Part shown: piece after piece, positions 1 to 64,000 of the stretch
Layout of the letters: the number at the start of each line of letters is the position of its first letter
Position numbering within the stretch: position 1 is the first letter of the stretch
Source of the DNA: Williamsia sp.
GTDB taxonomy: Bacteria; Bacteroidota; Bacteroidia; Chitinophagales; Chitinophagaceae
DNA length: 64,000 nt
NCBI GenBank assembly: GCA_015069695.1
Contig: JADCRZ010000010.1
Location: 23,194 to 87,193, forward strand
Direction: 5' to 3'
Notes under the pieces: generated by a model
Seen by the model: only the letters and a program-made list of their open reading frames with translations
Database searches by the model: none
What the model was told of the DNA's origin: nothing
Made by a program: the position numbers and the translations under genes

Positions 1-1557
1 GACCAGGCTGGCAATGTATCAGCTATGAGCAATGCGCTTTCACTAACCGCTTCTGCCAATGGATTGCGGTACAAATACTACCATGGCAGCTGGTCGACTG
101 TGCCTGATTTCAGTGCACTGACGCCTGTCAAAACAGGTACTTCCGCAAACGTAGACCTGAGCCCCCGGATCTTAAGCGACAACTTCGGGTTTGTATGGGA
201 GGGCTACATCAATATCAAAACACCCGGAACTTATACATTTGAAACGGTGTCGGATGATGGCAGCAAATTGTATTTCAACACCCTGTACTCACCAGGAGCC
301 ACACCAACCGTAAACAACGACGGACTGCATGCAGCTCAGTCTGCCACCGGTACTGTAAACATCGCTTCGGCAGGGCTGTACCCTATTTCCATTGCGTTCT
401 TTGAACGCGACGGAGGTGAGTCGATGCAGATATATTGGTCAGGGCCCGGCATTTCCAGGCAGCTGATCCCTGATGCAGCTTTTGTAGAAAGCTTCCAGGA
501 CAACACGCCACCCAGTGTTCCGGCCAATCTGCGCACAACCTTTACCGGCCGTACGTTCATCGATCTGACTTGGGACGCTTCAACCGACAATGGTGGTGTG
601 GCCAGGTATGATGTATACGTGAACGGCACCTTCAGGCAGTCCACTACTACGCTAACTACGTCTATCACCGGACTCACAGGAGGCAGTACTTACAGTTTTA
701 CTGTAAAAGCCATCGACCAGGCAAACAATGTTTCTGCATCGAGCAGTGCACTTCCGGTTACGGCGTCAGCCAATGGATTGCGGTACAAGTATTACCAGGG
801 AAGCTGGTCAACAATGCCTGATTTCAGCACGCTCACGCCGCTGAAGACCGGCAGCAGCGCCAACATCGACCTGAGTCCAAGAACAGATTTCGACAACTTT
901 GCATTCGTATGGGAAGGATGGATCAACATCAAGACAGCGGGCACTTACATCTTCGAAACCATCTCGGATGATGGCAGCAAGCTGTACTTCAATACACTTT
1001 ATACGCCGTCTGCTACACCCACTGTAAACAATGACGGACTGCATGCGCCCACTTCGGTATCAGGATCGGTGAATATTCCTGCAGCAGGCATGTATCCGAT
1101 CACCATTACTTACTTTGAAAGAACAGAAGGTGAAACCATGCAGATATACTGGAGCGGACCAGGATTCTCCAGACAGGTAATTCCCAGTGCTGCATTCACG
1201 GAAAGCTTTAGTGGTCCTACGTTCCGTGGTGTAAGCCTGCTCTCGGCAATTGCCAACGTGGATTCTTCTTTAAACAAAGAAAAAGAACTCACCACGGCTT
1301 ACCCCAATCCGTTCAACCGGGATTTGAACATCAGCTTCGTCAACGCAGCAAAGGAAAATGACATTAGCGTGAGCATGTACGATCTGTCAGGCAGATTGTT
1401 GTACAACAAAAACTTCGGCAGGTTGTCTGTAGGCCCTCACTCCCTGCAGCTGAACCTGAGCGGCCAATCACAGCTTGACATAGGCAACTATATTGCCCAG
1501 CTGAAGGTGAACGGTGTTCCGGTCAAAACCTGGAAACTGGTCAAGACAAGGAAATAA
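1..1557 (+). CDS. Secreted PA14 / fibronectin-III repeat protein with T9SS type A C-terminal sorting domain (5' end cut by window edge)
   Basis: The frame is open from nt 1, and nt 1-60 encode DQAGNVSAMSNALSLTASANGLRYKYY, which repeats the internal FN3-to-PA14 junction DQANNVSASSSALPVTASANGLRYKYY. There are two PA14-like modules (YTFET.SDDGSKLYFN, MQIYWSGPG) and one FN3 module (PPSVPANL..LTWDASTDN..YDVYVNG). The C-terminus YPNPF..ISVSMYDLSGRLL..WKLVK is Por_Secre_tail-like. Confidence 0.85.
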   Translation, partial: DQAGNVSAMSNALSLTASANGLRYKYYHGSWSTVPDFSALTPVKTGTSANVDLSPRILSDNFGFVWEGYINIKTPGTYTFETVSDDGSKLYFNTLYSPGATPTVNNDGLHAAQSATGTVNIASAGLYPISIAFFERDGGESMQIYWSGPGISRQLIPDAAFVESFQDNTPPSVPANLRTTFTGRTFIDLTWDASTDNGGVARYDVYVNGTFRQSTTTLTTSITGLTGGSTYSFTVKAIDQANNVSASSSALPVTASANGLRYKYYQGSWSTMPDFSTLTPLKTGSSANIDLSPRTDFDNFAFVWEGWINIKTAGTYIFETISDDGSKLYFNTLYTPSATPTVNNDGLHAPTSVSGSVNIPAAGMYPITITYFERTEGETMQIYWSGPGFSRQVIPSAAFTESFSGPTFRGVSLLSAIANVDSSLNKEKELTTAYPNPFNRDLNISFVNAAKENDISVSMYDLSGRLLYNKNFGRLSVGPHSLQLNLSGQSQLDIGNYIAQLKVNGVPVKTWKLVKTRK

Positions 1558-1583
1558 TTAATATTTTTAATATCAATTGGAAA

Positions 1584-1617
1584 AGGGTCCGGAAATTGCT
1601 CTCCGGGCCCTTTTTTT
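1584..1617 (+). terminator. Rho-independent terminator after the PA14 cargo gene
   Basis: 10-bp stem aagggtccgg / ccgggccctt (one G-U pair), 10-nt loop, followed by TTTTTTT. Confidence 0.75.
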
Positions 1618-1853
1618 AGCAACACTTGATGGATTTTACCGGTTTCGCAATAATTTGCAGCCTCAAACGGTTGGAAAACAAAACGATAAACATACAGGTG
1701 CCGGCCCGGCTCTGAACCATCCATAAAAGGAAAACAAGATCTGTAAAAGATTTCTTGCTTAAAAGATAATATCTGCGCTGAAGAATAGTTTTTTAAAAGG
1801 CCCTGTTCTAAAAACGGCTGCTGCCCTATATTGCAACACCCAAACCCCGTATC

Positions 1854-2984
1854 TTGAAAAGATTATTTAACGACAAATTTATACTCAGTAAAAACCGGTA
1901 TGCATGGATAGATTATGCAAGGGGCATCTGCATCATCCTGGTTTGTTACCGGCACAGCTTTGAAGGGTTGATCAATGCAGATTTTCCAACAAACAACTAT
2001 CCCCTGCTCACCCTGCTCAATTCATCGCTGGTAACGTTCCGCATGCCGCTGTTCTTTTTCATATCGGGTGTGTTTATCCTTCCTACCCTTGCCAGAAAAG
2101 GATACGCTGATTACCTGAGTGACCGGATCAAGGTGATTTTGTATCCCTTGCTGATATGGGGCTCTATACAGATCACCCTTCAGTTGATATTCAGCAATTA
2201 CACCAATGCAAGTGCCTCTCCTATTTATTACCTGTACCTGCTCATCATGCCCCGCAAGGTAGATCAGTTCTGGTATTTGAATACCTTGTTTATGACGGGC
2301 ATCTTGTATGCATACCTGAAATTTGTACTCAGGTGGCGGCTGTCTTACCTCATGCTTTCGGCCATCCTGCTGTACAGTTTGGGTGCCCTATTTTACAAGA
2401 CACACGCCAATATGCGTTACCTGGCTTTTACCTACAGCATTGTACCGGATATTTTGCATTATTATATTTTCCTGTTCATGGGAGATGCCGCCTCAGAGTT
2501 TATTTTAAACAAGAAATACGAAAAATATTTTTCTTCCATCAAGTATTTCATACCGGCGCTGGGCTTGTTCCTGATAGCCCATTATTATTATACGGTCATG
2601 AACAACTACTACAACAAGGGTTATTATGTTGAGTTTTACATGCCTGCTTCGTTTCTGCTGATTGCCTTGTCAGGCTGCATCGTTACCATCCAAGTTTCTT
2701 TTATGCTTCAAAAAACGGGCGCGCTGAAATTTTTGCGTGTCATCGGTTTTCACTCTTTGTACATATACCTGATGCATGTGATGGTAACCAGCTTTACCCG
2801 GGTGTTCTTTTCCAAAATATTGCATTTCACCAACATTCCTGTTATGCTCCTGGTGAGCGTGGTGCTGGGTGTTACCCTACCCATCATTGCATATAATATC
2901 CTGGTGTCAAACGGTCTGTGGTGGTTGTTTACCCTGAAAAAACCCAAAGAAGAGAAAACGTATTCCAAGCTTGCTGTAAGCTAA
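1854..2984 (+). CDS. Acyltransferase family 3 membrane protein (polysaccharide O-acyltransferase type)
   Basis: TTG start. N-terminus RYAWIDYARGICIILVCYRH is typical of Acyl_transf_3. About 10 hydrophobic segments. Confidence 0.8.
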   Translation: MKRLFNDKFILSKNRYAWIDYARGICIILVCYRHSFEGLINADFPTNNYPLLTLLNSSLVTFRMPLFFFISGVFILPTLARKGYADYLSDRIKVILYPLLIWGSIQITLQLIFSNYTNASASPIYYLYLLIMPRKVDQFWYLNTLFMTGILYAYLKFVLRWRLSYLMLSAILLYSLGALFYKTHANMRYLAFTYSIVPDILHYYIFLFMGDAASEFILNKKYEKYFSSIKYFIPALGLFLIAHYYYTVMNNYYNKGYYVEFYMPASFLLIALSGCIVTIQVSFMLQKTGALKFLRVIGFHSLYIYLMHVMVTSFTRVFFSKILHFTNIPVMLLVSVVLGVTLPIIAYNILVSNGLWWLFTLKKPKEEKTYSKLAVS

Positions 2985-3001
2985 ACCAGCGTTCATTGTT
3001 C

Positions 3002-4345
3002 ATGCTTGCTCACCATCCTATACAAAATCGTGACCTGGTCTTGTTTGGCTTCCAGCCCTGGGAGATCCAGACCGGGAGCAATTTTGTGGACATGGCATAC
3101 GAGCTTTCGAAGTACAACCGGGTTTTATATGTAAACCGGGCGCTCGACAGAATTACAGCCTGGCGGCAAAGAAAAGATCCGCTTGTACAAGCACGTTTAC
3201 AGGACATCAGAAAGGAAAGAAACAGCATTGTAAAAATCCAGGATCAGCTCTGGGTATTGAACCCGGCTACCGTACTGGAATCTATCAACTGGATACCCAG
3301 CGCATGGCTGCATGATGAGCTGAACGTGATCAACAACGAAAGACTGGCAGAAGAAATCAACAAAGCGATCAAAGCACTGGGGTTTTCCCATGTGATCCTG
3401 ATCAACGACAATGATTTTCTGAGAGGCAGATACCTGAAAGACCTGGTAAAGTGTGATGATTATATTTTTTATCTGAGAGACTATTTGCTGGGAATAGACT
3501 ACTTCCGGCGGCATGGCTACCGGCTTGAAGCTGAAACCATTCACCAGGCGACGCTTGTAGCAGCCAATACGGCTTACCTGGCAGCCTACGCAAGCCAATG
3601 GAACCCCAACAGCTTCGACATCGGACAAGGATTCAGGATACCACCAGAGGAAATCCCGCCTCCTTCCCAGGAAACAGTTCCTGCCGACATCAGGATCGTT
3701 CCGCCACCCATTATTGGTTATGCAGGATATATCAGTGCGAAAAGAATAGACACGGACATTATTGCCACGCTCGCAAAGGAACTGCCGCACTGCAGTATTG
3801 TTTTAATGGGCAGCATCGATCCTGTTTTCCCACTTAAAACCCTGACCCGTTTTTCAAACATTTACTTCCTGGGCGTAAAGCCATTCAACCAGATAAAAAA
3901 TTATCTCCGTTGCTTTGATGTCTGCATCAATCCGCAACGCGTTAATGAAACAACAAGAGGAAATTATCCCAGAAAAGTTGATGAGTACCTGATCATGGGA
4001 AAACCTGTGGTAGCCACCCGTACCGAGGCCATGGCCTTATTTGAAGGGTATACCCATCTTTGTACCACGGCCACTGAATGGGTTTCCGTGATCCGGAAAA
4101 TTATCAGCCAGCCGGAAGTACATGGATCTATGGAAGAACAAAAGCGCAGGATGTTATTTGCGCTTAAGCATACCTGGGGGAGCAGCATGGAAAAACTGGG
4201 TGGAGCTTATTATCAGGTAAAAGAAACGGATCAGAGAAAAGAAGAAAAACATGAAAAGCAGCTTTCTTCTTATTTGCGTGTGCTGACTATTTATGGCCTG
4301 ATCGCCTATTTGTTGTTCATCTACATTAAATTTATATTTTTCTAA
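3002..4345 (+). CDS. Glycosyltransferase (GT-B fold, group 1-like) with C-terminal membrane anchor
   Basis: ATG at 3002 (the ORF-track start 2918 overlaps the upstream gene). The C-terminal GT-B half reads GYAGYIS.KRID..LMGS..NIYFLG.KP..YPRKVDEYLIMGKPVVAT. The terminal hydrophobic helix is VLTIYGLIAYLLFIYIKFIFF. Confidence 0.75.
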   Translation: MLAHHPIQNRDLVLFGFQPWEIQTGSNFVDMAYELSKYNRVLYVNRALDRITAWRQRKDPLVQARLQDIRKERNSIVKIQDQLWVLNPATVLESINWIPSAWLHDELNVINNERLAEEINKAIKALGFSHVILINDNDFLRGRYLKDLVKCDDYIFYLRDYLLGIDYFRRHGYRLEAETIHQATLVAANTAYLAAYASQWNPNSFDIGQGFRIPPEEIPPPSQETVPADIRIVPPPIIGYAGYISAKRIDTDIIATLAKELPHCSIVLMGSIDPVFPLKTLTRFSNIYFLGVKPFNQIKNYLRCFDVCINPQRVNETTRGNYPRKVDEYLIMGKPVVATRTEAMALFEGYTHLCTTATEWVSVIRKIISQPEVHGSMEEQKRRMLFALKHTWGSSMEKLGGAYYQVKETDQRKEEKHEKQLSSYLRVLTIYGLIAYLLFIYIKFIFF

Positions 4346-4401
4346 AATAAAGAGCACTGGAAAATCTAGTATCTGAACGCCTATATACCAACCTGAAAGA
4401 G

Positions 4402-5862
4402 ATGCGGGTTTTTTCCGTTTCAAAAACCTTGCTCTTGCTTGTCTGTGCGGTAGTGATGATTTATTTTACCGCGAAAGCCCATTTTGCCCTGCCGGTTATT
4501 TTTTTTATGGCAGCATCGGGCTGTTCTATTTTCTATATCTGCCTGCAAAGCAGGGAATTCGGACTTTACTTTATCGTGCTTTTTTCTGCCTTGTTTGCCT
4601 TGCCCGGCAGGTTTCTTTATCTGGCTTCCCCGGTCGGTGTATTGGTAGAACTGCTTACCTGGGTTTTGTGGATCAATGTACTGCATGTAGACTCGGCCAG
4701 GGAACGGATATTTTACATTTTCCGCAACAACGCGATCTCGGTTGCACTGGCTTGTTTGTTCACGTACTATGTGCTGGAGCTGTTGAATCCGGCTGTTATG
4801 ACCACTAGGGGATGGCTCAGGAGCACGGTGGGCTGGCTTTTCTTTGTGAGAAAACAAGTAAGCTTTTTACTATTTTATTGCATTGCCTACTCTGTACTCA
4901 ATTCCTACCGGCAAATCAAACATTTCTTTGTTTTCTGCCTGTCGCTGGTTCTTCTGATTGCGCTTTACGGCATCAAGCAACAATGGTTTGGCATAGCCCG
5001 GTTTGAAGAAAAATGGCTAAGCGACGATCTTGTTTCATTTCGCCTCTTTTATCAGGGTGGCTTTCTGCGAAAGTTTTCCATCCTTACTGATCCGGCAGCA
5101 TTTGGCGTGATCTGCTCTTCTTTTGGTTTGTTCAGCCTGATCATGGCTATCAGAACATCATCAGCCAGAACCAAAACCCTGCTTTTTATTTCTACGCTGA
5201 TCTGCCTGGTTGCTGCTTCTTATTCAGGCACCCGTACCTGCGTGCTCATGATAGCGGCAGGATTGACGCTGTATACGATCATGACGTTGAATGAAAAAAG
5301 GACTTACCTGCTGATAACTGCGTCCCTGCTGATCAGTGTCTTTCTCTTGTTTGGTCCTTTTCAAAACAACCCGGTCTTGACACGGATCAAAACAACGCTT
5401 CAAACCTCGAGCGACCGGTCAGCCAATCTGCGGAATATCAACCGGCATTCTATACAGCCCTATATCCATCATCACCCGGTGGGCGGGGGTTTAAATACCA
5501 GCAGCCTGGAAGGAAAGCTGTACAATCCCCATCATGCACTGGCCGGCTTCCCCCCTGATAGCGGCTATTTGAAAATCCTGCTCGAACAGGGATGGATCGG
5601 CTTTGCGCTCAATCTTCTGTTTTATTTCCTGATTATCCGGCATGGCATTATCTGTTTCTTTAACGCAGTTAACCAATCCATCAAAAACCTATATATTGCT
5701 ATTACTGTATTCTTGTTTTCATTGATCGTAGGCCAGTATTCGCAGCTTGCTATTGCGCAGTATCCATTGATCCTGATTTATTACGGTGTGCTGGCAGTGT
5801 TGGTCAAACTGATTGATTTCGACACCAGTGGCCGGCAAGCTGTGCTGAAACCTGCCATCTGA
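4402..5862 (+). CDS. O-antigen ligase / polymerase family (Wzy_C-like) polytopic membrane protein
   Basis: At least 10 TM segments. The loop SGTRTCVLM ... HHALAGFPPDSGYLKILLEQGWIGF resembles the Wzy_C / O-antigen ligase signature. Confidence 0.75.
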   Translation: MRVFSVSKTLLLLVCAVVMIYFTAKAHFALPVIFFMAASGCSIFYICLQSREFGLYFIVLFSALFALPGRFLYLASPVGVLVELLTWVLWINVLHVDSARERIFYIFRNNAISVALACLFTYYVLELLNPAVMTTRGWLRSTVGWLFFVRKQVSFLLFYCIAYSVLNSYRQIKHFFVFCLSLVLLIALYGIKQQWFGIARFEEKWLSDDLVSFRLFYQGGFLRKFSILTDPAAFGVICSSFGLFSLIMAIRTSSARTKTLLFISTLICLVAASYSGTRTCVLMIAAGLTLYTIMTLNEKRTYLLITASLLISVFLLFGPFQNNPVLTRIKTTLQTSSDRSANLRNINRHSIQPYIHHHPVGGGLNTSSLEGKLYNPHHALAGFPPDSGYLKILLEQGWIGFALNLLFYFLIIRHGIICFFNAVNQSIKNLYIAITVFLFSLIVGQYSQLAIAQYPLILIYYGVLAVLVKLIDFDTSGRQAVLKPAI

Positions 5863-5933
5863 ACCTTGCAAACGCAGCCAATTATAAACCGGTAATAAAT
5901 TCCTGTAAAAGACCGTTATAAACCCGTTGCTTG

Positions 5934-5968
5934 CCTGTATAATCCGGACCCTGTTATACAGGTTTTGC
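5934..5968 (+). terminator. Possible terminator or attenuating hairpin between the ligase-like gene and the GT-C-like gene
   Basis: 9-bp stem cctgtataa / ttatacagg, 11-nt loop, then TTTTGCT. Confidence 0.45.
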
Positions 5969-5981
5969 TAAAAACAGCTTC

Positions 5982-7532
5982 ATGAAGAAAAATTTACCGC
6001 TGCTCTCGGGCAGTCTGTTCTTACTGGCTATCGTAGGTATACTGGAATTTATTGCGCTGAGAAAAACAAACGGCACATTCTGCTACCCGCTCGATGATAC
6101 GTTTATTCACATGGCGGTGGCCAAAAATGTGGCGCTGTATGGCAACTGGGGCATTTCCCCGAACGAATGGGTATCTACTTCTTCTTCTCCCTTTTACACC
6201 GCCCTGCTCGCCTTGTCTTTCAAGTTGTTCGGCATAAACAGCCATCTTCCGTTTATTCTTGGTGTGCTGGGAGCCTTGCTTGCCATCGTTGCAATGCAAC
6301 AGGAGCTGAACAAGAAGACCCGTCTTACCACCAATCACAAAGCCCTTGTAACAATCATCACGGTATTTATCGGTGCAATGCCTGCCCTGGCTGCCCTGGG
6401 GATGGAGCATACATTCCAGGTTGCATTTACCTTGCTCTTTGTGCACAGCAGTGCTGATGTTTTAACAACAGGGAACAGCCCATGGAAGAAGGTGCTGATG
6501 GCTGCTTTATGGGGCGCACTGACCGTAATTACGCGGTATGAAAACGCCTTTATTGTAGCCGTGATCTGCAGCTTGCTGTTTGTAAGAAAGCGCTTCCTGC
6601 CTGCCCTGGTCATTGGTTTCATCAGTGCATTGCCGGTGATCTTGTTCGGGCTTTATGCGGTTTCAAAAGGAGGATTGTTTATTCCCAATTCGATTCAGAT
6701 CAAGGTACGCGCCAACTATGTAACCCTGCTGAACGGCGGGCTCGCCATTCTGGAGCTGGCTGCCAGCTTGAGTGGGCTGGTTGTGCTTTCCGGTGTGTTG
6801 ATCGTAAGAAAACAAGTGCAGGAAAGGTTTGACCGGTCAGCCTGGATACTGCTTATCTTTTTATTGAGCAGCCTGATACATGCAGTGTTTGGAGGCTTTG
6901 GCTGGTTCTACCGCTACGAAGCTTATTTGATTGTACTGGGCTCCTTTCACTTGCTGATCCTGTTTTATCAATGGCTCGAAGGGGGTGCAAGACGGTACCA
7001 TGCCCATTTTGCGCTGCTGCTTGGTGCAGCCTTGGCTTGTACAGTGAACCTGCCACTGCGCAGCCTCAATTCATGCAGAAACTTCAGCCGTTCTACCTAC
7101 AATATTTACGAACAGCAATACCAGGTGGCCTTGTTCCTGAGCCGCTTCTACAATCACCGCACGGTAGCCGCCAACGACATCGGAGCGATCAGCTACCTGG
7201 GACAGGTAAATATTATAGACCTCTGGGGATTGGGCAGCAATGAGGTAACAAAGGCAAGAAAGGGCAATTACTGGAACGCTGATTTCCTGCAAAAATTTGT
7301 GCTTGAAAATAAGGCTGACATAGCCGTGGTTTATGAATCATGGTTTCCCTCGAAACTCATTGCCAACTGGAAAAAAGTGGGTACCTGGGAAGTTTCTTAC
7401 AGCCATATGCTGGGCGATACAAAAGTCAGCTTTTACGCCATTGACCAGAATAAAGCGGATGAACTAAAAAACAATTTGGAACAGTTCTCCACACAATTGC
7501 CTTCCGATGTAAAAGTCGAGTACACAAAATAG
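5982..7532 (+). CDS. Polytopic membrane protein, GT-C-like glycosyltransferase candidate with C-terminal soluble domain
   Basis: About 11 TM segments. The first loop has an acidic motif, YPLDDTFIHMAVAKNVALYGNWG, in the position of GT-C catalytic Asp motifs. A C-terminal domain of roughly 170 aa is non-membrane. Confidence 0.5.
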   Translation: MKKNLPLLSGSLFLLAIVGILEFIALRKTNGTFCYPLDDTFIHMAVAKNVALYGNWGISPNEWVSTSSSPFYTALLALSFKLFGINSHLPFILGVLGALLAIVAMQQELNKKTRLTTNHKALVTIITVFIGAMPALAALGMEHTFQVAFTLLFVHSSADVLTTGNSPWKKVLMAALWGALTVITRYENAFIVAVICSLLFVRKRFLPALVIGFISALPVILFGLYAVSKGGLFIPNSIQIKVRANYVTLLNGGLAILELAASLSGLVVLSGVLIVRKQVQERFDRSAWILLIFLLSSLIHAVFGGFGWFYRYEAYLIVLGSFHLLILFYQWLEGGARRYHAHFALLLGAALACTVNLPLRSLNSCRNFSRSTYNIYEQQYQVALFLSRFYNHRTVAANDIGAISYLGQVNIIDLWGLGSNEVTKARKGNYWNADFLQKFVLENKADIAVVYESWFPSKLIANWKKVGTWEVSYSHMLGDTKVSFYAIDQNKADELKNNLEQFSTQLPSDVKVEYTK

Positions 7533-7544
7533 TGAAACACACGC

Positions 7545-8378
7545 TTACTCCTCCAGCAGTTTGATACCGGTTTGGGTAAAAATTATTTTATGCTGTTTGT
7601 ATAAACTGCCGGTGGTCATCTTGAATGTTTTTTTGCTCATACCAAAAAATGCATAGATGTCATCCGGCTTCGACTGGTCGTTGTAAGGGAGGTAACCTCC
7701 ATTGTCTTGCAGCAGCCGCAACACTTTCTCTGCTTCATCTTCCACGCGTTTATATCCTGGCGTGCCCAGTGCCACATCTATTTTGTTCTCAGGAAGCAGC
7801 CGTTTTACGAACCCCTTCATGGTATCTCCTACCTGTATGGGCCGGTAAATATCATTGAAATGCAGCACGCCTGTGTGCAGGCTATTGATGATCACGACAT
7901 AGCCAATGTCTGTTCGGCGGTAAACCAGCAGATCAACTGTTTCCATTTCTTTGACGGTAACAGGTTCATTGCTCAGGAAAGGCTCTACTCTTTCCGTTGC
8001 CGTTATGCGCCCTGTTTGTTCATCAATATAAATTTTGACCGTGTAATTGCCATTGAGCCGCATGCCGGTAAGCTGCTTTGATTTTGGCACAAACAAATCC
8101 TTCATCAGTCCCCAGTCGAGAAAAGCGCCTTGTGGCGTAACGCTGACCACGCGCAGGTTTACAATATCGCCCACTTTTCCTTTGGGATGCTGTGTAGTAG
8201 CGATCAGCCGGTCATCAGAATCAAAATAAATAAAAACATCCAGCTCGTCACCAGGCTGTGTATCCGCAGGAACCCAGCGTTTGGGCAACAGCACGCCCTC
8301 CCTCCCATCGTCGAGATACACACCGAAATCGACCTGTCTCAATACCTTCAATTTATTGTAGTCACCAACTTTTATCAT
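7545..8378 (-). CDS. CvfB/YitL family S1-like RNA-binding protein
   Basis: MIKVGDYNKLKVLRQVDFGVYLDDG..GVLLPKRWVP, with repeated S1-like modules and a C-terminal winged-helix-like tail. Confidence 0.85.
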   Translation of the reverse strand: MIKVGDYNKLKVLRQVDFGVYLDDGREGVLLPKRWVPADTQPGDELDVFIYFDSDDRLIATTQHPKGKVGDIVNLRVVSVTPQGAFLDWGLMKDLFVPKSKQLTGMRLNGNYTVKIYIDEQTGRITATERVEPFLSNEPVTVKEMETVDLLVYRRTDIGYVVIINSLHTGVLHFNDIYRPIQVGDTMKGFVKRLLPENKIDVALGTPGYKRVEDEAEKVLRLLQDNGGYLPYNDQSKPDDIYAFFGMSKKTFKMTTGSLYKQHKIIFTQTGIKLLEE

Positions 8379-8465
8379 GCTGCAGGTTATTATGGTTAGG
8401 AGATGCTGATTAAAAATACATGCAAATCCTATACTTTCGATTTATTATCTCAGCAAACCAATGCT

Positions 8466-9710
8466 ATGTTTATACCAGCTAAAAGGGGACTGCTTTTGTT
8501 CTTTTTTCTTTCCTTGTTTTTTCTGCTGAAACTAAGCGCCCAGAAAAAGCCCCCTGTTTATTATCCCCGGCCGGGAAGCTGGGAGCACCGCTCTCCTGCA
8601 TCAACGGGCCTGGATTCGGCCTTATTGCAGGAAGCTGTTCAGTTTGCCGTAAAAATGGAATCCAGGGAACTGCGTGACCTGAAAAAAGCCCACTACCTCA
8701 GCGCTTTCGGACGCGAGCCTTTTGGCTATGCTGTTGGTCCGCTTAAGGAACGGGGCCCTGCTACCGGACTGGTTATCAGGAACGGGTATATTGTTGCGCA
8801 GTGGGGAGAGCCGGAGCGGGTTGATCAAACCTTCAGCATGGCCAAAAGCTTTCTTTCATCTGTCGTGGCCATCAGCTATCAACAGGGCATGATCGCCAGC
8901 CTCGACGACAAAGTGTACACCTATATGGCACCGATCATCCCCTACCAGCCTGCTACCAGTACCGGGAACAAGGCCGATGCCATGGACCAGAAAGACATAA
9001 TTGATCTGTTCGATACGGAGCACAACCGGAAAATTACCTGGCAGCACCTGCTTCGCCAAACGAGCGACTGGGAAGGAACCCTGTGGGGTAAGCCAGACTG
9101 GGCCGACAGGCCTCAGGGCAGTTCGGCAGACTGGATGACCCGCAAACGCAATGAGCCGGGAACAGTATATAAGTACAATGATACGCGGGTGAATGTACTG
9201 GCCCTGGCCGTACTGAATCTCTGGAGGCGGCCCCTGCCCCAGGTCCTGAAAGAAAAGATCATGGATCCCATTGGCGCTTCAGCCACCTGGCGCTGGACGG
9301 GTTATGAGAACTCATGGGTGGTAATGGACGGTGTGGCAGTGCAATCAGTGAGCGGCGGTTCGCACTGGGGTGGCGGATTGTTTATCAATGCGTTCGACCA
9401 GGCGCGCTTTGGCTATCTTACCCTGCGGAATGGAAAATGGAACGACACGCAGATCCTGTCTGAAGCCTGGCTCAGGATGGCCAGAACGCCGACATCTGTA
9501 CAACCCACGTATGGTTTCATGAATTTTTTTCTGAATACGGATAAGAAATTTTATCCGAGCGCCCCGGCTACGGCTTTTGCCCATGTGGGCGCAGGTACAA
9601 ACATGCTCTATGTTGACCAGGAACATGACCTGATCATTGTCGCACGCTGGATACAGGACAGTGCCTGCGATGGATTGATCCAGCGCGTATTGAAAAGCAT
9701 TCAAAAGTAA
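8466..9710 (+). CDS. Serine hydrolase, beta-lactamase/transpeptidase-like family (secreted)
   Basis: The ATG at 8466 gives the signal peptide MFIPAKRGLLLFFFLSLFFLLKLSAQ. An S-x-x-K motif is present (FSMAKSF). The ORF-track start at 8403 is an upstream extension. Confidence 0.75.
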   Translation: MFIPAKRGLLLFFFLSLFFLLKLSAQKKPPVYYPRPGSWEHRSPASTGLDSALLQEAVQFAVKMESRELRDLKKAHYLSAFGREPFGYAVGPLKERGPATGLVIRNGYIVAQWGEPERVDQTFSMAKSFLSSVVAISYQQGMIASLDDKVYTYMAPIIPYQPATSTGNKADAMDQKDIIDLFDTEHNRKITWQHLLRQTSDWEGTLWGKPDWADRPQGSSADWMTRKRNEPGTVYKYNDTRVNVLALAVLNLWRRPLPQVLKEKIMDPIGASATWRWTGYENSWVVMDGVAVQSVSGGSHWGGGLFINAFDQARFGYLTLRNGKWNDTQILSEAWLRMARTPTSVQPTYGFMNFFLNTDKKFYPSAPATAFAHVGAGTNMLYVDQEHDLIIVARWIQDSACDGLIQRVLKSIQK

Positions 9711-9737
9711 ATACCTGGCAGCGGAAAGAAATGGGGC

Positions 9738-10217
9738 TCAGGAATTAAGCGCAGGAGAGTGTCTGTTGAAAAGGGCAAAAACAAAATAACCTATTACGCC
9801 ACCAGCGGTGTTTAGCAGGAGATCATCTACATCAAAGATGCCTAAACCGGTTACAAGCTGGGCAAGCTCAAATGCAAAGCTGGTGAGAAAGCTGAAAGCC
9901 AGCATGTTTCTGATGTTCCGGAGGTTTTCAAAAAGAAGGGGCGCCAGCAGGCCAAGCGGCATAAAACCAACAAAGTTTCCTACCAGGTTCTCAAAGGCGA
10001 TTCCTCTTTTTGCATAACCTGACAAGAAATATGAAGTCGTTTTAAACAGCGTGAAGTTTGCGCGCGCAAGATTATTTTTCAGCGCACCCGGCTCTCCCAT
10101 TTCCTGCAGGCTTGATCTGATAAACTCCGGCGATCTTCTGAAAAGGATGTATTTGATCAGCAGGCCGATATATACAACAAACAATCCGGTGATTGTAAGT
10201 TTGCTTGAACGTTTCAA
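9738..10217 (-). CDS. VanZ family membrane protein
   Basis: Four TM segments and the C-terminal motif FDVDDLLLNTAGGVIGY typical of VanZ-like proteins. Confidence 0.8.
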   Translation of the reverse strand: MKRSSKLTITGLFVVYIGLLIKYILFRRSPEFIRSSLQEMGEPGALKNNLARANFTLFKTTSYFLSGYAKRGIAFENLVGNFVGFMPLGLLAPLLFENLRNIRNMLAFSFLTSFAFELAQLVTGLGIFDVDDLLLNTAGGVIGYFVFALFNRHSPALNS

Positions 10218-10376
10218 GGGCGGCGTGATTTAGTTGACAAAAAGCACATGGCCAGCAAAAGTCTTTTTATCAGAACGTTTACACAGGCATCAGATTGTAC
10301 AGGCCCGCAAATTAGCCTATCTGCTTTTACGAGGCTGTTAATCCTATGTTACACCGGGATGGGAAGCCATAAAACT

Positions 10377-10793
10377 TTAGTTACTCCCGCTCGCCAGGCC
10401 GCTGTGTGCCACAAACATTTCAACAATGGGTTTCAGGTCCTGGTATGAAATAGGCTTGGTGTAAAAAGGAACATCGTATTTTTCAAGAATGCGTTTATCT
10501 CTTACATCGGAGGAGGTTGTAAAGATAACCACGGGTATGTCGCTGAATTGCTCGATGGATTTCAGGCGTGTGAGGGTTTCTTTTCCATCCATGACCGGCA
10601 TGTTCAGGTCCAGGATAATCAAGCTCGGATAGGCACCTGCGGATTCGATCTGTTTCAGATAATCAATTACTTTTAAACCATTCTCAGCCCGAACCAACTC
10701 GATGTCTTCATTGAAAGCCCTGAAAGCATCAGAAAGAATCATAAAATCATCGAAATCGTCCTCAGCGTATAGAATCGTGAAATTTTTGTTCAT
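10377..10793 (-). CDS. Stand-alone response regulator receiver (CheY-like)
   Basis: ILYAEDDFDD ... LIILDLNMPVMDGKETL ... PVVIFTTS ... KP. No output domain. Confidence 0.85.
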   Translation of the reverse strand: MNKNFTILYAEDDFDDFMILSDAFRAFNEDIELVRAENGLKVIDYLKQIESAGAYPSLIILDLNMPVMDGKETLTRLKSIEQFSDIPVVIFTTSSDVRDKRILEKYDVPFYTKPISYQDLKPIVEMFVAHSGLASGSN

Positions 10794-11422
10794 TTTACCG
10801 AAACAGATATTTTAATATAAGACAAAATTACACCAAAAGCTGCACCCGTACTACTTTGTTATGGGCGAAGATAAACACGGGTCATCTAAACGATGAAACA
10901 GTCCAAAAATTTTCTTGTGTCCAGCTGGTCCGGTCAATACCTATTCTACTTTTTCCTCATATCATCCAACAATAAGCTACTGAGACTAAGCACAGGAAAC
11001 AATACCGCCGTATTTCATAGGACAGGATTTTTTAAAAACGCTGAAATGCCTACTGCATCTGCGCCGGAGAAAACGGCTTTTCCAACAAAAAAATAAACTA
11101 CCGGTGATACGCACCTGCAATCGGTCACCTAATCACAAACCCCTTTTTCTCTCAGAAGGGCAATTCAGGGATTGTTAAACATCGTTTTCAGCCTTTTGTT
11201 TGCGCTTCCTGAAAGAATATTTAGGATTTCCGGTAAGGATGGCCTGGAATACACGCCTGTTCTGCATTACAACCTGTTGTATGTTAATGAAATCATAACA
11301 CCTGCGCATTGGTCGTTACAAAACTTTCATTCATCGATACACACTGGTGCAGGTGCAATTTTCAGGGCATCTTTACGTCGTTACCGGGTTACGAATTCAC
11401 TCATCACATAATTAAAATCTTT

Positions 11423-12172
11423 ATGGAAAGAAAACATTTTTTCAAAAACGGACTGGCAGCTTTGGGACTGATGGCACTGGCCCCCCTTGCCAACTCCTGT
11501 AAAAAAGATTCCGAAGAATTAAGCGGCACAACCACCGGTACAGGAACAGGTACCAGCACAGGTACAGGCACCGGTACTACCACGGGCTCCTGCACAGTTT
11601 CACCCACCGAAACCGAAGGACCTTTCCCAACCAAAACACCTTCTTCCCTGGTTACCGGCGATATCCGGAGTGACAGAACCGGGGTTCCGTTCACCATAAA
11701 GATTACCATCAACAATCAAAGCAACAGCTGCGCGGCCCTTTCAGGCGCCATTGTGGACATCTGGCATTGCGACAAAGATGGCAACTACTCCGAATATGGC
11801 GGCACCGGCATGCAGTCGACCAATTACACATCCGTTCATTTTTTACGGGGACGGCAAACAACGGATTCCAGCGGACTGGTCCAGTTCACATCTATCTTCC
11901 CTGGGTGGTACTCAGGCAGGGCACCGCACATCCATGTGCATGTTTACAATGCAAGTGGCAAATCGCTGCTGGTTACCCAGATTGCCTTTCCTACGGATGT
12001 TTGTAATACGGTATACACAACAGCCACAAATTATTATACAAAGGGCAAACAAGATACGTCCAATGCAAGCGACAATGTTTTCTCCGACTCACTGGCAACA
12101 GAATTAGCGACCGTTACCGGAAGCGTATCAGCAGGCTACACACTTACACACGTTGTTACAGTAGCTGCCTGA
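11423..12172 (+). CDS. Intradiol ring-cleavage dioxygenase-like lipoprotein
   Basis: The ATG at 11423 gives MERKHFFKNGLAALGLMALAPLANSC (lipobox), followed by a Thr/Gly linker. The core reads TEGPFP..GA.VDIWHCD.DGNYS..HIHVHV. Confidence 0.75.
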   Translation: MERKHFFKNGLAALGLMALAPLANSCKKDSEELSGTTTGTGTGTSTGTGTGTTTGSCTVSPTETEGPFPTKTPSSLVTGDIRSDRTGVPFTIKITINNQSNSCAALSGAIVDIWHCDKDGNYSEYGGTGMQSTNYTSVHFLRGRQTTDSSGLVQFTSIFPGWYSGRAPHIHVHVYNASGKSLLVTQIAFPTDVCNTVYTTATNYYTKGKQDTSNASDNVFSDSLATELATVTGSVSAGYTLTHVVTVAA

Positions 12173-12197
12173 TCGTTCAATATTCCTGAAAAAACAT

Positions 12198-12236
12198 ACA
12201 GACATTGAGGCACTTCTTCAATGTCTGTTTATTTTT
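12198..12236 (+). terminator. Rho-independent terminator after the dioxygenase-like gene
   Basis: 11-bp perfect stem acagacattga / tcaatgtctgt, 9-nt loop, T-rich tail ttattttt. Confidence 0.7.
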
Positions 12237-12237
12237 A

Positions 12238-12744
12238 ATGATGCAAAATACCCTGATCAGATTGTGTTACCGGAAGGTGATCAACAACCAGGCAACAAAG
12301 CCCTGGGAGCAGTATGTTTTTGAGGATACCTACAAAGAATTCCTGCTGCAGGTACAGTTTTACAACCAGGAAAAAATATACACCAGTTTTGGTGAGCTGG
12401 TAGCGCAGGCACCGGCGGCTGAGCAGTTACATTTTCTGGTTAGCGCTGCAGCTGTTGGTTATATAAAGCAACTGCAGGGAAAAGTACCCGATATTGCCAA
12501 CAGCCTGGGCCGCTTGTTCTTACCGTTTGAAAACTTCCGTTTTGAGATCATCAACTCAGATATCCGCGACAGATCAAAACACCAGGTTGCCATCAACTTT
12601 TATACTGACCAGCTTGTATGGCATGAAACGATCGGCTACCAGCTCCTGGTTTCTGTTCCGGGTAAGCAGGAAGGAGATGAAACCTTTACAGAGCTGTTTT
12701 CCCTCCAGCCTTACCTGAGTATTTATTCAATCAAGAAATTGTAA
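12238..12744 (+). CDS. Hypothetical protein (no recognisable domain)
   Basis: The ORF-track TTG start (12205) lies inside the terminator stem, so the ATG at 12238 is preferred. Its stop is 4 nt before the pirin gene start, which suggests co-transcription. Confidence 0.55.
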   Translation: MMQNTLIRLCYRKVINNQATKPWEQYVFEDTYKEFLLQVQFYNQEKIYTSFGELVAQAPAAEQLHFLVSAAAVGYIKQLQGKVPDIANSLGRLFLPFENFRFEIINSDIRDRSKHQVAINFYTDQLVWHETIGYQLLVSVPGKQEGDETFTELFSLQPYLSIYSIKKL

Positions 12745-12748
12745 AACG

Positions 12749-13438
12749 ATGCTGGACCAATCACAGGGAAAAATGTTTCTGGCGGCTGAACGCGGTCATA
12801 CCGAAACCGACTGGTTCCGCAGCTACAATACCTTTAATTTCGGAAACTACCGGCATGAACACAAAGCCCCTTTCGGGCCGCTGTATGTTTTGAACGATGA
12901 TACCCTGGCAGGCGGGAAAAAGATGACGCTGCAGGTAGAAGAAGATGCTGTCATTATCTTATTACCCACTGTTGGTGCGATCATCTTTATAGACAGCCAG
13001 GGATATGAAAGCATTGTAGAAGCTGGCCAGGCGCAGGTGTATGCGGCACAAAAAAACACGTCTATCTTAATCGGCAATCCTTACGACGACGCGCTGATCA
13101 ACTTTTTGCAGATATGGGTCAGGCAGCCCGTCATGAACGCTTTCGAACCGCTGGTTACCGGTTTTGACCTGGTTCACAACAAAAACAAGCTGATGGAAAT
13201 AACAGGAGGGCATTCTCTTCCCGCCTGTTTTATCGGCAAATTCGAAGGCAGGCAGGAAGCCATTTACCCGATCAGGCAAGGAAACGGCCTGTTTGTTTTT
13301 GTACTCGAAGGCGCCTTTGAAGTACAATACAGACTCCTCGAAACCCGCGACGGCCTGGCACTCTGGAATACCCAAGAAGCTGAGCTGGAAGCGCTCTCCA
13401 ATGACGCGATTATTTTGCTGGTGGAGGTACCTGTCTGA
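12749..13438 (+). CDS. Pirin family (cupin) protein
   Basis: The N-terminus ERGHTETDWFRSYNTFNFGNY...PFGPLYVLNDDTL matches the pirin/YhaK pattern. Confidence 0.75.
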   Translation: MLDQSQGKMFLAAERGHTETDWFRSYNTFNFGNYRHEHKAPFGPLYVLNDDTLAGGKKMTLQVEEDAVIILLPTVGAIIFIDSQGYESIVEAGQAQVYAAQKNTSILIGNPYDDALINFLQIWVRQPVMNAFEPLVTGFDLVHNKNKLMEITGGHSLPACFIGKFEGRQEAIYPIRQGNGLFVFVLEGAFEVQYRLLETRDGLALWNTQEAELEALSNDAIILLVEVPV

Positions 13439-13531
13439 ACCAGGATTTACAGGATTAGAGGGATTCCGGCAAGAGGATCAATGGTCCAACATCCCCGAAT
13501 CCCTGTAATCCTGTAAATCCTGGTTCCAGAC
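13433..13531. repeat. Palindromic dispersed repeat unit (GTCTGAACCAGGATTTACAGGAT family) filling a convergent gene junction
   Basis: The left arm gtctgaaccaggatttacaggattagagggattc pairs with the right arm gaatccctgtaatcctgtaaatcctggttccagac. This gives a stem of about 34 bp with 1 indel and 1 mismatch, and a loop of about 29 nt. Confidence 0.85.
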
Positions 13532-14949
13532 TACGGGAATATGCCCAGCTCTGCGTAAGAAGTTCCGACTTTGTTGATGGCGCATACGTAGGCGGCCGTG
13601 CGCATGTCGGGGATTTCGGGGTTTTTGTGCCATACGTCGAGGATCTCGCGGGTGGCCGTGATCATGGTTTCTTCCAGGCCGCTGCGCACCAGGTCAACCT
13701 CTTCGGCACCGTGCATGATAAAGTCTTTTTCTTTTTTGGAGACCTGTTTATCGGTCAGCTCTTCGATCTGTCCCAGGATATGGGCGTTCATGTTTTCGCT
13801 GAAACGCTTTTCCAGCCGTCCATAACGTACATGACTTAAATTCTTCAGCCATTCAAAATAAGAAACCGTTACCCCACCGGCATTCAGGTACATATCAGGA
13901 ACTACGAGCACATTGCGCCGGATAAATTCTTCGTCTGCCTCCGGTGTGAGGGGGCCATTGGCGGCCTCTCCGATGATCTTTGCTTTTATGCGGGGGGCGT
14001 TTTCCCCGTTGATCACGTTTTCCAGGGCTGCCGGAATCAGGATGTCGCACTCCATCTCCAGGGCCTGGCTGGTTGTTTCAAAATTCTGTGCACCCGGGAA
14101 GTTCAGGATAGAACCCGAAGCCCCGCGGTGGTTAAACACATCCTGCACGTTCAATCCTTCTTCACTGTAGATAGCGCCCTCGTACTCGGCGAGTCCTACA
14201 ATCTTGGCGCCGGCCTGTTCAAAGAATATAGCAGAGTGATAGCCTACGTTTCCCAATCCCTGTACTACGACACGCTTGCCTTCCACACCGGGCGTCAGGT
14301 TGAGCCGGTTGGTTACTTCAGGCATGTTGCACACTTCACGCAAACCATAAAAAACACCCAAGCCGGTTGCTTCTTTTCTGCCGCGCACACCGCCCTGGGT
14401 GACCGGCTTGCCTGTTACACAGCCCATCGCATCAACTTCGCCGGGCCGCATGCTCATATACGTATCCAGGATCCACGACATTTCGCGCTCACCGGTTCCG
14501 TAATCCGGTGCCGGCACATCGGTTCCAGGTCCGATAAAATTTTTCTTGATCAGTTCTGCTGTATAGCGGCGGGTGATTTTTTCCAGGTCGTAAGCTGAAT
14601 ACTTTTTCGGATCAAGGGTAATACCGCCTTTGGCACCACCGAACGGCACGTTCACGATAGCACATTTGTAGGTCATCAGGGCAGCCAGCGCCATCACTTC
14701 ATCCAGGTTAACCGTGGTGGCGAAACGGATGCCTCCTTTACATGGCAGCTTATGATGCGAGTGCTGCACGCGGTAGGCTTTGATCACTTCTATCTTGTCA
14801 CCGATCTTAACCGGAAAATGCATCCTGTAAACCGAATTGCATTGTTTTATCTGTTCAAGCACACCCTTATCCCACTGGGTAAATGCGGCAGCTTTATCAA
14901 AGCTCTTTTCCACGGCAGCAAAAAAACTGTATTCTGGTTGTGCAGACAT
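13531..14949 (-). CDS. gdh: Glutamate dehydrogenase (Glu/Leu/Phe/Val dehydrogenase family)
   Basis: CKGGIRF, PFGGAKGG and GLGNVG (Rossmann) motifs. At 472 aa it resembles the long, animal-type class. Confidence 0.92.
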   Translation of the reverse strand: MSAQPEYSFFAAVEKSFDKAAAFTQWDKGVLEQIKQCNSVYRMHFPVKIGDKIEVIKAYRVQHSHHKLPCKGGIRFATTVNLDEVMALAALMTYKCAIVNVPFGGAKGGITLDPKKYSAYDLEKITRRYTAELIKKNFIGPGTDVPAPDYGTGEREMSWILDTYMSMRPGEVDAMGCVTGKPVTQGGVRGRKEATGLGVFYGLREVCNMPEVTNRLNLTPGVEGKRVVVQGLGNVGYHSAIFFEQAGAKIVGLAEYEGAIYSEEGLNVQDVFNHRGASGSILNFPGAQNFETTSQALEMECDILIPAALENVINGENAPRIKAKIIGEAANGPLTPEADEEFIRRNVLVVPDMYLNAGGVTVSYFEWLKNLSHVRYGRLEKRFSENMNAHILGQIEELTDKQVSKKEKDFIMHGAEEVDLVRSGLEETMITATREILDVWHKNPEIPDMRTAAYVCAINKVGTSYAELGIFP

Positions 14950-14979
14950 ATGATATGTATTTTATTGTTTTTCGTATGG

Positions 14980-14997
14980 TGCAATCCCGGCGTGCCA
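14980..14997 (-). promoter_or_regulatory. Sigma-54-like element with non-canonical spacing upstream of gdh
   Basis: The minus strand reads TGGCACG-CCGGGA-TTGCA. Both half-sites are perfect but separated by 6 nt rather than the canonical 4. The TTGCA lies about 30 nt upstream of the gdh ATG. Confidence 0.25.
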
Positions 14998-15082
14998 TGG
15001 GCACCCCAGCTTTATCATTGGGCAATCAGTTCCATGTTTTTCTACAACGCCGGCAGCGGCGAGCAAGTATGCAAGAGAGATT

Positions 15083-15319
15083 TTATCTCTGTGACTCTTT
15101 TTCCAGCCGGCTGACTTTTTTGTCCAGGTAGATCAAATAAAAAACAATACCAGCCAAAATGGTGACCACAACGGCTACCACAACCCATATTTTCCCATCT
15201 GCCCGCAGTCCGGTGGCCATTTGTGGTTTTTCGTCCGCATCACTGCCTGTTTGAGCCAGGCAAACAGTACTAACCAGCAAACAGTATAGGCAGAACAGGA
15301 GATAGTATACTTTTTTCAT
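15083..15319 (-). CDS. CcmD-like small membrane protein
   Basis: MKKVYYLLFCLYCLLVSTVCLAQ signal, one TM (IWVVVAVVVTILAGIVFYLIYL) and a charged tail. Its ATG overlaps the ccmC stop (ATGA). Confidence 0.65.
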   Translation of the reverse strand: MKKVYYLLFCLYCLLVSTVCLAQTGSDADEKPQMATGLRADGKIWVVVAVVVTILAGIVFYLIYLDKKVSRLEKESQR

Positions 15320-15984
15320 GAAATGAGTTTCTTTTCTTCCAGAATTTTCAGGCGCAGCCGGAGTGAAGTGATCCAGAGCCCCAGGAGCGTCCACCCAGGC
15401 ACAGCACCAGGCCAGAAAACAAGCCGCATGCGGGAATCGATGTCTTTGGTATTGAATGCAGGATTGCCCATGCCGCCGGGATGCAAGCTATCAACCAGTC
15501 GCGGAATGATCCAGATGGTAGGAAACAGCATGGCAAACGCAAACACATTGTAAACAGCACCTATACGTGCCCGTTTGTCCAGATCAGGGATAGAGTTTCT
15601 TAATACCAGGTATGCAAAATAGATCAGGATCGCAATGGCTGCTCCCAACTGCTTGATGTCGTTGCTCCAGGGCTTGCCCCAGGTATAATTAGCCCAAATA
15701 GCACCGGTTGTGAGTCCCAGTACACCAAAAAGCAACCCGCTGTTGGCAAATTCTACCGCATACCAGTCATGCTTCAGGTTGCCGGAGCGCAGGTATTTGA
15801 TAGAGTAAACCAGGGAAACAATAAAAAAGATCATCATACCAAACCACATGGCCACATGAAAATACAGATTGCGGATGGTTTCGTTCAGGATCGGCTTTGC
15901 AGGAACCGGGCCTATAAAGCCTGCTACAAAAGCATACAGCAGCAAAGCAACACCCAGTATTTTCCACCACGACCGGTGTAACAT
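15316..15984 (-). CDS. ccmC: Heme exporter / cytochrome c assembly protein CcmC (CcsA-type annotation also possible)
   Basis: Six TM segments and a Trp-rich loop, AIWANYTWGKPWSNDIKQ. Confidence 0.8.
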   Translation of the reverse strand: MLHRSWWKILGVALLLYAFVAGFIGPVPAKPILNETIRNLYFHVAMWFGMMIFFIVSLVYSIKYLRSGNLKHDWYAVEFANSGLLFGVLGLTTGAIWANYTWGKPWSNDIKQLGAAIAILIYFAYLVLRNSIPDLDKRARIGAVYNVFAFAMLFPTIWIIPRLVDSLHPGGMGNPAFNTKDIDSRMRLVFWPGAVPGWTLLGLWITSLRLRLKILEEKKLIS

Positions 15985-16128
15985 ATAGATCAGATTAAAA
16001 GCTGGCAGGAGAACACCTTGTCAAAGCAGGTCACCCTTTCCAAAAATTGAGGTCAAAAGTAGGATAAACCAGGTTATTATTTCAAGTATTCCCAAAAATG
16101 CAGCTGCTGTTCCAACTTCTCCCGGGAT

Positions 16129-16779
16129 TTAATCTTTCCACAAAAACGGAAACAGGATGATAGATAAGACTACGGTAAGTCCATCCAACCCTGCCAGCAG
16201 GAGCACGATCTGGTAAAACCCGCCCTGCACAACATCGCTGAACGCTGTATTTGACAAACGCATCAGCAACAGCAGCTGGGGGATGATAAGGGGAAAACCG
16301 AGTATTGCAATAAGAGCTGCGTTTTGCTGGGCCCGGGCAGCAATGGCTGATAAGAATGTAAACAGGAGGCTCAGCCCTGTTCCGCCAAAAACAGCCATGG
16401 CAACAAACTGAAGCATGTGCGCAAGCGGGTCACCCAGCAGGAGCCAGAACAGCAGCACACTTACACTGCTCATGACCAGCATCACGGCCATGTTGAACAG
16501 GAGCTTGGCAACAATAAAATCCACGGCACCTGCAATCGAATAAAAATACAGCATCCGGCCCCTCCCCTCCTGCAAAAAGCTTTTTGCGACTGCATTCACA
16601 CAAACAAACAACTCCATCATCCAGAACAATCCATTCCACACCACCCCTTCGGGCTGTCCCATGGCCAGGTACAATACAAAAATGGTAGAAACAACGTACA
16701 GGAGTATGCCATAGAATGAGTACTGCTGGCGGATCTCGAGCAGTATATCTTTGCGGAGTAAGGTGATGATTTTGTTCAT
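16129..16779 (-). CDS. ccmB: Heme exporter protein CcmB
   Basis: MNKIITLLRKDILLEIRQQYSFYGILLYV. Six TM segments, consistent with a CcmB-family ABC permease. Confidence 0.8.
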   Translation of the reverse strand: MNKIITLLRKDILLEIRQQYSFYGILLYVVSTIFVLYLAMGQPEGVVWNGLFWMMELFVCVNAVAKSFLQEGRGRMLYFYSIAGAVDFIVAKLLFNMAVMLVMSSVSVLLFWLLLGDPLAHMLQFVAMAVFGGTGLSLLFTFLSAIAARAQQNAALIAILGFPLIIPQLLLLMRLSNTAFSDVVQGGFYQIVLLLAGLDGLTVVLSIILFPFLWKD

Positions 16780-16835
16780 AGCGCTGTTGCTTCTTTTTGC
16801 CTCGATGCAGGGAGGCTTTCTTCTTTTTGCCTTGA

Positions 16836-17079
16836 TGCAAAAAGAAGCAAAAAAATCAAGGCTGTTTGAAAATGGCTAAAATTTACTGCGTTTCGCTACA
16901 ACGAACAAGCTATTATTGAGCGGATATGGGTGTTTCTACCATCGCATGAATAAAGCTATAGTACAACCCCGGGCGTGTTCGTTGCTGAACGCTCCACTCC
17001 GTAAATTTCTTCACGCCCCTTTCAAAAGGCCGCGGGGAAGAAGAGATGTTCGTAGATCGATCAGCTAATTGTCTGAACC
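16836..17079. repeat. Left arm of imperfect inverted repeat flanking tdk
   Basis: aaagaagcaaaaaaatcaaggctgtttgaaaatggctaaaatttactgcgtttcgctacaacgaacaagctat ... ccgtaaatttcttcacgc ... aaaaggccg aligns with the reverse complement of 17931-18190. Confidence 0.8.
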
Positions 17080-17240
17080 AGGATTACACGGATCCACGGA
17101 TTACAGGATTGATTGGTAAGAGTTTGACATCTTGATAATGATCAATACGTATGTTTAAGGATCGATCTTTAAAGATGAGTATCGATCAACTACAGGATGC
17201 CTCACACTCGACCACCAATCCTGTAAATCAAGGTTCAGAC
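17071..17240. repeat. MITE-like unit of the GTCTGAACC palindromic repeat family
   Basis: Terminal inverted repeats are gtctgaaccaggattacacggat ... atcctgtaaatcaaggttcagac. The unit ends 4 nt from the tdk stop. Confidence 0.75.
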
Positions 17241-17244
17241 AACC

Positions 17245-17820
17245 TCACGCGCCCTTGCCTAAATAATAGCAGTATCTGCAGCGGGGTTCGTAGTAGTCTT
17301 TTTCGCCCAGCACTACCTGGGCTTCCTGGCCGGTTTTGCGGTAGGAGTAATTGGCTATGTTGCCGCAGCAGACGCAGATGGCGTGCAGCTTGGTGATATA
17401 GTCGGCTGTGGCGAGCAGGCAGGGAATCTGGCCGAAGGGCTTGCCGGTGAAGTCCATGTCGAGCCCGGCAACAATTACCCGTGATCCGCTGAGGGCGAGC
17501 TGGTTGCACACATCTGTGAGGGCATCATCAAAGAACTGCGCTTCATCAATACCAATTACACTTACACCACTCCCCATCAGCAGAATAGATTGCGAATGCT
17601 CAACAGGTGTGGAAGGAATCGCATTGTCGTTGTGAGAAACAATATTTTTAATATGGTAGCGCGTGTCGATGGCGGGTTTAAATATCTCTACTTTCTGGTG
17701 AGCAATCTGCGCCCTTCTAAGCCGGCGAATCAATTCTTCCGTCTTCCCCGAAAACATCGGCCCGCAAATCACCTCGATCCACCCCCTTCTCCCCCCATAT
17801 AAAGCTGGTTCAGTAAACAT
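17245..17820 (-). CDS. tdk: Thymidine kinase
   Basis: P-loop [11 protein letters not shown] and C-terminal zinc-ribbon cysteines (CVCCG ... CRYC). Confidence 0.95.
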
Positions 17821-17930
17821 AAATCAGTAACGTTAAGCCCCCTTCTCATTTTGTTCAATAATTGCCCCATTCATCAGTCCTGCTCCCCCATCCTCCCACT
17901 CCCTTGCTTTCCTCTCTCCTACCTAGTAAC

Positions 17931-18190
17931 GCAAGGTTCAAAATTCTTTCTATCGTTCTTCTCTTCTTCATTCCACCTTTCTTCTCAACCACCGGCCTTT
18001 TAAAAATAGCGTGAAGAAATTTACAGAACGAAGCGTTAAGCGACGAACATGCCCGGTATTGCACCAAAGCCCCATGCATGCAACGGCTGAGGAAAGAACG
18101 AATCCCTGGACATAGCTTGTTCGTTGTAGCGCAGTGCAGTAAATTTTAGCTATTTTTAAAAAGCCTTGATTTTTTTGCTTCTTTTTTTAT
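17931..18190. repeat. Right arm of imperfect inverted repeat flanking tdk
   Basis: Its reverse complement aligns with 16836-17079 along roughly 250 bp. Several 20-70-nt blocks are nearly identical. Confidence 0.8.
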
Positions 18191-18260
18191 CAGGAAAAAA
18201 GAAGTCAGCGTCTCAAGAAAAAAGAACGTAAAATTTGTAACGCCAAAAGTACCATAACAT

Positions 18261-18977
18261 ATGGAAAGAATAAGAACCCTGATCAATAAATTACAGCAGC
18301 AGGCCGACCAGGGAGAAGGACCGGCAGCGATGATGGTAACCGTACAAATGCTGCAGGCCGAGCTCTCCAAGATGTCCCCTGCAACACAGCCTGCCAGCAC
18401 TTCAAAAATATCTGTGGTTCTTCCCGGCGGGAATGTGTCCAATTATATACCGCCCAAACCTGCCGCAGAACCCGAGAAAGCCCCTCTGCCGGCAGCGGCC
18501 CAGCCTGCTCCTGTGGAACCGCCTCCTGTATACACCCGCGCCCAGCCTGATCCCCGTCCGGTCATCCCCCCTCCTGCTCCCGAAGAAAAGTCTGCCTGGG
18601 TTTCTGATCCCTTATCGGAGATGCCCGCGCTGGCAGAACAGAAAAAAGAAATGAACGAAGCATGGGGAAAGCCGGCGCCTTCGCTGAACGACAAATTGAA
18701 AACAGAAACGACAGAATTGGGATCGGTGCTGAAAGACACGCCGGTGAAAGACCTGAAAAAAGCCATCGGCATCAATGACCGCTTTGTTTTTTTGCACGAG
18801 CTGTTCCGCGGCGATGAAGCCATGTACGAGCGCAGCATCAAAACCATCAACAATTTCCGCGCTTATCCTGAAGCAGAATTCTGGATAGAAAGAGAATTAA
18901 AGATCAAGCTGGGTTGGGATGAAAGCAAAGATTCGGTCAAGTATTTCAGACAGCTGGTGAAAAGAAGATTTGTTTAA
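18261..18977 (+). CDS. Hypothetical protein: N-terminal helix, Pro-rich linker, conserved C-terminal domain
   Basis: The linker is PPKPAAEPEKAPLPAAAQPAPVEPPPVYTRAQPDPRPVIPPPAPEE. The C-terminus is DLKKAIGINDRFVFLHELFRGDEAMYERSIKTINNF. Confidence 0.6.
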   Translation: MERIRTLINKLQQQADQGEGPAAMMVTVQMLQAELSKMSPATQPASTSKISVVLPGGNVSNYIPPKPAAEPEKAPLPAAAQPAPVEPPPVYTRAQPDPRPVIPPPAPEEKSAWVSDPLSEMPALAEQKKEMNEAWGKPAPSLNDKLKTETTELGSVLKDTPVKDLKKAIGINDRFVFLHELFRGDEAMYERSIKTINNFRAYPEAEFWIERELKIKLGWDESKDSVKYFRQLVKRRFV

Positions 18978-18980
18978 GGA

Positions 18981-20273
18981 TCAGCCGGCCTGCTTGCCAA
19001 GCAGCTTGTTCGCCGAAATATAATCCATGATCTTTTGCTTGGCCCCGCTTTTTGCATATACATAGCGCTGCGATGCTTCGCAAACCTGCCTGTACTCGTG
19101 ATAATTGTGCAGCAGCCTGTTCAGGATTTTTTCCAGTTCAATGGCATTGCGGATGCTGAATGCGCCGCCGCTTTCCAGCAGTTCTTCCGCCTCTGCATAC
19201 TTGTCGTATACCGGTCCGAACACCACAGGCTTTCCGTAAACGGCCGCTTCCAGGATATTGTGCACCCCGCTTTCTCCGAAACCGCCGCCTACATAGGTAA
19301 TGGTTGCATAGCGGTACAGGCGGGCAAGCATACCGATGTTGTCGATTACCAGCACGTTTGCCTGCGCGAACCGCTCGGGCAGGCCCTCCCCGGCTTCCTT
19401 GATCTGCCGGTACTCTGAATACAGGACTGCGTGCTTGAACAGTTTAAAGATGTCCTTTAAATGGGCCGCATGAATTTCATGGGGCGCCACAATAAACCGC
19501 AGCTCCGGGTGCGTATTGGCAAAGTGGTCCAGCTCTTCTTCGTCTTCATCCCAGGTGCTGCCGGCTACAATTACCAGGTGACCGGCGCAAAAATCTTCAA
19601 TCCAGCTGATCGGCTCAAACTGCCCGGCAATTTCAATGACCCGGTCGAAACGCGTATCACCGGTTACGCTGGTATGGCCGCTGATGCCGATTGACCCGAG
19701 CAACCGGGCCGACTCGGGCGTTTGTACAAAAAGATGGGTAAAACAGCGAAGCATATCGCGGTGCAGCGAACCATGCCAATGAAAGAACAGCTGTTCCTTT
19801 CTGAAGATGGCCGAGATGAGCAAGAATGGAATACCGGCCTTTTGTATTTCCCTGAAATAAAAATACCAGTACTCGTATTTTATCCACAACACCAGCGCAG
19901 GCTGCACGATCGATAGAAAGCGGCGCGCGTTCAGCGGCGTATCCAGGGGAAGATAAAAAACCAGATCAGCCTTGTCGTAGTTTTTCCTGATCTCGTAGCC
20001 GGATGAGGAGAAAAATGTAAGCAGGATTTTCGCCTGCGGATAACGGTCCCGGACAGCTTCCAGCAGCGGCCTTCCCTGTTCAAACTCACCCAGCGAGGCA
20101 CAGTGCATCCATACCAGTTCCTGTCCGGGATTTCTGTTGATGGATGTGCGCAACCTGGTAAATGTGCCCCTTCTTCCTCTCAGCCACAACCGCGCTTTTT
20201 CGTTCCAGGGACTTACCAGCACAATCCCTGCGTAATACAGTTTCAGTGCAATGAAATAAATGGCTGTTTTCAA
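18981..20273 (-). CDS. waaA: 3-deoxy-D-manno-octulosonic acid (Kdo) transferase
   Basis: The N-terminal domain has HCASLGEFEQGRPLLEAV. The GT30-like C-terminal half has GGGFGESGVHNILEAAVYGKPVVFGP. Confidence 0.85.
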   Translation of the reverse strand: MKTAIYFIALKLYYAGIVLVSPWNEKARLWLRGRRGTFTRLRTSINRNPGQELVWMHCASLGEFEQGRPLLEAVRDRYPQAKILLTFFSSSGYEIRKNYDKADLVFYLPLDTPLNARRFLSIVQPALVLWIKYEYWYFYFREIQKAGIPFLLISAIFRKEQLFFHWHGSLHRDMLRCFTHLFVQTPESARLLGSIGISGHTSVTGDTRFDRVIEIAGQFEPISWIEDFCAGHLVIVAGSTWDEDEEELDHFANTHPELRFIVAPHEIHAAHLKDIFKLFKHAVLYSEYRQIKEAGEGLPERFAQANVLVIDNIGMLARLYRYATITYVGGGFGESGVHNILEAAVYGKPVVFGPVYDKYAEAEELLESGGAFSIRNAIELEKILNRLLHNYHEYRQVCEASQRYVYAKSGAKQKIMDYISANKLLGKQAG

Positions 20274-20335
20274 ATTAGCTGATGGTGGTTCGGGAGCAAA
20301 TCTAAAATCAATCTTTCACCCTACCTATATTTTAT

Positions 20336-20343
20336 TACTTTTG
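20336..20343 (+). promoter_or_regulatory. Bacteroidota-type -7 promoter box (TAnnTTTG) for the nucleotide-sugar operon
   Basis: TACTTTTG lies 20 nt upstream of the ATG at 20363, in the 89-bp divergent spacer shared with waaA. Confidence 0.3.
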
Positions 20344-20362
20344 CGGCTCTTAACAGAGGCTC

Positions 20363-21490
20363 ATGCATACCATACAGATGGTAGATACCAGGCGTCAGTA
20401 CCTGAAAATTAAAGAGGCAGTAGATGCCGCCATTCACACGGTTATCGACAGCTCCGTGTTTATCGGCGGAAAAGCAGTAGGTGCTTTTGCAGAAAACCTG
20501 GCAGCTTACAATGGCTCGCGCCACGTAATTCCCTGTGCAAACGGAACAGATGCGCTGCAGATTGCAATGATGGCACTTGACCTGCAACCCGGCGATGAAG
20601 TCATTACGCCATCTTTTACTTATATTGCAACCGTTGAGGTTGTCGCCCTGCTCAGGTTAACCCCGGTATTTGTTGAGGTGGATCCGAAAACTTTCTGCAT
20701 CGATCCTGCTGTCATAGAAAAGGCCATTACAAGAAAAACAAAGGCCATCATTCCTGTACACCTCTACGGTCAGGCTGCCAATATGGGAGAAATTATGCAG
20801 TTGGCGCAGGCGCATCAACTGCACGTAATTGAAGACAATGCCCAGGCCATTGGATGTGATTACAGCTTTCCTGATGGCAGGCTGCAAAAGACCGGCAGCA
20901 TTGGAACGATCGGCTGTACTTCGTTCTATCCTTCTAAAAATCTGGGCTGTTTTGGCGACGGGGGAGCAATATTTACAAATGATGATGCGTTAGCTGCTAA
21001 GCTGAAAATGATTGCCAATCACGGACAAAGCAGGCAATATTACCATGATATTGTAGGCTGTAACAGCCGGCTTGATGCCATACAGGCCGCAGTACTGAAT
21101 GAAAAATTAAAGCACCTGGATACATACAACTATACAAGACAAAAGGTAGCTGATTATTATGATCGGGCTTTTGCGCCTGTTTCAGGATTGATCACGCCGT
21201 ACCGGGCTCCCCATTCCAGTCATGTTTTTCACCAGTACACCCTGATCCTTGAAAAAGGGAGTCGCGACGAACTGAAGCAGCACCTCAATGCACACGCCGT
21301 TCCGGCCATGATCTACTACCCGGTTCCGGCGCATAAGCAAAAAATGTTTGAAACCTTCCATAACAACGCTTACTCCCTGCCAGTTACTGACTGGCTCTCA
21401 GAACGTGTGATCTCAATACCTATACATACCGAGCTCGACGACGAGCAGCTTGCATATATCACGGATCAAATCATCGCATTTTTTAATTAA
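20363..21490 (+). CDS. DegT/DnrJ/EryC1/StrS family sugar aminotransferase (PLP-dependent)
   Basis: VDTRRQYLKIKEAVDAAI..VIDSSVFIGGKAV..FAENLAAY..CANGTDALQIA and SFYPSKNLG (PLP lysine). Confidence 0.88.
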   Translation: MHTIQMVDTRRQYLKIKEAVDAAIHTVIDSSVFIGGKAVGAFAENLAAYNGSRHVIPCANGTDALQIAMMALDLQPGDEVITPSFTYIATVEVVALLRLTPVFVEVDPKTFCIDPAVIEKAITRKTKAIIPVHLYGQAANMGEIMQLAQAHQLHVIEDNAQAIGCDYSFPDGRLQKTGSIGTIGCTSFYPSKNLGCFGDGGAIFTNDDALAAKLKMIANHGQSRQYYHDIVGCNSRLDAIQAAVLNEKLKHLDTYNYTRQKVADYYDRAFAPVSGLITPYRAPHSSHVFHQYTLILEKGSRDELKQHLNAHAVPAMIYYPVPAHKQKMFETFHNNAYSLPVTDWLSERVISIPIHTELDDEQLAYITDQIIAFFN

Positions 21491-21502
21491 ACCTCTTAAA
21501 AC

Positions 21503-22867
21503 ATGAAAATCGCTGTTGTAGGTACTGGGTATGTAGGATTGGTTACCGGTACCTGTTTCGCTGAGACCGGCAACCAGGTCATTTGCGTAGATATTGACAA
21601 GTCGAAGGTAGACAAGCTGACCAATGGTCAGATTACCATTTACGAACCAGGTCTGGAAAAGCTGTTCCTGCGCAACCTCAAGGAAGAGCGCCTTTCTTTT
21701 ACCACCGACCTGGCGAAAGGCATCAAAGAAGCAACCATTATATTCCTGGCCCTGCCTACTCCGCCCGGTGAAGACGGCTCTGCCGATCTGAAATACGTGC
21801 TGGGCAGCGCCAACGACATCGGCAAGCTGCTCACTGACTATAAGGTGATTGTAGACAAAAGCACCGTACCGGTAGGCACTGCAGAAAAAGTGCGCAATGC
21901 CATTGCACAAAACTACGATGGCGAATTTGACGTCGTATCAAACCCCGAGTTCCTGCGCGAAGGCGTGGCCGTGGATGATTTTATGAAACCCGACCGCGTA
22001 GTAATTGGAACCAGTTCAGAAAGGGCCAAAAAAATCATGGGTGATTTGTATGCTCCCTTTGTACGGCAGGGTAACCCCGTTGTATTTATGGACGAGCGCT
22101 CAGCTGAACTCACCAAGTATGCAGCCAATTCGTTCCTGGCCACCAAGATCTCTTTTATGAACGAGATCGCCCAGCTTTGCGAAAGACTGAACGCTGATGT
22201 AGACATGGTGCGATTGGGTATCGGCAGCGATGAACGCATCGGCAAACGCTTTTTGTTTCCCGGCATCGGTTATGGCGGAAGCTGTTTTCCGAAGGACGTA
22301 CAGGCGCTGGTAAAATCATCCAACGAAGTGCAGTATGATTTTAAAATTCTCAACGCCGTCATGGATGTGAACGAGAAACAAAAGCTCCACCTGCTGCCCA
22401 AAATAAAACGCTATTTCAAGAACAATCTGCAGGGTAAACACTTTGCTTTGTGGGGATTGGCCTTCAAACCCAATACAGACGATATCCGCGAAGCACCGGC
22501 CCTGTACATTATAAACGAGTTGCTGAATGAAGGCGCGACGGTAACAGCCTTCGACCCGGAAGCGATGAACAACGTAAAAGCTTTGCTGGGTGATAAAATA
22601 GAATTTGCCGAAAGCCAGTACCAAGCCCTGAAAGGCGCTGATGCGCTCATCATCGCCACTGAATGGAATGAGTTCCGCACACCCGACTTTTTAAAGATCG
22701 TGTCTGTGCTGAAGAGCAAGGTCATCTTTGATGGCAGAAACCTGTTTGATACAGATGCTATCCGCGAGCTGGGTTTTTATTACGAAAGCATTGGACGGCC
22801 TTCCACCCATGCTCACCCCGTAACCTATGTCAACCCGCCGCTGGCCCATTCCAACCAACTCGTATAA
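21503..22867 (+). CDS. ugd: UDP-glucose 6-dehydrogenase
   Basis: [16 protein letters not shown] and the catalytic GGSCFPKD. Confidence 0.9.
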
Positions 22868-22871
22868 ACCC

Positions 22872-23855
22872 ATGGAAAGAAAAAGAATACTGATCACCGG
22901 TGCGGCAGGCTTTCTCGGTTCTCATTTAAGCGATCGTTTTATAAAGGAAGGTTATCATGTTATTGGCATGGACAACCTGATCACCGGCGACCTGAGAAAT
23001 ATCGAACACCTGTTCAAGCTGGAACAATTTGAATTTTACAACCACGACGTTTCCAAATTTATTCACGTACCGGGCAAGCTGGAGTATATCCTGCATTTTG
23101 CTTCGCCCGCCAGTCCGATCGATTACCTGAAAATACCCATCCAAACCCTGAAGGTAGGCTCGCTGGGAACACACAACTGCCTTGGGCTTGCCAAATCCAA
23201 AGGCGCCCGGATGCTGATCGCTTCCACCTCCGAGATCTACGGCGACCCGCTGGTGCATCCGCAGAACGAGGAGTACTGGGGCAACGTAAACCCGGTAGGT
23301 CCGCGGGGTGTGTATGATGAGGCCAAGCGCTTCCAGGAAGCGATCACCATGGCTTACCACAATTTTCACGGCCTGGAAACCCGCATCGTGCGCATCTTTA
23401 ATACCTATGGTCCCAGGATGCGACTGAACGATGGCCGGGCACTGCCTGCATTTATCGGACAAGCCCTGCGGGGTGAAGACCTCACCGTTTTTGGTGACGG
23501 TAGCCAGACGCGGAGCTTTTGTTACGTGGATGACCTGGTAGAAGGCATTTACCGCCTGCTGCTGAGTGATTACCATGAACCGGTAAACATCGGCAACCCG
23601 GATGAAATTTCACTCAAAGACTTTGCGGAAGAGATCATCAAATTGACCGGTACTACCCAAAAGATCGTGTACCAGCCTCTTCCCAAAGACGATCCGAAAC
23701 AAAGAAAACCGGACATCACCCGGGCCAAGGAAATCCTTGGCTGGGAACCCAAAGTAAGCAGACAGGAAGGCCTGAAGGTCACCTACGAATATTTTAAATC
23801 ATTGCCCAAGGAAGAACTGGTGAAGCAGCCCAAAGAGTTCAAAAGCATGAAATAA
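22872..23855 (+). CDS. UDP-glucuronate decarboxylase (UDP-xylose synthase-type SDR)
   Basis: ATG at 22872. [29 protein letters not shown]. Confidence 0.85.
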
Positions 23856-25150
23856 TGTTGATATACGATGACCTGCTCCAAAAAAAGAAAAAGCTTGCTG
23901 TAATCGGTTTGGGATATGTGGGACTGCCGCTTGCTTTGGCGTTTGCGGAAAAACTTTCGGTGATCGGATATGATATAGATAGCAAAAAGGTCGGGCAGCT
24001 CAAAGAAGGCTCCGACCCATCGAGGGCTGTTGGGCAGGAAGCATTCAAGCACAAAGACATTGTATTCAGCTGTGATGCCGGGTCGTTGCAGGAAGCCCAT
24101 TTTTTTATTGTGGCCGTTCCAACCCCGGTTGATCACCACAAAGCGCCTGATTTGCAGCCCCTGCTCCTTGCTTCGGAAGCAATCGGGCGGGTACTGAAGA
24201 AAGGGGATTATGTGGTGTTTGAGTCAACAGTTTATCCGGGTTGTACGGAAGAAGAATGTTTGCCGGTATTGGAGCAGCACAGTGGTTTGCAGTGCCCCGG
24301 CGACTTTAAGCTGGGCTACTCTCCCGAGCGCATCAATCCCGGCGATAAAAACCATACGCTGGCAAACACGGTAAAAGTGGTAGCGGCCTGCGATCCCCTT
24401 TCCCTGGAAGAAACAGCCCGCCTGTATGAACTGGTGGTAACAGCCGGTGTACACAAGGCGCCTGGCATCAAAGTAGCGGAAACAGGCAAGATGCTGGAGA
24501 ATACGCAACGGTACGTCAACATCTCCCTGATGAACGAGATGGCCATGATCTGCGACCGGCTTGGCATCAACACGCTTGACGTGCTGGAAGCCGCCGGCAC
24601 CAAATGGAACTTCGCCAAGTTCAATCCCGGCCTGGTTGGCGGTCATTGCATTGGGGTAGACCCCTACTATCTCAAGCACAAGGCAAGGCAGCTGGGTTAT
24701 CACGCCCAGGTGCTGGCATCCGGCGAGCTGGTGAATGATGAGATGCCTTATTATGTTTCAAAAAAGGTGCTGCAGCACATTATAAAAGCAGGCACGCATC
24801 CCCAAGAAGCCCGGGTGCTGGTGCTGGGAATTACATTCAAGGAAAACGTCAGCGACATCCGCAATTCAAAAGTAATTCCGCTGGTGAAAGACCTGATGGA
24901 TTACGCTGTGCAGGTAGACGTGATGGATAACTATGCAGATGCCCACGAAGTGTGGGAGCAGCACGGGATCAGGCTCCTGGAAAAAGCAGGCAGCGGGTAT
25001 GATGCGGTCGTTCTGGCTGTTGCACACGATGCCTACCGGCATTTCTCTGAAGAAGGGCTGCTGCATTCCTGTAAACAGGGAGCGATGTTTGCTGATCTGA
25101 AAGGCCATTACCGGGGCAAATTTTCGACGCTTGTCTACTGGAATTTATAA
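23855..25150 (+). CDS. Nucleotide-sugar dehydrogenase, TviB/WbpO-like (UDP-HexNAc 6-dehydrogenase type)
   Basis: KKLAVIGLGYVGLPLALAFA and GGHCIGVDPYY. There is a TAATG stop/start overlap with the upstream gene. Confidence 0.82.
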   Translation: MLIYDDLLQKKKKLAVIGLGYVGLPLALAFAEKLSVIGYDIDSKKVGQLKEGSDPSRAVGQEAFKHKDIVFSCDAGSLQEAHFFIVAVPTPVDHHKAPDLQPLLLASEAIGRVLKKGDYVVFESTVYPGCTEEECLPVLEQHSGLQCPGDFKLGYSPERINPGDKNHTLANTVKVVAACDPLSLEETARLYELVVTAGVHKAPGIKVAETGKMLENTQRYVNISLMNEMAMICDRLGINTLDVLEAAGTKWNFAKFNPGLVGGHCIGVDPYYLKHKARQLGYHAQVLASGELVNDEMPYYVSKKVLQHIIKAGTHPQEARVLVLGITFKENVSDIRNSKVIPLVKDLMDYAVQVDVMDNYADAHEVWEQHGIRLLEKAGSGYDAVVLAVAHDAYRHFSEEGLLHSCKQGAMFADLKGHYRGKFSTLVYWNL

Positions 25151-25194
25151 AGCGATCAAAGACTCTTAACCACTAAAAAGAGCGAAATACCATT

Positions 25195-26250
25195 ATGAGC
25201 AAAACAATCCTGATTACCGGCGGCGCCGGTTTTATCGGTTCGCATGTAGTGCGCTTATTCGTCAACAAGTATCCGCAGTATACAATTGTAAACGGGGATG
25301 CGCTGACCTATGCAGGCAACCTGGAAAACCTGACTGATGTACAGCAGGCTCCCAACTATATTTTTGAAAAGATTGATATTACCAACGAGAAGGGCATGGA
25401 TGAGCTGGTAAGCAAATGGGCATTTGATGCCGTTATCCACCTGGCCGCGGAAAGCCATGTAGACCGCTCTATCGTAGATCCGCTCGCGTTCGTACGCACC
25501 AATGTACTGGGTACAGCCGTGCTGCTGAACACCTGCCGCAAACACTGGGGAGGCGATTACGCAGGTAAATTGTTTTACCATGTTTCAACAGATGAAGTAT
25601 ACGGATCATTGGGGGAAGAAGGTTTTTTTACAGAAACCACTCCCTACGACCCCCGCTCTCCCTACTCTGCTTCCAAAGCTTCCTCCGATCATTTTGTGAT
25701 GGCTTACTACCATACCTATCACATGCCGGTGGTGATGAGCAATTGTTCAAACAACTATGGCTCGCACCATTTTCCGGAAAAGCTGATCCCGCTCATGATC
25801 AACAACATCAAAAACAGCCGGCCGCTGCCTGTATACGGAAAGGGCGAAAACGTGCGTGACTGGTTGTGGGTAGAAGACCATGCCCGGGCCATCGACACCA
25901 TCTTTCACAAGGGTGTAGCAGGCGAGAAATACAATATAGGCGGGTTCAACGAATGGAAGAACATCGACCTGGTGCACCTGCTCTGCAATATCATGGACCG
26001 CAAGCTGGACCGGGAGCCCGGAACTTCAGCCCGCCTGATCGAGTATGTGAAAGACCGGGCAGGACACGATCTGCGCTATGCCATTGATGCCACCAAGATA
26101 AACCGGGAACTTGGATGGAATCCCTCGCTTCAGTTTGAAGAAGGATTGGAAAAAACCGTTGACTGGTACCTGAACAACGAAGGATGGGTAGAGGACGTCA
26201 CCAGTGGCAACTACCAGAAATATTACGAAGACCAGTATGTAAGAAGATAA
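25195..26250 (+). CDS. rfbB: dTDP-glucose 4,6-dehydratase
   Basis: ILITGGAGFIGSH, STDEVYG, YSASKA. Confidence 0.92.
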   Translation: MSKTILITGGAGFIGSHVVRLFVNKYPQYTIVNGDALTYAGNLENLTDVQQAPNYIFEKIDITNEKGMDELVSKWAFDAVIHLAAESHVDRSIVDPLAFVRTNVLGTAVLLNTCRKHWGGDYAGKLFYHVSTDEVYGSLGEEGFFTETTPYDPRSPYSASKASSDHFVMAYYHTYHMPVVMSNCSNNYGSHHFPEKLIPLMINNIKNSRPLPVYGKGENVRDWLWVEDHARAIDTIFHKGVAGEKYNIGGFNEWKNIDLVHLLCNIMDRKLDREPGTSARLIEYVKDRAGHDLRYAIDATKINRELGWNPSLQFEEGLEKTVDWYLNNEGWVEDVTSGNYQKYYEDQYVRR

Positions 26251-26267
26251 AGCCGAAACTACACACC

Positions 26268-26828
26268 ATGCCTTTTACAAAAACACCAATTCCCGATCTG
26301 ATGGTTTTTGAGCCATCAGTATATGGAGACGAACGGGGGTATTTCTTTGAATCGTACAACAAACAAAATTTTATCAGGGAAAACATTTCCCTTGATTTTG
26401 TACAGGATAACCAGGCCCGCTCTGTATACGGCGTCGTGCGGGGACTCCACTTTCAGCTGGCTCCCCATGCCCAGACAAAGCTGATCCGCGCACTGGAAGG
26501 AACCATCCTCGATGTGGCAGTTGACCTGCGGAAGAATTCTCCCACTTACGGAAAAGTATTTACCATCGAATTATCTGCACAGAACAAAAAACAGCTCCTG
26601 GTGCCCAAAGGCTTTGCCCATGGGTATTCCGTACTGACGGAAACAGCAGAAGTATTTTACAAGTGCGACGATTTTTATCACAAGGAACTGGAAGGCGGAC
26701 TGGCATTTAATGACCCGGCCCTGGAGATAGACTGGAAAATTCCGGCAGATAAAATGATCCTGTCGGCCAAAGACACACAGCACGCGGTGCTGAGCGAATG
26801 CAAACACAATTTTGTTTACAGGGGATAG
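26268..26828 (+). CDS. rfbC: dTDP-4-dehydrorhamnose 3,5-epimerase
   Basis: ATG at 26268. FEPSVYGDERGYFFESY..VQDNQARS..GVVRGLHFQ..KLIR...G.ILDVAVDLR. Confidence 0.9.
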   Translation: MPFTKTPIPDLMVFEPSVYGDERGYFFESYNKQNFIRENISLDFVQDNQARSVYGVVRGLHFQLAPHAQTKLIRALEGTILDVAVDLRKNSPTYGKVFTIELSAQNKKQLLVPKGFAHGYSVLTETAEVFYKCDDFYHKELEGGLAFNDPALEIDWKIPADKMILSAKDTQHAVLSECKHNFVYRG

Positions 26829-26849
26829 CCCTCATTATTTACATTATTC

Positions 26850-27713
26850 ATGCGTCCCACAATTCTGGTAACCGGTGCCAACGGGCAGGTAGGAAGGGAA
26901 CTGCGCGTATGTGCAGAAACCAATGCCCAATATGATTTTGTCTTTTTGTCAAAGGATGACCTATCTATTGACCGGCCTGAGCAGGTAGAAGAAGTTTTTC
27001 AGAAATGGGCCCCGAAGTACTGCATCAATTGTGCGGCCTATACGGCAGTCGACAAGGCTGAAACCGAGCAGGCGCTTGCCTTTCAGATCAACGGGGAGGC
27101 AACCGGTGTGCTGGCGGCTGCCAGCAGGCAGGCGGGTGCCCGTTTCATTCATATTTCAACAGACTATGTTTTCAACGGGAATGGTACGGCACCTTATCAG
27201 GAAGATCATGCAGTGGATCCGGTGAATATTTACGGCGCTTCCAAATTGCAGGGCGAGCAGTTGGCCAAGCAGCAAAATCCTGATTCGGTCATTATCCGCA
27301 CATCCTGGGTTTACTCCCGGTTTGGAAATAATTTTGTGAAAACAATGATGCGGCTGATGAAGGAACGGGAAAGCATAAACGTAGTTGATGATCAGAAGGG
27401 ATCACCTACGTATGCAGCTGACCTGGCTGCAGCGATGTTGAAGATCATTGCGTCGGAGAAATGGACACCCGGTATATACAATTACAGCAATGAAGGCGTA
27501 ATTACCTGGCACCAGTTTGCGCAGGCCATTGCGGAGCTTACGCGCAGCAGCTGCAAGGTGAATCCTATTCCTTCCGCGAACTTTCCTACCCCTGCCAAGC
27601 GGCCTGGTTACTCGGTTCTCAGCAAGGACAAGATCCGGGAGGTTTATCAGATTACCCCGCCTGCCTGGCGTACCAGCCTGGAGGCGTGCATCCGGCTCCT
27701 GCAACAATCATAG
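26850..27713 (+). CDS. rfbD: dTDP-4-dehydrorhamnose reductase
   Basis: ILVTGANGQVG, NCAAYTAVDKAE, HISTDYVFNG, YGASKL. Confidence 0.9.
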   Translation: MRPTILVTGANGQVGRELRVCAETNAQYDFVFLSKDDLSIDRPEQVEEVFQKWAPKYCINCAAYTAVDKAETEQALAFQINGEATGVLAAASRQAGARFIHISTDYVFNGNGTAPYQEDHAVDPVNIYGASKLQGEQLAKQQNPDSVIIRTSWVYSRFGNNFVKTMMRLMKERESINVVDDQKGSPTYAADLAAAMLKIIASEKWTPGIYNYSNEGVITWHQFAQAIAELTRSSCKVNPIPSANFPTPAKRPGYSVLSKDKIREVYQITPPAWRTSLEACIRLLQQS

Positions 27714-27737
27714 CAGCGCAGTAAAGCACCTGCTTTA

Positions 27738-28163
27738 CTAAACCGATTGATCTACCGGTCCTGTGCTGACAGCTGCGATCTGCCGGGAAGGAGAAATCGT
27801 TCTGGACGATTTGTTCTGGTAAAAAAGAGGAAGATTCTTGTATGCAAGTCGTACCAGCGCTGCCTGAACTGCAGCACCCAGGGTTCTTCTGAAGATATTT
27901 CTTGATTTACCTACCACAATCTTCTGTGCAAGCCATCCGGCTGCCAGTCCGATAAAAGTGTTTATGATTGTGTAGCGGACATCCGGTGTGGTGATCACTT
28001 TCTGCAACCCCATTCTTACTAAGTTCATCGGTTTATAGTGCTCTTTGTACCCTCGGGCGGTTAATGTGCTGTTTCTTTTTAAAAGCTGTTCCTGCTGGTG
28101 CGTCTTCAGTTCCAGTTCTTTGATGGAGGCCTTGAGTTCGTCTAAGTTTGAAATCTTTTGCAT
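27738..28163 (-). CDS. Hypothetical protein (coiled-coil N-terminus, hydrophobic core); third gene of the YtxH operon
   Basis: LDELKASIKELELKTHQQEQLLK, then IINTFIGLAAGWLAQKIVV. It starts 3 nt after the upstream gene's stop. Confidence 0.55.
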   Translation of the reverse strand: MQKISNLDELKASIKELELKTHQQEQLLKRNSTLTARGYKEHYKPMNLVRMGLQKVITTPDVRYTIINTFIGLAAGWLAQKIVVGKSRNIFRRTLGAAVQAALVRLAYKNLPLFYQNKSSRTISPSRQIAAVSTGPVDQSV

Positions 28164-28166
28164 ATG

Positions 28167-28520
28167 CTAATTTAGAAATTTCTTGATGAGGGCACGCACG
28201 ACAGGTGCTTTGATTAATTTGTTGCGGGACACATGCAGGATCAGACCGATCAAGGCGTATAAACCTGCTATGATAAAAAATCCTCCCCAGTTGCTGCCTA
28301 TCAGGCTTCCCACCAGCAAAGCAAGTGCGATGCTGAACAGAATAATGAAGAATATACTGATAAAGAACAAGGCAACCCCCTCAATAACCGACGAAATAAC
28401 ATCGGAACTTTTATCAACCGCTTTCAGCTTCAGCAGGTCACGTTTGTTCTTCAGGTAATCCGTTCCCTCAGCAAACAGGGCTTTGATAGGATTTTGAGTC
28501 TCAGAAGGATTTTCTATCAT
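28167..28520 (-). CDS. Holin-X-like (phage holin 3_6 family) two-TM membrane protein
   Basis: Amphipathic N-terminus, then two TM segments, VIEGVALFFISIFFIILFSIALALLVG and GGFFIIAGLYALIGLILHV. Confidence 0.65.
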   Translation of the reverse strand: MIENPSETQNPIKALFAEGTDYLKNKRDLLKLKAVDKSSDVISSVIEGVALFFISIFFIILFSIALALLVGSLIGSNWGGFFIIAGLYALIGLILHVSRNKLIKAPVVRALIKKFLN

Positions 28521-28566
28521 AGTAGTTTATTATAATCGTCTTTACGTAAAGCAATAGAAGAAAAGA

Positions 28567-28887
28567 TTACTGGAAGTTGTTGGCTTCATTGTTAGCCTCG
28601 CCTTTGAACGTGTTGAATTTAGCTGCGCCTTTGTCAGCCAGATCCTGCGCACTGTCTTTTACGCCCTGATATGTGTCGGCAATATTGTCTTTTACACCCT
28701 GGTAAGTGTCTTTCACATTGTCAACAAAATCATTGAATTTGCTTTTGAGAGAATCTGCCAGATCGGTGCTGCTGTCAGTGATTTTTCTTCTTGTTTCTGT
28801 TCCCTTGTCTGGTGCATACAAGATTCCTAAAATTGATCCAACAGCTGCGCCTGCTAAAAATCCGAATACTACTTTTGAGGTACTCAT
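28567..28887 (-). CDS. YtxH domain protein
   Basis: FGFLAGAAVGSILGILYAPDKGTETRRKI, followed by helical repeats (DTYQGVKDN twice). Confidence 0.85.
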   Translation of the reverse strand: MSTSKVVFGFLAGAAVGSILGILYAPDKGTETRRKITDSSTDLADSLKSKFNDFVDNVKDTYQGVKDNIADTYQGVKDSAQDLADKGAAKFNTFKGEANNEANNFQ

Positions 28888-29168
28888 AGTTATACTTTTT
28901 TGGTTAATGATACAATTCGCTTATGTTGATATAAAATCCTTGCCAGAAATTGATTGATGATGTTTTAGATGAAAATTTTATCTATTCTCCGACCCGGCTT
29001 GTTTTTGCAATCCGTTGCTGAAAATAGATAAGTTAGCATTTATGCCTATGCGCATTTTTTTCCCCAGATTGTGAATGGAATTTTGATGGAAAACGCCTGA
29101 CCGCTACAAACTTGTCTGTAAATGTGGCCTGATTCTTCATATAGATATTTCAAATTAATCAACACAAT

Positions 29169-29357
29169 ATGAAACAAACAAACTCGCGAATGAGCATTCC
29201 GCTTTTGCTGGTAATGATGATTAGCTTATTTGTATTGAACAGCTGTTCAGCTATTGAAGGAATTTTCAAAGCAGGCGCCTGGACGGGAATTATACTGGTG
29301 GTGGTTGTAATTGCCATCGTGATCTGGATTATATCCAGACTGGGCGGCAGGTCATAA
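29169..29357 (+). CDS. Small membrane lipoprotein (62 aa)
   Basis: Lipobox LFVLNSC, then one TM segment, WTGIILVVVVIAIVIWIISRL. Confidence 0.5.
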   Translation: MKQTNSRMSIPLLLVMMISLFVLNSCSAIEGIFKAGAWTGIILVVVVIAIVIWIISRLGGRS

Positions 29358-29380
29358 AATGAGAGCTCGTAAAACAGCAG

Positions 29381-29422
29381 ATACAAAAACAGCCATTAAA
29401 AATTTAATGGCTGTTTTTGTAT
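29381..29422. terminator. Bidirectional hairpin terminator
   Basis: 16-bp perfect stem atacaaaaacagccat / atggctgtttttgtat, with A- and T-runs built into the arms. Confidence 0.6.
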
Positions 29423-29537
29423 CTTTTATATTTCCCATGTTTCTGCTGGCTGTAAACTTTATGTTGAAGACCAACTACGTCTTTACACCAGTATAAAAAT
29501 GCGGTTTCATATGATTAGGATTTATGCTTCTTCGGCA

Positions 29538-29690
29538 CTATACACTACCACCCCGGATCACGCGAAGAAGAACTGCAATAATGGCTATTACCAACAGGAT
29601 ATGGATAAGACCGCCTGCGTGGTACCCCAAAAAGCCAATGGCCCAGATAATTACGAGTACTACGGCAATGATGTACAATAGATTTCCCAT
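29538..29690 (-). CDS. lmo0937-like small membrane protein (50 aa; absent from the ORF track because it is under 60 aa)
   Basis: Hand translation gives MGNLLYIIAVVLVIIWAIGFLGYHAGGLIHILLVIAIIAVLLRVIRGGSV, a pattern typical of the lmo0937 family. Confidence 0.7.
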   Translation of the reverse strand: MGNLLYIIAVVLVIIWAIGFLGYHAGGLIHILLVIAIIAVLLRVIRGGSV

Positions 29691-29854
29691 GTAAGAAAGT
29701 TTTTAAAGGTGATAGATTGGTTTATGATGATTAATAAAAAACTTTGCCAAATTTTAATTTCTCACCGGCATAATATGGTATACCGAGAATTCCCGTTTTC
29801 TTTTTGTGTGCAATAAATTCTACATACGTTCAACGTTCTGTTAAACAAAACAGC

Positions 29855-30289
29855 TCAGGCAAGCTGGTCGATCGTAGAATAAATAATATCGCGGTTGAAA
29901 GGTTTGCTGATAAAAAAGTCGACTCCCTCTGCATACGCCTTGTTGCGTTCTGCAGCGCTGTCATGGGCAGTAATCATAATTATTTTTGTGGTAGGGGCAT
30001 TCACTTTTACATACCGGATAAAATCAAGTCCGAACCCGTCCGGCAGGTGATTGTCAAGAAAAAGGATCTCTGGAGGATCATTTTTGATCGCAAGTTCTGC
30101 ATCTGATAGCGTGTTTACATAGGCAGTCTTTAATTTTTTCTGCTTTAAAATGCCTCCCAACAAATAACAAATATCGAGCTCGTCATCGACTATTAAAACT
30201 TTCAATGCATTAGTTTTATCATATTTGTAGGTCTCCAATATAACTGTATCTGACATTCTCATACATTCCAATATGTTTTCTATCTTCAA
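29855..30289 (-). CDS. Stand-alone response regulator receiver
   Basis: KVLIVDDELDICYLL..ILFLDNHLPDGFG..KIIMITAH..FISKP. The start is uncertain: TTG at 30289 or the ATGs at 30262 and 30256. Confidence 0.8.
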   Translation of the reverse strand: MKIENILECMRMSDTVILETYKYDKTNALKVLIVDDELDICYLLGGILKQKKLKTAYVNTLSDAELAIKNDPPEILFLDNHLPDGFGLDFIRYVKVNAPTTKIIMITAHDSAAERNKAYAEGVDFFISKPFNRDIIYSTIDQLA

Positions 30290-30646
30290 ATAACTTGCCA
30301 GCCGGTAAGAGAACCTTTACCCCGGGAAACGAGCCCCTGCTTTTAAGCATTTACCTGTATGGGCCGCAGCGGGAGCAGGAAAGGTTCTCCTCAATCTGTG
30401 GTCATTTCGAAAGGGACAGCAGTCCGAAATAGCGTTGAAAGAAAAACCGTTAGCTCTTTTTTGGCAGGATTTTTAGATTTTATATGCAGTCAGCAGAAGA
30501 TCTTTGCACGCAGATTTAGTAAAGGCCCCACCCAACCAAGTGCTTCTACAGCGGGTCAGTGGGAAAGGATTTCCCGGTTTACTCCCATTATGGGCGTATC
30601 CAGACAGTGACAATAAAATTTATTACTATCATATAAACAATTTCGA

Positions 30647-31600
30647 ATGGCTGAACCTCAAATCAAAAAAAACAACCTTAAATCTGTATTTGGTTTCTTA
30701 AAGGAAGTATTCAGTGGTTTTAGTGACGACAAGGCAATGAAATACAGTGCTTCGCTTTCTTATTACACGGTTTTTTCCATTGCACCCATGATCATCGTCA
30801 TTATATCGGCAGCAGGAATCGTGTTTGGCCGGGAGGCGGTACAGGGACGGATATTCGACCAAATAAATGGGTTGGTAGGCGCAGAGGCTGCAAAACAAAT
30901 CCAATCAATTATCAGCAATACCCATAGTTCCGGCAACACGATCGTTGCCAGCATTGTGAGTGCAGTGGTTGTTATTATGGGAGCCACCGGCGTTTTCGGA
31001 GAGATCCAGGATTCCATCAACAGCATCTGGGGCCTGAAAAGCAAACCCAAAAGAGGCATTATCAAAATTGTATTGAACCGGGTTATCTCGTTTTCCCTGA
31101 TTATAAGCCTGGGTTTTGTTTTGATGGTTTCCCTGGCTGTCAATGCTTTTGTGTCTGTGATTACTTCCCAGCTGGCCAGCATTATCCCCGGTGTGGGTAC
31201 TTATTTTTTAATGATCGTGAACCAAGCGCTTATTTTTCTCATTATGTCTTTTATGTTCTCCGTAATCTTTAAAGTACTGCCAGACGCCAAAATCAAATGG
31301 CGGGATGTAAGCAAGGGCGCCATGCTGACTGCCATCCTGTTTATGGTGGGCAAGTACCTGATAGGCTTATACGTAGAAAAAAGCAATCTTACGTCTGTAT
31401 ATGGCGCGGCGGGATCTATTGTAATTATTATGGTGTGGGTGTATTATACCGCCGTAATTTTGTACTTTGGAGCTGAATTTACCAAAGTTTACTCTGTAAA
31501 ATACGGCAGCAAGATAGAACCAAACGATTATGCAGTGTGGGTAAAAGTAAACGAAGAAGAGCAGCCGCACCAAACCCTTGAAGAAGTAAAAACATCATAG
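30647..31600 (+). CDS. YihY/BrkB (virulence factor BrkB / RNase BN-like) family membrane protein
   Basis: MKYSASLSYYTVFSIAPMIIVIISAAG and six TM segments. Confidence 0.85.
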   Translation: MAEPQIKKNNLKSVFGFLKEVFSGFSDDKAMKYSASLSYYTVFSIAPMIIVIISAAGIVFGREAVQGRIFDQINGLVGAEAAKQIQSIISNTHSSGNTIVASIVSAVVVIMGATGVFGEIQDSINSIWGLKSKPKRGIIKIVLNRVISFSLIISLGFVLMVSLAVNAFVSVITSQLASIIPGVGTYFLMIVNQALIFLIMSFMFSVIFKVLPDAKIKWRDVSKGAMLTAILFMVGKYLIGLYVEKSNLTSVYGAAGSIVIIMVWVYYTAVILYFGAEFTKVYSVKYGSKIEPNDYAVWVKVNEEEQPHQTLEEVKTS

Positions 31601-31673
31601 CCTTCACCAGCGAAGGCAGAATCCAGTTCTTTTACGCTAAATTGCAAGAAAAATTACTCAAAATTACCCATAA

Positions 31674-33083
31674 ATGAAGAGGATACTCATCATCGATGAT
31701 GATATGGATATGTGCGCGCTGCTAAGCCGTTTTCTGCAGCGAAACGGATATGAGACGGAAACGGCTCACACCGGTCATAAAGGAATCAGCAAATTCAACG
31801 AAAGCAAGTTTGATATCGTTTTGTGTGATTTCCGCCTGGGCGACAAAGACGGGCGGGATGTGTTGCAGGAAATGAAGGCAATCAATCCACAGGTAGTTTT
31901 TATCATTATCACCGGCTACTCCGACATCAAAACAGCGGTAGACGTGATCAAGTTAGGCGCCTACGATTATATTACCAAACCGCTGATCCCCGATGAAGTG
32001 TTGAACGTGATCAGCAAGTCAGCCCAATCCACCCCTGCCAAAGGGGGCGAGTCAAAAGCTGATTCGCCTTCATCTGCTTCCATTAAGAAGAAAGCAAACG
32101 TTACACATGATGGCGAATTCCTGGTAGGGCAGGCCCCCGCCACCAAGGAATTGTACCGGCAGATAGAGCTGGTTGCACCAACCAGCTACAGCATTATATT
32201 ATATGGCGAAAGCGGAACCGGTAAAGAAGTGGTGGCAAAAACAATCCATCAATCCAGTGACCGGAAAAACAAGCCTTTTATTGCGATGGACTGCGGCACC
32301 CTGTCAAAAGAACTGGCGGGAAGTGAGCTGTTCGGGCATGTAAAGGGCGCATTTACCGGCGCCTTGAACGACAAGGAAGGGCATTTTGAAATGGCCAATG
32401 GAGGCACCCTCTTTCTGGATGAGGTCACCAACCTGTCTTACGAGATCCAGGCAGCCCTGCTCAGGGTTATACAGGAACGCAAGTTCAGACGGGTAGGCGG
32501 CAGCAAGGAAATGAGCCTCGACATCCGCGTAATTGTTGCCTCCAACGAAAACCTGCAGGATGCTTACCGCAAAGGCAAGTTCCGCGAAGACCTTTACCAC
32601 CGTTTCAACGAATTCTCCATTACCATCCCTCCCCTCCGGGGCCGCAAGGAAGATATTCCCCTGTTTGCTGATTTTTTCCTCAACAAGGCACTGGGAGAAC
32701 TGAACAAAGACATAGAAGGGTACGAACCGGAAGTCATCAAATTGTTCATGGAATACTCCTGGCCCGGTAACCTGCGCGAGTTTAAAAACGTGATCCGCAG
32801 GGCCGCGCTGCTGAGTACTTCTAAACTGATTTCTGCTAAAACGCTTCCCTGGGAGATCACCAACGCGCCTGTACAGGCACCCGCTCCCGCAGAAGCTGCT
32901 TCAACCGTGATCCCTGTTTCACTGAATAAGGAGTCTGACCTTCGCAATGCTGCTTCCATGGCAGAGTACGAAACCATCATGAACGTCCTCAAACAGGTCA
33001 ATTTCAACAAAACCAAAGCTGCTGAAATCTTAAAGATCGACCGCAAAACACTGTATAACAAATTAAAAGGTCACGAACTTTAA
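31674..33083 (+). CDS. Sigma-54-dependent response regulator (NtrC/Fis family enhancer-binding protein)
   Basis: Receiver (ILIIDDD..CDFRLGDKDG), AAA+ domain (GESGTGKEV, GAFTGA, LFLDEV) and a C-terminal Fis-type HTH (KTKAAEILKIDRKTLYNKL). Confidence 0.92.
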   Translation: MKRILIIDDDMDMCALLSRFLQRNGYETETAHTGHKGISKFNESKFDIVLCDFRLGDKDGRDVLQEMKAINPQVVFIIITGYSDIKTAVDVIKLGAYDYITKPLIPDEVLNVISKSAQSTPAKGGESKADSPSSASIKKKANVTHDGEFLVGQAPATKELYRQIELVAPTSYSIILYGESGTGKEVVAKTIHQSSDRKNKPFIAMDCGTLSKELAGSELFGHVKGAFTGALNDKEGHFEMANGGTLFLDEVTNLSYEIQAALLRVIQERKFRRVGGSKEMSLDIRVIVASNENLQDAYRKGKFREDLYHRFNEFSITIPPLRGRKEDIPLFADFFLNKALGELNKDIEGYEPEVIKLFMEYSWPGNLREFKNVIRRAALLSTSKLISAKTLPWEITNAPVQAPAPAEAASTVIPVSLNKESDLRNAASMAEYETIMNVLKQVNFNKTKAAEILKIDRKTLYNKLKGHEL

Positions 33084-33108
33084 AGGGTTGTTGGAAAAGA
33101 GTCAAATC

Positions 33109-33124
33109 TGGAATGCATTTAGCA
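33109..33124 (+). promoter_or_regulatory. Candidate sigma-54 (-24/-12) promoter
   Basis: TGGAATGCATTTAGCA has the GG and GC dinucleotides at exactly canonical spacing (TGGCACG-N4-TTGCW). It lies 26 nt after the activator stop and 32 nt before the ATG at 33156. Confidence 0.35.
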
Positions 33125-33155
33125 GGTAATAATTTACGAACCAAAATTTAGATTT

Positions 33156-33494
33156 ATGGAAAAGCCAGCAGAAATGACCACATCAAGTTCCGTAATGGAG
33201 AAATTACGCTTAAAGCGCCAGGATAATGAATTTGTTATGACGGCAGAAGGTTTTACAGCCGGCAAAGGCAAGTTTTACAATCCTGAAGATCTAAAGATCA
33301 TCAAAACATTCCGCTTCGAAGGCGATTCCAACCCCGACGATTCTTCAATCATCTACGTGATCGAAGCTAATGACGGGCTGGTCGGTTACAGTATGGACGC
33401 GTACGGCGTATATACCAACCACGAAGCAGAATACGATGAATTTATCCGCAAAATCCCTGTGGAAGACAGGGACGAACAGTTGATTTTTAATTAA
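33156..33494 (+). CDS. Small conserved hypothetical protein (112 aa)
   Basis: The core IIKTFRFEGDSNPDDSSIIYVIEANDGLVGYSMDAYGVY matches my recollection of a Bacteroidota DUF sometimes mislabelled PRPP synthetase. Confidence 0.6.
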   Translation: MEKPAEMTTSSSVMEKLRLKRQDNEFVMTAEGFTAGKGKFYNPEDLKIIKTFRFEGDSNPDDSSIIYVIEANDGLVGYSMDAYGVYTNHEAEYDEFIRKIPVEDRDEQLIFN

Positions 33495-33521
33495 CAAGGA
33501 ACATATCGCCCAAGTATTTTT

Positions 33522-33552
33522 AACAGCCATTGATCCATCAATGGCTGTTTTC
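33522..33552 (+). terminator. Rho-independent terminator
   Basis: 12-bp perfect stem aacagccattga / tcaatggctgtt, 4-nt loop, T-rich tail. Confidence 0.65.
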
Positions 33553-33623
33553 CGTTATCTGTTTTTTCGCTTTTCCGCACCTTATTTTTCAAGCAGTAAA
33601 CCGGCTATCAGTCAAACGCACAC

Positions 33624-34721
33624 ATGAGCACAAACGAACAGGCAGAAGACTTGCTGAACATTCCCAAAGAAGAACTTGCCGATCTGGTAAAAGATGCTGT
33701 AAAATCTGCAGAAGCCGTTAACCTGGTCTATATCAATGACGGCGAACCCGGCATCCAGCGCATCAAGAAGGGAGAGGGTTTTTCGTATGTATTCAACAAC
33801 AAGCAGCTCAAAGACAAAGCGCATATGCAAAGGATCAAAAGCCTGGTGATACCACCAGCCTGGACGAATGTCTGGATCTGCGCACAGGAAAATGGGCATC
33901 TGCAAGTGACCGGCATCGATCAGAAAAGCCGCAAACAGTACAAGTATCATCCGCTGTGGAACCAGCTTCGAAACCAAACCAAGTTTTACCGCCTGCATGA
34001 TTTCGGGAAAGCCCTGCCGGCTATGCGTTTGCAGCTGGAAAAAGATATTGCAAAGCCAGGCATGCCGGTAGAAAAAGTGCTGGCCACGGTGGTAAGCCTG
34101 ATGGAACGGACCAATATCCGGGTCGGAAATAATTTTTATGAAAAACTCTATGGCTCTTTCGGACTTACTACGTTGAAAGATAAACACGTCAAGATCAACG
34201 GTACTGAACTGCGTTTTACATTCAAGGGCAAGAAAGGAGTTCATCACGACATCAGCATCAAAAGCAAAAGAATTGCGCGGATCGTAAAAGAATGCAGGGA
34301 TATACCCGGCAAAGAATTGTTTCAGTATATCAATGATGCGGGTGAGCACAAAACCATTGATTCGGGCATGGTCAACAATTATATCCGCGAAATCAGCGGC
34401 GGCGATTTCACCGCAAAGGATTTCCGGACCTGGGCCGGCACCGTACACGCGCTGCTTGCCTTTAAAGACCTGGGCTTTGGCAGCACGCAAACAGAATCAA
34501 AAAAAAATGTGGTCGCCGCGCTCGACATCGTCTCCAAACACCTGGGCAACACCCGCACCGTCTGTAAAAAATACTACGTCCACCCCGCCCTGCTCACCCT
34601 GTATGAAGACAAAAGCCTGGAAAAATACATGGACGAGCTCAATGTGATCGAAAAGAACGACAACAAAGCTGATTTGACGGTGGAGGAAAAGGTGTTGATG
34701 AAGATCCTGTCTGAACCATGA
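33624..34721 (+). CDS. DNA topoisomerase IB (poxvirus-like bacterial TopIB)
   Basis: IKSLVIPPAWTNVWIC...GHLQVTGIDQKSRKQYKYHP.W, FTFKGKKGV, FTAKDFRTWAGT and a C-terminal CKKYYVHP (catalytic Tyr region). Confidence 0.88.
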   Translation: MSTNEQAEDLLNIPKEELADLVKDAVKSAEAVNLVYINDGEPGIQRIKKGEGFSYVFNNKQLKDKAHMQRIKSLVIPPAWTNVWICAQENGHLQVTGIDQKSRKQYKYHPLWNQLRNQTKFYRLHDFGKALPAMRLQLEKDIAKPGMPVEKVLATVVSLMERTNIRVGNNFYEKLYGSFGLTTLKDKHVKINGTELRFTFKGKKGVHHDISIKSKRIARIVKECRDIPGKELFQYINDAGEHKTIDSGMVNNYIREISGGDFTAKDFRTWAGTVHALLAFKDLGFGSTQTESKKNVVAALDIVSKHLGNTRTVCKKYYVHPALLTLYEDKSLEKYMDELNVIEKNDNKADLTVEEKVLMKILSEP

Positions 34722-34750
34722 TTTATAAGATGTCTTGAACCAGGATTACC
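34709..34750. repeat. Two half-units of the GTCTGAACC repeat family at a convergent junction
   Basis: gtctgaaccatgatttataagat followed by gtcttgaaccaggattacc. The first overlaps the TopIB stop and the second overlaps the HAD gene stop. Confidence 0.7.
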
Positions 34751-35339
34751 TGAACGGCTTGTAAAAAGACTTTGTCCCGATGGCCAGCATGGGTTTGTCG
34801 CCGCTTGTGTCTCCGTAGCAGTAGATTTCTTTGTACTCAGCCAGGTCGAATTTTTCTTTGATGCGGCAGACTTTTTCATCGCCGTGGCAGTTTTGACCGT
34901 CTATTTTGCCGGTGATCTTTCCCTCCTTTGTGGCAAGGCGGGTGCCCATCAGCCCCAAATTGTTTTGCGCAGCCCAGGGACGGATCCAGTTCTCGGCTGA
35001 AGCAGAAACGATGACCACCGTGCTGCCGGCAGCCTGCAGCTTTTTTATCTCGGCCAGGGCTTTGGGCCGCAGCAAGGCAGGCAGCTTCTGCGCAGCAAAT
35101 CCTTCGCAGCGTTGCTGAAATTGCGCAATGCTTTCACCCTTGAAAAAAAACTGCAGCACTTTTTGTTTTGCCACCCAGTTGGGGATAAGGCCCAGTTTGT
35201 AGGCAACCAGGAAGGGTGCATATATCAGGAAACCCAGGTAAAAATTGAATTCGCCCCGGTAAAATTTGATAAACTCCAGCAGGGTGTCCTTTGTGGTAAT
35301 GGTGCCGTCAAAATCGAAAAAGGCGATGCTTTTGTTCAC
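34746..35339 (-). CDS. HAD-IB family phosphatase
   Basis: GTG start. FFDFDGTIT (motif I), VVIVSAS, GDTSGDKPML. Confidence 0.85.
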   Translation of the reverse strand: MNKSIAFFDFDGTITTKDTLLEFIKFYRGEFNFYLGFLIYAPFLVAYKLGLIPNWVAKQKVLQFFFKGESIAQFQQRCEGFAAQKLPALLRPKALAEIKKLQAAGSTVVIVSASAENWIRPWAAQNNLGLMGTRLATKEGKITGKIDGQNCHGDEKVCRIKEKFDLAEYKEIYCYGDTSGDKPMLAIGTKSFYKPFR

Positions 35340-36067
35340 AGCTTTAAGTTTTTAAAGATCGCTTCCGGAACCAGCTTGATGATCAGCATGATCCAGCGCC
35401 ACATCCAGCGTACCCAAATGATATTGGTCTTGCGCTGGATCGCTGTATACACCGCCTCTCCTATCTCCGCCGGCTGTGCAGTGAGGGGCTTGGGCAATTT
35501 CAGTCCTTCCGTCATGCGTGTATAGGCAAACCCGGGCAGTACGGTCAGCACATGCACATTTTCCTTTACCAGCTTGTTTCGCAGACCGGATAAGTAAGCC
35601 GTAAACCCTGCTTTCGCGCTCCCATAAATATAATTGCTTTGCCGCCCCCGCTCTCCCGCCACCGAGCTGATGCCTGCTATAACGCCGCTCTTGCGCAGTG
35701 CATAGTGATTGCTGATGATATTGAGGATAGACACAGCGCCGGTATAATTTGTATGGATGATGCGGCTGGCTTCCTGCCAGTCGATGCGGGCCCTGTCATT
35801 TTCACCGAGGTAGCCAAATACACAGATGGTGACATCGGGTTTGGGCTGGAGTTGTTCAAAGAACAGGGCATGGGTATCAAACCTAACCGCGTCAAAAGCA
35901 TGCACGCTGCAAGGGACCTGGTAGCGGATGGCAATATCCGACTGCATGGACTGCAGATCGCTTCCGTTCCGGGCAGCCAATTGGATGCTGTATCCTTTTG
36001 AAGCAAATTTTTTTGCGATGGCCACTGCCATGTCAGAAGTGGCGCCAAGTATCAGTACTGTCGGCAT
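35336..36067 (-). CDS. Short-chain dehydrogenase/reductase, DprE2-like
   Basis: LILGATSDMAVAIAKKF and YGSAKAG (YxxxK). There is a GTGA overlap with the downstream HAD gene. Confidence 0.75.
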   Translation of the reverse strand: MPTVLILGATSDMAVAIAKKFASKGYSIQLAARNGSDLQSMQSDIAIRYQVPCSVHAFDAVRFDTHALFFEQLQPKPDVTICVFGYLGENDRARIDWQEASRIIHTNYTGAVSILNIISNHYALRKSGVIAGISSVAGERGRQSNYIYGSAKAGFTAYLSGLRNKLVKENVHVLTVLPGFAYTRMTEGLKLPKPLTAQPAEIGEAVYTAIQRKTNIIWVRWMWRWIMLIIKLVPEAIFKNLKL

Positions 36068-36130
36068 GGATCATTGTTTTAAGTAGCTGGCTGCCTGTTT
36101 GAAAGCAGGCAGCGCTGCTGGCCGCTGAAG

Positions 36131-37033
36131 TTAACTCAGCCATCCGCTCAGCAGGGTAAACTTTTTGAAATATAAAATAATATAAAAGCTGGCCATCCAA
36201 AGCACAATGGTGGTTTGAAGGAAAATATCTTTATACAGCAGCTCTGTTGGTGAGCCGGCTTTGTTTTGCACCAGGCTGATCTGCAGGTACCGCATCAGTC
36301 CGGCAATTACAAAGATGGAAGTATAGTAAAGATGATAACTCTGCAACCGCTCATATGTTCTGGGTGAAAGGGTATACATTATGTATGTTACAATAATGAC
36401 AGCACTGAACAAGCTCAGCAGAGTATTGAGAAAATCCAGGTTGTACCCCTTCACCGATCTTCTCATATCAGTACCGGTCTCCAGCTTGAGCAGGATGTCG
36501 TCCCGCCGCTTGGCGATGGCCATAAACAAGGAAAGCAGCAGCACCATCAGCGTGAGCCAGGGCGACACTTCCACGTCAGCAATATAGCCGCCCCCCTTCA
36601 GCCTTAATACAAAACCAGCGGCAATGATCAGGATGTCGAGAACAGAAATGTTTTTCAACCCGAGCGAGTAGCCCAGGTTTAAACTAAAATAAACAGCCAG
36701 GATCAGGGTGAACCGGGAGTTGCCTACGCCGGCGATAGCCAATGAAAAAGCAGTCACGAGCAACACAGCTGCAATAGCCAGTGCAACACCCGGTTTTACC
36801 TTGCCGGCAGCCAGCGGACGTTTGCTTTTTACCGGGTGCTTGCGGTCGTCTTCCCGGTCGCGGTAGTCGTTGAGAATATAGATGGTGCTTGCCGTAAAGC
36901 TAAAAGCAACAAATCCGAGCAGGAGAAGGAGCAGCTTGTGAAGGTTAAACAGATCGCCTGCAAAAAAAATAGGCAGAAACAAAAACGCGTTTTTTGCCCA
37001 GTCTTTTGGACGCAGCAATTTAATAATGTCCAT
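36131..37033 (-). CDS. UbiA-family polyprenyl-phosphate 5-phosphoribosyltransferase (decaprenyl-phosphate phosphoribosyltransferase-like)
   Basis: NDYRDREDDRKHPVKSKRPLAAG resembles the Rv3806c-type motif NDxxDxxxDRxHPxKxxRPxAxG. About 8 TM segments. Confidence 0.78.
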   Translation of the reverse strand: MDIIKLLRPKDWAKNAFLFLPIFFAGDLFNLHKLLLLLLGFVAFSFTASTIYILNDYRDREDDRKHPVKSKRPLAAGKVKPGVALAIAAVLLVTAFSLAIAGVGNSRFTLILAVYFSLNLGYSLGLKNISVLDILIIAAGFVLRLKGGGYIADVEVSPWLTLMVLLLSLFMAIAKRRDDILLKLETGTDMRRSVKGYNLDFLNTLLSLFSAVIIVTYIMYTLSPRTYERLQSYHLYYTSIFVIAGLMRYLQISLVQNKAGSPTELLYKDIFLQTTIVLWMASFYIILYFKKFTLLSGWLS

Positions 37034-37238
37034 TACAGAGATTAGGGGTTAAGACGGGGGATGTAATAAATAGAACCATTGATCTAATACTTTGCCGGTT
37101 TAAACAGATTAGGTACTTTCATTCCGTGAATGCATAAAAACCTCCTATTGAGGTAGCAATCAATGCGCAAGATAAAATACTCATGTTATTTTAACGTTAG
37201 AACATTTCTTTCATTGCCTGCCGCCAAATACCCGATAG

Positions 37239-38843
37239 ATGAAAAAATGGTTACCCCTAGCAGAACTGGTCCTGATTGTATGTTTGGCTTTGTTTCCCCT
37301 GGCGGGAGCTGTGTTTCCTTACCGGCTTAACATATTTCTTTCCTACGAAGGCGCCTACCGTTTGTATCTGGGAGAAGTGCCGTACAAAGACTTCGGCCTG
37401 CCGATGGGCTTTATGTACTGGGTGATACCAGCCTTGTTCTTCAAGCTTTTCGGTCCCTATATGATCAGCCTGGTAAAAGCCCAGGTGTTTATCAATATTG
37501 TATCCGGACTGGCATTCCGGTCTATCCTGAAGAGCTTCGGTGTTCGTCCGGGTATCCGCTTTCTCAGCGTATTGCTGTTTTGTATCTCTTATTCATTTTT
37601 AAATTATTGGCCCTGGTACAACCATACGGTGATTGTATACGAGCTGGTAGCGCTGGCCTTCCTGACACGGTTTTTCTTTACACCACCGGAACAGAAAAAA
37701 AGGACCATTTACCTGTGCTTATCCGGTGCATTTGTTTTTCTTTCTTTTTTTACCAAGCAGGATGCGGGTGCCATGGGCTTTTTAGTTTGTGTGGCACTTC
37801 TGGCGTACAATTCATTCCGGGAAAGAAAATGGCTGCAGCTCCCCCTGTTCCTGGCCAGCATGGCCGTTACTGCTGCCATCTTTGTTGTTCCCTTTCTCAA
37901 GTATGGGTTTGGGTACTGGTTCAATTACGGACAGCCACCCCATACCTCGCGCTTTTCCCTGGCTGATTTTACCGGTGAATTCTTCAACAGTTCACAGTGG
38001 CTGAAATTTTATTTCTTTTTGATTCTCTTTCTGCTTGTTGCCACAACAAAAAATTTCCGGGCCCTGCTGGCCGACAAACGCCGGATGATCTTTATCCTGC
38101 TTACCCTCGGCATGCTTACAGAAGCCACTATTTTCCAGGTTACCAGCTATATTCCGCCCGACAACAACATCTTTTTTCACAGCTTTGCCTTTGCCTTCTT
38201 ACTGGTATGGCTAGCCGATTTTCTGCCTGTGAACTGGGAAGCCCCGCCTGCCCTGCTCGCAGGTATGGCCGGTATTATGCTGTGGTGGAGCAGCGTATAT
38301 TGGAAATATCTGGAGAAGTATATCGTAAAGCCCTCCACGGTACAAACTTCCTCGGACGTGGTTACCAAAAACACGTATCTCATCTTTAAACCTGATTCGT
38401 CCGACGTGCCCATGAGTGAATGGCGGACCATTCCGCTGCCGGCATTCAGAAAGATGCTGCTGCCTGGCCCTACAGTAGACGGCATCAACAGGATCATGCA
38501 AATGAACGAAGTAAAAAAGCGGGATGCAAAGGTTCTTAATATGACGGAGCTCACGCCGCTGGCAAGGGAAATCCCCTTCACGCTTGAACGCGGCTCTTAT
38601 TATCCGCTCTGGTACCACAAGGGTGTGGGCATGTTTCAAAAGCAAACCGATATGTTCTGCAACCGGATTAAGAACAATTATTACGACCTCGTGCTTTTTG
38701 AATACATCCCCTATCTCAATAATTTTTATCCCTTCCAGGTACGCGATACCCTGTTGCAATACTACCAGCGCATTGATACCTTTACAGCACCGCGCAAACC
38801 CTCGCTGCAAGCCTGGGTAGAAGTGTATGTGCGGAAGAAATAA
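37239..38843 (+). CDS. Polytopic membrane protein, GT-C-like glycosyltransferase candidate
   Basis: At least 11 TM segments. The first loop is YRLYLGEVPYKDFGLPMGFMYW. A C-terminal soluble domain of roughly 170 aa follows. It is divergent from the UbiA operon. Confidence 0.5.
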   Translation: MKKWLPLAELVLIVCLALFPLAGAVFPYRLNIFLSYEGAYRLYLGEVPYKDFGLPMGFMYWVIPALFFKLFGPYMISLVKAQVFINIVSGLAFRSILKSFGVRPGIRFLSVLLFCISYSFLNYWPWYNHTVIVYELVALAFLTRFFFTPPEQKKRTIYLCLSGAFVFLSFFTKQDAGAMGFLVCVALLAYNSFRERKWLQLPLFLASMAVTAAIFVVPFLKYGFGYWFNYGQPPHTSRFSLADFTGEFFNSSQWLKFYFFLILFLLVATTKNFRALLADKRRMIFILLTLGMLTEATIFQVTSYIPPDNNIFFHSFAFAFLLVWLADFLPVNWEAPPALLAGMAGIMLWWSSVYWKYLEKYIVKPSTVQTSSDVVTKNTYLIFKPDSSDVPMSEWRTIPLPAFRKMLLPGPTVDGINRIMQMNEVKKRDAKVLNMTELTPLAREIPFTLERGSYYPLWYHKGVGMFQKQTDMFCNRIKNNYYDLVLFEYIPYLNNFYPFQVRDTLLQYYQRIDTFTAPRKPSLQAWVEVYVRKK

Positions 38844-38854
38844 AATGCAATCAC

Positions 38855-39439
38855 ATGAACCAGGTACTTTCCGGAAAAAAAGTAGCTGTGTTGGTAGGAG
38901 GCTCTGATCTTTTCTCCGGGTTGAGAGGAATTTCAGCAGCAACCACCCGCATCAAACAGGCTATCAAACCCTGGTACAACGATGTACTTGCCATCAACTA
39001 CAATTATTTTCTGGATTTTGGCAAAACATTGATCACAGCCAGGGAATACCTGCAAACAGTCGGGCCCATTAAACAACTTGTCCTGTATGGTTACAGCAAG
39101 GGAGGAGAAGTAGCGTTGGAACTTGCCCGTTCATTGGAGCAACAAGTATCAGTTCAGTTGCTTGTTACCATCGACATTGCCAATGGTCCCTGGTCAGACA
39201 AAATAAACAGAAGCATACCGGCTAATGTAGAGAAGGTGATCAATGTTTTTCAAAGCAACCCAAATTTATTGCGTTCAAGGGGAGCAGCTGTTTATGCAAG
39301 TGAAAACACAGCGATCCGGAATATTGATCTGACGGGAGCGCGCATTCACGAAGAAAAAGTAACACACAGCAATATAGAGATGTTGATGGCCCATCAGGTG
39401 ATCGGCTGGCTGCGGGGAGAACAGCCGGTTCATGGATAA
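38855..39439 (+). CDS. Hypothetical small alpha/beta-hydrolase-like protein
   Basis: Nucleophile-elbow-like LVLYGYSKGGEVALELA (G-x-S-x-G) and a late His (VTHSNIE). No signal peptide. It starts 12 nt after the GT-C-like gene. Confidence 0.5.
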   Translation: MNQVLSGKKVAVLVGGSDLFSGLRGISAATTRIKQAIKPWYNDVLAINYNYFLDFGKTLITAREYLQTVGPIKQLVLYGYSKGGEVALELARSLEQQVSVQLLVTIDIANGPWSDKINRSIPANVEKVINVFQSNPNLLRSRGAAVYASENTAIRNIDLTGARIHEEKVTHSNIEMLMAHQVIGWLRGEQPVHG

Positions 39440-40239
39440 AAGGCCTTGGTATGCCGCTTCAGGCGTTTTATGATTCCCTTTACTAATCCGCCATCAGCTT
39501 GTATGCGCCGGTCGTTTGTCCAGGCCAGGGCCCGAACATCCGATACCCGGTAAAGCTTCTTGGCAAAAGCGTGCCGCAGTTTGACAGCCAGCCACCCATC
39601 TTCATTGGCGCCTGGCGGGTGGTCAAAGCCTTCTACCTGGATGCCTTCCAGCCGCCGGAAACCAGAACTAAAGCCATACACATTCACCGCCTCTTCCCGC
39701 AAGCTATTCAGCCATCTTGAAACAGCCGCAACCAATTCATACCCAAAGTAAACAAGCCTTCCTGTTCCGGCAGTCGGCAAAAATGCATGCGAGCCATAAG
39801 TCAGGGCAATCTTTTGATCATCAAGGGGTGCAGTCATGAGACCGATCCAATGCGGCGGATAAATTGTATCGGCATCGGCGTTCAGGATAAGCCGGCCTTT
39901 AGCCTGCTGCAAACCCCGGTTTCTCGCCGCCGCAATACCCTGCACGGGTTCTTCCAAGCATACTGCTCCGGTGAGCCGCGCCAGCATTGCGGTCCGGTCC
40001 TGCGAGTTGTTGTTTACCACAATCACTTCAAACTTCTTATCGGTAGCCGAAGCAGCAAGCGAAGCCAGGGTTTTAAGAATATGCTGCTCTTCATTATATG
40101 CAGGAATAACAACAGAAACTTCCGGCTCTTCAGAAAAAAATTGCTGCAGCTTTGTCTTGATAAACACTGCCTGTTTCTCCAATACATCAACCGGTTGGTT
40201 GTGCACAGAGATATAAGGCGGAACAGCAATAGGACGCAT
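39430..40239 (-). CDS. Glycosyltransferase family 2
   Basis: VSVVIPAYNEEQHILKTLASL, VIVVNNNSQDRT, NADADT. Confidence 0.85.
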   Translation of the reverse strand: MRPIAVPPYISVHNQPVDVLEKQAVFIKTKLQQFFSEEPEVSVVIPAYNEEQHILKTLASLAASATDKKFEVIVVNNNSQDRTAMLARLTGAVCLEEPVQGIAAARNRGLQQAKGRLILNADADTIYPPHWIGLMTAPLDDQKIALTYGSHAFLPTAGTGRLVYFGYELVAAVSRWLNSLREEAVNVYGFSSGFRRLEGIQVEGFDHPPGANEDGWLAVKLRHAFAKKLYRVSDVRALAWTNDRRIQADGGLVKGIIKRLKRHTKAFYP

Positions 40240-40274
40240 GCAGGGTTTGTGTTTGGCCCAAAGCTACTGTGTTT

Positions 40275-40328
40275 GTCTGAACCATGATTTACAGGATGGT
40301 AGTGGATCCGTGTAATCCTGGTTCAGAC
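40275..40328. repeat. Palindromic unit of the GTCTGAACC repeat family
   Basis: gtctgaaccatgatttacaggatggtagtggatccgtgtaatcctggttcagac. Confidence 0.8.
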
Positions 40329-40475
40329 AATATTAAGAAAACATTCTGCCCGCCCCCGTTTTTACACCATGAAATACTTCCCTGAAAGGTTATTTTTGTA
40401 GGAAATCTGCCTAGCATTACGCAACTGCCATCCATACTATCCAACCCCATTGAATACCTGAAAGGCGTCGGTCCT

Positions 40476-42527
40476 TTGCGCGCTGTTTCCTTGCAAAAAG
40501 ATCTTTCCCTTTTTACTTTTAAAGACCTGCTGGAATTTTTTCCGTACCGCCATATAGATAAAACAGGCATTTGCCCGATCAGCGAAATTACGCCGCAGAC
40601 CGAGTACATACAGGTAGCAGGCCGGCTTACCAGCCTGGACGTTTCAGGGGAAGGACACCGCAAAAGGATGACGGCTACCCTCAAGGATGCTACGGGCTTT
40701 TTGGAACTGATCTGGTTTCAGGGTATCAACTGGATCCACAAAACCCTGGTGGTGGGCCACGAATACCTGGTGTTTGGACGGGTCAGTTTTTTTATGAGCA
40801 CGCCCCAAATTACCCATCCGGAAATTGAAGTGTACAGTCCGGAGAAAAAAGATGGCAAAGCCTTCCTGGAACCGGTTTATTCTACCACCGAAAAACTCAA
40901 ATCAAAGGGACTTGGCGGCAGGCAGATCGCCAAGCTAACCGCGCACCTGTTTGGCTTGCTCAGTGAAAAAGAAATTCCGGAGAACCTGCCGGAAAGTGTT
41001 ATAGAACAGTTCCAGTTTGTGTCGCGGTATACTGCTTTCAGACACCTTCATTTTCCACCCGATCAGCAATCCCTGAAAAAGGCGCAGGACAGATTGAAGT
41101 TTGAAGAATTTTTTCTGGCGCAGATAAGGATGGGACTGATGAAATCACGCCGGCACCGCTATTCGCAGGGCGTTGTGTTTGAGCAGGTCGGAGATCTGTT
41201 CAACACGTTTTATCATCAACATCTCCCTTTTTCCTTGACTGGCGCACAAAAAAGAGTGCTGCGTGAGATCAGGCAGGACTGTGCACGCGGAAGACAGATG
41301 AACCGCTTGCTGCAGGGAGACGTCGGCAGCGGCAAAACCATTGTGGCGTTGCTGTCTATGCTGCTCGCCATCGACAACGGCTTCCAGGCCTGTATGATGG
41401 CCCCCACTGAAATCCTTGCCCAGCAACACTATGCCACCATCACATCTCTGCTTAAAGATATGTCTGTGCCCGTACGCCTGCTTACCGGCTCAGTAGGCGC
41501 CAAACAGCGCCGTGAAATTTTGCAGCTCACCGAAGAAGGTTCGTTGCCCATCCTGATCGGCACACATGCGCTGATTGAAGACACGGTAAAGTTCAAAAAT
41601 TTAGGCTTTGCCATTGTAGATGAACAGCACCGCTTTGGCGTGGCACAACGTGCCCGGCTCTGGGCGAAAGCTTCTATCCCGCCCCATATCCTGATCATGA
41701 CGGCCACACCCATTCCGCGTACCCTGGCCATGACAGCCTACGGAGATCTTGACTACAGTGTGATGGATGAGCTGCCGCCCGGCCGGCAACCTATCACAAC
41801 CGTCCACCGTTATGATCATAGCCGCCCGCAGATCATGGACTTTATCCGCGAACAAGTGCATGCAGGACGGCAGGCTTATATCATTTTTCCCCTGATAGAG
41901 GAATCGGAGAAAGTAGATTATGAAAACCTGATGAAGGGTTATGAAGAGGTAAAAGCTTTTTTTCCGGAGCCAAAGTATTATATCAGCATGGTGCATGGCC
42001 GCCAGAAGCCGGAGGTCAAAGAAACCAACATGCAGAGATTTGTTTCGCGCGATACGCAGATCATGGTTTCCACCACTGTTATAGAAGTGGGGGTTAACGT
42101 TCCCAATGCCACAGTGATGGTCATTGAAAGCGCGGAAAAATTTGGCTTGTCGCAATTGCACCAGTTGCGCGGCCGGGTGGGCCGGGGTGCTGAAAAGAGT
42201 TTTTGCATATTATTAACAGGGCAGAAGCTAACCAATGAAGCAAAACAGCGGTTAATGACTATGTGCGCCACCAACGATGGATTCAAAATTGCTGAGAAAG
42301 ACCTGGAACTCCGCGGACCGGGCGACATTGAAGGAACCCGGCAGAGCGGTGAGCTCAATTTTAAGCTGGCCAGCATTGTACAAGACAAACAATGGCTCGA
42401 ACTGGCAAAAGAAACGACCGATAATATCCTGAAAGATGACCCCGACTTAAGCACTATTCAAAACAGCCGCCTGAAAGAATACCTTCTGTCTCAAAAGGGG
42501 AAAACAGCCTGGAGCAAAATTTCGTAA
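40476..42527 (+). CDS. recG: ATP-dependent DNA helicase RecG (true start probably upstream, about 40392-40434)
   Basis: Wedge domain plus helicase motifs GDVGSGKT, DEQHRFG, TATPIPRT, QLRGRVGRG. The frame is open from 40386 and encodes NPIEYLKGVGP before the first TTG. Confidence 0.92.
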   Translation: MRAVSLQKDLSLFTFKDLLEFFPYRHIDKTGICPISEITPQTEYIQVAGRLTSLDVSGEGHRKRMTATLKDATGFLELIWFQGINWIHKTLVVGHEYLVFGRVSFFMSTPQITHPEIEVYSPEKKDGKAFLEPVYSTTEKLKSKGLGGRQIAKLTAHLFGLLSEKEIPENLPESVIEQFQFVSRYTAFRHLHFPPDQQSLKKAQDRLKFEEFFLAQIRMGLMKSRRHRYSQGVVFEQVGDLFNTFYHQHLPFSLTGAQKRVLREIRQDCARGRQMNRLLQGDVGSGKTIVALLSMLLAIDNGFQACMMAPTEILAQQHYATITSLLKDMSVPVRLLTGSVGAKQRREILQLTEEGSLPILIGTHALIEDTVKFKNLGFAIVDEQHRFGVAQRARLWAKASIPPHILIMTATPIPRTLAMTAYGDLDYSVMDELPPGRQPITTVHRYDHSRPQIMDFIREQVHAGRQAYIIFPLIEESEKVDYENLMKGYEEVKAFFPEPKYYISMVHGRQKPEVKETNMQRFVSRDTQIMVSTTVIEVGVNVPNATVMVIESAEKFGLSQLHQLRGRVGRGAEKSFCILLTGQKLTNEAKQRLMTMCATNDGFKIAEKDLELRGPGDIEGTRQSGELNFKLASIVQDKQWLELAKETTDNILKDDPDLSTIQNSRLKEYLLSQKGKTAWSKIS

Positions 42528-42561
42528 TTTGGTTAGACTAACTTTAATTCTGTAACTTGTA

Positions 42562-45500
42562 ATGAAGACTTTGGCAAAACAAGCAACTATATTTCTCTCC
42601 ATCTGTTTGCTCCTTACCGGCAGCGCCTGGTCGCAGAGTGCGCTGGATTTTATAGAGAATAAAGGCCAATGGGAAAACATGATCCGGTTTAAAGGCGACC
42701 TGAGCAATGGCGCCTTTTTTTTGCGCTCAACAGGTTTTACCGTTTTACAACACAGCAGCCGCGACCTGGAAAAACTGGCGGAAGCTGCCCATGGCAAAGT
42801 GTACGACAACAGCAAGAACAATTCTGCCAGCCTGAGAACTGCTTCCAATTCGGCTGCAATGATCGGCAAACCCGCACCCGAGCCAATGGACACCGTTCAC
42901 TCGCACGCTTATACGATTGACTTTGTGGGTGCCAACGAACATCCTGAAATCATTCCGGAAAAACCACAGCCTACTTACAACAACTATTTCATCGGCGACG
43001 ATCCTTCCAAATGGAAAGGAGATTGCAAGGTGTACAATGCGGTTACCTTTAAAGATGTTTACCCGGGTATTGATGTGCGCTATTACAGCGAATCAGGCTA
43101 TCTCAAGTATGAATTTGTGGTGAACCCCGGCGCAGATGCATCGAAGATTGCGATGAAGATAGAAGGCGCCGATGGACTCAGCCTGAAGAACAACACCCTT
43201 ATCATCAAAACTTCGGTCAATGAAGTAAAAGAACTCTCGCCCTTTACCTACCAGTACACAGGCACAGAAAGAAAAGAAATCGACTGCCGCTACGTGCTGC
43301 AAGGCAATACCGTCCGGTTTTCCCTGAAAAAATATTCTTCGCAAAGCACCCTGATCATTGACCCCACTTTGATTTTCGCCAGCTTTTCAGGCAGCACTTC
43401 GGATAACTGGGGCTACACAGCAACTTATGGCAAGGACGGAAGTTTTTATGCAGGTGGAATCGTTTTCCAAAACGGTTTCCCGGTTTCCGTAGGCGCTTTT
43501 CAAACAACCTACAGAGGCTCTCAGATCAGTGAATCCGGGTTCTGGAACATGGGGATCATAAAATTCAATCCCAGCGGAAGCCAGCGTGTTTACGCCACCT
43601 ATGTCGGTGGAAGCAACAAAGACCAGCCTCACAGCTTGTTCGTTGATACCGACGGGAACCTGGTCATTGCAGGCAGAACAACGAGCGCCAACTATCCGCT
43701 GATGCCCGCCAATGCCAGCTTTGGCACCCAGCTTGGCGGATGGGACATCGTGGTTACCAAACTCAACGCCACCGGAACGGCCCTGATCGGCTCTGTACGC
43801 GTAGGCGGTTCGGGCGATGATGGATTTAATACAACAGACAGTCATACAGCTCCGGCTCCTACCGGACTGATCAACAACTATGGTGATGATGCGCGCAGTG
43901 AAGTAATCCTGGATGCCAGCAATAATATTTACGTTGCTTCCTGTACCCAATCCGGTAATTTTTATACAACAGCCGATGCACAGCAAAAAAGCTTCGGTGG
44001 GAAACAAGATGCGGTACTGCTCAAGTTGAATCCCAACTGTACTTCCGTTGTTTACAGCTCTTATCTCGGCGGCTCAGACTATGACGCCGGTTTTGTACTG
44101 GCATTGAACCCGACCACACAGGATATTTACATGGCGGGTGGAACACTGAGCAGTGATTTTCCCGGTAACAAAGCAGGCGTGTACCAGCCTGCGTTTGCGG
44201 GCGGAAGAAGTGACGGCTTTGTAGCAGAATTTTCCAACGACGGTGCTACGCTAAGAAGAACGACCTACGTAGGAACCAATGGACTGGATGTGATCTTTGG
44301 TATCCAGTTCGACAAGTTCAGCTACCCTTATATCATGGGAACCACTACAGGGACCTGGCCGGTGAAGAATGCCACGTACAGCAATCCCGGTTCCAAGCAA
44401 TTTATTACCAAGCTGGAAAAAGATCTATCAGCCATTGTATACTCTACCGTATTTGGCAACGGCTCCAGCACACCCAATATTTCGCCGGTGGCTTTCCTGG
44501 TTGACCGGTGCGAAAATATATATGTATCAGGCTGGGGTAAGGACATTATCGGCGGGTACAATCTTTCGTCTATCAATGGCATGCCCGTTACCCGCGACGC
44601 CCTGAAATCAGTTCCTGACGAATCGGAGTTTTACTTTATCGTGATCAAAAGAAATGCGACCCAGCTTTTGTACGGCACATTTTACGGACAGAACGGACGC
44701 TTTGGTGAGCACGTGGACGGAGGTACCAGCCGCTTTGATCAGAACGGGGTTATTTACCAGGCTATCTGCGCCAACTGTAAAGGACAGGATGGTCCCAAGC
44801 CGCAGTGGCCGGTTACGCCCGGTGCCTGGTGCTGCAGCGGCGGCCGTGCGGCAGCTACCACCGGCTCGGAGTGTAACCTCGCAGCCCTGAAAATATCCTT
44901 CAACTTTGCAGGCGTAGCTTCCGGTGTACGGGCTTTTATCAATGGTGTGTTTGATACATCCGGATGCGTTCCCTTGAAAGTGATGTTCAAGGATACGGTC
45001 CTGAATGCCCAGCATTATGAATGGAATTTTGGCGATGGCACACCCGATGTAGCCACCGACAGTTTTGAGATAGCGCATATCTACAACCAGATAGGATCAT
45101 ACCGCGTAAGGCTGATCGCGATTGACTCTGCTTCCTGCAACATCCGCGACACATCCTACACCACAGTCATCGTTCGCAACAACCAGGCTGTGCTTGATTT
45201 CAATCCGGTGAAGCTGCCACCTTGTGAATCGCTGACATACCGCTTCGACAATCTTTCTATTCCGCCTCCTGCCCTGCCCTTCCACGCACAGACATTTATC
45301 TGGGATTTTGGCGATAAATCACCCCGTGTTGTGGCCGGCCCCACCTCCGTTCAGCACACGTACCAGGCAGTAGGAACTTACTCCGTGCGATTGATCCTGC
45401 TTGATACCAACTATTGCAATGCACCTGATTCGTTGGTCAAAGAGCTGCGTATATCACCACAGGTAAAAGCAGAGATCAAGACACCATCGCTTGGTTGTGC

Positions 45501-46230
45501 TCCTTACCGGGCCCAGTTCACCAATACATCATTGGGCGGACAAATCTTTACCTGGAGCTTTGGTGATGGCGTGGATACTGTTACCTCAGGCAATCCTACG
45601 CACCTGTATGCGGAGCCTGGCACGTATACCGTAAAGCTGAAAGCCTACGATTCATCAACCTGTAACCTGGTTGACTCTACAGAAATTACCATTGTCGTAC
45701 AAACCAAGCCCACAGCGGCTTTCACAACAAGTCCGGCTACACCGGTGCAAAACGTTCCCATTACATTTACCAATGCTTCTATCAATGCCAGCAGGTACAA
45801 ATGGGAATTCGGAGATGGCGATAGTTTAATAACCGTTACAACAGCCGACATCCTGCACCAATACAATACAACCGGGCAGTTCAATGCCTGTTTGATCGCT
45901 TACAATGCTGCCGGATGTACCGATACGGTATGCCATGATGTGCGGACCGTCGTCGTTCCGCAGCTGGATATACCCAATGCATTTACACCGCTGGGTCCGG
46001 CGCAGGCCAATACCATCTATGTAAGAGGCTTTGCTATTGCGAAAATGCGTTTTGCCGTCTACAACCGGTTGGGACAAAAAGTGTTTGAATCAAACAACGT
46101 CAGCCAGGGATGGGATGGTAAGTTCAAAGGCGTGGTGCAACCGATGGATGTATATGCTTATACACTGGACGTGGAATTTACAGACGGTACCCGAACAACC
46201 AAAAAGGGAGACATCACCCTGATCAGATAA
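42562..46230 (+). CDS. Large secreted adhesin-like protein: beta-propeller (SBBP-like) repeats, PKD-like domains, T9SS type B (CHU_C / gliding-associated) sorting domain
   Basis: Signal peptide. Repeated WNFGDG / WDFGD / WSFGDG / WEFGDGD PKD signatures. C-terminus IPNAFTP...VYNRLGQKVFES...GWDGKFKG...VYAYTL...KGDITLIR. Confidence 0.88.
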   Translation: MKTLAKQATIFLSICLLLTGSAWSQSALDFIENKGQWENMIRFKGDLSNGAFFLRSTGFTVLQHSSRDLEKLAEAAHGKVYDNSKNNSASLRTASNSAAMIGKPAPEPMDTVHSHAYTIDFVGANEHPEIIPEKPQPTYNNYFIGDDPSKWKGDCKVYNAVTFKDVYPGIDVRYYSESGYLKYEFVVNPGADASKIAMKIEGADGLSLKNNTLIIKTSVNEVKELSPFTYQYTGTERKEIDCRYVLQGNTVRFSLKKYSSQSTLIIDPTLIFASFSGSTSDNWGYTATYGKDGSFYAGGIVFQNGFPVSVGAFQTTYRGSQISESGFWNMGIIKFNPSGSQRVYATYVGGSNKDQPHSLFVDTDGNLVIAGRTTSANYPLMPANASFGTQLGGWDIVVTKLNATGTALIGSVRVGGSGDDGFNTTDSHTAPAPTGLINNYGDDARSEVILDASNNIYVASCTQSGNFYTTADAQQKSFGGKQDAVLLKLNPNCTSVVYSSYLGGSDYDAGFVLALNPTTQDIYMAGGTLSSDFPGNKAGVYQPAFAGGRSDGFVAEFSNDGATLRRTTYVGTNGLDVIFGIQFDKFSYPYIMGTTTGTWPVKNATYSNPGSKQFITKLEKDLSAIVYSTVFGNGSSTPNISPVAFLVDRCENIYVSGWGKDIIGGYNLSSINGMPVTRDALKSVPDESEFYFIVIKRNATQLLYGTFYGQNGRFGEHVDGGTSRFDQNGVIYQAICANCKGQDGPKPQWPVTPGAWCCSGGRAAATTGSECNLAALKISFNFAGVASGVRAFINGVFDTSGCVPLKVMFKDTVLNAQHYEWNFGDGTPDVATDSFEIAHIYNQIGSYRVRLIAIDSASCNIRDTSYTTVIVRNNQAVLDFNPVKLPPCESLTYRFDNLSIPPPALPFHAQTFIWDFGDKSPRVVAGPTSVQHTYQAVGTYSVRLILLDTNYCNAPDSLVKELRISPQVKAEIKTPSLGCAPYRAQFTNTSLGGQIFTWSFGDGVDTVTSGNPTHLYAEPGTYTVKLKAYDSSTCNLVDSTEITIVVQTKPTAAFTTSPATPVQNVPITFTNASINASRYKWEFGDGDSLITVTTADILHQYNTTGQFNACLIAYNAAGCTDTVCHDVRTVVVPQLDIPNAFTPLGPAQANTIYVRGFAIAKMRFAVYNRLGQKVFESNNVSQGWDGKFKGVVQPMDVYAYTLDVEFTDGTRTTKKGDITLIR

Positions 46231-46391
46231 GAGAAAGGCGATGCTCCGGTAACCTGCTAAATAACTAACATGGGATCAGATTTTGCATACAGAAGAACAA
46301 CAACCTTTATCAGAATTTCAAGCAATTGCACATGTGGGTTAGAACAGTTAACAATCGGATCAGCATACGGAAACCGTATGCAGCAAGTCAT

Positions 46392-47441
46392 ATGAATACA
46401 CACAAAACCGGTAAACAGGTCTTTATAACAGCGTTGCTGATAACCTGTTGCTGGTGTTCCCTGTCTGCGCAGGATCTTCATTTTTCGCAGTGGTTCAATT
46501 CTCCGCTTACGACCAATCCGGCGAATACCGGATTTATACCCGATGCCGACTATCGCATCGGGGCCAATTACCGCAACCAGTTTATGAATATCCTGTCTGT
46601 TCCTTATAAAACGGTCAGCATTTTTGGCGATGCCCAGCTCATGCGCGATAAAATTGAAAACGGCTGGCTGGGTGTAGGCGGTGTGATCCTGCACGATGCA
46701 GCAGGTTCGGGTAATTTAACGTCCACCAAAGTATACGGCTCCCTGGCTTATCACCAGATGCTGGGCTACAGCAGTTTGCTGACGGCGGGTTTCAATGCAG
46801 GCTGGGCCAACAAGCGGATCGATCCTACCAAGCTGATATTCCCGGACCAGTTCAATAAAACCACCGGTTTTTTTGATGCAGGCATTCCCAGCAGCGTGGT
46901 GTTTAATTCAACCAGTACCAGTTACGCGGATATACAGGCTGGTATGAACTATGCCTATTTTCCTTCCAACAAAGTATACCTCAACGGAGGCTTTTCCATC
47001 CAGCACATCAACCGTCCCAAGGAAAGCTTTTTCAGCAGCACACCCGGTTTTGACAACCGGCTTGCGCCGCGGTACATCGGCTTTTTCAACGGCAGCTTTA
47101 AAATGAGCGATGTGCTGATCCTGAATCCGGCAGCTTATTATTCCAACCAGGCCAAGGCATCTGAATTTGTATTGGGTACCAGCCTGAACTACAACCTGTC
47201 GGGTGAAGGCGGCAGCACCCAGCTGATCGGTGGATTGTATTACAGAGGCAACGATGCCTTTGTACCCATGATCGGTTTCCAGCTGCTTGATTTTAAAATG
47301 AGCTTTACCTACGATGTAACTACTTCCTCCCTCAGCCCTTATAACGGCGGACGGGGTGCGCTGGAGTTTTCCCTGATCAAGAACGGGTTCTTCAGCCAGT
47401 ACCAGGGCAGCCGCCGCGAATCCTGGTGTCCTTCTTTTTAA
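46392..47441 (+). CDS. PorP/SprF family type IX secretion outer-membrane protein
   Basis: The ATG at 46392 gives a signal peptide ending LSAQDLHFSQWFNSPLTTNPANTGF, the family signature. Confidence 0.88.
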   Translation: MNTHKTGKQVFITALLITCCWCSLSAQDLHFSQWFNSPLTTNPANTGFIPDADYRIGANYRNQFMNILSVPYKTVSIFGDAQLMRDKIENGWLGVGGVILHDAAGSGNLTSTKVYGSLAYHQMLGYSSLLTAGFNAGWANKRIDPTKLIFPDQFNKTTGFFDAGIPSSVVFNSTSTSYADIQAGMNYAYFPSNKVYLNGGFSIQHINRPKESFFSSTPGFDNRLAPRYIGFFNGSFKMSDVLILNPAAYYSNQAKASEFVLGTSLNYNLSGEGGSTQLIGGLYYRGNDAFVPMIGFQLLDFKMSFTYDVTTSSLSPYNGGRGALEFSLIKNGFFSQYQGSRRESWCPSF

Positions 47442-47465
47442 AACAGAAAACCACATAGATATTTT

Positions 47466-48038
47466 ATGAAAAAATACACCTTACTGGTATTGCTTGCCCT
47501 TGTTGCAGGCATAAGCATTTGTTCGGCACAGGACGATGAAGAAGAAAAACGGGGGTTTGACAAGAGCAAGCTTTTTGTAGGTGGCAATTTCGGTTTAAGC
47601 TTCGGTGATTACTCCCTGGCCAATGTGTCGCCGCAGCTGGGCTACCGTTTCAACCAGTACTTTGCTGCCGGTGCCGGCGTCAACTTTTTGTATTCCAGCA
47701 GCAAGTACCGCGATTTCAACGGCAACGCCTTGTACAAAACCTCGTATGGTGTAGCCGGCCTGAATGTGTTTGGCAGGGTTTATCCCATTCAATACCTCCT
47801 GCTGCAGGCGCAGCCGGAAATGAATTATACCTGGGGAAAATATAAATACTACAACAACACGCCTTCGGAAAAAATTCCGGGAGCTTATGTGCCCTCCTTA
47901 CTATTGGGCGGCGGGGCCATTATTCCATCGGGTATTGGCGGTTTTATCATTATGGTGCAACTGGATGTGCTCAATAACAAAAGAAGTCCGTACGGCAACC
48001 GGCCTATTTATAATTTCGGCTACAATGTAGGTTTATAG
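47466..48038 (+). CDS. Small outer-membrane beta-barrel protein
   Basis: Signal peptide (..SICSAQ), alternating hydrophobic beta-strand pattern and an aromatic C-terminal region (YNFGYNVGL). Confidence 0.65.
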   Translation: MKKYTLLVLLALVAGISICSAQDDEEEKRGFDKSKLFVGGNFGLSFGDYSLANVSPQLGYRFNQYFAAGAGVNFLYSSSKYRDFNGNALYKTSYGVAGLNVFGRVYPIQYLLLQAQPEMNYTWGKYKYYNNTPSEKIPGAYVPSLLLGGGAIIPSGIGGFIIMVQLDVLNNKRSPYGNRPIYNFGYNVGL

Positions 48039-48071
48039 GCCCTGTGGATGGGTACTGGCCGGAGGCTCTCT

Positions 48072-48611
48072 TTATTGTATCTGGTTGAAAATTTCTACCG
48101 GTGTTCTGCAGAACATGATCCTGTCTTGCCAGGCCTCGTAAAGAAACCCTTCTTTTTCCATCTGTTTCATATGGTGGATAAGATAGGTATAGTAACCGCC
48201 GGAATTCAGGAAATAGATCTTCTTGTCGTGGATCTTTAGCTGGTTCCAGGTAATCATCTCGAAGAGTTCATCCAGCGTACCCATGCCGCCTGCCAGCACA
48301 ATGGCCGCATCACACAGTTCGTACATGGTCTTTTTGCGCGTGTGCATATCAGCTACTACCTTGAGTTCCGTTATGCCGACATGCTGTTGCTCCCATTCAA
48401 CCAGCCTTTCAGGAATGATACCGGTAACCTGCCCCTCCCATTTCATCACGGCATCTGCCACAATACCCATCAACCCTTTTTTTCCGCCACCATAGATCAA
48501 CCTGATCTTTAGCATAGCAAGCAATTTCCCCAGTTCCGCCGCATGTTCTGCAAAAATGGGACTGTTTCCTATTTTAGAGCCGCAAAAAACCGCCACCGAC
48601 TGAATCATCAT
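48072..48611 (-). CDS. LOG family (TIGR00730) nucleotide 5'-monophosphate phosphoribohydrolase
   Basis: ATG at 48611. VAVFCGS, IYGGGKKGLMG, AGGMGTLDELFE. Confidence 0.88.
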   Translation of the reverse strand: MMIQSVAVFCGSKIGNSPIFAEHAAELGKLLAMLKIRLIYGGGKKGLMGIVADAVMKWEGQVTGIIPERLVEWEQQHVGITELKVVADMHTRKKTMYELCDAAIVLAGGMGTLDELFEMITWNQLKIHDKKIYFLNSGGYYTYLIHHMKQMEKEGFLYEAWQDRIMFCRTPVEIFNQIQ

Positions 48612-48783
48612 CTGCTTTTTTTGATAAATGAGGGGCAAGATAATACGCTGATTGAAAAAATAAAAACAAGGATGTTTGTGCGCCGGTTGTTGGGTGTTGG
48701 CCCCGGGTGAAATCTTTCGGGGAGCGCAAAGTTTTTTTATCTTCAACGCGCCGGGAAGTTCCTGGCTTTGCTAAAAATTATAT

Positions 48784-50304
48784 ATGTCCCCTACGGTATT
48801 GCTCTTGTTTATCATTGGATATTTCGTGCTGCTCATCCTGGTTTCTTATTTTACCTCTAAAAATTCATCCGACAATGCCACGTTTTTTACGGCAAACAGA
48901 AAATCAAAATGGTGGCTGGTGGCATTTGGCCTGATCGGGACAGCGTTGAGCGGTGTCACGTTTATCTCAGTGCCGGGCGAAGTAGGATCTGCCAGCGGGG
49001 CCCAGTTCCGGTATTTCCAGTTTGTGCTCGGCAATGCAGCCGGATATATTGTGGTGGCCACCGTTCTGCTGCCCCTGTATTACCGCATGCACCTGATTTC
49101 TATTTATGAAGTCATTGAGCGGACGCTGGGCAAAGTAAGCCATAAAACCGCTGCAGCCATTTTCCTGCTCTCGCGCACCATCGGCTCTGCCTTTCGTTTG
49201 TACCTGGTAGCCATTGTTTTGCAGCGGTTTATTTTTGACGCCATGCATGTGCCGTTCTGGCTTACCATTGTTATCTGCCTGGCACTGATCTGGGGTTATA
49301 CCTTCAAAGGCGGATTGAAAACCATTATCATAACCGATACCCTGCAAACAGTTTTTCTGGTGGCCTCTGTTTTTTTGTCTATCTATTTTATCTGCAACAG
49401 TCTCCATGTAAACTTATTCTCTGCCTTTGAAACCATCAAGCAAAGCGGCTATTCCAAGATCTTTTTCCTGGATGATTTTGTAACCAGCAAGTTCCATATT
49501 ACCAAGCAGTTCCTGGGAGGACTGTTCGTAACCATAGGCATGTTCGGACTGGACCAGGACCTCATGCAGAAAAACCTAAGCTGCAAGAACATTTGGGATG
49601 CGCAAAAGAATATGTATACGTTTACCGTCATCTTTGTGATCGTAAACCTGTTCTTTCTGAGCGTGGGTGCCCTGCTGTATGTGTATGCAGCGGCCAAAGG
49701 GATCCCGGTACCCGTAGATGCCATCACGCACAAACCCCGCACAGACTACCTTTTCCCCGAAATCGCGCTCAATCATTTTGGCGGCCTGCCGGCTGTTGTA
49801 TTTATGCTTGGTTTGACTGCCGCTACCTTCGCCACCACCGATTCAGCCCTCACCGCCCTTACCACCTCATTCTGCGTCGACTTTCTCGGCTTCGACAAAG
49901 AGGAGAACAGCCAGCGAAGCAGGGCTTCAGGCGTTGGCATCCGGCACCGGGTGCATATTGGCTTTTCGCTGCTGATCCTGATCGTGATCCTGCTGTTCAA
50001 TGCCATCAACGACGCTTCGGTGGTAAGCGCTATTTTTAAAGTGGCCACGTTTACGTACGGTCCCCTCATCGGTTTGTATGCTTTTGTTCTGTTTGTGCCT
50101 CATAGAACGGTAGCTGACCGGGCCACCCCGCTCGTCTGTATACTGGCTCCGGCCAGCTGCTTTTTCCTGGATAAATACTCCACCCAGCTGCTGGGCGGCT
50201 ATGTGTTCGCCGAAGAACTGATTATCGTGAATGGCCTGCTTACCTTTCTGGGCCTGTTAATCATTTCCAAAAGACGGCAGGCCGTGAACGAATCAGTCGC
50301 GTAG
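48784..50304 (+). CDS. Sodium:solute symporter family transporter
   Basis: About 13 TM segments. The N-terminal region FFTANRKSKWW..G..ALSGVTFISVPG is typical of SSF transporters. Confidence 0.85.
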   Translation: MSPTVLLLFIIGYFVLLILVSYFTSKNSSDNATFFTANRKSKWWLVAFGLIGTALSGVTFISVPGEVGSASGAQFRYFQFVLGNAAGYIVVATVLLPLYYRMHLISIYEVIERTLGKVSHKTAAAIFLLSRTIGSAFRLYLVAIVLQRFIFDAMHVPFWLTIVICLALIWGYTFKGGLKTIIITDTLQTVFLVASVFLSIYFICNSLHVNLFSAFETIKQSGYSKIFFLDDFVTSKFHITKQFLGGLFVTIGMFGLDQDLMQKNLSCKNIWDAQKNMYTFTVIFVIVNLFFLSVGALLYVYAAAKGIPVPVDAITHKPRTDYLFPEIALNHFGGLPAVVFMLGLTAATFATTDSALTALTTSFCVDFLGFDKEENSQRSRASGVGIRHRVHIGFSLLILIVILLFNAINDASVVSAIFKVATFTYGPLIGLYAFVLFVPHRTVADRATPLVCILAPASCFFLDKYSTQLLGGYVFAEELIIVNGLLTFLGLLIISKRRQAVNESVA

Positions 50305-50315
50305 ATCGTTCCTTT

Positions 50316-50443
50316 GTCTGGAACCAGGATTTACAGGATTATAGGGATTCAGGGACGTTATACCATTGATCATCTTGCGGAGGCTTTTTGTCTGAACCAG
50401 GATTACACGGATCCACTCCCATCCTGTAAATCCCGGTTCAGAC
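50316..50443. repeat. Compound (1.5-2 unit) copy of the GTCTGAACC palindromic repeat family
   Basis: gtctggaaccaggatttacaggattatagggattc ... gtctgaaccaggattacacggatccactcccatcctgtaaatcccggttcagac. Confidence 0.8.
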
Positions 50444-50473
50444 AATGGTTCTGTATCTTTATCTCAAAAAACC

Positions 50474-51112
50474 ATGGAGCCGATCGATCCTCTTGTACAA
50501 AGCTATGCAGCGCGGTTTTCTTCGCCGGAAGATCCGGTATTGCGGCAAATTGCGGCCGAAACGGAGCAATCAGTGCCGCATGCCCATATGCTGAGCGGGC
50601 ATGTGCAGGGACGGTTTCTGGAAATGTTTAGCCGGCTTTTGCGGCCGCGTCGTATACTGGAAATAGGTACTTTTACCGGCTATAGCGCTATTTGCCTGTC
50701 CAGGGGCTTGCAGGATGGAGGTCGCCTCCATACCATCGAGAACCGGGAGGAAACCGCGGCTATAGCCCGGAAGAATTTTAACCAGGCCGGCATGGAAGAT
50801 AAGATCACCCTCCATGTTGGCAACGCGGCCGAAATTATTCCTGCACTGGAAGAAACCTGGGATCTGGTGTTCATCGATGCGGACAAGCCGGGGTATATCG
50901 ATTATTACAACCTGGTGCTCCCCTGGCTAAGAACTGGCGGAGTGATCCTGGCGGACAACGTGTTGTTCCACGGACAGGTGCTGGAAGAAAAAGTAACCGG
51001 GAAAAGTGCCCTGGCCATCCAGGCTTTTAATGAGCATGTAAAAAGGGATAGCACGGTAGACAGGGTTCTGCTGACGATCCGGGACGGAATCCTGATGATT
51101 GTAAAAAAATAA
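50474..51112 (+). CDS. Class I SAM-dependent O-methyltransferase (family 3, caffeoyl-CoA OMT-like)
   Basis: ILEIGTFTGYSAICL (SAM motif I), FIDADKPGY, GGVILADNVLFHG. Confidence 0.85.
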   Translation: MEPIDPLVQSYAARFSSPEDPVLRQIAAETEQSVPHAHMLSGHVQGRFLEMFSRLLRPRRILEIGTFTGYSAICLSRGLQDGGRLHTIENREETAAIARKNFNQAGMEDKITLHVGNAAEIIPALEETWDLVFIDADKPGYIDYYNLVLPWLRTGGVILADNVLFHGQVLEEKVTGKSALAIQAFNEHVKRDSTVDRVLLTIRDGILMIVKK

Positions 51113-51125
51113 AACAGACAGAGGC

Positions 51126-52334
51126 ATGTTGCGAAAATGGACCTTGCTGGCAGGCATGATAGTGATGGGCCTGCCTTCATTCGCCCAGAAAGTAGAAGAT
51201 GTACTGGCTTATATAGCTGCTTATAAAGATATTGCCATGGCTGAAATGAAGCGGACGGGCATTCCGGCCGCCATCAAGCTGGCCCAGGGCATCCACGAAA
51301 CCGAGGCCGGAAAAAGCGACCTGGTCCAGAAATCAAACAACCATTTTGGCATCAAATGCAAGGCCACCTGGACCGGCGACAAGGTATTTCATGATGATGA
51401 TGCCCGGGGTGAATGCTTCAGGAGCTATAGCAAGGCCGAAGACAGCTATATGGATCATTCGGATTTTTTAAAGGGAAACCCGCGTTACGCCTTTCTTTTT
51501 AATCTCGACCCGACCGATTATGAAGGCTGGGCTTACGGGTTGAAAAAAGCGGGGTATGCTACCAATATCCGCTACCCGGAGATCCTGATCAAGCTGATCC
51601 AGAAATACAACCTGGAAGATTATTCGCTGATTGCCCTGGGGCGGATGAATGAAGCAGATCATGCACTGGTTGCAGGCGGCACTTCCCTCCCCTCGCAGAT
51701 CTTTAGCGGATTTGCGAAACAAACGGCTGCCGCGCCAAAGGAAGAAGCACCTGCGCCCAATTATCCCGCCGGTGAATTTACCCTCAACGAAACAAAGGTT
51801 GTTTGGGCTGCGCCGAATACGTCGTGGCTGGCTATTGCAGAGAAATACCATATTCCGCTGAGCAGGCTTTGGGATTACAACGACCTGGAAAAAGACGATG
51901 AAGTGCTGGCCAAAGGACAGCTGGTTTTTCTGCAACGCAAAAAGAAAACAGGCGCGACGCCCTACCATACCGTGCAAAAGGGAGAAGATTTATATGGCAT
52001 CTGCCAGGCTGAAGGCATCCGTTTTGAAAACCTCCTGGATTTTAACCGCCTCTCTGAAACCGCCCAGCCTGCCACGGGTGAAAAGCTTTATCTTCAGTCG
52101 CCGGCCCTGGTGAAAGCCTCAACAGAGGAGCCTGCTGCGGTAAAACCTTCTGCAGACAATACCCTGGTGGTAAAGGGGCCTGAGCCAACACGGCACCTGG
52201 TAGCAGGCAATGAAACTTTGTACAGCATAGCAAAAGCGTATGGGGTGGATGTTTTAAAGATCAAGGAATGGAACAAGCTCGACAGCCTGACTGTAAAGCA
52301 GGGTCAGTCGCTGATCATTTACAAAGCCAATTAG
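51126..52334 (+). CDS. Peptidoglycan hydrolase: N-terminal glucosaminidase (GH73-like) domain plus LysM repeats
   Basis: GIPAAIKLAQGIHETEAGKS..NNHFGIK, with LysM modules (YHTVQKGEDLYGI.., HLVAGNETLYSIAKAYGV..). Confidence 0.85.
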   Translation: MLRKWTLLAGMIVMGLPSFAQKVEDVLAYIAAYKDIAMAEMKRTGIPAAIKLAQGIHETEAGKSDLVQKSNNHFGIKCKATWTGDKVFHDDDARGECFRSYSKAEDSYMDHSDFLKGNPRYAFLFNLDPTDYEGWAYGLKKAGYATNIRYPEILIKLIQKYNLEDYSLIALGRMNEADHALVAGGTSLPSQIFSGFAKQTAAAPKEEAPAPNYPAGEFTLNETKVVWAAPNTSWLAIAEKYHIPLSRLWDYNDLEKDDEVLAKGQLVFLQRKKKTGATPYHTVQKGEDLYGICQAEGIRFENLLDFNRLSETAQPATGEKLYLQSPALVKASTEEPAAVKPSADNTLVVKGPEPTRHLVAGNETLYSIAKAYGVDVLKIKEWNKLDSLTVKQGQSLIIYKAN

Positions 52335-52406
52335 CCAGAAAATTTAAAGCCCCATCACCATTTTTTGCCGTAGTTCCCTACCTTCATCCCAACCAATACA
52401 GACGCA

Positions 52407-52943
52407 ATGGCGAACATACAGGTACATGACAAAGTGTTTGAACCTTATTTAAACGCGGAAGAAATACAGGAAAAGATCGTTGCCATTGCCGATACCCTGA
52501 ACAGGGACTACCAGCACAAAAAGCCCTTGTTCATCGCCATTCTTAACGGCGCATTTATGTTTGCATCTGATCTGTTCAAATGCATCAACATAGAAGCAGA
52601 AATTTGTTTTATCAAGCTGGCTTCTTACAAGGGAACCAAATCATCCGGGCAGGTCATCACCGCGATCGGACTGGACACGGACCTGGTGGGGCGTCATCTT
52701 GTTGTTCTGGAAGACATTGTGGACACAGGCAAAACCCTGGATGCTTTTCTTCCGCAGTTGCGCAACCAGCAGCCTGCTTCCCTTACCATTGCGGCGCTGC
52801 TCCAAAAACCCGATGCCCTGCTGTACCCGCTGGAGGTTCAGTATGTGGGTTTTAAGATTCCGGATAAATTTGTAGTAGGGTACGGATTGGATTACAATGG
52901 ATTGGGAAGGAATATAGATAGAATATATAAACTCGTGGAATAA
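52407..52943 (+). CDS. hpt: Hypoxanthine phosphoribosyltransferase
   Basis: VVLEDIVDTGKTL (PRPP loop) and FVVGYGLDY. Confidence 0.92.
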   Translation: MANIQVHDKVFEPYLNAEEIQEKIVAIADTLNRDYQHKKPLFIAILNGAFMFASDLFKCINIEAEICFIKLASYKGTKSSGQVITAIGLDTDLVGRHLVVLEDIVDTGKTLDAFLPQLRNQQPASLTIAALLQKPDALLYPLEVQYVGFKIPDKFVVGYGLDYNGLGRNIDRIYKLVE

Positions 52944-53042
52944 CAGGGTCTGTTCTTTTTGCCTTTTAACGTTCCCAATGCAGCGGAAGGTGCAGGGAGG
53001 TTGCCTTGTGATTCCAATTGTTGCCATGAGGCTATCATCCCG

Positions 53043-54782
53043 TTGAAACCGCTTTACTTCATATTAGCCCTGCTTTTTACGCCTACCTTTCTTGCTGCCC
53101 AATACTATCTGCGCGGCGACATCAAAGACGAAAGCAACCAACCCGTTAGCAATGTCAAAATCATCCTGCATTCAACCGGCTATACGTATTATTCAGGTGA
53201 TGAGGGCGGGTTCGGGATCATGTCGCGCCTGGCGACAGATTCGCTGACGTTGCTCAAAGACGGATACCAGCCATCAGGGGTAAAAATGGAGGGCAACAAG
53301 TACAAGTCAATTATCCTGCAATCCCTGCGCAACGTGGCAGGCGTACAAAAGACCCGGCTGGCTTCTTTTATCAAGAACATGAAGATAGAAGAAAGAACAA
53401 ACTGGCCCACGGGCGGAGAAACGTATTCAACCCTGCTTGAAAACGAATGTATCTCCACCAGCCGCTTCCCTGAAACCGGACTGGCGATCAATATCGACAA
53501 GGCATCTTACAGCAATATCCGGCGGTTTATAAAAACAAACAGCACCGTGCCGCCTGATGCCGTCCGGATCGAGGAGATGCTCAATTACTTTAATTTTAAT
53601 TACAAAGCACCTCCCAAAGACAGTGTGTTCGGATTGGACTCTTACCTGACCGGATGCCCGTGGGATAAGAACAACCAACTGCTTTTTTTGAAGCTGTGCG
53701 CGCGGCAACTGAATACGGAAACGGTTGCGCCCAGCAACCTGGTTTTCCTGATCGACATTTCGGGTTCCATGGACATGCCCAACCGCCTTCCCCTGCTGAA
53801 ATCGGCGTTCAAGCTGATGGTAAAAAACCTCCGCGAAAAAGATACGGTTTCTGTTGTGGTTTATGGCAGCAGCGTGGGCATCCGCCTTCAACCTACCTCG
53901 GGCCGAGAAAAGCTGAAGATAGAACAGGCTATTGAAGAGCTGGAACCGGGAGGTGCTACGGCAGGTGCTTCCGGCATTGCCATGGCTTATGGACTGGCCA
54001 AGTCTAAGTTTATCCATGGCGGAAACAACCGGGTTATACTGGCTACCGATGGCGATTTCAATATCGGGCAAACATCCGAAGATGAGCTGGGCAAGCTGAT
54101 AACCCAATACAGGCAATTGGGTATTTACCTGACGTGCCTAGGGGTAGGCATGGGCAACTACAAAGACTCAAAGCTGGAGATGCTGGCCAAAAAAGGCAAC
54201 GGCAATTTTGCTTACCTCGACAATGAAAAAGAAGCCGAAAAAGTGCTCGTGAAAGAGCTTACCCAAACCCTGTTTGCCGTGGCTGATGATGCTTATATGG
54301 ACATTGTATTTAACCCGGCCGTTGTAGAACAATACCGCTTGATCGGGTTTGACAATAAGCTGAACGCCATTACCGATTCTTCCAGCGAACTGGAAGGAGG
54401 AGAAGTAGGCTCGGGGCATACGCTGCTCGCTATCATGGAACTTGTTCCTGCAACCGGGCAGGGAAGCGCAGTCAATGCCTCCCTGGCCCAGATCAGACTG
54501 CAGTTTAAAAACCCGCAAACCAAAGCTCCACATGCGATCTATTATAGCTGTGGCCCCCGGTTTACTCCTTTTGAACAATTGGAAAATTCCTATCGTTTTG
54601 CCACATCGGTGGTTATGTTTGGCTCGCTGCTGAAAAAATCCAAATACAGCAAGAATCTTTCCTGGTCTGATGTGATCGAGCTGGCCGAAGCATCGTATGA
54701 TCAAAAAGACTCCTTGCAGAAAGAGTTTATTGAACTGCTGGAAAAAGCAAAGAAAGTGTATCAGAAAAAGAAAAAGGATTAG
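53043..54782 (+). CDS. von Willebrand factor type A domain protein (YfbK-like) with N-terminal carboxypeptidase-regulatory-like domain
   Basis: The TTG at 53043 gives the signal peptide MKPLYFILALLFTPTFLAAQ; the ORF-track TTG at 52959 is the alternative. MIDAS motif LVFLIDISGSMD. Confidence 0.8.
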   Translation: MKPLYFILALLFTPTFLAAQYYLRGDIKDESNQPVSNVKIILHSTGYTYYSGDEGGFGIMSRLATDSLTLLKDGYQPSGVKMEGNKYKSIILQSLRNVAGVQKTRLASFIKNMKIEERTNWPTGGETYSTLLENECISTSRFPETGLAINIDKASYSNIRRFIKTNSTVPPDAVRIEEMLNYFNFNYKAPPKDSVFGLDSYLTGCPWDKNNQLLFLKLCARQLNTETVAPSNLVFLIDISGSMDMPNRLPLLKSAFKLMVKNLREKDTVSVVVYGSSVGIRLQPTSGREKLKIEQAIEELEPGGATAGASGIAMAYGLAKSKFIHGGNNRVILATDGDFNIGQTSEDELGKLITQYRQLGIYLTCLGVGMGNYKDSKLEMLAKKGNGNFAYLDNEKEAEKVLVKELTQTLFAVADDAYMDIVFNPAVVEQYRLIGFDNKLNAITDSSSELEGGEVGSGHTLLAIMELVPATGQGSAVNASLAQIRLQFKNPQTKAPHAIYYSCGPRFTPFEQLENSYRFATSVVMFGSLLKKSKYSKNLSWSDVIELAEASYDQKDSLQKEFIELLEKAKKVYQKKKKD

Positions 54783-54799
54783 CAAAATTTATTTTTCTT

Positions 54800-54816
54800 T
54801 ACTAAATATTTTAGTA
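54800..54816. promoter_or_regulatory. Perfect 7-3-7 palindrome (operator-like) with an extra half-site
   Basis: TACTAAA-TAT-TTTAGTA at 54800-54816, and TACTAAATAT again at 54823-54832. The site is about 50 nt upstream of the 2H phosphoesterase ATG. Confidence 0.3.
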
Positions 54817-54867
54817 CATTTATACTAAATATATTAACGAACGCCTCACTAAAACCCTTCTTTGCAT

Positions 54868-55473
54868 ATGAGTACAGATTTCACAAACGGACCCGGGTAC
54901 CGCTACTTCGAGTACTTGTTGGTGTTACAGCCGCATGAAGACCTCCGTGCTAAAATCGTGGGTATCAAAAAAGATTTTCAGGCAGTCTACAATACACCTA
55001 CTCTGGGCGGAAAGCCGCATATTGTATTAGCGAAGTTTGTAGTTTGGGGAATGATGGAAGAAAGAATTGTTAACCGGCTTCGTGTGGCGGCCATGGGCAC
55101 ACCGCCTTTTAAAGTAGCTTTTAAAAACTTTGGCAGCTTTCCTTCTCACACAATCTATCTCAATACAACCACCAGCATTCCCATTCAATACCTGATGCGG
55201 GAGCTGCGTACGGCCAGGCACCTGCTGAAATCGGGGGATGCAGATCCTTACTTTATCACTGAGCCTTTCCTGACCATTGCAAGAAACTTAACACCGCTCC
55301 AATTCCAGAAAGCCTGGCATGAATATGCTCACCGCAGCTTTACGGGCAGTTTTGTAGCAGACAGCATGCTGCTTATCCGGCGGCAGGAGGGAGAAAAATT
55401 TTATCAGATCGTGCAACGCTTGGAGTTCAGCAATCTTCCTGTGAATTCACAACAGGGTTCCCTGTTTTTGTAA
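54868..55473 (+). CDS. 2H phosphoesterase / 2'-5' RNA ligase (LigT-like) family protein
   Basis: PHIVLAKF and SHTIYLN are H-x-[TS/V]-x-like motifs about 80 aa apart. Length is around 200 aa. Confidence 0.65.
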   Translation: MSTDFTNGPGYRYFEYLLVLQPHEDLRAKIVGIKKDFQAVYNTPTLGGKPHIVLAKFVVWGMMEERIVNRLRVAAMGTPPFKVAFKNFGSFPSHTIYLNTTTSIPIQYLMRELRTARHLLKSGDADPYFITEPFLTIARNLTPLQFQKAWHEYAHRSFTGSFVADSMLLIRRQEGEKFYQIVQRLEFSNLPVNSQQGSLFL

Positions 55474-55599
55474 TTCCCTTCTTTAACCCCTACCAACCTA
55501 AAGTTCCGGCTATCAGGTTTAAGCCGAACAACTTGGCTGGCTTGCAGGCCGGAGCTTTTACTTTTCCCTGTACCCATTCCTTTACTCAACCAACCCATT

Positions 55600-56694
55600 A
55601 TGTCTGCTGACCAGCTAACCCCCGATGGGCAGCAACCGCCTGGCGACAACTACATCAAAGGCCGGGGCGCCCAGTTCAATACCAAAAACAAATTCCTGCA
55701 ACAAGAAGTTGTAAAGGAACATATCGAAGGAATAGACGATTGGATCGAACCCAACCGGCAAACGCAATACCTCGAAGGCAACGCAAAAAGTATCGTGAAC
55801 AAGGTAGACAGTCCGGACGTGGGCATGTGGTACAGCATGAATCCTTACCAGGGCTGTGAGCACGGATGCATCTACTGCTATGCCCGCAATTCATTTGAAT
55901 ACTGGGGTTACAGCGCCGGCATCGACTTTGAACAAAAGATCATTGTAAAGAAAAATGCTCCGCAGCTGCTCCGGAAATTTCTGCGGCATCCAACCTGGGA
56001 ATGTACCCCCATCAGCATGAGCGGCAATACAGATTGCTACCAGCCGGCTGAAAAAAAATTCAAGCTTACCCGGCAGTTGCTTGAGGTTTGTCTTGAGTTT
56101 AATCAGCCCGTCGGTATCATCACCAAAAATGCCGGCATCCTGCGCGACAAAGACCTGCTGGTAAAAATGGCTGAAAAGCGGCTGGTGTCAGCCCTGGTAT
56201 CGATTACTTCTTTTCAGGAAGACCTGCGCCGTGTGATGGAACCCCGCACCACGACGGCTGCCCAGCGGCTGCGGGTGATCAGCGAGCTCAGCCAGGCAGG
56301 TGTAAAAATAGGCGTTATGCTGGGCCCGATGATTCCCGGGCTCAATGAGCATGAAATGCCTGGCATCATCAAGGCAGCCAGCGAAGCCGGCGCAAGCTTT
56401 TCTGCCTATACATTTGTCCGGCTTAACGGCGCCATCAAACTTTTGTTTCACGACTGGCTGTACAAAAACTTTCCCGGCCGGGCCGACAAAGTATGGCACC
56501 TGATTGAACAGGCGCACGGCGGCAAAGTCAACGATAGCCAGTGGGGCCGCAGAATGCGCGGAGAAGGCCCGATTGCGTCCCTTGTTTCTCAGCAATATAA
56601 AAAATTCACCCAACGCTACGGCCTCAACCAGGAAAAATGGGAACTGGACTGCACCCATTTCACCCGCCCCGGCAAGCAGTTGGGACTATTCTAA
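55600..56694 (+). CDS. PA0069-family radical SAM protein (SplB-like, often labelled DNA repair photolyase)
   Basis: CEHGCIYCY (CxxxCxxC). N-terminal YIKGRGAQFN. Confidence 0.82.
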   Translation: MSADQLTPDGQQPPGDNYIKGRGAQFNTKNKFLQQEVVKEHIEGIDDWIEPNRQTQYLEGNAKSIVNKVDSPDVGMWYSMNPYQGCEHGCIYCYARNSFEYWGYSAGIDFEQKIIVKKNAPQLLRKFLRHPTWECTPISMSGNTDCYQPAEKKFKLTRQLLEVCLEFNQPVGIITKNAGILRDKDLLVKMAEKRLVSALVSITSFQEDLRRVMEPRTTTAAQRLRVISELSQAGVKIGVMLGPMIPGLNEHEMPGIIKAASEAGASFSAYTFVRLNGAIKLLFHDWLYKNFPGRADKVWHLIEQAHGGKVNDSQWGRRMRGEGPIASLVSQQYKKFTQRYGLNQEKWELDCTHFTRPGKQLGLF

Positions 56695-56787
56695 CCCTTC
56701 TAACAATCTGCCCAACCTTCCCACCGTTCCGCCCGGGGCACCCCAACCAACAGTCCCAACCCCCAAAGGTGCCCCGGCGGAATAATT

Positions 56788-56833
56788 GTCTGAACCTTGA
56801 TTTTTTTGCTTCTTTTTTATCAAGAAAAAAAGA
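56788..56833. repeat. Short composite of both dispersed repeat families
   Basis: gtctgaacc is fused to ttgatttttttgcttcttttttatcaagaaaaaaagaa. The latter matches 18164-18205 and the reverse complement of 16836-16866. Confidence 0.7.
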
Positions 56834-56852
56834 ACAACCCTACTTTTGAAGG

Positions 56853-58307
56853 ATGCAAGCCGTGATCCAGGGAATAAAAGACCTTTTTTTTCTCTATAGC
56901 CAGGAGCCCATCAGTTCGGTAGAGAAGTTGCCTCAATCAGGTAGCGACCGGACGTATTTCAGGATTTTTACCCCCTCTGCTTCGTACATCGCTACGCACA
57001 ATTTGAACCGGCGTGAGACAAACACCTTTGTTGAATTCAGCCGGCATTTTAAACAATATGGGGTGCCGGTACCGGCCATCCTTGCGGTGAACGCAGATGA
57101 TACGCTTTATATCCAGGAAGACTTCGGCGATATTTCCCTGCTCAACAAGCTGGAGGAAGGTGGATATACACAGCCGGTTTTTGACCTGTTTAAACAGACG
57201 CTCAAAGAACTGGCTTATATGCAGATTACAGGTGGCAAAACCCTGAACTATGATCTTTGTCTGACAGCAAAAGAATTCGGAAAACAGGCGATCCTGAGCG
57301 ACCTGCTTTATTTCAAGTATTATTTTCTGGATACATTGAAAATGCCTTACGACAAACAGGCCCTGCTGGATGATTTTGAAAACCTGAGCACCTATCTTAC
57401 CCAAACCGGTCTGACCCATTTTATGTTCCGCGATTTTCAAAGCCGGAACGTAATGATCAAGGAAGAATGCGTTCATTTCATCGATTACCAGGGAGGTATG
57501 AGGGGTGCGTTGCAATATGATGTCGCTTCGCTGCTCTGGCAGGCCAAGGCCGATCTGCCGGATCAATGGAAAGACGATTTGCTTTATTACTATATCGATT
57601 GTGCAGATGAGTTGCTGGAAACGCCTGTTGACAGAACCCCGTTTGTGAGCCAGTATTATGGCTATGTACTGATCCGTTTGCTGCAGGTACTGGGCGCTTA
57701 CGGGTTCCGGGGACTTTTTGAGCGCAAGGCTCATTTCCTGATTAGCATTCCACTGGCGCTCCGGAATTTGCGGTGGTTTCTCGCCCACAAACAAATAGGG
57801 CTCAGCCTGCCTGAATTTGACCGGCTGCTGCAGCTGATTGTAGAGGATAACATTGTTGCCCGTTTTGAACCTGTACAAGCTACGCCGGATTCACCCCTCA
57901 CGGTGAGCATTCACAGCTTTTCATTCAAACAAAAACACCCGGTTGATGAAAGTGAAAACGGGGGCGGCTTTGTATTTGATTGCCGGGGTATTTACAACCC
58001 GGGCCGGCTGGAAGAATTTAAAAGATTGACGGGCAGGGACAAACCGGTCAAGGATTTTCTGGAACAACAAACCCGGATGCCTGATTTTTTGAACAGTGTA
58101 TACAACCTGGTTGACATCTCCGTAGAAGATTACCTGAAACGGGGTTTTGACCGGCTGATGGTCAGCTTTGGCTGTACGGGCGGGCAACACCGCAGTGTGT
58201 ATGCAGCCGATGAACTGGCCCGCCATCTGCGCAACAAATTCAAAGTAAAAACCGAAGTAAAGCACCTGGTTCAGGATGCAAAGAAATGGATCAACGACCT
58301 GCGCTGA
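56853..58307 (+). CDS. Fusion protein: AmgK-like anomeric amino-sugar kinase (APH/ChoK fold) plus RapZ C-terminal domain
   Basis: N-terminus: FMFRDFQSRNVMI (catalytic loop) and FIDYQGG. C-terminus: FVFDCRGIYNPGR..LTGRDKPVKDFL..VSFGCTGGQHRSVYAADELARHL, which parallels the RapZ CTD. Confidence 0.8.
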   Translation: MQAVIQGIKDLFFLYSQEPISSVEKLPQSGSDRTYFRIFTPSASYIATHNLNRRETNTFVEFSRHFKQYGVPVPAILAVNADDTLYIQEDFGDISLLNKLEEGGYTQPVFDLFKQTLKELAYMQITGGKTLNYDLCLTAKEFGKQAILSDLLYFKYYFLDTLKMPYDKQALLDDFENLSTYLTQTGLTHFMFRDFQSRNVMIKEECVHFIDYQGGMRGALQYDVASLLWQAKADLPDQWKDDLLYYYIDCADELLETPVDRTPFVSQYYGYVLIRLLQVLGAYGFRGLFERKAHFLISIPLALRNLRWFLAHKQIGLSLPEFDRLLQLIVEDNIVARFEPVQATPDSPLTVSIHSFSFKQKHPVDESENGGGFVFDCRGIYNPGRLEEFKRLTGRDKPVKDFLEQQTRMPDFLNSVYNLVDISVEDYLKRGFDRLMVSFGCTGGQHRSVYAADELARHLRNKFKVKTEVKHLVQDAKKWINDLR

Positions 58308-58322
58308 TCCTGGTCACCCACC

Positions 58323-59057
58323 ATGCAATCATCAGAAAACAAACCCATACAGGCCATGATCCTGGCTGCCGGATTGGGCACCCGGCTGAAACCCTGGACC
58401 CTTCATCATCCCAAGGCACTGGCACCCGTGAACGGCAAACCGCTGCTGCAGCACAATATAATCTACCTGCAGCAACATGGGATTTATGATGTGGTGGTAA
58501 ACGTACACCATTTCGCAGATCAGATCAGGGAAGCGATTAGGTCCAATGGGGGATGGGGCAGCCGCATCACCATCTCAGACGAAAGCCATGAAGTGCTGGA
58601 AACCGGTGGCGGCCTGAAAAAAGCCCAGGGCTTTTTTAGCCCGGGTGATTTTGTGCTGATGAATGTAGATGTGCTCACCGACCTGAACCTGCAGGAAATG
58701 ATGCGCTTTCACCAGGAGCATCGCCCGCTTGCGACCCTGGCAGCCAGGAACCGGGAAACTTCCCGCTATTTCCTTTTCGATGAAGAAGACATTCTTTGCG
58801 GCTGGAGAAATGTAAAAACAGGAGAACAGATCCTGGTGAAAGAAGAGGGGTCTCCCGTTCAAAAAGCGTTCAGCGGCATACATATTATCAATACAGCTAT
58901 TTTCCCTCTTATTGCGCTGGAGGGTAAATTCAGCATGGTAGCGCTTTATCTGCAACTGGCTCAAAGTCATTCCATAAAAGCATTTGATCACTCATCCAGC
59001 AAATTTATAGATGTGGGTACCCTGGCTTCAATTGAGCAGGCACAGCACCTTTTTTAA
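58323..59057 (+). CDS. Sugar-1-phosphate nucleotidyltransferase, MurU-like
   Basis: MILAAGLGTRLKPWTLHHPKALAPVNGKPLL. It starts 16 nt after the kinase fusion gene. Confidence 0.82.
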   Translation: MQSSENKPIQAMILAAGLGTRLKPWTLHHPKALAPVNGKPLLQHNIIYLQQHGIYDVVVNVHHFADQIREAIRSNGGWGSRITISDESHEVLETGGGLKKAQGFFSPGDFVLMNVDVLTDLNLQEMMRFHQEHRPLATLAARNRETSRYFLFDEEDILCGWRNVKTGEQILVKEEGSPVQKAFSGIHIINTAIFPLIALEGKFSMVALYLQLAQSHSIKAFDHSSSKFIDVGTLASIEQAQHLF

Positions 59058-59182
59058 CTCCCGGTGTACAGAATGCACCGGTTGTTACATACAATGAAGA
59101 CTATTTTCTACAGGTTTCCCTGTATTTGACTTATCATTGCGGGGTACTTTATTTGTAAGATAGTATTGAAAATTTTCTGCAT

Positions 59183-61651
59183 ATGAAGATCGTACGCAGC
59201 CGTAAATGGGTTTGGATTTTTTTCCTATTGTCTTCCCAGATTACGGTCGCTGGCAATACTGATTCTATGGCAGAACATCTGCCTTTTACAGATGATGCCT
59301 GGATGCGTGATACCGTTCCTGCGGTTGACACCTTTGATTTTTATGTTTCCAATCAGGGTTCCAATGCCAATAGCGGCAAATCACCCGCTTCTCCCAAACT
59401 CACGATCGACAATATCAGCAGATTGATCAATGAATATGCGGTTTCCAATAGCAAGGCTTCGCTGGGATTACAGGCGGGCAGCAATTTCAGAGAACAATTC
59501 AATATCAGCAGCAACAGTATATTAACAAGCAGTTTTTCCATGTTGTCTGAGGATAAAAAAGCACAGTTTACCGGAATGGATGTGGTAACGGACTGGCGTG
59601 CTACGACAGGTAAAACCAATACTTATGAATCTTCCATTACGCATGTAGTAGACTTTGCCAGCAATAACTACAATTGCCTGCTGGTAGCAGAAATAGACAC
59701 CATGATGGAAAAATCATATCCTGTTTCTGCCGTGCGCTATTTACGCTTTGTTTCCACACTGGATCTGTGTGAATCAACCCCGGGATCTTTTTTTATGGGT
59801 TTTGTCAACCAGAACCCCGCTCCTGTTTACATACATGCCACGCAAGGCATTCCTGGTAAAAACAAGTTCAGGTACGAAGTCGTAAAACGTCCTTATAATA
59901 TTTTCGGCTTTTACGCCAACAACAGCACTTTTGAAAATTTATTTTTGCGCTCTGCCGGCAACGGAGTGGGCATGTTGGCCGGAGGAGAGAATACGACTGT
60001 GAGGAATGTTACATTTCAAGGAGGGGGTACACACCACGCCGTTATTTACAGTGGCCGTGTTGACAAAAGCCTGTTTTTACCCGGACCCGACGGGCTTCCG
60101 GATGAAATCGGACTGGTCTTCTACAAGCCAGAAGGTATGCGAGCCCGCAATGTACTTACCAATACCCTTTTTCTTGACATCAGGAACGCTGCCTTTACCC
60201 ACACAAATGGAACTTCTGACTATAGTTCGCTAAGGGTAGATAGTGCCTATGCTTTTGCAGACACGCTCAATACAAATGCTATGTTAAGTAGCACCAACAC
60301 TGATTCTGTTATCATCTCAAACAACTATTGTTACGGATATAAAAGTTTCTGGCTGGGAATCCCTCATTACTTGAGCATACAGAACGCGACCATCAACAAC
60401 GTGTCGGAAGCAGCTATCCATTTGGGAAGTGATCTTGACATAGAATGCAATGCAACAGTGAGCAATACTTTGATCACAACCAACTGCAACGATGCAAACA
60501 AGGGATCACCTTCTTTTCAGCCTTCGGTCGGTTTCAGGTTTGCACAGAAAAGCACCACCTTGAAAGTAGCCAATACTGTTTTTTATGGCAGGTCTACATG
60601 GCATACCCAGTACGCTACGGAAACGGTTTTTGAAAATTCGCTTAACAACAGACTACAGGCATTCAACAACATCTATATCTGTGATGTAAATCCGGAAAAC
60701 TATATGCATGTGGTGAATGCAAACAATGGTACCGGCAAAGGAACTGCTTCCAATCTGGTATCTGACTACAACGTATATGTGTTGCTGAGAGGAACGATCT
60801 ATTGGACCAGTTATCCTACTTCACCGCAGGGAGATGCAAACATCTTTACCTTGCAAGACTGGCAGGCTTTCAGCGGCCAGGATAAGCACAGTATTTTTAT
60901 AGATCTTCGAAACAATCCTGCCGGACTAAAAGCAATTTTTACAGATCCGGAAAACGGTAACTGGACCCTCGCCCAAACGCCCCAGGCTGATTCTGTCAGA
61001 ATGCTAAACGCAGGCATGCTTACTCCTCCCCTCTACTATCCGCTCAGACCTGTTTACGAAGATGCATTGGATCATAACTTGCCCGGCGGATTGTCCTACT
61101 TTACCGGCAACAGGGACACCAGTCACCAGGTAAAACTGGATTGGAAAACAATCAGGGAACCAAACTTTGCCTATTTCGGCATAGAATCCAGCACGAATAA
61201 GATTGATTTTGCAAGGATAGCCAATGTAAAAACCTTGGGCAGCAACAACGACAACAGCTACACTTCTATCTTTTCAGATACAGCATCTACGCGGGTTTTT
61301 TACCGCCTGCGAATGGTAAACAGTGACAGCAGTTCTATCTTGAGCGCTGTTGCTTATGTAGACCCTTCGAAAAAAGACAGCATCATCAACGGCATCGGCA
61401 CCAATACCATCGGCATTATCCTGTATCCGAACCCGGGACAAACAAGTATAAACATCGAGCATCCTGCCAGAGAGCATGCAGAGATCAGTGTATATGATTT
61501 TATGGGCCGGTTGCTCAACCGGGTGCAGGTAGCGCAAAGGTCACTTAAGACCGTATTGCCGGTTAACGAGCTGGCGGCAGGCAAGTATATAATCCGGTGG
61601 AGAAGTGAGCGGGAAGAAAAAGCGGTCTCTTTTGTAAGGAGCGGACAATAA
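59183..61651 (+). CDS. Secreted right-handed beta-helix-like protein with T9SS type A sorting domain
   Basis: Signal peptide. Repetitive N/T/G-rich turns (NVTFQGGG, NTLFLDIRN, ATINNVS, NTLITTN). C-terminus ILYPNPG..INIEHP..ISVYDFMGRLL..GKYIIRW. Confidence 0.8.
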   Translation: MKIVRSRKWVWIFFLLSSQITVAGNTDSMAEHLPFTDDAWMRDTVPAVDTFDFYVSNQGSNANSGKSPASPKLTIDNISRLINEYAVSNSKASLGLQAGSNFREQFNISSNSILTSSFSMLSEDKKAQFTGMDVVTDWRATTGKTNTYESSITHVVDFASNNYNCLLVAEIDTMMEKSYPVSAVRYLRFVSTLDLCESTPGSFFMGFVNQNPAPVYIHATQGIPGKNKFRYEVVKRPYNIFGFYANNSTFENLFLRSAGNGVGMLAGGENTTVRNVTFQGGGTHHAVIYSGRVDKSLFLPGPDGLPDEIGLVFYKPEGMRARNVLTNTLFLDIRNAAFTHTNGTSDYSSLRVDSAYAFADTLNTNAMLSSTNTDSVIISNNYCYGYKSFWLGIPHYLSIQNATINNVSEAAIHLGSDLDIECNATVSNTLITTNCNDANKGSPSFQPSVGFRFAQKSTTLKVANTVFYGRSTWHTQYATETVFENSLNNRLQAFNNIYICDVNPENYMHVVNANNGTGKGTASNLVSDYNVYVLLRGTIYWTSYPTSPQGDANIFTLQDWQAFSGQDKHSIFIDLRNNPAGLKAIFTDPENGNWTLAQTPQADSVRMLNAGMLTPPLYYPLRPVYEDALDHNLPGGLSYFTGNRDTSHQVKLDWKTIREPNFAYFGIESSTNKIDFARIANVKTLGSNNDNSYTSIFSDTASTRVFYRLRMVNSDSSSILSAVAYVDPSKKDSIINGIGTNTIGIILYPNPGQTSINIEHPAREHAEISVYDFMGRLLNRVQVAQRSLKTVLPVNELAAGKYIIRWRSEREEKAVSFVRSGQ

Positions 61652-61655
61652 GCGC

Positions 61656-62795
61656 TTACACCGGAGAGGCAGGCGCGGTTTCACGCTTCATTTCTTCCAA
61701 CTTGTCAAAAAGGTAGAACAGGGGCGATTCTTCCAATACCCTGCGCTTGCTTATCTTGTCTTTGTTTTCCCATTTGATCAGCCTGATAAAACCGTCTTCT
61801 ATTTCCAGTCCTGTAATATCCCCGTCTTCGAAGCAGCAGCAACCTGTATTGAAATAACAGGGATAAGGCTGCACACGGGTATCTGTTTTGCCCGCGTACT
61901 CGGCTTCGCGCTTTTTTAGTTCAGCCTTTATGGATTCGATCTCTTCAACATTGTTTGCAGCTTCAGCCTTTTTAAGTTGTTTGTTCAGCCGGTCAATATG
62001 ATCCAGCGAAGCAAATACAGGCTTGTGGGTATGCCCGGAAATAAATACCATATCAGGCTGGGTGACACACCAATCGTGCATGATAATATTGTGCTTGTCA
62101 ACCAGCCCGTAAGAATCGGATACACTGTTGGTGCTGATTTCAAGGAAGCGCTGGATGGGTGTCCAGATAGCGGCAACCACCCACTTGCTGAATGCGTTGC
62201 CATCACTGCGTTTGTCGCCCTGGTGGCCATGGGTCAGAAAGATAGAGTAGGTTTTCGCATTGTATACACACTGCAGCAAAATACCTTCATATACTTTAAG
62301 CGTATTGCCAAAAACCGGTTGCAGGAATTGCAGCTGCTGGATGGCGTATTTCCACTCCAGGTCGTGATTGCCAAAAACGCGGAAGTACATCCCTGTTTGT
62401 AAAAACCGGGCTTCTTCTGCCAGGGAAGACCGGTTTCTTTCCATCACAACTTTCGGGGTGTTTTCCCAGAGTTCTTCGCAGTCGCCGAGGTTGATGAAAC
62501 AAAAACCTTGCTGCCGGTAAAATTGAAGGGCGGTTATATAATTGCTTTCTGCTTTTACAAAATCATCTGCCAGGTCGCCCCCACCCTTGTGCTGATCGGA
62601 AAAGATGACAAACTTGCCCGTGTTTATGTCAAAGGGAATAGTCACGCCTTTTTCTTTTGCCTCTTCCCGGATGCATTTCAACAGCGCATCGAGGGAAGCA
62701 TATACGTCTTGCTGGCGAGGAGAAGAAGAAACCCGCTCTGCCAGCCTGGTCACCGGTTTCGCCAATATTTTCTGCAGTAGTTTGCGCAATCCCAT
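61656..62795 (-). CDS. Metallophosphoesterase (calcineurin-like)
   Basis: IFSDQH, NLGDCEE, GNHD, LTHGHQGD, SGHTHKP. Confidence 0.88.
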   Translation of the reverse strand: MGLRKLLQKILAKPVTRLAERVSSSPRQQDVYASLDALLKCIREEAKEKGVTIPFDINTGKFVIFSDQHKGGGDLADDFVKAESNYITALQFYRQQGFCFINLGDCEELWENTPKVVMERNRSSLAEEARFLQTGMYFRVFGNHDLEWKYAIQQLQFLQPVFGNTLKVYEGILLQCVYNAKTYSIFLTHGHQGDKRSDGNAFSKWVVAAIWTPIQRFLEISTNSVSDSYGLVDKHNIIMHDWCVTQPDMVFISGHTHKPVFASLDHIDRLNKQLKKAEAANNVEEIESIKAELKKREAEYAGKTDTRVQPYPCYFNTGCCCFEDGDITGLEIEDGFIRLIKWENKDKISKRRVLEESPLFYLFDKLEEMKRETAPASPV

Positions 62796-62840
62796 TTCTT
62801 CTGTAGGCTTTATAGCTTTCTGTTGTTTTATACTTACTTC

Positions 62841-64000
62841 TTATACCCTGATGTAGATCTTTTTGTAATCGAGCCAGCGTGCGATCAGCCAATAAAAGAT
62901 AATCATGCACACTGCATACAGCAGGGAGGCGTTTCTGGGATCAGTAAACAGGGGGCTGCAAATATGCTCATAAAACCACCCAAAGGGCGCAAGATAGTGT
63001 TTGTTGCCCTGCTCATCCAGGTAAGCAGATACACGCAGCAGACCCAGCAGGCGGGGCAGAAATCCACTGAGCACAAAAATAAAAAGCGGATTCTTTCCAA
63101 ATACATCAAAGAAACGGGCCAGCCAACCCTGGTATTTCTTGATTTCTACCAGGTAGATCACCGTACACAGGATCATAATGGCCAGTCCGGATGTATAGAG
63201 CACATAAGAGCTTGTCCAGATCTTTTTGTTGACGGGAAAAACCAGGCCCCAGCTTAAACCACCTGCTGCCAGCGCGAAGCCGGCCAGGTACAGATGAGCG
63301 ATCATTCTGTACAGCAGGTCTTCCCTGGCTTTGTCGTTCAGTGGCAGTTCACCTCCCTGTCCCCTTTGCCGTATGTACCGGCCGGCGAAATAGCCCGCTA
63401 CCACCTGCACGATCGCGGCCAGGGAACTTGCCAGGCCTTCGGGATCAAAGGGCACACCTTCTCCCTTGTAGATATGGTTGTTGCCCAGCATGGCCCGGTC
63501 GATGTGCGTGCCCCAGAAACCTTCCAGGCTGAATGGATCCGGGGAACGCCCCAGGAAAAGGCAAAGCAGCCAGTAAACAAAAAGCAGCAGCAGGGAAGTC
63601 CAGAGGGCCTGCCTGGGTGTAAGGAAGTAAACCAGCAGGGAAGCAAATAAGTAGCAGATGGCAATGCGCTGCAGCACGCCAAACACGCGCACGTTGCCCA
63701 GCGTTTTGACCACCAGCTGATCACCATCCCAGCGGATAAAAGGCGACCAGTTGAGCAGTAAGCCGATCCCGAAAATAAGCAGGGCCCGCTTAAAAACTTT
63801 CTGGAGGAACACAGCATTTCCGGCTACCTGCAGGCGGGGAATGGTAAAAGCCATGGCTGTGCCTACTGCGAATAAGAAAAAGGGAAAAACCAGGTCGGTC
63901 GGAGTACACCCATGCCAGGGAGCGTGCTCAAGCGGGGTATAGATATGGCTCCAGCTTCCGGGGTTGTTGACCAGGATCATCAGGGCAACGGTAGCACCCC
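62841..64000 (-). CDS. DUF5009 / heparan-alpha-glucosaminide N-acetyltransferase-like membrane acyltransferase (5' end beyond window)
   Basis: The frame stays open past 63980 to the window edge (..GATVALMILVNNPGSWSHIY..). About 10 TM segments. Confidence 0.8.
   Translation of the reverse strand, partial: GATVALMILVNNPGSWSHIYTPLEHAPWHGCTPTDLVFPFFLFAVGTAMAFTIPRLQVAGNAVFLQKVFKRALLIFGIGLLLNWSPFIRWDGDQLVVKTLGNVRVFGVLQRIAICYLFASLLVYFLTPRQALWTSLLLLFVYWLLCLFLGRSPDPFSLEGFWGTHIDRAMLGNNHIYKGEGVPFDPEGLASSLAAIVQVVAGYFAGRYIRQRGQGGELPLNDKAREDLLYRMIAHLYLAGFALAAGGLSWGLVFPVNKKIWTSSYVLYTSGLAIMILCTVIYLVEIKKYQGWLARFFDVFGKNPLFIFVLSGFLPRLLGLLRVSAYLDEQGNKHYLAPFGWFYEHICSPLFTDPRNASLLYAVCMIIFYWLIARWLDYKKIYIRV

Follow-up and report, generated by a model that had tools for sequence, protein, structure and literature searches.

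A probable pentofuranose-glycosylation locus of the Chitinophagaceae from which DprE1 has been lost

A soil bacterium of the Chitinophagaceae carries an operon for a UbiA-family protein, a DprE2-like SDR and a HAD-IB phosphatase, divergent from a gene for a polytopic membrane protein, and the locus raises the question of which lipid-linked pentose could be supplied where DprE1 is missing. A sequence-only reading of the window (the whole 64,000-nucleotide stretch of DNA that was analysed) had likened the operon to the mycobacterial donor pathway. The six open reading frames and the 205-bp divergent gap were confirmed against the sequence (Table 1), the motifs NDYRDREDDRKHP, GATSDMA, YGSAK and DFDGT were all found, and the letters also bear out that the SDR and HAD genes overlap by GTGA (start/stop), the latter being translationally coupled to the former. 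On the gene identities, protein fold, synteny, loss pattern and selection observed in the window and in 80 Chitinophagaceae reference loci (81 with the window), we consider it likely that the locus is a Chitinophagaceae version of an extracytoplasmic pentofuranose-glycosylation pathway.

Table 1. Positions of the features of the locus within the window
Feature	Position	Strand	Basis or remark
HAD-IB phosphatase gene	34746..35339	-	ORF; downstream of SDR gene, GTGA overlap
DprE2-like SDR gene (PRK07102 family)	35336..36067	-	ORF, between UbiA and HAD genes
UbiA-SDR junction, 63 bp	36068..36130	.	DprE1 site in 57/80 related loci
UbiA-family gene, PPPRS/DPPRS-like	36131..37033	-	ORF; first gene of operon
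Divergent intergenic region, 205 bp, between donor operon and GT-C gene	37034..37238	.	Presumed promoters, from sequence
Gene for 534-aa polytopic GT-C-fold protein	37239..38843	+	ORF; AF2 model and Foldseek
Gene for 194-aa alpha/beta-hydrolase-like protein (GYSKG, GxSxG)	38855..39439	+	ORF; accessory
GT2 glycosyltransferase gene, convergent	39430..40239	-	ORF; Pfam Glycos_transf_2; accessory

The UbiA-family protein passes one DPPRS cut-off, with 220.8 bits on the NCBIfam model NF008978 (cut-off 207), and its PDB sequence matches are restricted to the Mycobacterium tuberculosis DPPRS structures 8j8j and 8j8k (E = 1.3e-38, full length). Residues N55, D56, D59, D63 and K175-R-R-D-D179 are invariant among 67 loci, and the gene shows a dN/dS of 0.05 between DprE1-less relatives. 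Pfam names only the generic UbiA family (83 bits), and an EboC-type UbiA enzyme, Ubi-297, is known from Flavobacteria (PMC9235831), which could point to a prenyltransferase of aromatic compounds, quinones or heme (MenA/UbiA/CyoE/EboC type) with the adjoining genes as unrelated units. However, the NCBIfam models for heme O synthase, UbiA and MenA-type enzymes reach at most 36 bits against 221 for DPPRS, the PDB search returned no structure of UbiA, MenA or any other prenyltransferase, an ebo-type context is absent, and across the family the gene keeps its linkage to those for DprE1, the DprE2-like SDR and the HAD. A prenyltransferase of this kind is effectively refuted by the model scores, PDB matches and gene context, and we regard it as extremely improbable; the grouping with decaprenyl-phosphate phosphoribosyltransferase that had been proposed is upheld.

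The SDR is likewise specifically DprE2-like, with 332 bits on NF005489 (cut-off 267) and DprE2 (21gq_C; E = 6e-31, residues 3-241) as best PDB match, the next following at E = 3e-12. It scores 196.9 bits on the DprE2 model NF053786, under the cut-off of 250, and the likeness to DprE2 spans the full length, including the C-terminal tail. Residues N107, S134, Y148 and K152 are invariant (23 DprE1-less and 44 DprE1-plus loci), and the protein is predicted to be a 2'-keto-pentofuranosyl-phosphopolyprenol reductase. The third product of the operon is, as had been read from its motifs, a HAD-IB protein (TIGR01490, 133 bits, cut-off 98.3; Pfam HAD, E = 7e-32) with intact catalytic motifs, DxDGT and GDxxxD being invariant across the compared loci. 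Like those of the UbiA protein and the SDR, this family assignment lies well beyond chance. Its gene is syntenic in 67-68/80 loci and has a dN/dS of 0.08 between DprE1-less relatives, and the protein does not match NF006088, the model for HAD-UbiA fusions. The enzyme is predicted to take the 5'-phosphate off polyprenyl-P-ribose-5-P, by analogy with Citrobacter ORF15, in which a HAD 'PRP' domain and the PPPRS form one fusion protein (PMC11127046).

Sequence searches with the 534-aa protein against Pfam, NCBIfam and the PDB gave no match, and no sequence relationship was found with the protein encoded at 5982-7532, earlier noted as a second GT-C-like protein. The proposed GT-C character of the 534-aa protein is supported by its AF2 model (pLDDT 79.4, pTM 0.84), for which the top twelve Foldseek matches are all GT-C enzymes (probability 0.99-1.0), among them ArnT (5f15), AftA (8if8), STT3, AglB, AftD, ALG3, PglB and DPY19. 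The protein has some 11 TM helices, and its C-terminal part (residues ~395-534) forms an alpha/beta domain that is probably periplasmic. Distant members of its family reach 25.7 bits on PMT_2 (cut-off 26.1), and the family is marked by conserved motifs of its own (EGAYR, PYxDFG, PWYN, KQD and YWFNxGQ), while the Asp that follows TM1 in distant members is an Asn in the Chitinophagaceae clade. Its gene shows a dN/dS of 0.053 between DprE1-less relatives. The modelled fold is consistent with a GT-C transferase of an unannotated family, predicted to use a lipid-linked pentofuranose.

The UbiA-(DprE1)-SDR-HAD order is kept in 67-74/81 loci and the GT-C gene is divergent from the operon in 54-61/80, although a GT-C near the operon is absent in approximately a quarter of the loci; the genes form a unit conserved family-wide. 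The module is compact and stand-alone, flanked by RecG and Top1B. No gene for a MATE, SMR or GtrA flippase was found in the window, nor is one conserved close to the module across the loci, so that the published system described below lacks its third component here. Two further neighbours are accessory rather than core. The 194-aa GYSKG protein, with weak Pfam Thioesterase and Mbeg1-like matches only, is clade-specific, its gene (dN/dS 0.15) being limited to the closest relatives L002, L082 and L083 and absent from L084, while the GT2 gene (Glycos_transf_2, E = 6e-25) occurs in a subset of 22-23/80 loci, whatever their DprE1 status.

The absence of a DprE1-like gene from the 64 kb, as claimed from the open reading frames, was confirmed by tblastn, in which two DprE1 orthologues from Chitinophagaceae found no match better than E = 2, and by a Pfam scan, in which no candidate gene of the window matched FAD_binding_4. 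This absence is a secondary loss and not a primitive DprE1-less design, since most relatives have DprE1 within the operon: an orthologue lies between the UbiA and SDR genes in 57/80 loci, its start and stop codons overlapping or abutting those of its neighbours. The orthologue at L003:10885-12219 (444 aa) reaches 423 bits on NF053785, and its match to PDB DprE1 (4aut) has E = 5.6e-85. DprE1-less loci fall into at least six clades of a neighbour-joining tree, one of ten species, with junctions of 0-143 bp that differ from clade to clade, and DprE1 was cleanly deleted from this position in at least six lineages, that of the window among them. No candidate replacement oxidase was found within 10 kb on either side of any DprE1-less locus. 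Beyond the window, DprE1 was sought on the 6.25-Mb chromosome of the nearest relative with a complete genome and on the 83-442-kb contigs of the window's clade, and no orthologue of at least 74% identity was found on either.

Frameshifts in DprE1 at three loci could suggest that operons without DprE1 are remnants in decay or products of faulty assembly. Those of L069 and L076 are long-read assembly errors, however, since RecG and SDR are struck as well, together with the GT-C gene in L069. Furthermore, UbiA, SDR and HAD are full-length at all DprE1-less loci, with dN/dS of at most 0.09 in the closest comparisons (0.04-0.045 for the housekeeping genes RecG and Top1B), and the same arrangement recurs in independent assemblies of the window's clade (L001, L002, L082, L083 and L084), so that an assembly artefact is not the explanation. 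Decay or artefact is refuted by these data on selection and replication, and we give it next to no credence.

From these observations we infer the chemical steps, lipid carrier, topology and acceptor of the pathway as follows. By orthology with DPPRS/PPPRS, the UbiA enzyme would move ribose-5-phosphate from PRPP onto a polyprenyl phosphate, probably undecaprenyl-P, at the cytoplasmic face, and the HAD-IB protein would, by analogy, strip the 5'-phosphate to give polyprenyl-P-ribofuranose. In most relatives the DprE1 of the operon would then oxidise C2' and the DprE2-like SDR reduce the keto sugar, yielding polyprenyl-P-arabinofuranose. The donor may be flipped by a transporter encoded away from the module, and the divergent GT-C would place the sugar on an envelope glycan or protein.

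With DprE1 lost, the SDR constrained and no residue in SDR, HAD or GT-C discriminating between DprE1-less and DprE1-plus loci, the donor of the window's lineage may be ribofuranose, arabinofuranose that depends on an unlinked oxidase, or a product of epimerisation by the SDR alone; the alternatives of the sequence-only reading (an oxidase elsewhere, or an end at ribofuranose or another pentose) remain the live ones, and neither biochemical nor glycan-composition evidence is known for a member of the Chitinophagaceae. We think that the keto-reduction step is still in use in the DprE1-less lineage, because the SDR is catalytically intact, strongly constrained and without lineage-specific change. 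Oxidation of C2' by an unlinked oxidase elsewhere in the genome is a plausible if tentative reading. Were the pathway to end at polyprenyl-P-ribofuranose, the loss of DprE1 would represent a switch from an arabinofuranose to a ribofuranose glycan, and the SDR would be kept for another substrate or for a structural role in a UbiA/HAD complex. Such a switch fits clean, recurrent loss in at least six clades under diversifying selection on a surface epitope, the precedents for epimerase loss and donor-promiscuous GT-Cs (PMC11127046), the lack of an oxidase replacement nearby or a close relocated DprE1 orthologue in the sequences searched, and GT-C residues that do not change with DprE1 status, compatible with a promiscuous transferase. 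A reductase without a keto substrate should decay, yet the SDR is retained by all 23 DprE1-less loci examined, its catalytic and cofactor residues are unchanged in each, and a dN/dS of 0.055-0.068 between DprE1-less relatives indicates strong purifying selection; a ribofuranose end product is possible but somewhat doubtful.

The same constraint on the SDR, and its similarity in DprE1-plus and DprE1-less loci, which suggests that one activity suffices in both, would also suit a stand-alone epimerase that oxidises C2' with bound NAD(P)+ and re-reduces it from the opposite face, making DprE1 dispensable. A single SDR, Citrobacter ORF13, converts undecaprenyl-P-ribofuranose to xylofuranose according to genetics (PMC11127046), but it is an extended GalE-type SDR and not a DprE2-type classical SDR. 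M. tuberculosis DprE2 needs the keto intermediate made by DprE1, inhibition of which by BTZ abolishes the DprE2 assay signal (PMC9993113), and retention of DprE1 by 57/80 relatives argues that it is not generally dispensable. We therefore regard epimerisation by the SDR alone as unlikely.

Three-component extracytoplasmic pentofuranose glycosylation systems, into which the module fits, were described in 2024 by Kelly et al. (PMC11127046), with no Bacteroidota example among them. Citrobacter youngae O1/O2 (ORF12-15; GT136) shares with the window a UbiA-family PPPRS using PRPP with a HAD-superfamily phosphatase, a GT-C of ~11 TM helices with an extra C-terminal domain and a lipid-linked donor, and a pentose set by an optional epimerase module whose loss brings glycan variation, loss of the orf13 epimerase turning O2 (Xylf) into O1 (Ribf) (PMC11127046). 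In the window, by contrast, the phosphatase is a HAD-IB protein in its own right, whereas that of Citrobacter forms the N-terminal part of the PPPRS. A MATE flippase is absent from the vicinity, only the DprE2 half is left of an epimerase module of the DprE1/DprE2 type, the GT-C could not be placed in any family by sequence, and the module lies between RecG and Top1B, outside any ABC-transporter O-antigen locus.

The mycobacterial decaprenyl-phospho-arabinose pathway comprises the DPPRS Rv3806c, the phosphatase Rv3807c, DprE1 (Rv3790), DprE2 (Rv3791) and the Emb/Aft GT-C arabinosyltransferases. The UbiA protein and the SDR align end to end with Rv3806c (8j8j, E = 1e-38) and DprE2 (E = 6e-31), respectively, the DprE1 of relatives matches PDB DprE1 (E = 6e-85), and the structures that resemble the GT-C most include AftA and AftD. 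However, the phosphatase is a soluble HAD-IB protein and not PAP2-type, DprE1, essential in mycobacteria, is absent, undecaprenyl phosphate probably replaces decaprenyl phosphate as the carrier, one small GT-C stands in place of the Emb/Aft battery, and the host is a diderm with a T9SS and without known arabinogalactan. ArnT, of the ArnT/PMT_2 enzymes (GT83/GT39-type), is the best Foldseek match of the GT-C, but the window protein has no PMT_2 match, even distant family members staying just under threshold, and the family differs in its own motifs, with the Asn after TM1 in its Chitinophagaceae clade. Pilin D-arabinofuranosylation of the Pseudomonas aeruginosa PA7 type, a Gram-negative precedent as cited in PMC11127046, is there outlined as combining a PPPRS, DprE1/E2 homologues, a GT-C (TfpW) and a stand-alone phosphatase that belongs to another structural family; it modifies pilin and has DprE1 as well as DprE2, whereas the window has neither a pilin context nor DprE1. 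The claim that a furanosyl glycan is uncharacterised in Gram-negative Bacteroidota stands for the phylum and the variant, but the general system has already been described in Gram-negatives (PMC11127046). The locus would accordingly bring a known kind of pathway into a phylum without an earlier description of it, in a form from which DprE1 is gone while its partner reductase is held under strong selection.

All six open reading frames that the sequence-only reading had assigned to the operon and its flank lie at exactly the coordinates it gave, the GTGA in which the SDR stop codon overlaps the GTG start of HAD can be read in the sequence, and the claimed divergent gap of 205 bp separates the UbiA gene from that of a 534-aa polytopic protein; the finding as a whole proved real and correctly read. 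Downstream of the 534-aa gene are found the gene for a 194-aa GxSxG protein and then a convergent GT2. The gene directly downstream of the operon encodes a bacterial type IB topoisomerase (Top1B; Top1B_N_bact and Topoisom_I domains), with this synteny occurring only in the close relatives of the window. A scan for the Bacteroidota -7 promoter motif returned 37 matches versus 47 expected.

Coordinates of the features discussed, and dN/dS between the window and the related DprE1-less loci L082 and L083 (dS approximately 1.0-1.4)
Feature	Position	Strand	dN/dS	Description
UbiA	36131-37033	minus	0.05	operon gene
SDR	35336-36067	minus	0.055-0.068	operon gene
HAD	34746-35339	minus	0.08	operon gene, GTG start
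GT-C	37239-38843		0.053	534-aa protein, divergent
Top1B	33624-34721		0.045	type IB topoisomerase
RecG			0.04	
GT2			0.13	convergent
GxSxG gene			0.15	194-aa protein
516-aa protein	5982-7532			polytopic
BrkB/YihY-like gene	30647-31600			
T9SS-tailed secreted proteins	42562-46230; 59183-61651			

The label Williamsia sp. evidently reflects a mis-binned contig, with the window being of Chitinophagaceae origin, as indicated by its T9SS genes and cargo, its GC content of approximately 0.48 and its close homologues, all of which derive from Chitinophagaceae genomes (85-92 % identity). Because a DPPRS gene is nothing unexpected in a Corynebacteriales bin, the mis-binning easily escapes notice. NCBI proteins with 100 % identity (P0001/P0121; 199,190-bp contig) are labelled 'MAG: Williamsia sp.' (Actinomycetota), and comparable mislabels were seen for the related loci L051 ('Citrobacter freundii') and L066 ('Bordetella parapertussis') and for protein P0155 ('Gemmatimonadaceae'). 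Surface-glycan functions are encoded in the initial 28 kb, namely Acyl_transf_3, a GT4-type enzyme, a Wzy_C protein, KdtA, DegT, two UDP-sugar dehydrogenases and rmlBCD-type genes. The Wzy_C protein is adjoined by a 516-aa polytopic protein, presumably an envelope-glycan membrane protein, which the sequence-only reading took for a second GT-C-like protein. Its TM1 is followed by a YPLDDTF loop, and approximately 150 aa at its C-terminus form a soluble domain. Searches of Pfam, NCBIfam and the PDB gave no match for it, and comparison with the 534-aa family showed no relationship (hhalign probability 0.2; HMM searches negative); its single-sequence model (pLDDT 45.6) is too poor to use.

The UbiA protein passes the cut-off of the NCBIfam model NF008978 for decaprenyl-phosphate phosphoribosyltransferase (DPPRS; EC 2.4.2.45) (220.8 bits; cut-off 207) and scores below those of two further DPPRS models (NF008977, 211.7 versus 234; NF008976, 174.9 versus 474). 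Models for heme O synthase and 4-hydroxybenzoate prenyltransferase give at most 36 bits and the best non-DPPRS-type NCBIfam models at most 50 bits, while the only PDB sequence matches are those of the Mycobacterium tuberculosis DPPRS (8j8j/8j8k; E = 1.3e-38), aligned end to end. By both PDB matches and NCBIfam scores the protein is thus nearer to DPPRS than to MenA, UbiA, CyoE or other prenyltransferases. Residues N55, D56, D59 and D63, together with K175-RRDD-179, are invariant in 67/67 loci, and the conserved motif residues line up with NDVRDVEADREHP in the M. tuberculosis enzyme. An NDxxDxxxD cytoplasmic-loop motif and a second basic/acidic motif are essential in Rv3806c and in ORF15, the HAD-fused enzyme of Citrobacter youngae (PMC11127046). 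Three conservative positions of UbiA differ by DprE1 status and follow phylogeny. Identity as an EboC/Ubi-297-type aromatic prenyltransferase (PMC9235831) was rejected, as these represent another UbiA group in another gene context.

Of the HAD-UbiA fusion model NF006088, positions 195-440 align with the UbiA protein, whereas no part is matched at E ≤ 0.01 by the HAD protein. The latter passes the HAD-IB model TIGR01490 (133.2 bits; cut-off 98.3) and retains intact motifs I and IV (D9xD11GT and G176-D177...D181, both invariant), while its operon position suggests a role as phosphoribose phosphatase (PRP). The active-site motifs of HAD and UbiA are invariant in DprE1-less and DprE1-plus loci alike, that is, in related loci without and with a DprE1 orthologue between the UbiA and SDR genes.

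The SDR passes NF005489/PRK07102 (332 bits; cut-off 267), with the DprE2 model NF053786 as its next best model, at 196.9 bits short of the cut-off of 250; the SDR of a DprE1-plus relative likewise remains below this cut-off (194 bits). Its best PDB sequence match is the classical SDR DprE2, a decaprenylphospho-2'-keto-pentofuranose reductase (21gq_C; E = 6e-31; residues 3-241 on 11-252), with the runner-up at E = 3e-12, and the resemblance is full-length, C-terminal tail included. The catalytic tetrad (N107, S134, Y148, K152) is unchanged across 23/23 DprE1-less and 44/44 DprE1-plus loci, and so is the Gly-rich motif. The description of the SDR as DprE2-like is therefore borne out by the end-to-end match and the intact tetrad. 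The orphan SDR of the DprE1-less lineage is not decaying (table), and no columns separate DprE1-plus from DprE1-less loci in the SDR, HAD or GT-C alignments.

The 534-aa protein has no sequence match in Pfam, NCBIfam or the PDB, and its approximately 2,000 homologues, which are all named 'hypothetical', lack Pfam domains. With 37 of these homologues as input, AlphaFold2 gave a model (pLDDT 79.4; pTM 0.84) that comprises approximately eleven TM helices, helical elements in the loop following TM1 and a C-terminal alpha/beta domain at approximately 395-534. Structure prediction agrees with the proposed GT-C assignment: the top twelve Foldseek matches in the PDB are all GT-C enzymes (probability 0.99-1.0; TM-scores 0.36-0.51), including ArnT (5f15), AftA (8if8; TM 0.51), yeast STT3, AglB, AftD, ALG3, PglB and DPY19, with one stray transporter at rank 13 and Pmt enzymes below. 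An exhaustive profile search recovered only 598 representative clusters for the family, and distant full-length members score 25.7 bits against Pfam PMT_2, below the cut-off of 26.1, which connects the family with GT-C by sequence as well. Conserved motifs across the family include EGAYR, PYxDFG, PWYN, KQD and YWFNxGQ, and two acidic residues, E37 and D51, are invariant throughout. Distant members carry an Asp (FRDY) directly after TM1, where the catalytic acid of a GT-C usually lies, and at this position the UbiA-linked Chitinophagaceae clade has an invariant Asn31 (YRLN). On the evidence of the model, the 534-aa proteins appear to form a GT-C family of their own and are likely to be pentofuranosyltransferases; by the Pfam, NCBIfam and PDB sequence searches the window protein falls into no named family such as PMT_2/GT39-83, GT87, GT53 or GT85.

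Among 185,579 species genomes scanned, at least 411 encode a relative of the UbiA protein, and the best 80 of these 411 are all Chitinophagaceae, with cultured carriers including strains of Puia, Chitinophaga, Pinibacter, Parafilimonas, Paraflavitalea, Pseudoflavitalea and Phnomibacter. On the basis of tblastn and ORF clustering, UbiA was counted in 80-81 loci, the SDR in 69-74, HAD in 67-68 and the divergently adjacent 534-aa GT-C in 54-61, so that the operon and the GT-C are linked across Chitinophagaceae loci. The GT2 was counted in only 22-23 loci and the GxSxG gene is limited to the closest relatives. The most reduced form of the module is found in a Puia clade (L038, L040 and L071, of which L040 is the cultured type strain Puia dinghuensis CGMCC 1.15448), where UbiA-SDR-HAD is kept, DprE1 and the 534-aa GT-C are both absent within 10 kb and RecG abuts the UbiA gene. 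Secreted proteins with T9SS tails are grouped near the module, both in the window and downstream of HAD in loci L010-L080. In 33 loci RecG is followed by a gene for a DUF7948-PKD-CHU_C protein, and in 35 loci esterase-PKD-Por_Secre_tail proteins are encoded convergently downstream of HAD. These T9SS-tailed proteins could be acceptors or mere neighbours.

The claim that DprE1, the FAD-dependent decaprenylphosphoribose 2'-oxidase, is missing from the 64 kb was also sustained, with a best tblastn E-value of 2 and no FAD_binding_4 Pfam match in the window. In many related loci the SDR starts approximately 1.35 kb after UbiA rather than immediately, and the gap is occupied by a 444-aa ORF, the start of which overlaps the UbiA stop. 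This ORF is a DprE1 orthologue (NF053785, 423 bits; PDB DprE1 4aut, E = 5.6e-85), present in 57/80 related loci and missing from 23 loci and from the window. DprE1-plus strains include Chitinophaga cymbidii KCTC 23738, C. barathri and Pinibacter aurantiacus, while OZ241749.1, OY970066.1, JASGHP010000001.1, JASGHY010000001.1 and Puia dinghuensis CGMCC 1.15448 are DprE1-less. The commonest Chitinophagaceae operon is thus UbiA-DprE1-DprE2-HAD with GT-C, on paper a complete arabinofuranose-donor pathway. When the UbiA, SDR and HAD proteins were concatenated and a neighbour-joining tree was built, the DprE1-less loci split into no fewer than six distinct clades lying within the DprE1-plus loci, with one clade holding ten species, and their UbiA-SDR junctions (0-143 bp) show clade-specific differences. 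Nested clades with differing junctions fit a history in which DprE1 was cleanly deleted several times, not one in which it was inserted again and again at a single position, and the window thus represents a recurrent, secondary loss of DprE1. The DprE1-less arrangement is shared by each of the four relatives nearest to it, which show 85-92 % UbiA identity and lie on contigs between 83 kb and 6.25 Mb long. Apparent DprE1 pseudogenes in loci L069 and L076 were dismissed as long-read MAG assembly errors, as the SDR and RecG are frameshifted too, along with the GT-C in L069; in locus L070 the split is confined to DprE1, and it too was counted as DprE1-plus.

Until now the pathway had been described for the arabinan of mycobacteria, the pilin of Pseudomonas and O-antigen side chains of enterobacteria, and DprE1 and DprE2, both tuberculosis drug targets, are viewed as an obligate pair. 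In Citrobacter youngae O1/O2, side chains of alpha-ribofuranose or alpha-xylofuranose are attached periplasmically by means of a HAD-fused UbiA-family polyprenyl-phosphoribose synthase (PPPRS), a MATE flippase and a GT-C founding GT136, with the pentose set by a single SDR epimerase (ORF13), the loss of which turns O2 into O1, while DprE1/E2 homologues go with arabinofuranose-containing glycans (Kelly et al., PNAS 2024; PMC11127046). The examples in that study comprise Citrobacter, Stenotrophomonas, Rathayibacter, Xanthomonas, Bacillus and Pseudomonas, with no mention of Bacteroidota in its text or supplement, and a literature search on the DprE1/PPPRS pathway or furanose glycans in Chitinophagaceae/Bacteroidota found nothing. 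The Chitinophagaceae module would work in a similar manner to these three-component pentofuranose systems and the mycobacterial DPA pathway. In comparison with the former, the PPPRS and GT-C are linked in the window, whereas a dedicated flippase was not found alongside: no MATE, SMR or GtrA-like transporter occurs in the window, and none is conserved within 10 kb either side of the module. The BrkB/YihY-like gene was rejected as a flippase candidate, its synteny being confined to the closest relatives. Further differences are that the HAD-IB phosphatase stands alone, that the GT-C belongs to a family without Pfam or NCBIfam annotation, that the module is compact and placed between RecG and Top1B, outside any O-antigen locus, and that the lineage of the window has only the DprE2 half of the epimerase.

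The general mechanism, from PRPP to GT-C transfer, is well supported by orthology, fold and synteny and is probably correct, with its chemical steps predicted throughout. The UbiA enzyme would convert PRPP and polyprenyl-P to polyprenyl-P-ribose-5-P, which HAD would dephosphorylate; the sugar may then be epimerised at C2', and the lipid-linked donor would be flipped and moved by the GT-C onto some envelope acceptor.

The DprE2 reaction of M. tuberculosis relies on DprE1 making the keto intermediate (PMC9993113), which leaves the conservation of the orphan SDR to be explained. It is possible, if far from assured, that an unlinked oxidase keeps epimerisation going in the lineage of the window, in which case the finding shrinks to a routine member of a known pathway type. 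Simple relocation is countered by the failure to find a nearby or closely related oxidase: neither a replacement oxidase nor any gained gene family occurs within 10 kb either side of DprE1-less loci. When the DprE1 of a relative was compared with 5.8 billion proteins, none of the best 120 matches (all ≥ 74 % identity) was on contigs of the window's clade, the complete 6.25-Mb chromosome OZ241749.1 included, or on three other multi-megabase DprE1-less contigs, which argues against a recently relocated orthologue in this clade, whereas a divergent paralogue could lie below this identity range. At 1-116 in the related locus L084, beyond PorP/SprF, lies a 474-aa gene with FAD_binding_4 and FAD-oxidase_C domains, with no counterpart in the window; being GlcD-type rather than DprE1-like, it was rejected as a DprE1 candidate.

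That the pathway instead halts at ribofuranose, with the SDR retained for another role, is somewhat doubtful, and the constraint on the SDR speaks against simple truncation. Epimerisation by the SDR only is considered unlikely for the lineage of the window, and the small remaining probability falls to another end product. For the Chitinophagaceae more broadly, it is rather improbable, though worth considering, that polyprenyl-P pentofuranose is epimerised without DprE1, either by the SDR alone or by a non-DprE1 oxidase feeding it. Such DprE1-independent epimerisation, if true, would account for the at least six DprE1 losses with the SDR under housekeeping-level constraint, and would represent the first DprE1-independent route to lipid-linked arabinofuranose (or another ribose epimer), with a previously unrecognised GT-C family.

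The pathway type is already known and the UbiA gene is auto-annotated by pipelines, whereas the conserved Bacteroidota module, the new GT-C family and the recurrent loss of DprE1 with DprE2 kept appear undescribed, and each of them can be tested directly in available cultured carriers. The lipid-linked pentofuranose pathway starting from PRPP is thereby extended to the Bacteroidota, with relatives in at least 411 species genomes, and an unannotated GT-C family of approximately 600 representative clusters is pinpointed as a likely pentofuranosyltransferase. Furthermore, DprE1-plus and DprE1-less sister lineages which all keep DprE2 constitute a natural experiment, and an account of what keeps a DprE2-type enzyme in use once DprE1 is gone would bear on both its enzymology and the evolution of surface-glycan diversity.

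Follow-up and report, generated by a model that had tools for sequence, protein, structure and literature searches.

Two groups of described proteins are relevant to the locus reported here. In the AmgK/MurU bypass of Pseudomonas putida, also found in C. crescentus, L. pneumophila and T. forsythia, the gene of an APH-fold kinase is followed by that of a small NTP_transferase. In E. coli, the T. forsythia orthologues convert MurNAc into UDP-MurNAc, and Bacteroides is also reported to have the pathway. It is also known to influence fosfomycin susceptibility in other bacteria. The other group is the RapZ family. RapZ (YhbJ) of Enterobacteriaceae consists of an adenylate-kinase-like N-domain with Walker A/B motifs and a C-terminal domain (CTD), and its RNA-binding domain was stated to be confined to Enterobacteriaceae, along with GlmY/GlmZ. 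The CTD dimerises by itself, and D182 is required for this self-interaction. Its sulphate/malonate pocket is formed by H190, C247, T248, G249, H252 and R253, and H190 is essential. The isolated CTD binds GlcN6P, and density for a chemically transformed GlcN6P was reported in a crystal of the E. coli CTD. The C247S variant of E. coli RapZ is inactive, and the authors suggested a catalytic thiol; it has been speculated in the RapZ literature that metabolite binding is primordial and that Cys247 is perhaps catalytic. YvcJ of Bacillus subtilis, which is considered together with GlmR, belongs to the same family, has no RNA-binding tail and is linked to the control of UDP-GlcNAc and cell-wall precursors. 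RapZ and YvcJ are conserved across bacteria, and a biochemical role has been settled only for the GlmY/GlmZ circuit of enterobacteria.

The locus lies in a stretch of 64,000 nucleotides from a soil member of Chitinophagaceae, hereafter the window, and encodes an APH-fold kinase fused to a RapZ-type CTD (Table 1). No description of such a fusion was found in the searchable literature. All strings that the initial annotation had quoted from this protein are present in the 484-aa ORF, including FVFDCRGIYNPGR (aa 373-385), LTGRDKPVKDFL (aa 392-403) and SFGCTGGQHRSVYAADELARHLRNKF (aa 438-463). The ORF of a nucleotidyltransferase begins after a spacer of 15 nt and is probably co-transcribed with the fusion. 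As a promoter, the -7 box-like sequence upstream of the start codon is a weak lead only, since TAnnTTTG is not enriched in the window (37 found vs. 47 expected); a sigma-70 promoter scan of the window was also made, the consensus of which is uninformative for Bacteroidota. No second copy of the RapZ-type domain, the kinase or the transferase occurs within the window.

Table 1. Features of the fusion gene and its surroundings (positions in the window).
Feature	Position	Strand	Remarks
TACTTTTG, match to Bacteroidetes -7 promoter box TAnnTTTG	56841..56848	+	read directly; 4 nt 5' of start codon
ORF of APH-fold kinase with RapZ-type C-terminal domain	56853..58307	+	single ORF, 484 aa
Kinase domain, APH / protein-kinase-like fold	56853..57812	+	aa 1-320; nearest named family AmgK
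Catalytic loop R-D-F-Q-S-R-N	57429..57449	+	aa 193-199; D194, N199
Metal-binding segment I-D-Y-Q-G-G	57480..57497	+	aa 210-215
Helical linker between kinase and RapZ-type domain	57813..57896	+	aa 321-348; model helices 320-329, 332-338
RapZ-type C-terminal domain	57897..58268	+	aa 349-472; PF22740
Family-specific glycine-rich insertion S-E-N-G-G-G	57951..57968	+	aa 367-372
N-P-G-R	57996..58007	+	aa 382-385; Gly at RapZ H190, Arg at W191
Anion-pocket loop G-C-T-G-G-Q-H-R-S	58170..58196	+	aa 440-448; equivalent to RapZ G246-S254
MurU-like sugar-1-phosphate nucleotidyltransferase ORF	58323..59057	+	244 aa
Candidate end of transcription unit	59061..59124	+	inverted repeat and terminator-like hairpin; consensus matches only
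Inverted repeat CCGGTG-9 nt-CACCGG	59061-59081	+	read directly
Terminator-like hairpin	59109-59124	+	pattern scan; consensus match

The kinase domain has an APH / protein-kinase-like fold with the catalytic Asp/Asn loop and the metal-binding Asp, and it is matched by the Pfam profile APH (PF01636) at aa 25-248 (E=8e-13). Both motifs are strictly kept: among 38 homologues, the RDFQSRN loop is invariant, and so are I210, D211, Q213, G214 and G215. The best match in both structure and sequence is 3csv, an 'aminoglycoside phosphotransferase' of Silicibacter sp. TM1040 from structural genomics. It was found in the sequence search of the PDB (E=1e-8) and came first in Foldseek (E=1e-13, TM 0.73), followed by other APH-fold small-molecule kinases. 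The two motifs are aligned to HRDFHAQN and IDFQDA of 3csv, and both proteins have RDF..N, IDFQ and an Arg where the ATP-binding Lys is usual. However, 3csv, a functionally uncharacterised protein, has only one domain in its 333 aa and no RapZ-type domain. The initial annotation described the kinase as AmgK-like. This is correct as far as the nearest named relative is concerned, AmgK being the only named kinase family in NCBIfam with E<0.01 for this domain, but it cannot serve as a family assignment: the two AmgK models gave 49 and 44 bits against cutoffs of 550 and 500, which is below equivalog level, and none of six further family members (41-64 bits) reached a cutoff.

The remaining part of the protein is a genuine RapZ CTD, as had been proposed. 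In Pfam, PapZ_C (the RapZ C-terminal domain, PF22740) matched aa 350-471 over profile positions 2-117 of 121 (E=1.5e-32). The NCBIfam RapZ model was matched at positions 153-276 only (102 bits vs. an equivalog cutoff of 244), so that the P-loop half is absent. Indeed, the Walker A/B adenylate-kinase-like N-domain of RapZ / UPF0042 is replaced by the APH fold at residues 1-320, which agrees with the first reading of this gene. The sequence search of the PDB found the E. coli RapZ CTD, 5o5s (E=9e-16). An AlphaFold model of the full-length protein was obtained with pLDDT 83.3 and pTM 0.72; whole-protein Foldseek was swamped by kinase matches, and hence the domain was modelled separately (pLDDT 91.5). 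With this domain-only model, RapZ entries alone were significant, and 5o5s is superposed at TM 0.91 and rmsd 1.8 A, with 32% sequence identity between the fusion domain and RapZ. The RapZ-type domain is the best-conserved part of the module, with 55% identity vs. 37-38% for the kinase and the transferase, and the helical linker is the least conserved segment (0.68).

The kinase-RapZ_C design is widespread across Bacteroidota. Each of the best 120 database homologues has both domains in ~481-484 aa, and the same single ORF is present at 340 genome loci, including closed chromosomes, isolates and the cultured Pinibacter and Flavihumibacter. An artefact of frameshift or assembly joining two separate genes, a concern of the initial annotation, is ruled out by this distribution. 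All named members belong to Bacteroidota; most representatives are nameless, so spread beyond the phylum is possible. In public databases, the fusion proteins are annotated as 'RNase adapter RapZ', a label that is misleading. Further partner domains of PapZ_C (FGGY_N, GH92, GT1, HSP70 and ART-PolyVal) were discounted, since they occur only as partial fragments, probably in chimeric metagenome assemblies. No conserved neighbourhood was found beyond the transferase: the radical SAM and LigT pair upstream of the fusion is shared by only 11-13 of 80 loci, and the gene contexts in Bacteroidales are unrelated. Other peptidoglycan-recycling genes were not seen near the fusion in any locus examined.

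The downstream protein is a minimal NTP_transferase fold (PF00483, E=2e-16) in the ~225-245 aa size range of MurU, and its best match in the PDB is P. putida MurU, 4y7t, aligned end to end (E=1.4e-25). As with the kinase, the name given to it earlier, MurU-like, is apt for the nearest named relative (130 bits vs. 73 for the next-best NCBIfam family) and too strong for a family assignment, the two MurU models giving 130 and 107 bits against cutoffs of 250 and 370. The NCBIfam cutoffs for AmgK and MurU were reached by no member of the fusion family tested. The linkage of the two genes varies among lineages. Of 72 Chitinophagaceae-type loci, 47-53 have the transferase as the gene directly after the kinase and ~21 do not have it nearby, and in Puia-type genomes a gene for a lipid A acyltransferase follows the kinase gene instead. 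In Bacteroidales, the two-gene forms overlap by 4 nt, and more than 100 proteins are triple fusions in the order kinase, RapZ_C and nucleotidyltransferase; these make up 109 of the 120 best matches to a Muribaculaceae protein, and one 90% cluster holds both fused and split versions. Because triple fusions are common in Bacteroidales, the coupling is stronger than the earlier reading could know, although about a third of Chitinophagaceae-type loci do not have the genes side by side. The locus shares with the AmgK/MurU bypass the gene order and the linkage of the kinase to a MurU-type gene, and this pathway provides the best named matches of both proteins. The locus differs from it in the extra domain of ~125 aa, unmentioned in accessible descriptions of AmgK, and in the triple fusions, and neither MupP nor AnmK genes were seen near the fusion.

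To describe the pocket, 263 fusion domains were aligned with E. coli RapZ. C441, T442, G443, G444, H446, R447 and S448 of the anion-pocket loop are conserved in 100% of them. In terms of RapZ numbering, the fusion domain shares C247, T248, G249, H252, R253, D182, R184 and the TGxDxPV motif, so that five of the six pocket residues are invariant in the family. The sixth, H190, is replaced by Gly (G384) in 99% of members, and therefore the ligand specificity of RapZ is not transferable to the fusion family. The neighbouring W191 position is Arg (R385) in 92%. The glycine-rich insertion, with the family consensus S-G-N-G-G-G (83-99% per position), is absent from E. coli RapZ. These family-specific residues, the S-G-N-G-G-G loop, G384/R385, R430 and F432, match RapZ I175, H190, N236 and R238, which lie in or beside the pocket according to the RapZ papers. 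D376, equivalent to D182, is conserved in 99%.

From these features we infer a substrate, a ligand and a regulatory logic for the module. The kinase domain would add a phosphate to the anomeric carbon of a free amino sugar; MurNAc is the most likely one, and GlcNAc may be accepted too. The MurU-like enzyme would then turn the sugar-1-phosphate into a UDP-sugar, to be used in cell-wall synthesis. For the RapZ-type domain, we propose binding of a small molecule rather than of RNA. The conserved C-T-G-G-x-H-R-S pocket of this domain, enlarged by the glycine-rich loop and two extra arginines, may accept an amino-sugar metabolite with negative charge, for example GlcN6P, MurNAc-P or a UDP-sugar. 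Binding would tune or couple the steps of the kinase and the transferase, probably in a dimer or tetramer. We give even chances to this picture of a salvage module from sugar-1-phosphate to UDP-sugar that is tuned by the RapZ-type domain. A sugar-phosphate sensing or allosteric role, one of the two functions initially suggested for the domain, is compatible with an anion pocket that is conserved and yet remodelled, as judged from the alignment.

The other suggested function was RNA binding, by which amino-sugar salvage would be coupled with post-transcriptional control. Some residues are in its favour: K359, which corresponds to K170 essential for GlmZ binding in RapZ, is a lysine or arginine in 88% of members, R378 (RapZ R184) is conserved in 99%, and the window protein has lysines K470, K477 and K478 in its tail, RNKFKVKTEVKHLVQDAKKWINDLR. 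However, the enterobacterial tail consensus RxRxKNxQxRHRTxxKRK is absent from the family, and all named Bacteroidota members lack the RNA-binding tail. Behind the invariant His, members of the family have the non-basic consensus R-E-Q; the tail differs between Chitinophagaceae and Bacteroidales; and in triple fusions a linker of ~14 aa leads into the transferase instead. RapZ K194, R211, R238 and K251 are changed to P/E, D/E/Q, F and Q, the first three across the 263 members, and the GlmY/GlmZ context of RapZ is absent for the fusion. RNA binding is thus disfavoured, and we regard it as very unlikely. The domain could also be an oligomerisation scaffold without a ligand of its own, which keeps the kinase, or in the fused form the transferase as well, dimeric or tetrameric. 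The near-fixed D376 would fit such a role, given the requirement for D182 in the self-dimerisation of the RapZ CTD. But a pure scaffold could do without the invariant pocket loop, the fixed insertion rich in glycine and the fixed arginines beside the pocket, and it is also not expected to be the best-conserved segment, so that we hold this explanation to be improbable. Another alternative is an enzymatic role. The high conservation of the domain and its invariant Cys suit catalysis at least as well as regulation. The Cys-x5-Arg-Ser loop would then act on a phosphorylated sugar or pyrophosphate, for example as a MurNAc-6-P phosphatase replacing MupP, as a phosphomutase from 6-P to 1-P between the kinase and the transferase, or by handling pyrophosphate and thereby drawing the transferase reaction forward. 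C441 and R447 are conserved without exception, the domain is better conserved than either flanking enzyme, and the order of the triple fusion would suit a three-step reaction. The inactivity of RapZ C247S and the transformed GlcN6P in the E. coli CTD point in the same direction, and phosphatase activity has been reported for YvcJ, though in the part of that work accessible to us it is not tied to one domain. On the other side, the likeness of C-x5-R to phosphatase loops is a pattern observation only. A phosphatase fold for this loop is unsupported, as the domain model matches no known phosphatase or mutase fold (PFK appears at E ~1), and a mutase would be superfluous because the characterised kinases nearest to the present one are anomeric. 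An enzymatic role of the domain is therefore, in our estimation, unlikely, though less so than a scaffold.

A different doubt concerns the substrate. It may not be MurNAc but, for example, GlcNAc or GalNAc, in a NahK-like route to UDP-HexNAc, or a sugar of a surface polysaccharide or LPS, and then the locus would not be a bypass for peptidoglycan salvage. The scores of both enzymes fall well short of the curated cutoffs for AmgK and MurU, recycling genes were not found nearby in the loci examined, the lipid A acyltransferase gene of Puia-type genomes would suit such a role, and chitin-degrading lineages are among the hosts. Against this stand MurU as the clearly best match of the transferase, AmgK as the sole named match of the kinase, and the AmgK/MurU route reported in Bacteroidota (T. 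forsythia and Bacteroides). We consider another substrate a minority possibility, and MurNAc is kept as the probable substrate in the proposed salvage module.

The fusion also bears on the family of its C-terminal domain. Compared with RapZ, it has an unrelated kinase fold in place of the Walker A/B domain, it lacks H190, the basic tail and several RNA contacts, and it has gained the glycine-rich insertion and arginines. Compared with YvcJ, it misses the Walker A domain through which UDP-GlcNAc is bound (K22A abolishes binding), and neither glmR nor whiA was seen in the neighbourhood of the fusion. What the three have in common is the RapZ-type domain, and the fusion design suggests that sugar phosphates, not RNA, were the original business of this domain. 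The argument is one of guilt by association: the best-conserved part of the proposed module from sugar to UDP-sugar is the RapZ-type domain, often placed between both enzymes. As a speculation that we hold only tentatively, the domain might be an obligate, possibly catalytic amino-sugar-phosphate module; the ancestral job of RapZ/YvcJ would be chemistry or sensing of cell-wall sugar phosphates, and the enterobacterial role as RNase adaptor a late exaptation. With the same reserve, two unrelated kinase folds would have been joined to the domain independently, the P-loop in RapZ/YvcJ and APH in Bacteroidota. AmgK/MurU-type enzymes of Bacteroidota are in use for labelling peptidoglycan metabolically, and the fusion system offers a simple in vitro route to the ligand or reaction of the domain, for which one or two proteins and a set of defined substrates are enough. 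If the speculation is true, the Bacteroidota fusions would give the simplest access to the true ligand or reaction of the RapZ/YvcJ family.

The initial annotation described an AmgK-like kinase fused to a RapZ C-terminal domain (CTD). This two-domain architecture was borne out by Pfam, by matches to solved structures and by a model of the CTD alone, and the sequence strings quoted there were all found in place. PapZ_C (PF22740), the Pfam family of the RapZ CTD, covers residues 350-471 of the kinase-RapZ_C protein (E=1.5e-32, profile covered nearly in full), and APH (PF01636) covers residues 25-248 (E=8e-13). Only positions 153-276 of the NCBIfam RapZ model align, which means that the protein lacks RapZ's Walker A/B half. 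A comparison with solved structures pairs the C-terminal part with E. coli RapZ (5o5s, E=9e-16) and the N-terminal part with the APH-fold protein 3csv (E=1e-8). The latter, with other APH-fold small-molecule kinases, also tops the fold matches of the confident full-length AlphaFold model (pLDDT 83.3). The CTD-only model (pLDDT 91.5) has 16 significant PDB matches, RapZ entries only, and fits 5o5s with TM 0.91, rmsd 1.8 Å and 32% identity; its phosphofructokinase matches were not significant and no phosphatase fold was among the matches. Both kinase motifs are intact, R-D194-F-Q-S-R-N199 in the catalytic loop and I-D211-Y-Q at the metal site, and AmgK is the sole named family matched by this domain. 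The next ORF encodes an NTP_transferase, as the initial annotation had noticed; MurU is its top named family (130 bits, next family 73) and P. putida MurU its closest solved relative (4y7t, E=1.4e-25). The labels AmgK-like and MurU-like thus hold as nearest named families, but both enzymes score far under the curated NCBI equivalog cutoffs. The transferase may instead start at a second ATG (Met12, 58356, within 58323-58358), which would widen the intergenic spacer to 48 nt; the alignment to P. putida MurU begins at residue 10 (KAMILAAG vs QAMILAAG).

Features of the kinase-RapZ_C locus and of related Puia-type loci
Feature	Position	Strand	Remark
LigT-like 2'-5' RNA ligase superfamily gene	54862-55473		upstream of kinase gene
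PA0069-family radical SAM gene	55600-56694		upstream of kinase gene; 478 bits, above cutoff
TACTTTTG, matching the Bacteroidetes -7 promoter box	56841-56848		ends 4 nt before ATG
Kinase-RapZ_C ORF	56853-58307	+	484 aa
Nucleotidyltransferase ORF	58323-59057	+	244 aa; 15 nt after kinase-RapZ_C ORF
S-G-N-G-G-G segment of RapZ-type domain	aa 367-372		family-specific; last five residues are an insertion absent from E. coli RapZ
LpxL-like acyltransferase gene, locus L009	7656-8570		Puia-type
LpxL-like acyltransferase gene, locus L012	7547-8482		Puia-type
LpxL-like acyltransferase gene, locus L023	7449-8348		Puia-type
LpxL-like acyltransferase gene, locus L036	7529-8437		Puia-type

A frameshift or assembly artefact, which the initial annotation had named as a possible undoing of the fusion, is ruled out. 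All 120 best database homologues carry both domains in about 481-484 aa. A scan of species-representative genomes gave 340 loci, and each of the best 80 has an uninterrupted ORF of the same kind, including closed chromosomes (OZ241749.1, OY970066.1) and the cultured Pinibacter aurantiacus, P. soli and Flavihumibacter solisilvae. When the CTD alone was searched for exhaustively, 3414 representative clusters came up at E<=1e-3 (202 at E<=1e-30); 90 of the best 150 show the kinase-RapZ_C fusion, being 440-560 aa long and carrying the domain from about residue 340 to 480. Judged from the named sequences, a minority of members, the fusion occurs in Muribaculaceae, Bacteroidaceae, Bacteroides, Paraprevotella, Porphyromonadaceae, Bacteroidales, Chitinophagaceae and Puia, all Bacteroidota. 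Metagenome proteins joining PapZ_C to partial FGGY_N, HSP70, GT1, GH92 or ART-PolyVal (P0181, P0184, P0140, P0156, P0260) are probably chimeric assemblies. Two other combinations, HEAT-repeat with PapZ_C (P0254, 570 aa) and 3'-5' exonuclease with APH and PapZ_C (P0193), could be genuine or could be gene-calling fusions.

Of the 72 related loci whose downstream sequence is long enough, 47 have the transferase as the next same-strand gene (about 53 under a looser filter), with an extrapolated spacer of -37 to +457 nt (median 18); none lies within 6 kb in about 21. In Puia-type genomes its place after the kinase-RapZ_C gene is taken by an LpxL-like lipid A acyltransferase gene (PF03279), in two tandem copies in L009, a link to the outer-membrane pathway. 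The strongest evidence for coupling of kinase and transferase comes from Bacteroidales, where 6 of 10 long representatives are one polypeptide in the order APH, PapZ_C, NTP_transferase, with a linker of about 14 aa before the transferase. The same make-up is found in 109 of the 120 best matches to one Muribaculaceae triple fusion. Bacteroidales also have two-gene versions, with a 4-nt overlap. Within one Bacteroidales 90%-identity cluster (P0317; P0633-P0646), fused proteins (703-717 aa) occur beside split forms (455-460 plus 255-258 aa), reflecting either an easily flipping fusion boundary or inconsistent gene calls. The flanking genes of different lineages are unrelated and no further peptidoglycan-recycling genes lie near the unit in the loci examined, so that it is self-contained.

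No part of the system is more conserved than the RapZ-type domain. In comparisons with 108 triple fusions, median identity to the window protein is 55% in this domain, as against 37% in the kinase and 38% in the transferase, and within Chitinophagaceae its column conservation averages 0.83, compared with 0.76. Residues defined in the RapZ structural papers were mapped onto an alignment that combines residues 158-271 of E. coli RapZ with 263 fusion-type domains. Kept at 95-100% are C441, T442, G443, G444, H446, R447 and S448 (RapZ C247-S254 apart from K251), R378 (R184), N382-P383, the TGxDxPV motif (T393-G394-x-D396..V399) and D376, the equivalent of D182, which RapZ requires for CTD self-interaction. 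Other positions are family-specific: C377 replaces V183 and is fixed, H190 becomes G384 (99%), W191 R385 (92%), N236 R430 (100%) and R238 F432 (98%), and H471 is fixed (99%). As RapZ I175, H190, N236 and R238 are reported in or beside the sulphate/malonate pocket, homology suggests that these changes cluster there.

The intact kinase motifs, AmgK as sole family match and the MurU-like transferase make two-step salvage the simplest reading. The kinase would convert a free amino sugar, by analogy most likely MurNAc, into a sugar-1-phosphate, and the transferase would convert this into a UDP-sugar. Such a route would parallel the AmgK/MurU bypass that has been reported in Pseudomonas, Caulobacter, Legionella and T. 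forsythia (Bacteroidota). The RapZ-type domain appears to retain a phosphate/carboxylate-binding pocket, enlarged by the glycine-rich loop and two arginines. Since the RapZ CTD alone binds GlcN6P, the domain is proposed to bind an anionic amino-sugar metabolite and thereby tune or couple the two steps, probably in an oligomer. We hold this reading of a metabolite-tuned salvage unit with moderate confidence. Whichever role the domain has, there is some chance that the enzymes act on a sugar other than MurNAc, since both miss the AmgK/MurU cutoffs and the kinase gene is linked to the lipid A acyltransferase in Puia genomes.

It is less likely that the domain itself is catalytic. Such a role would fit the Cys-x5-Arg-Ser loop, which is invariant, the extremely high conservation of the domain and its place in an assembly-line-like domain order. 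It would also fit the inactive RapZ C247S and 'chemically transformed' GlcN6P density of the RapZ paper and a report that YvcJ has phosphatase activity; however, the domain model has no enzyme fold match, and an anomeric kinase requires no extra step. A pure oligomerisation scaffold is consistent with D376 but leaves the fixed pocket unexplained, and seems improbable. RNA binding, an option in the initial annotation, is very improbable, because the RNA-related features are largely lost from the aligned domains: K194 is replaced by P/E, R211 by D/E/Q, R238 by F and K251 by Q, and no tail with the basic consensus RxRxKNxQxRHRTxxKRK is present, a linker standing there in triple fusions.

The window comes from a Chitinophagaceae-type Bacteroidota genome: it carries type IX secretion (T9SS) genes and its close relatives are all Chitinophagaceae. 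A database protein 100% identical to the kinase-RapZ_C ORF is labelled as a MAG of 'Williamsia sp.', an actinobacterial genus (Actinomycetota), and the contig has probably been mis-binned or mislabelled; a 'Streptomyces griseus' MAG (L055) looks like an error of the same sort. The upstream LigT-like and radical SAM pair recurs in 11-13 of 80 related loci. If functional, the -7 box would give a nearly leaderless transcript; this motif is not enriched across the window overall. The TACTTTTG octamer also lies 19 nt before the ORF starting at 20363. A nucleotide-sugar biosynthesis cluster (20363-27713; sugar aminotransferase, TuaD-like and TviB-like NDP-sugar dehydrogenases, epimerase/dehydratase, RmlB, RmlD) is probably a surface polysaccharide locus. 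The region 28001-32000 (GC 0.40-0.43, about 0.48-0.50 in the rest) could be an acquired segment.

Full-text literature searches found no paper describing an AmgK-type kinase/RapZ fusion; public domain annotations do show the architecture, which is thus undescribed rather than hidden. The kinase-transferase unit is proposed to work like AmgK/MurU but is not a member under NCBI equivalog criteria. The window protein shares a domain with RapZ, yet it lacks the P-loop domain and RNA tail, scores under the cutoff and is not a RapZ; the name 'RNase adapter RapZ', given to fusion proteins in some database entries, is not justified. We class the unit as a probable salvage module of the AmgK/MurU type into which a RapZ-type domain is built. 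This domain follows two unrelated kinase folds, which suggests that it has a small-molecule role common to both.
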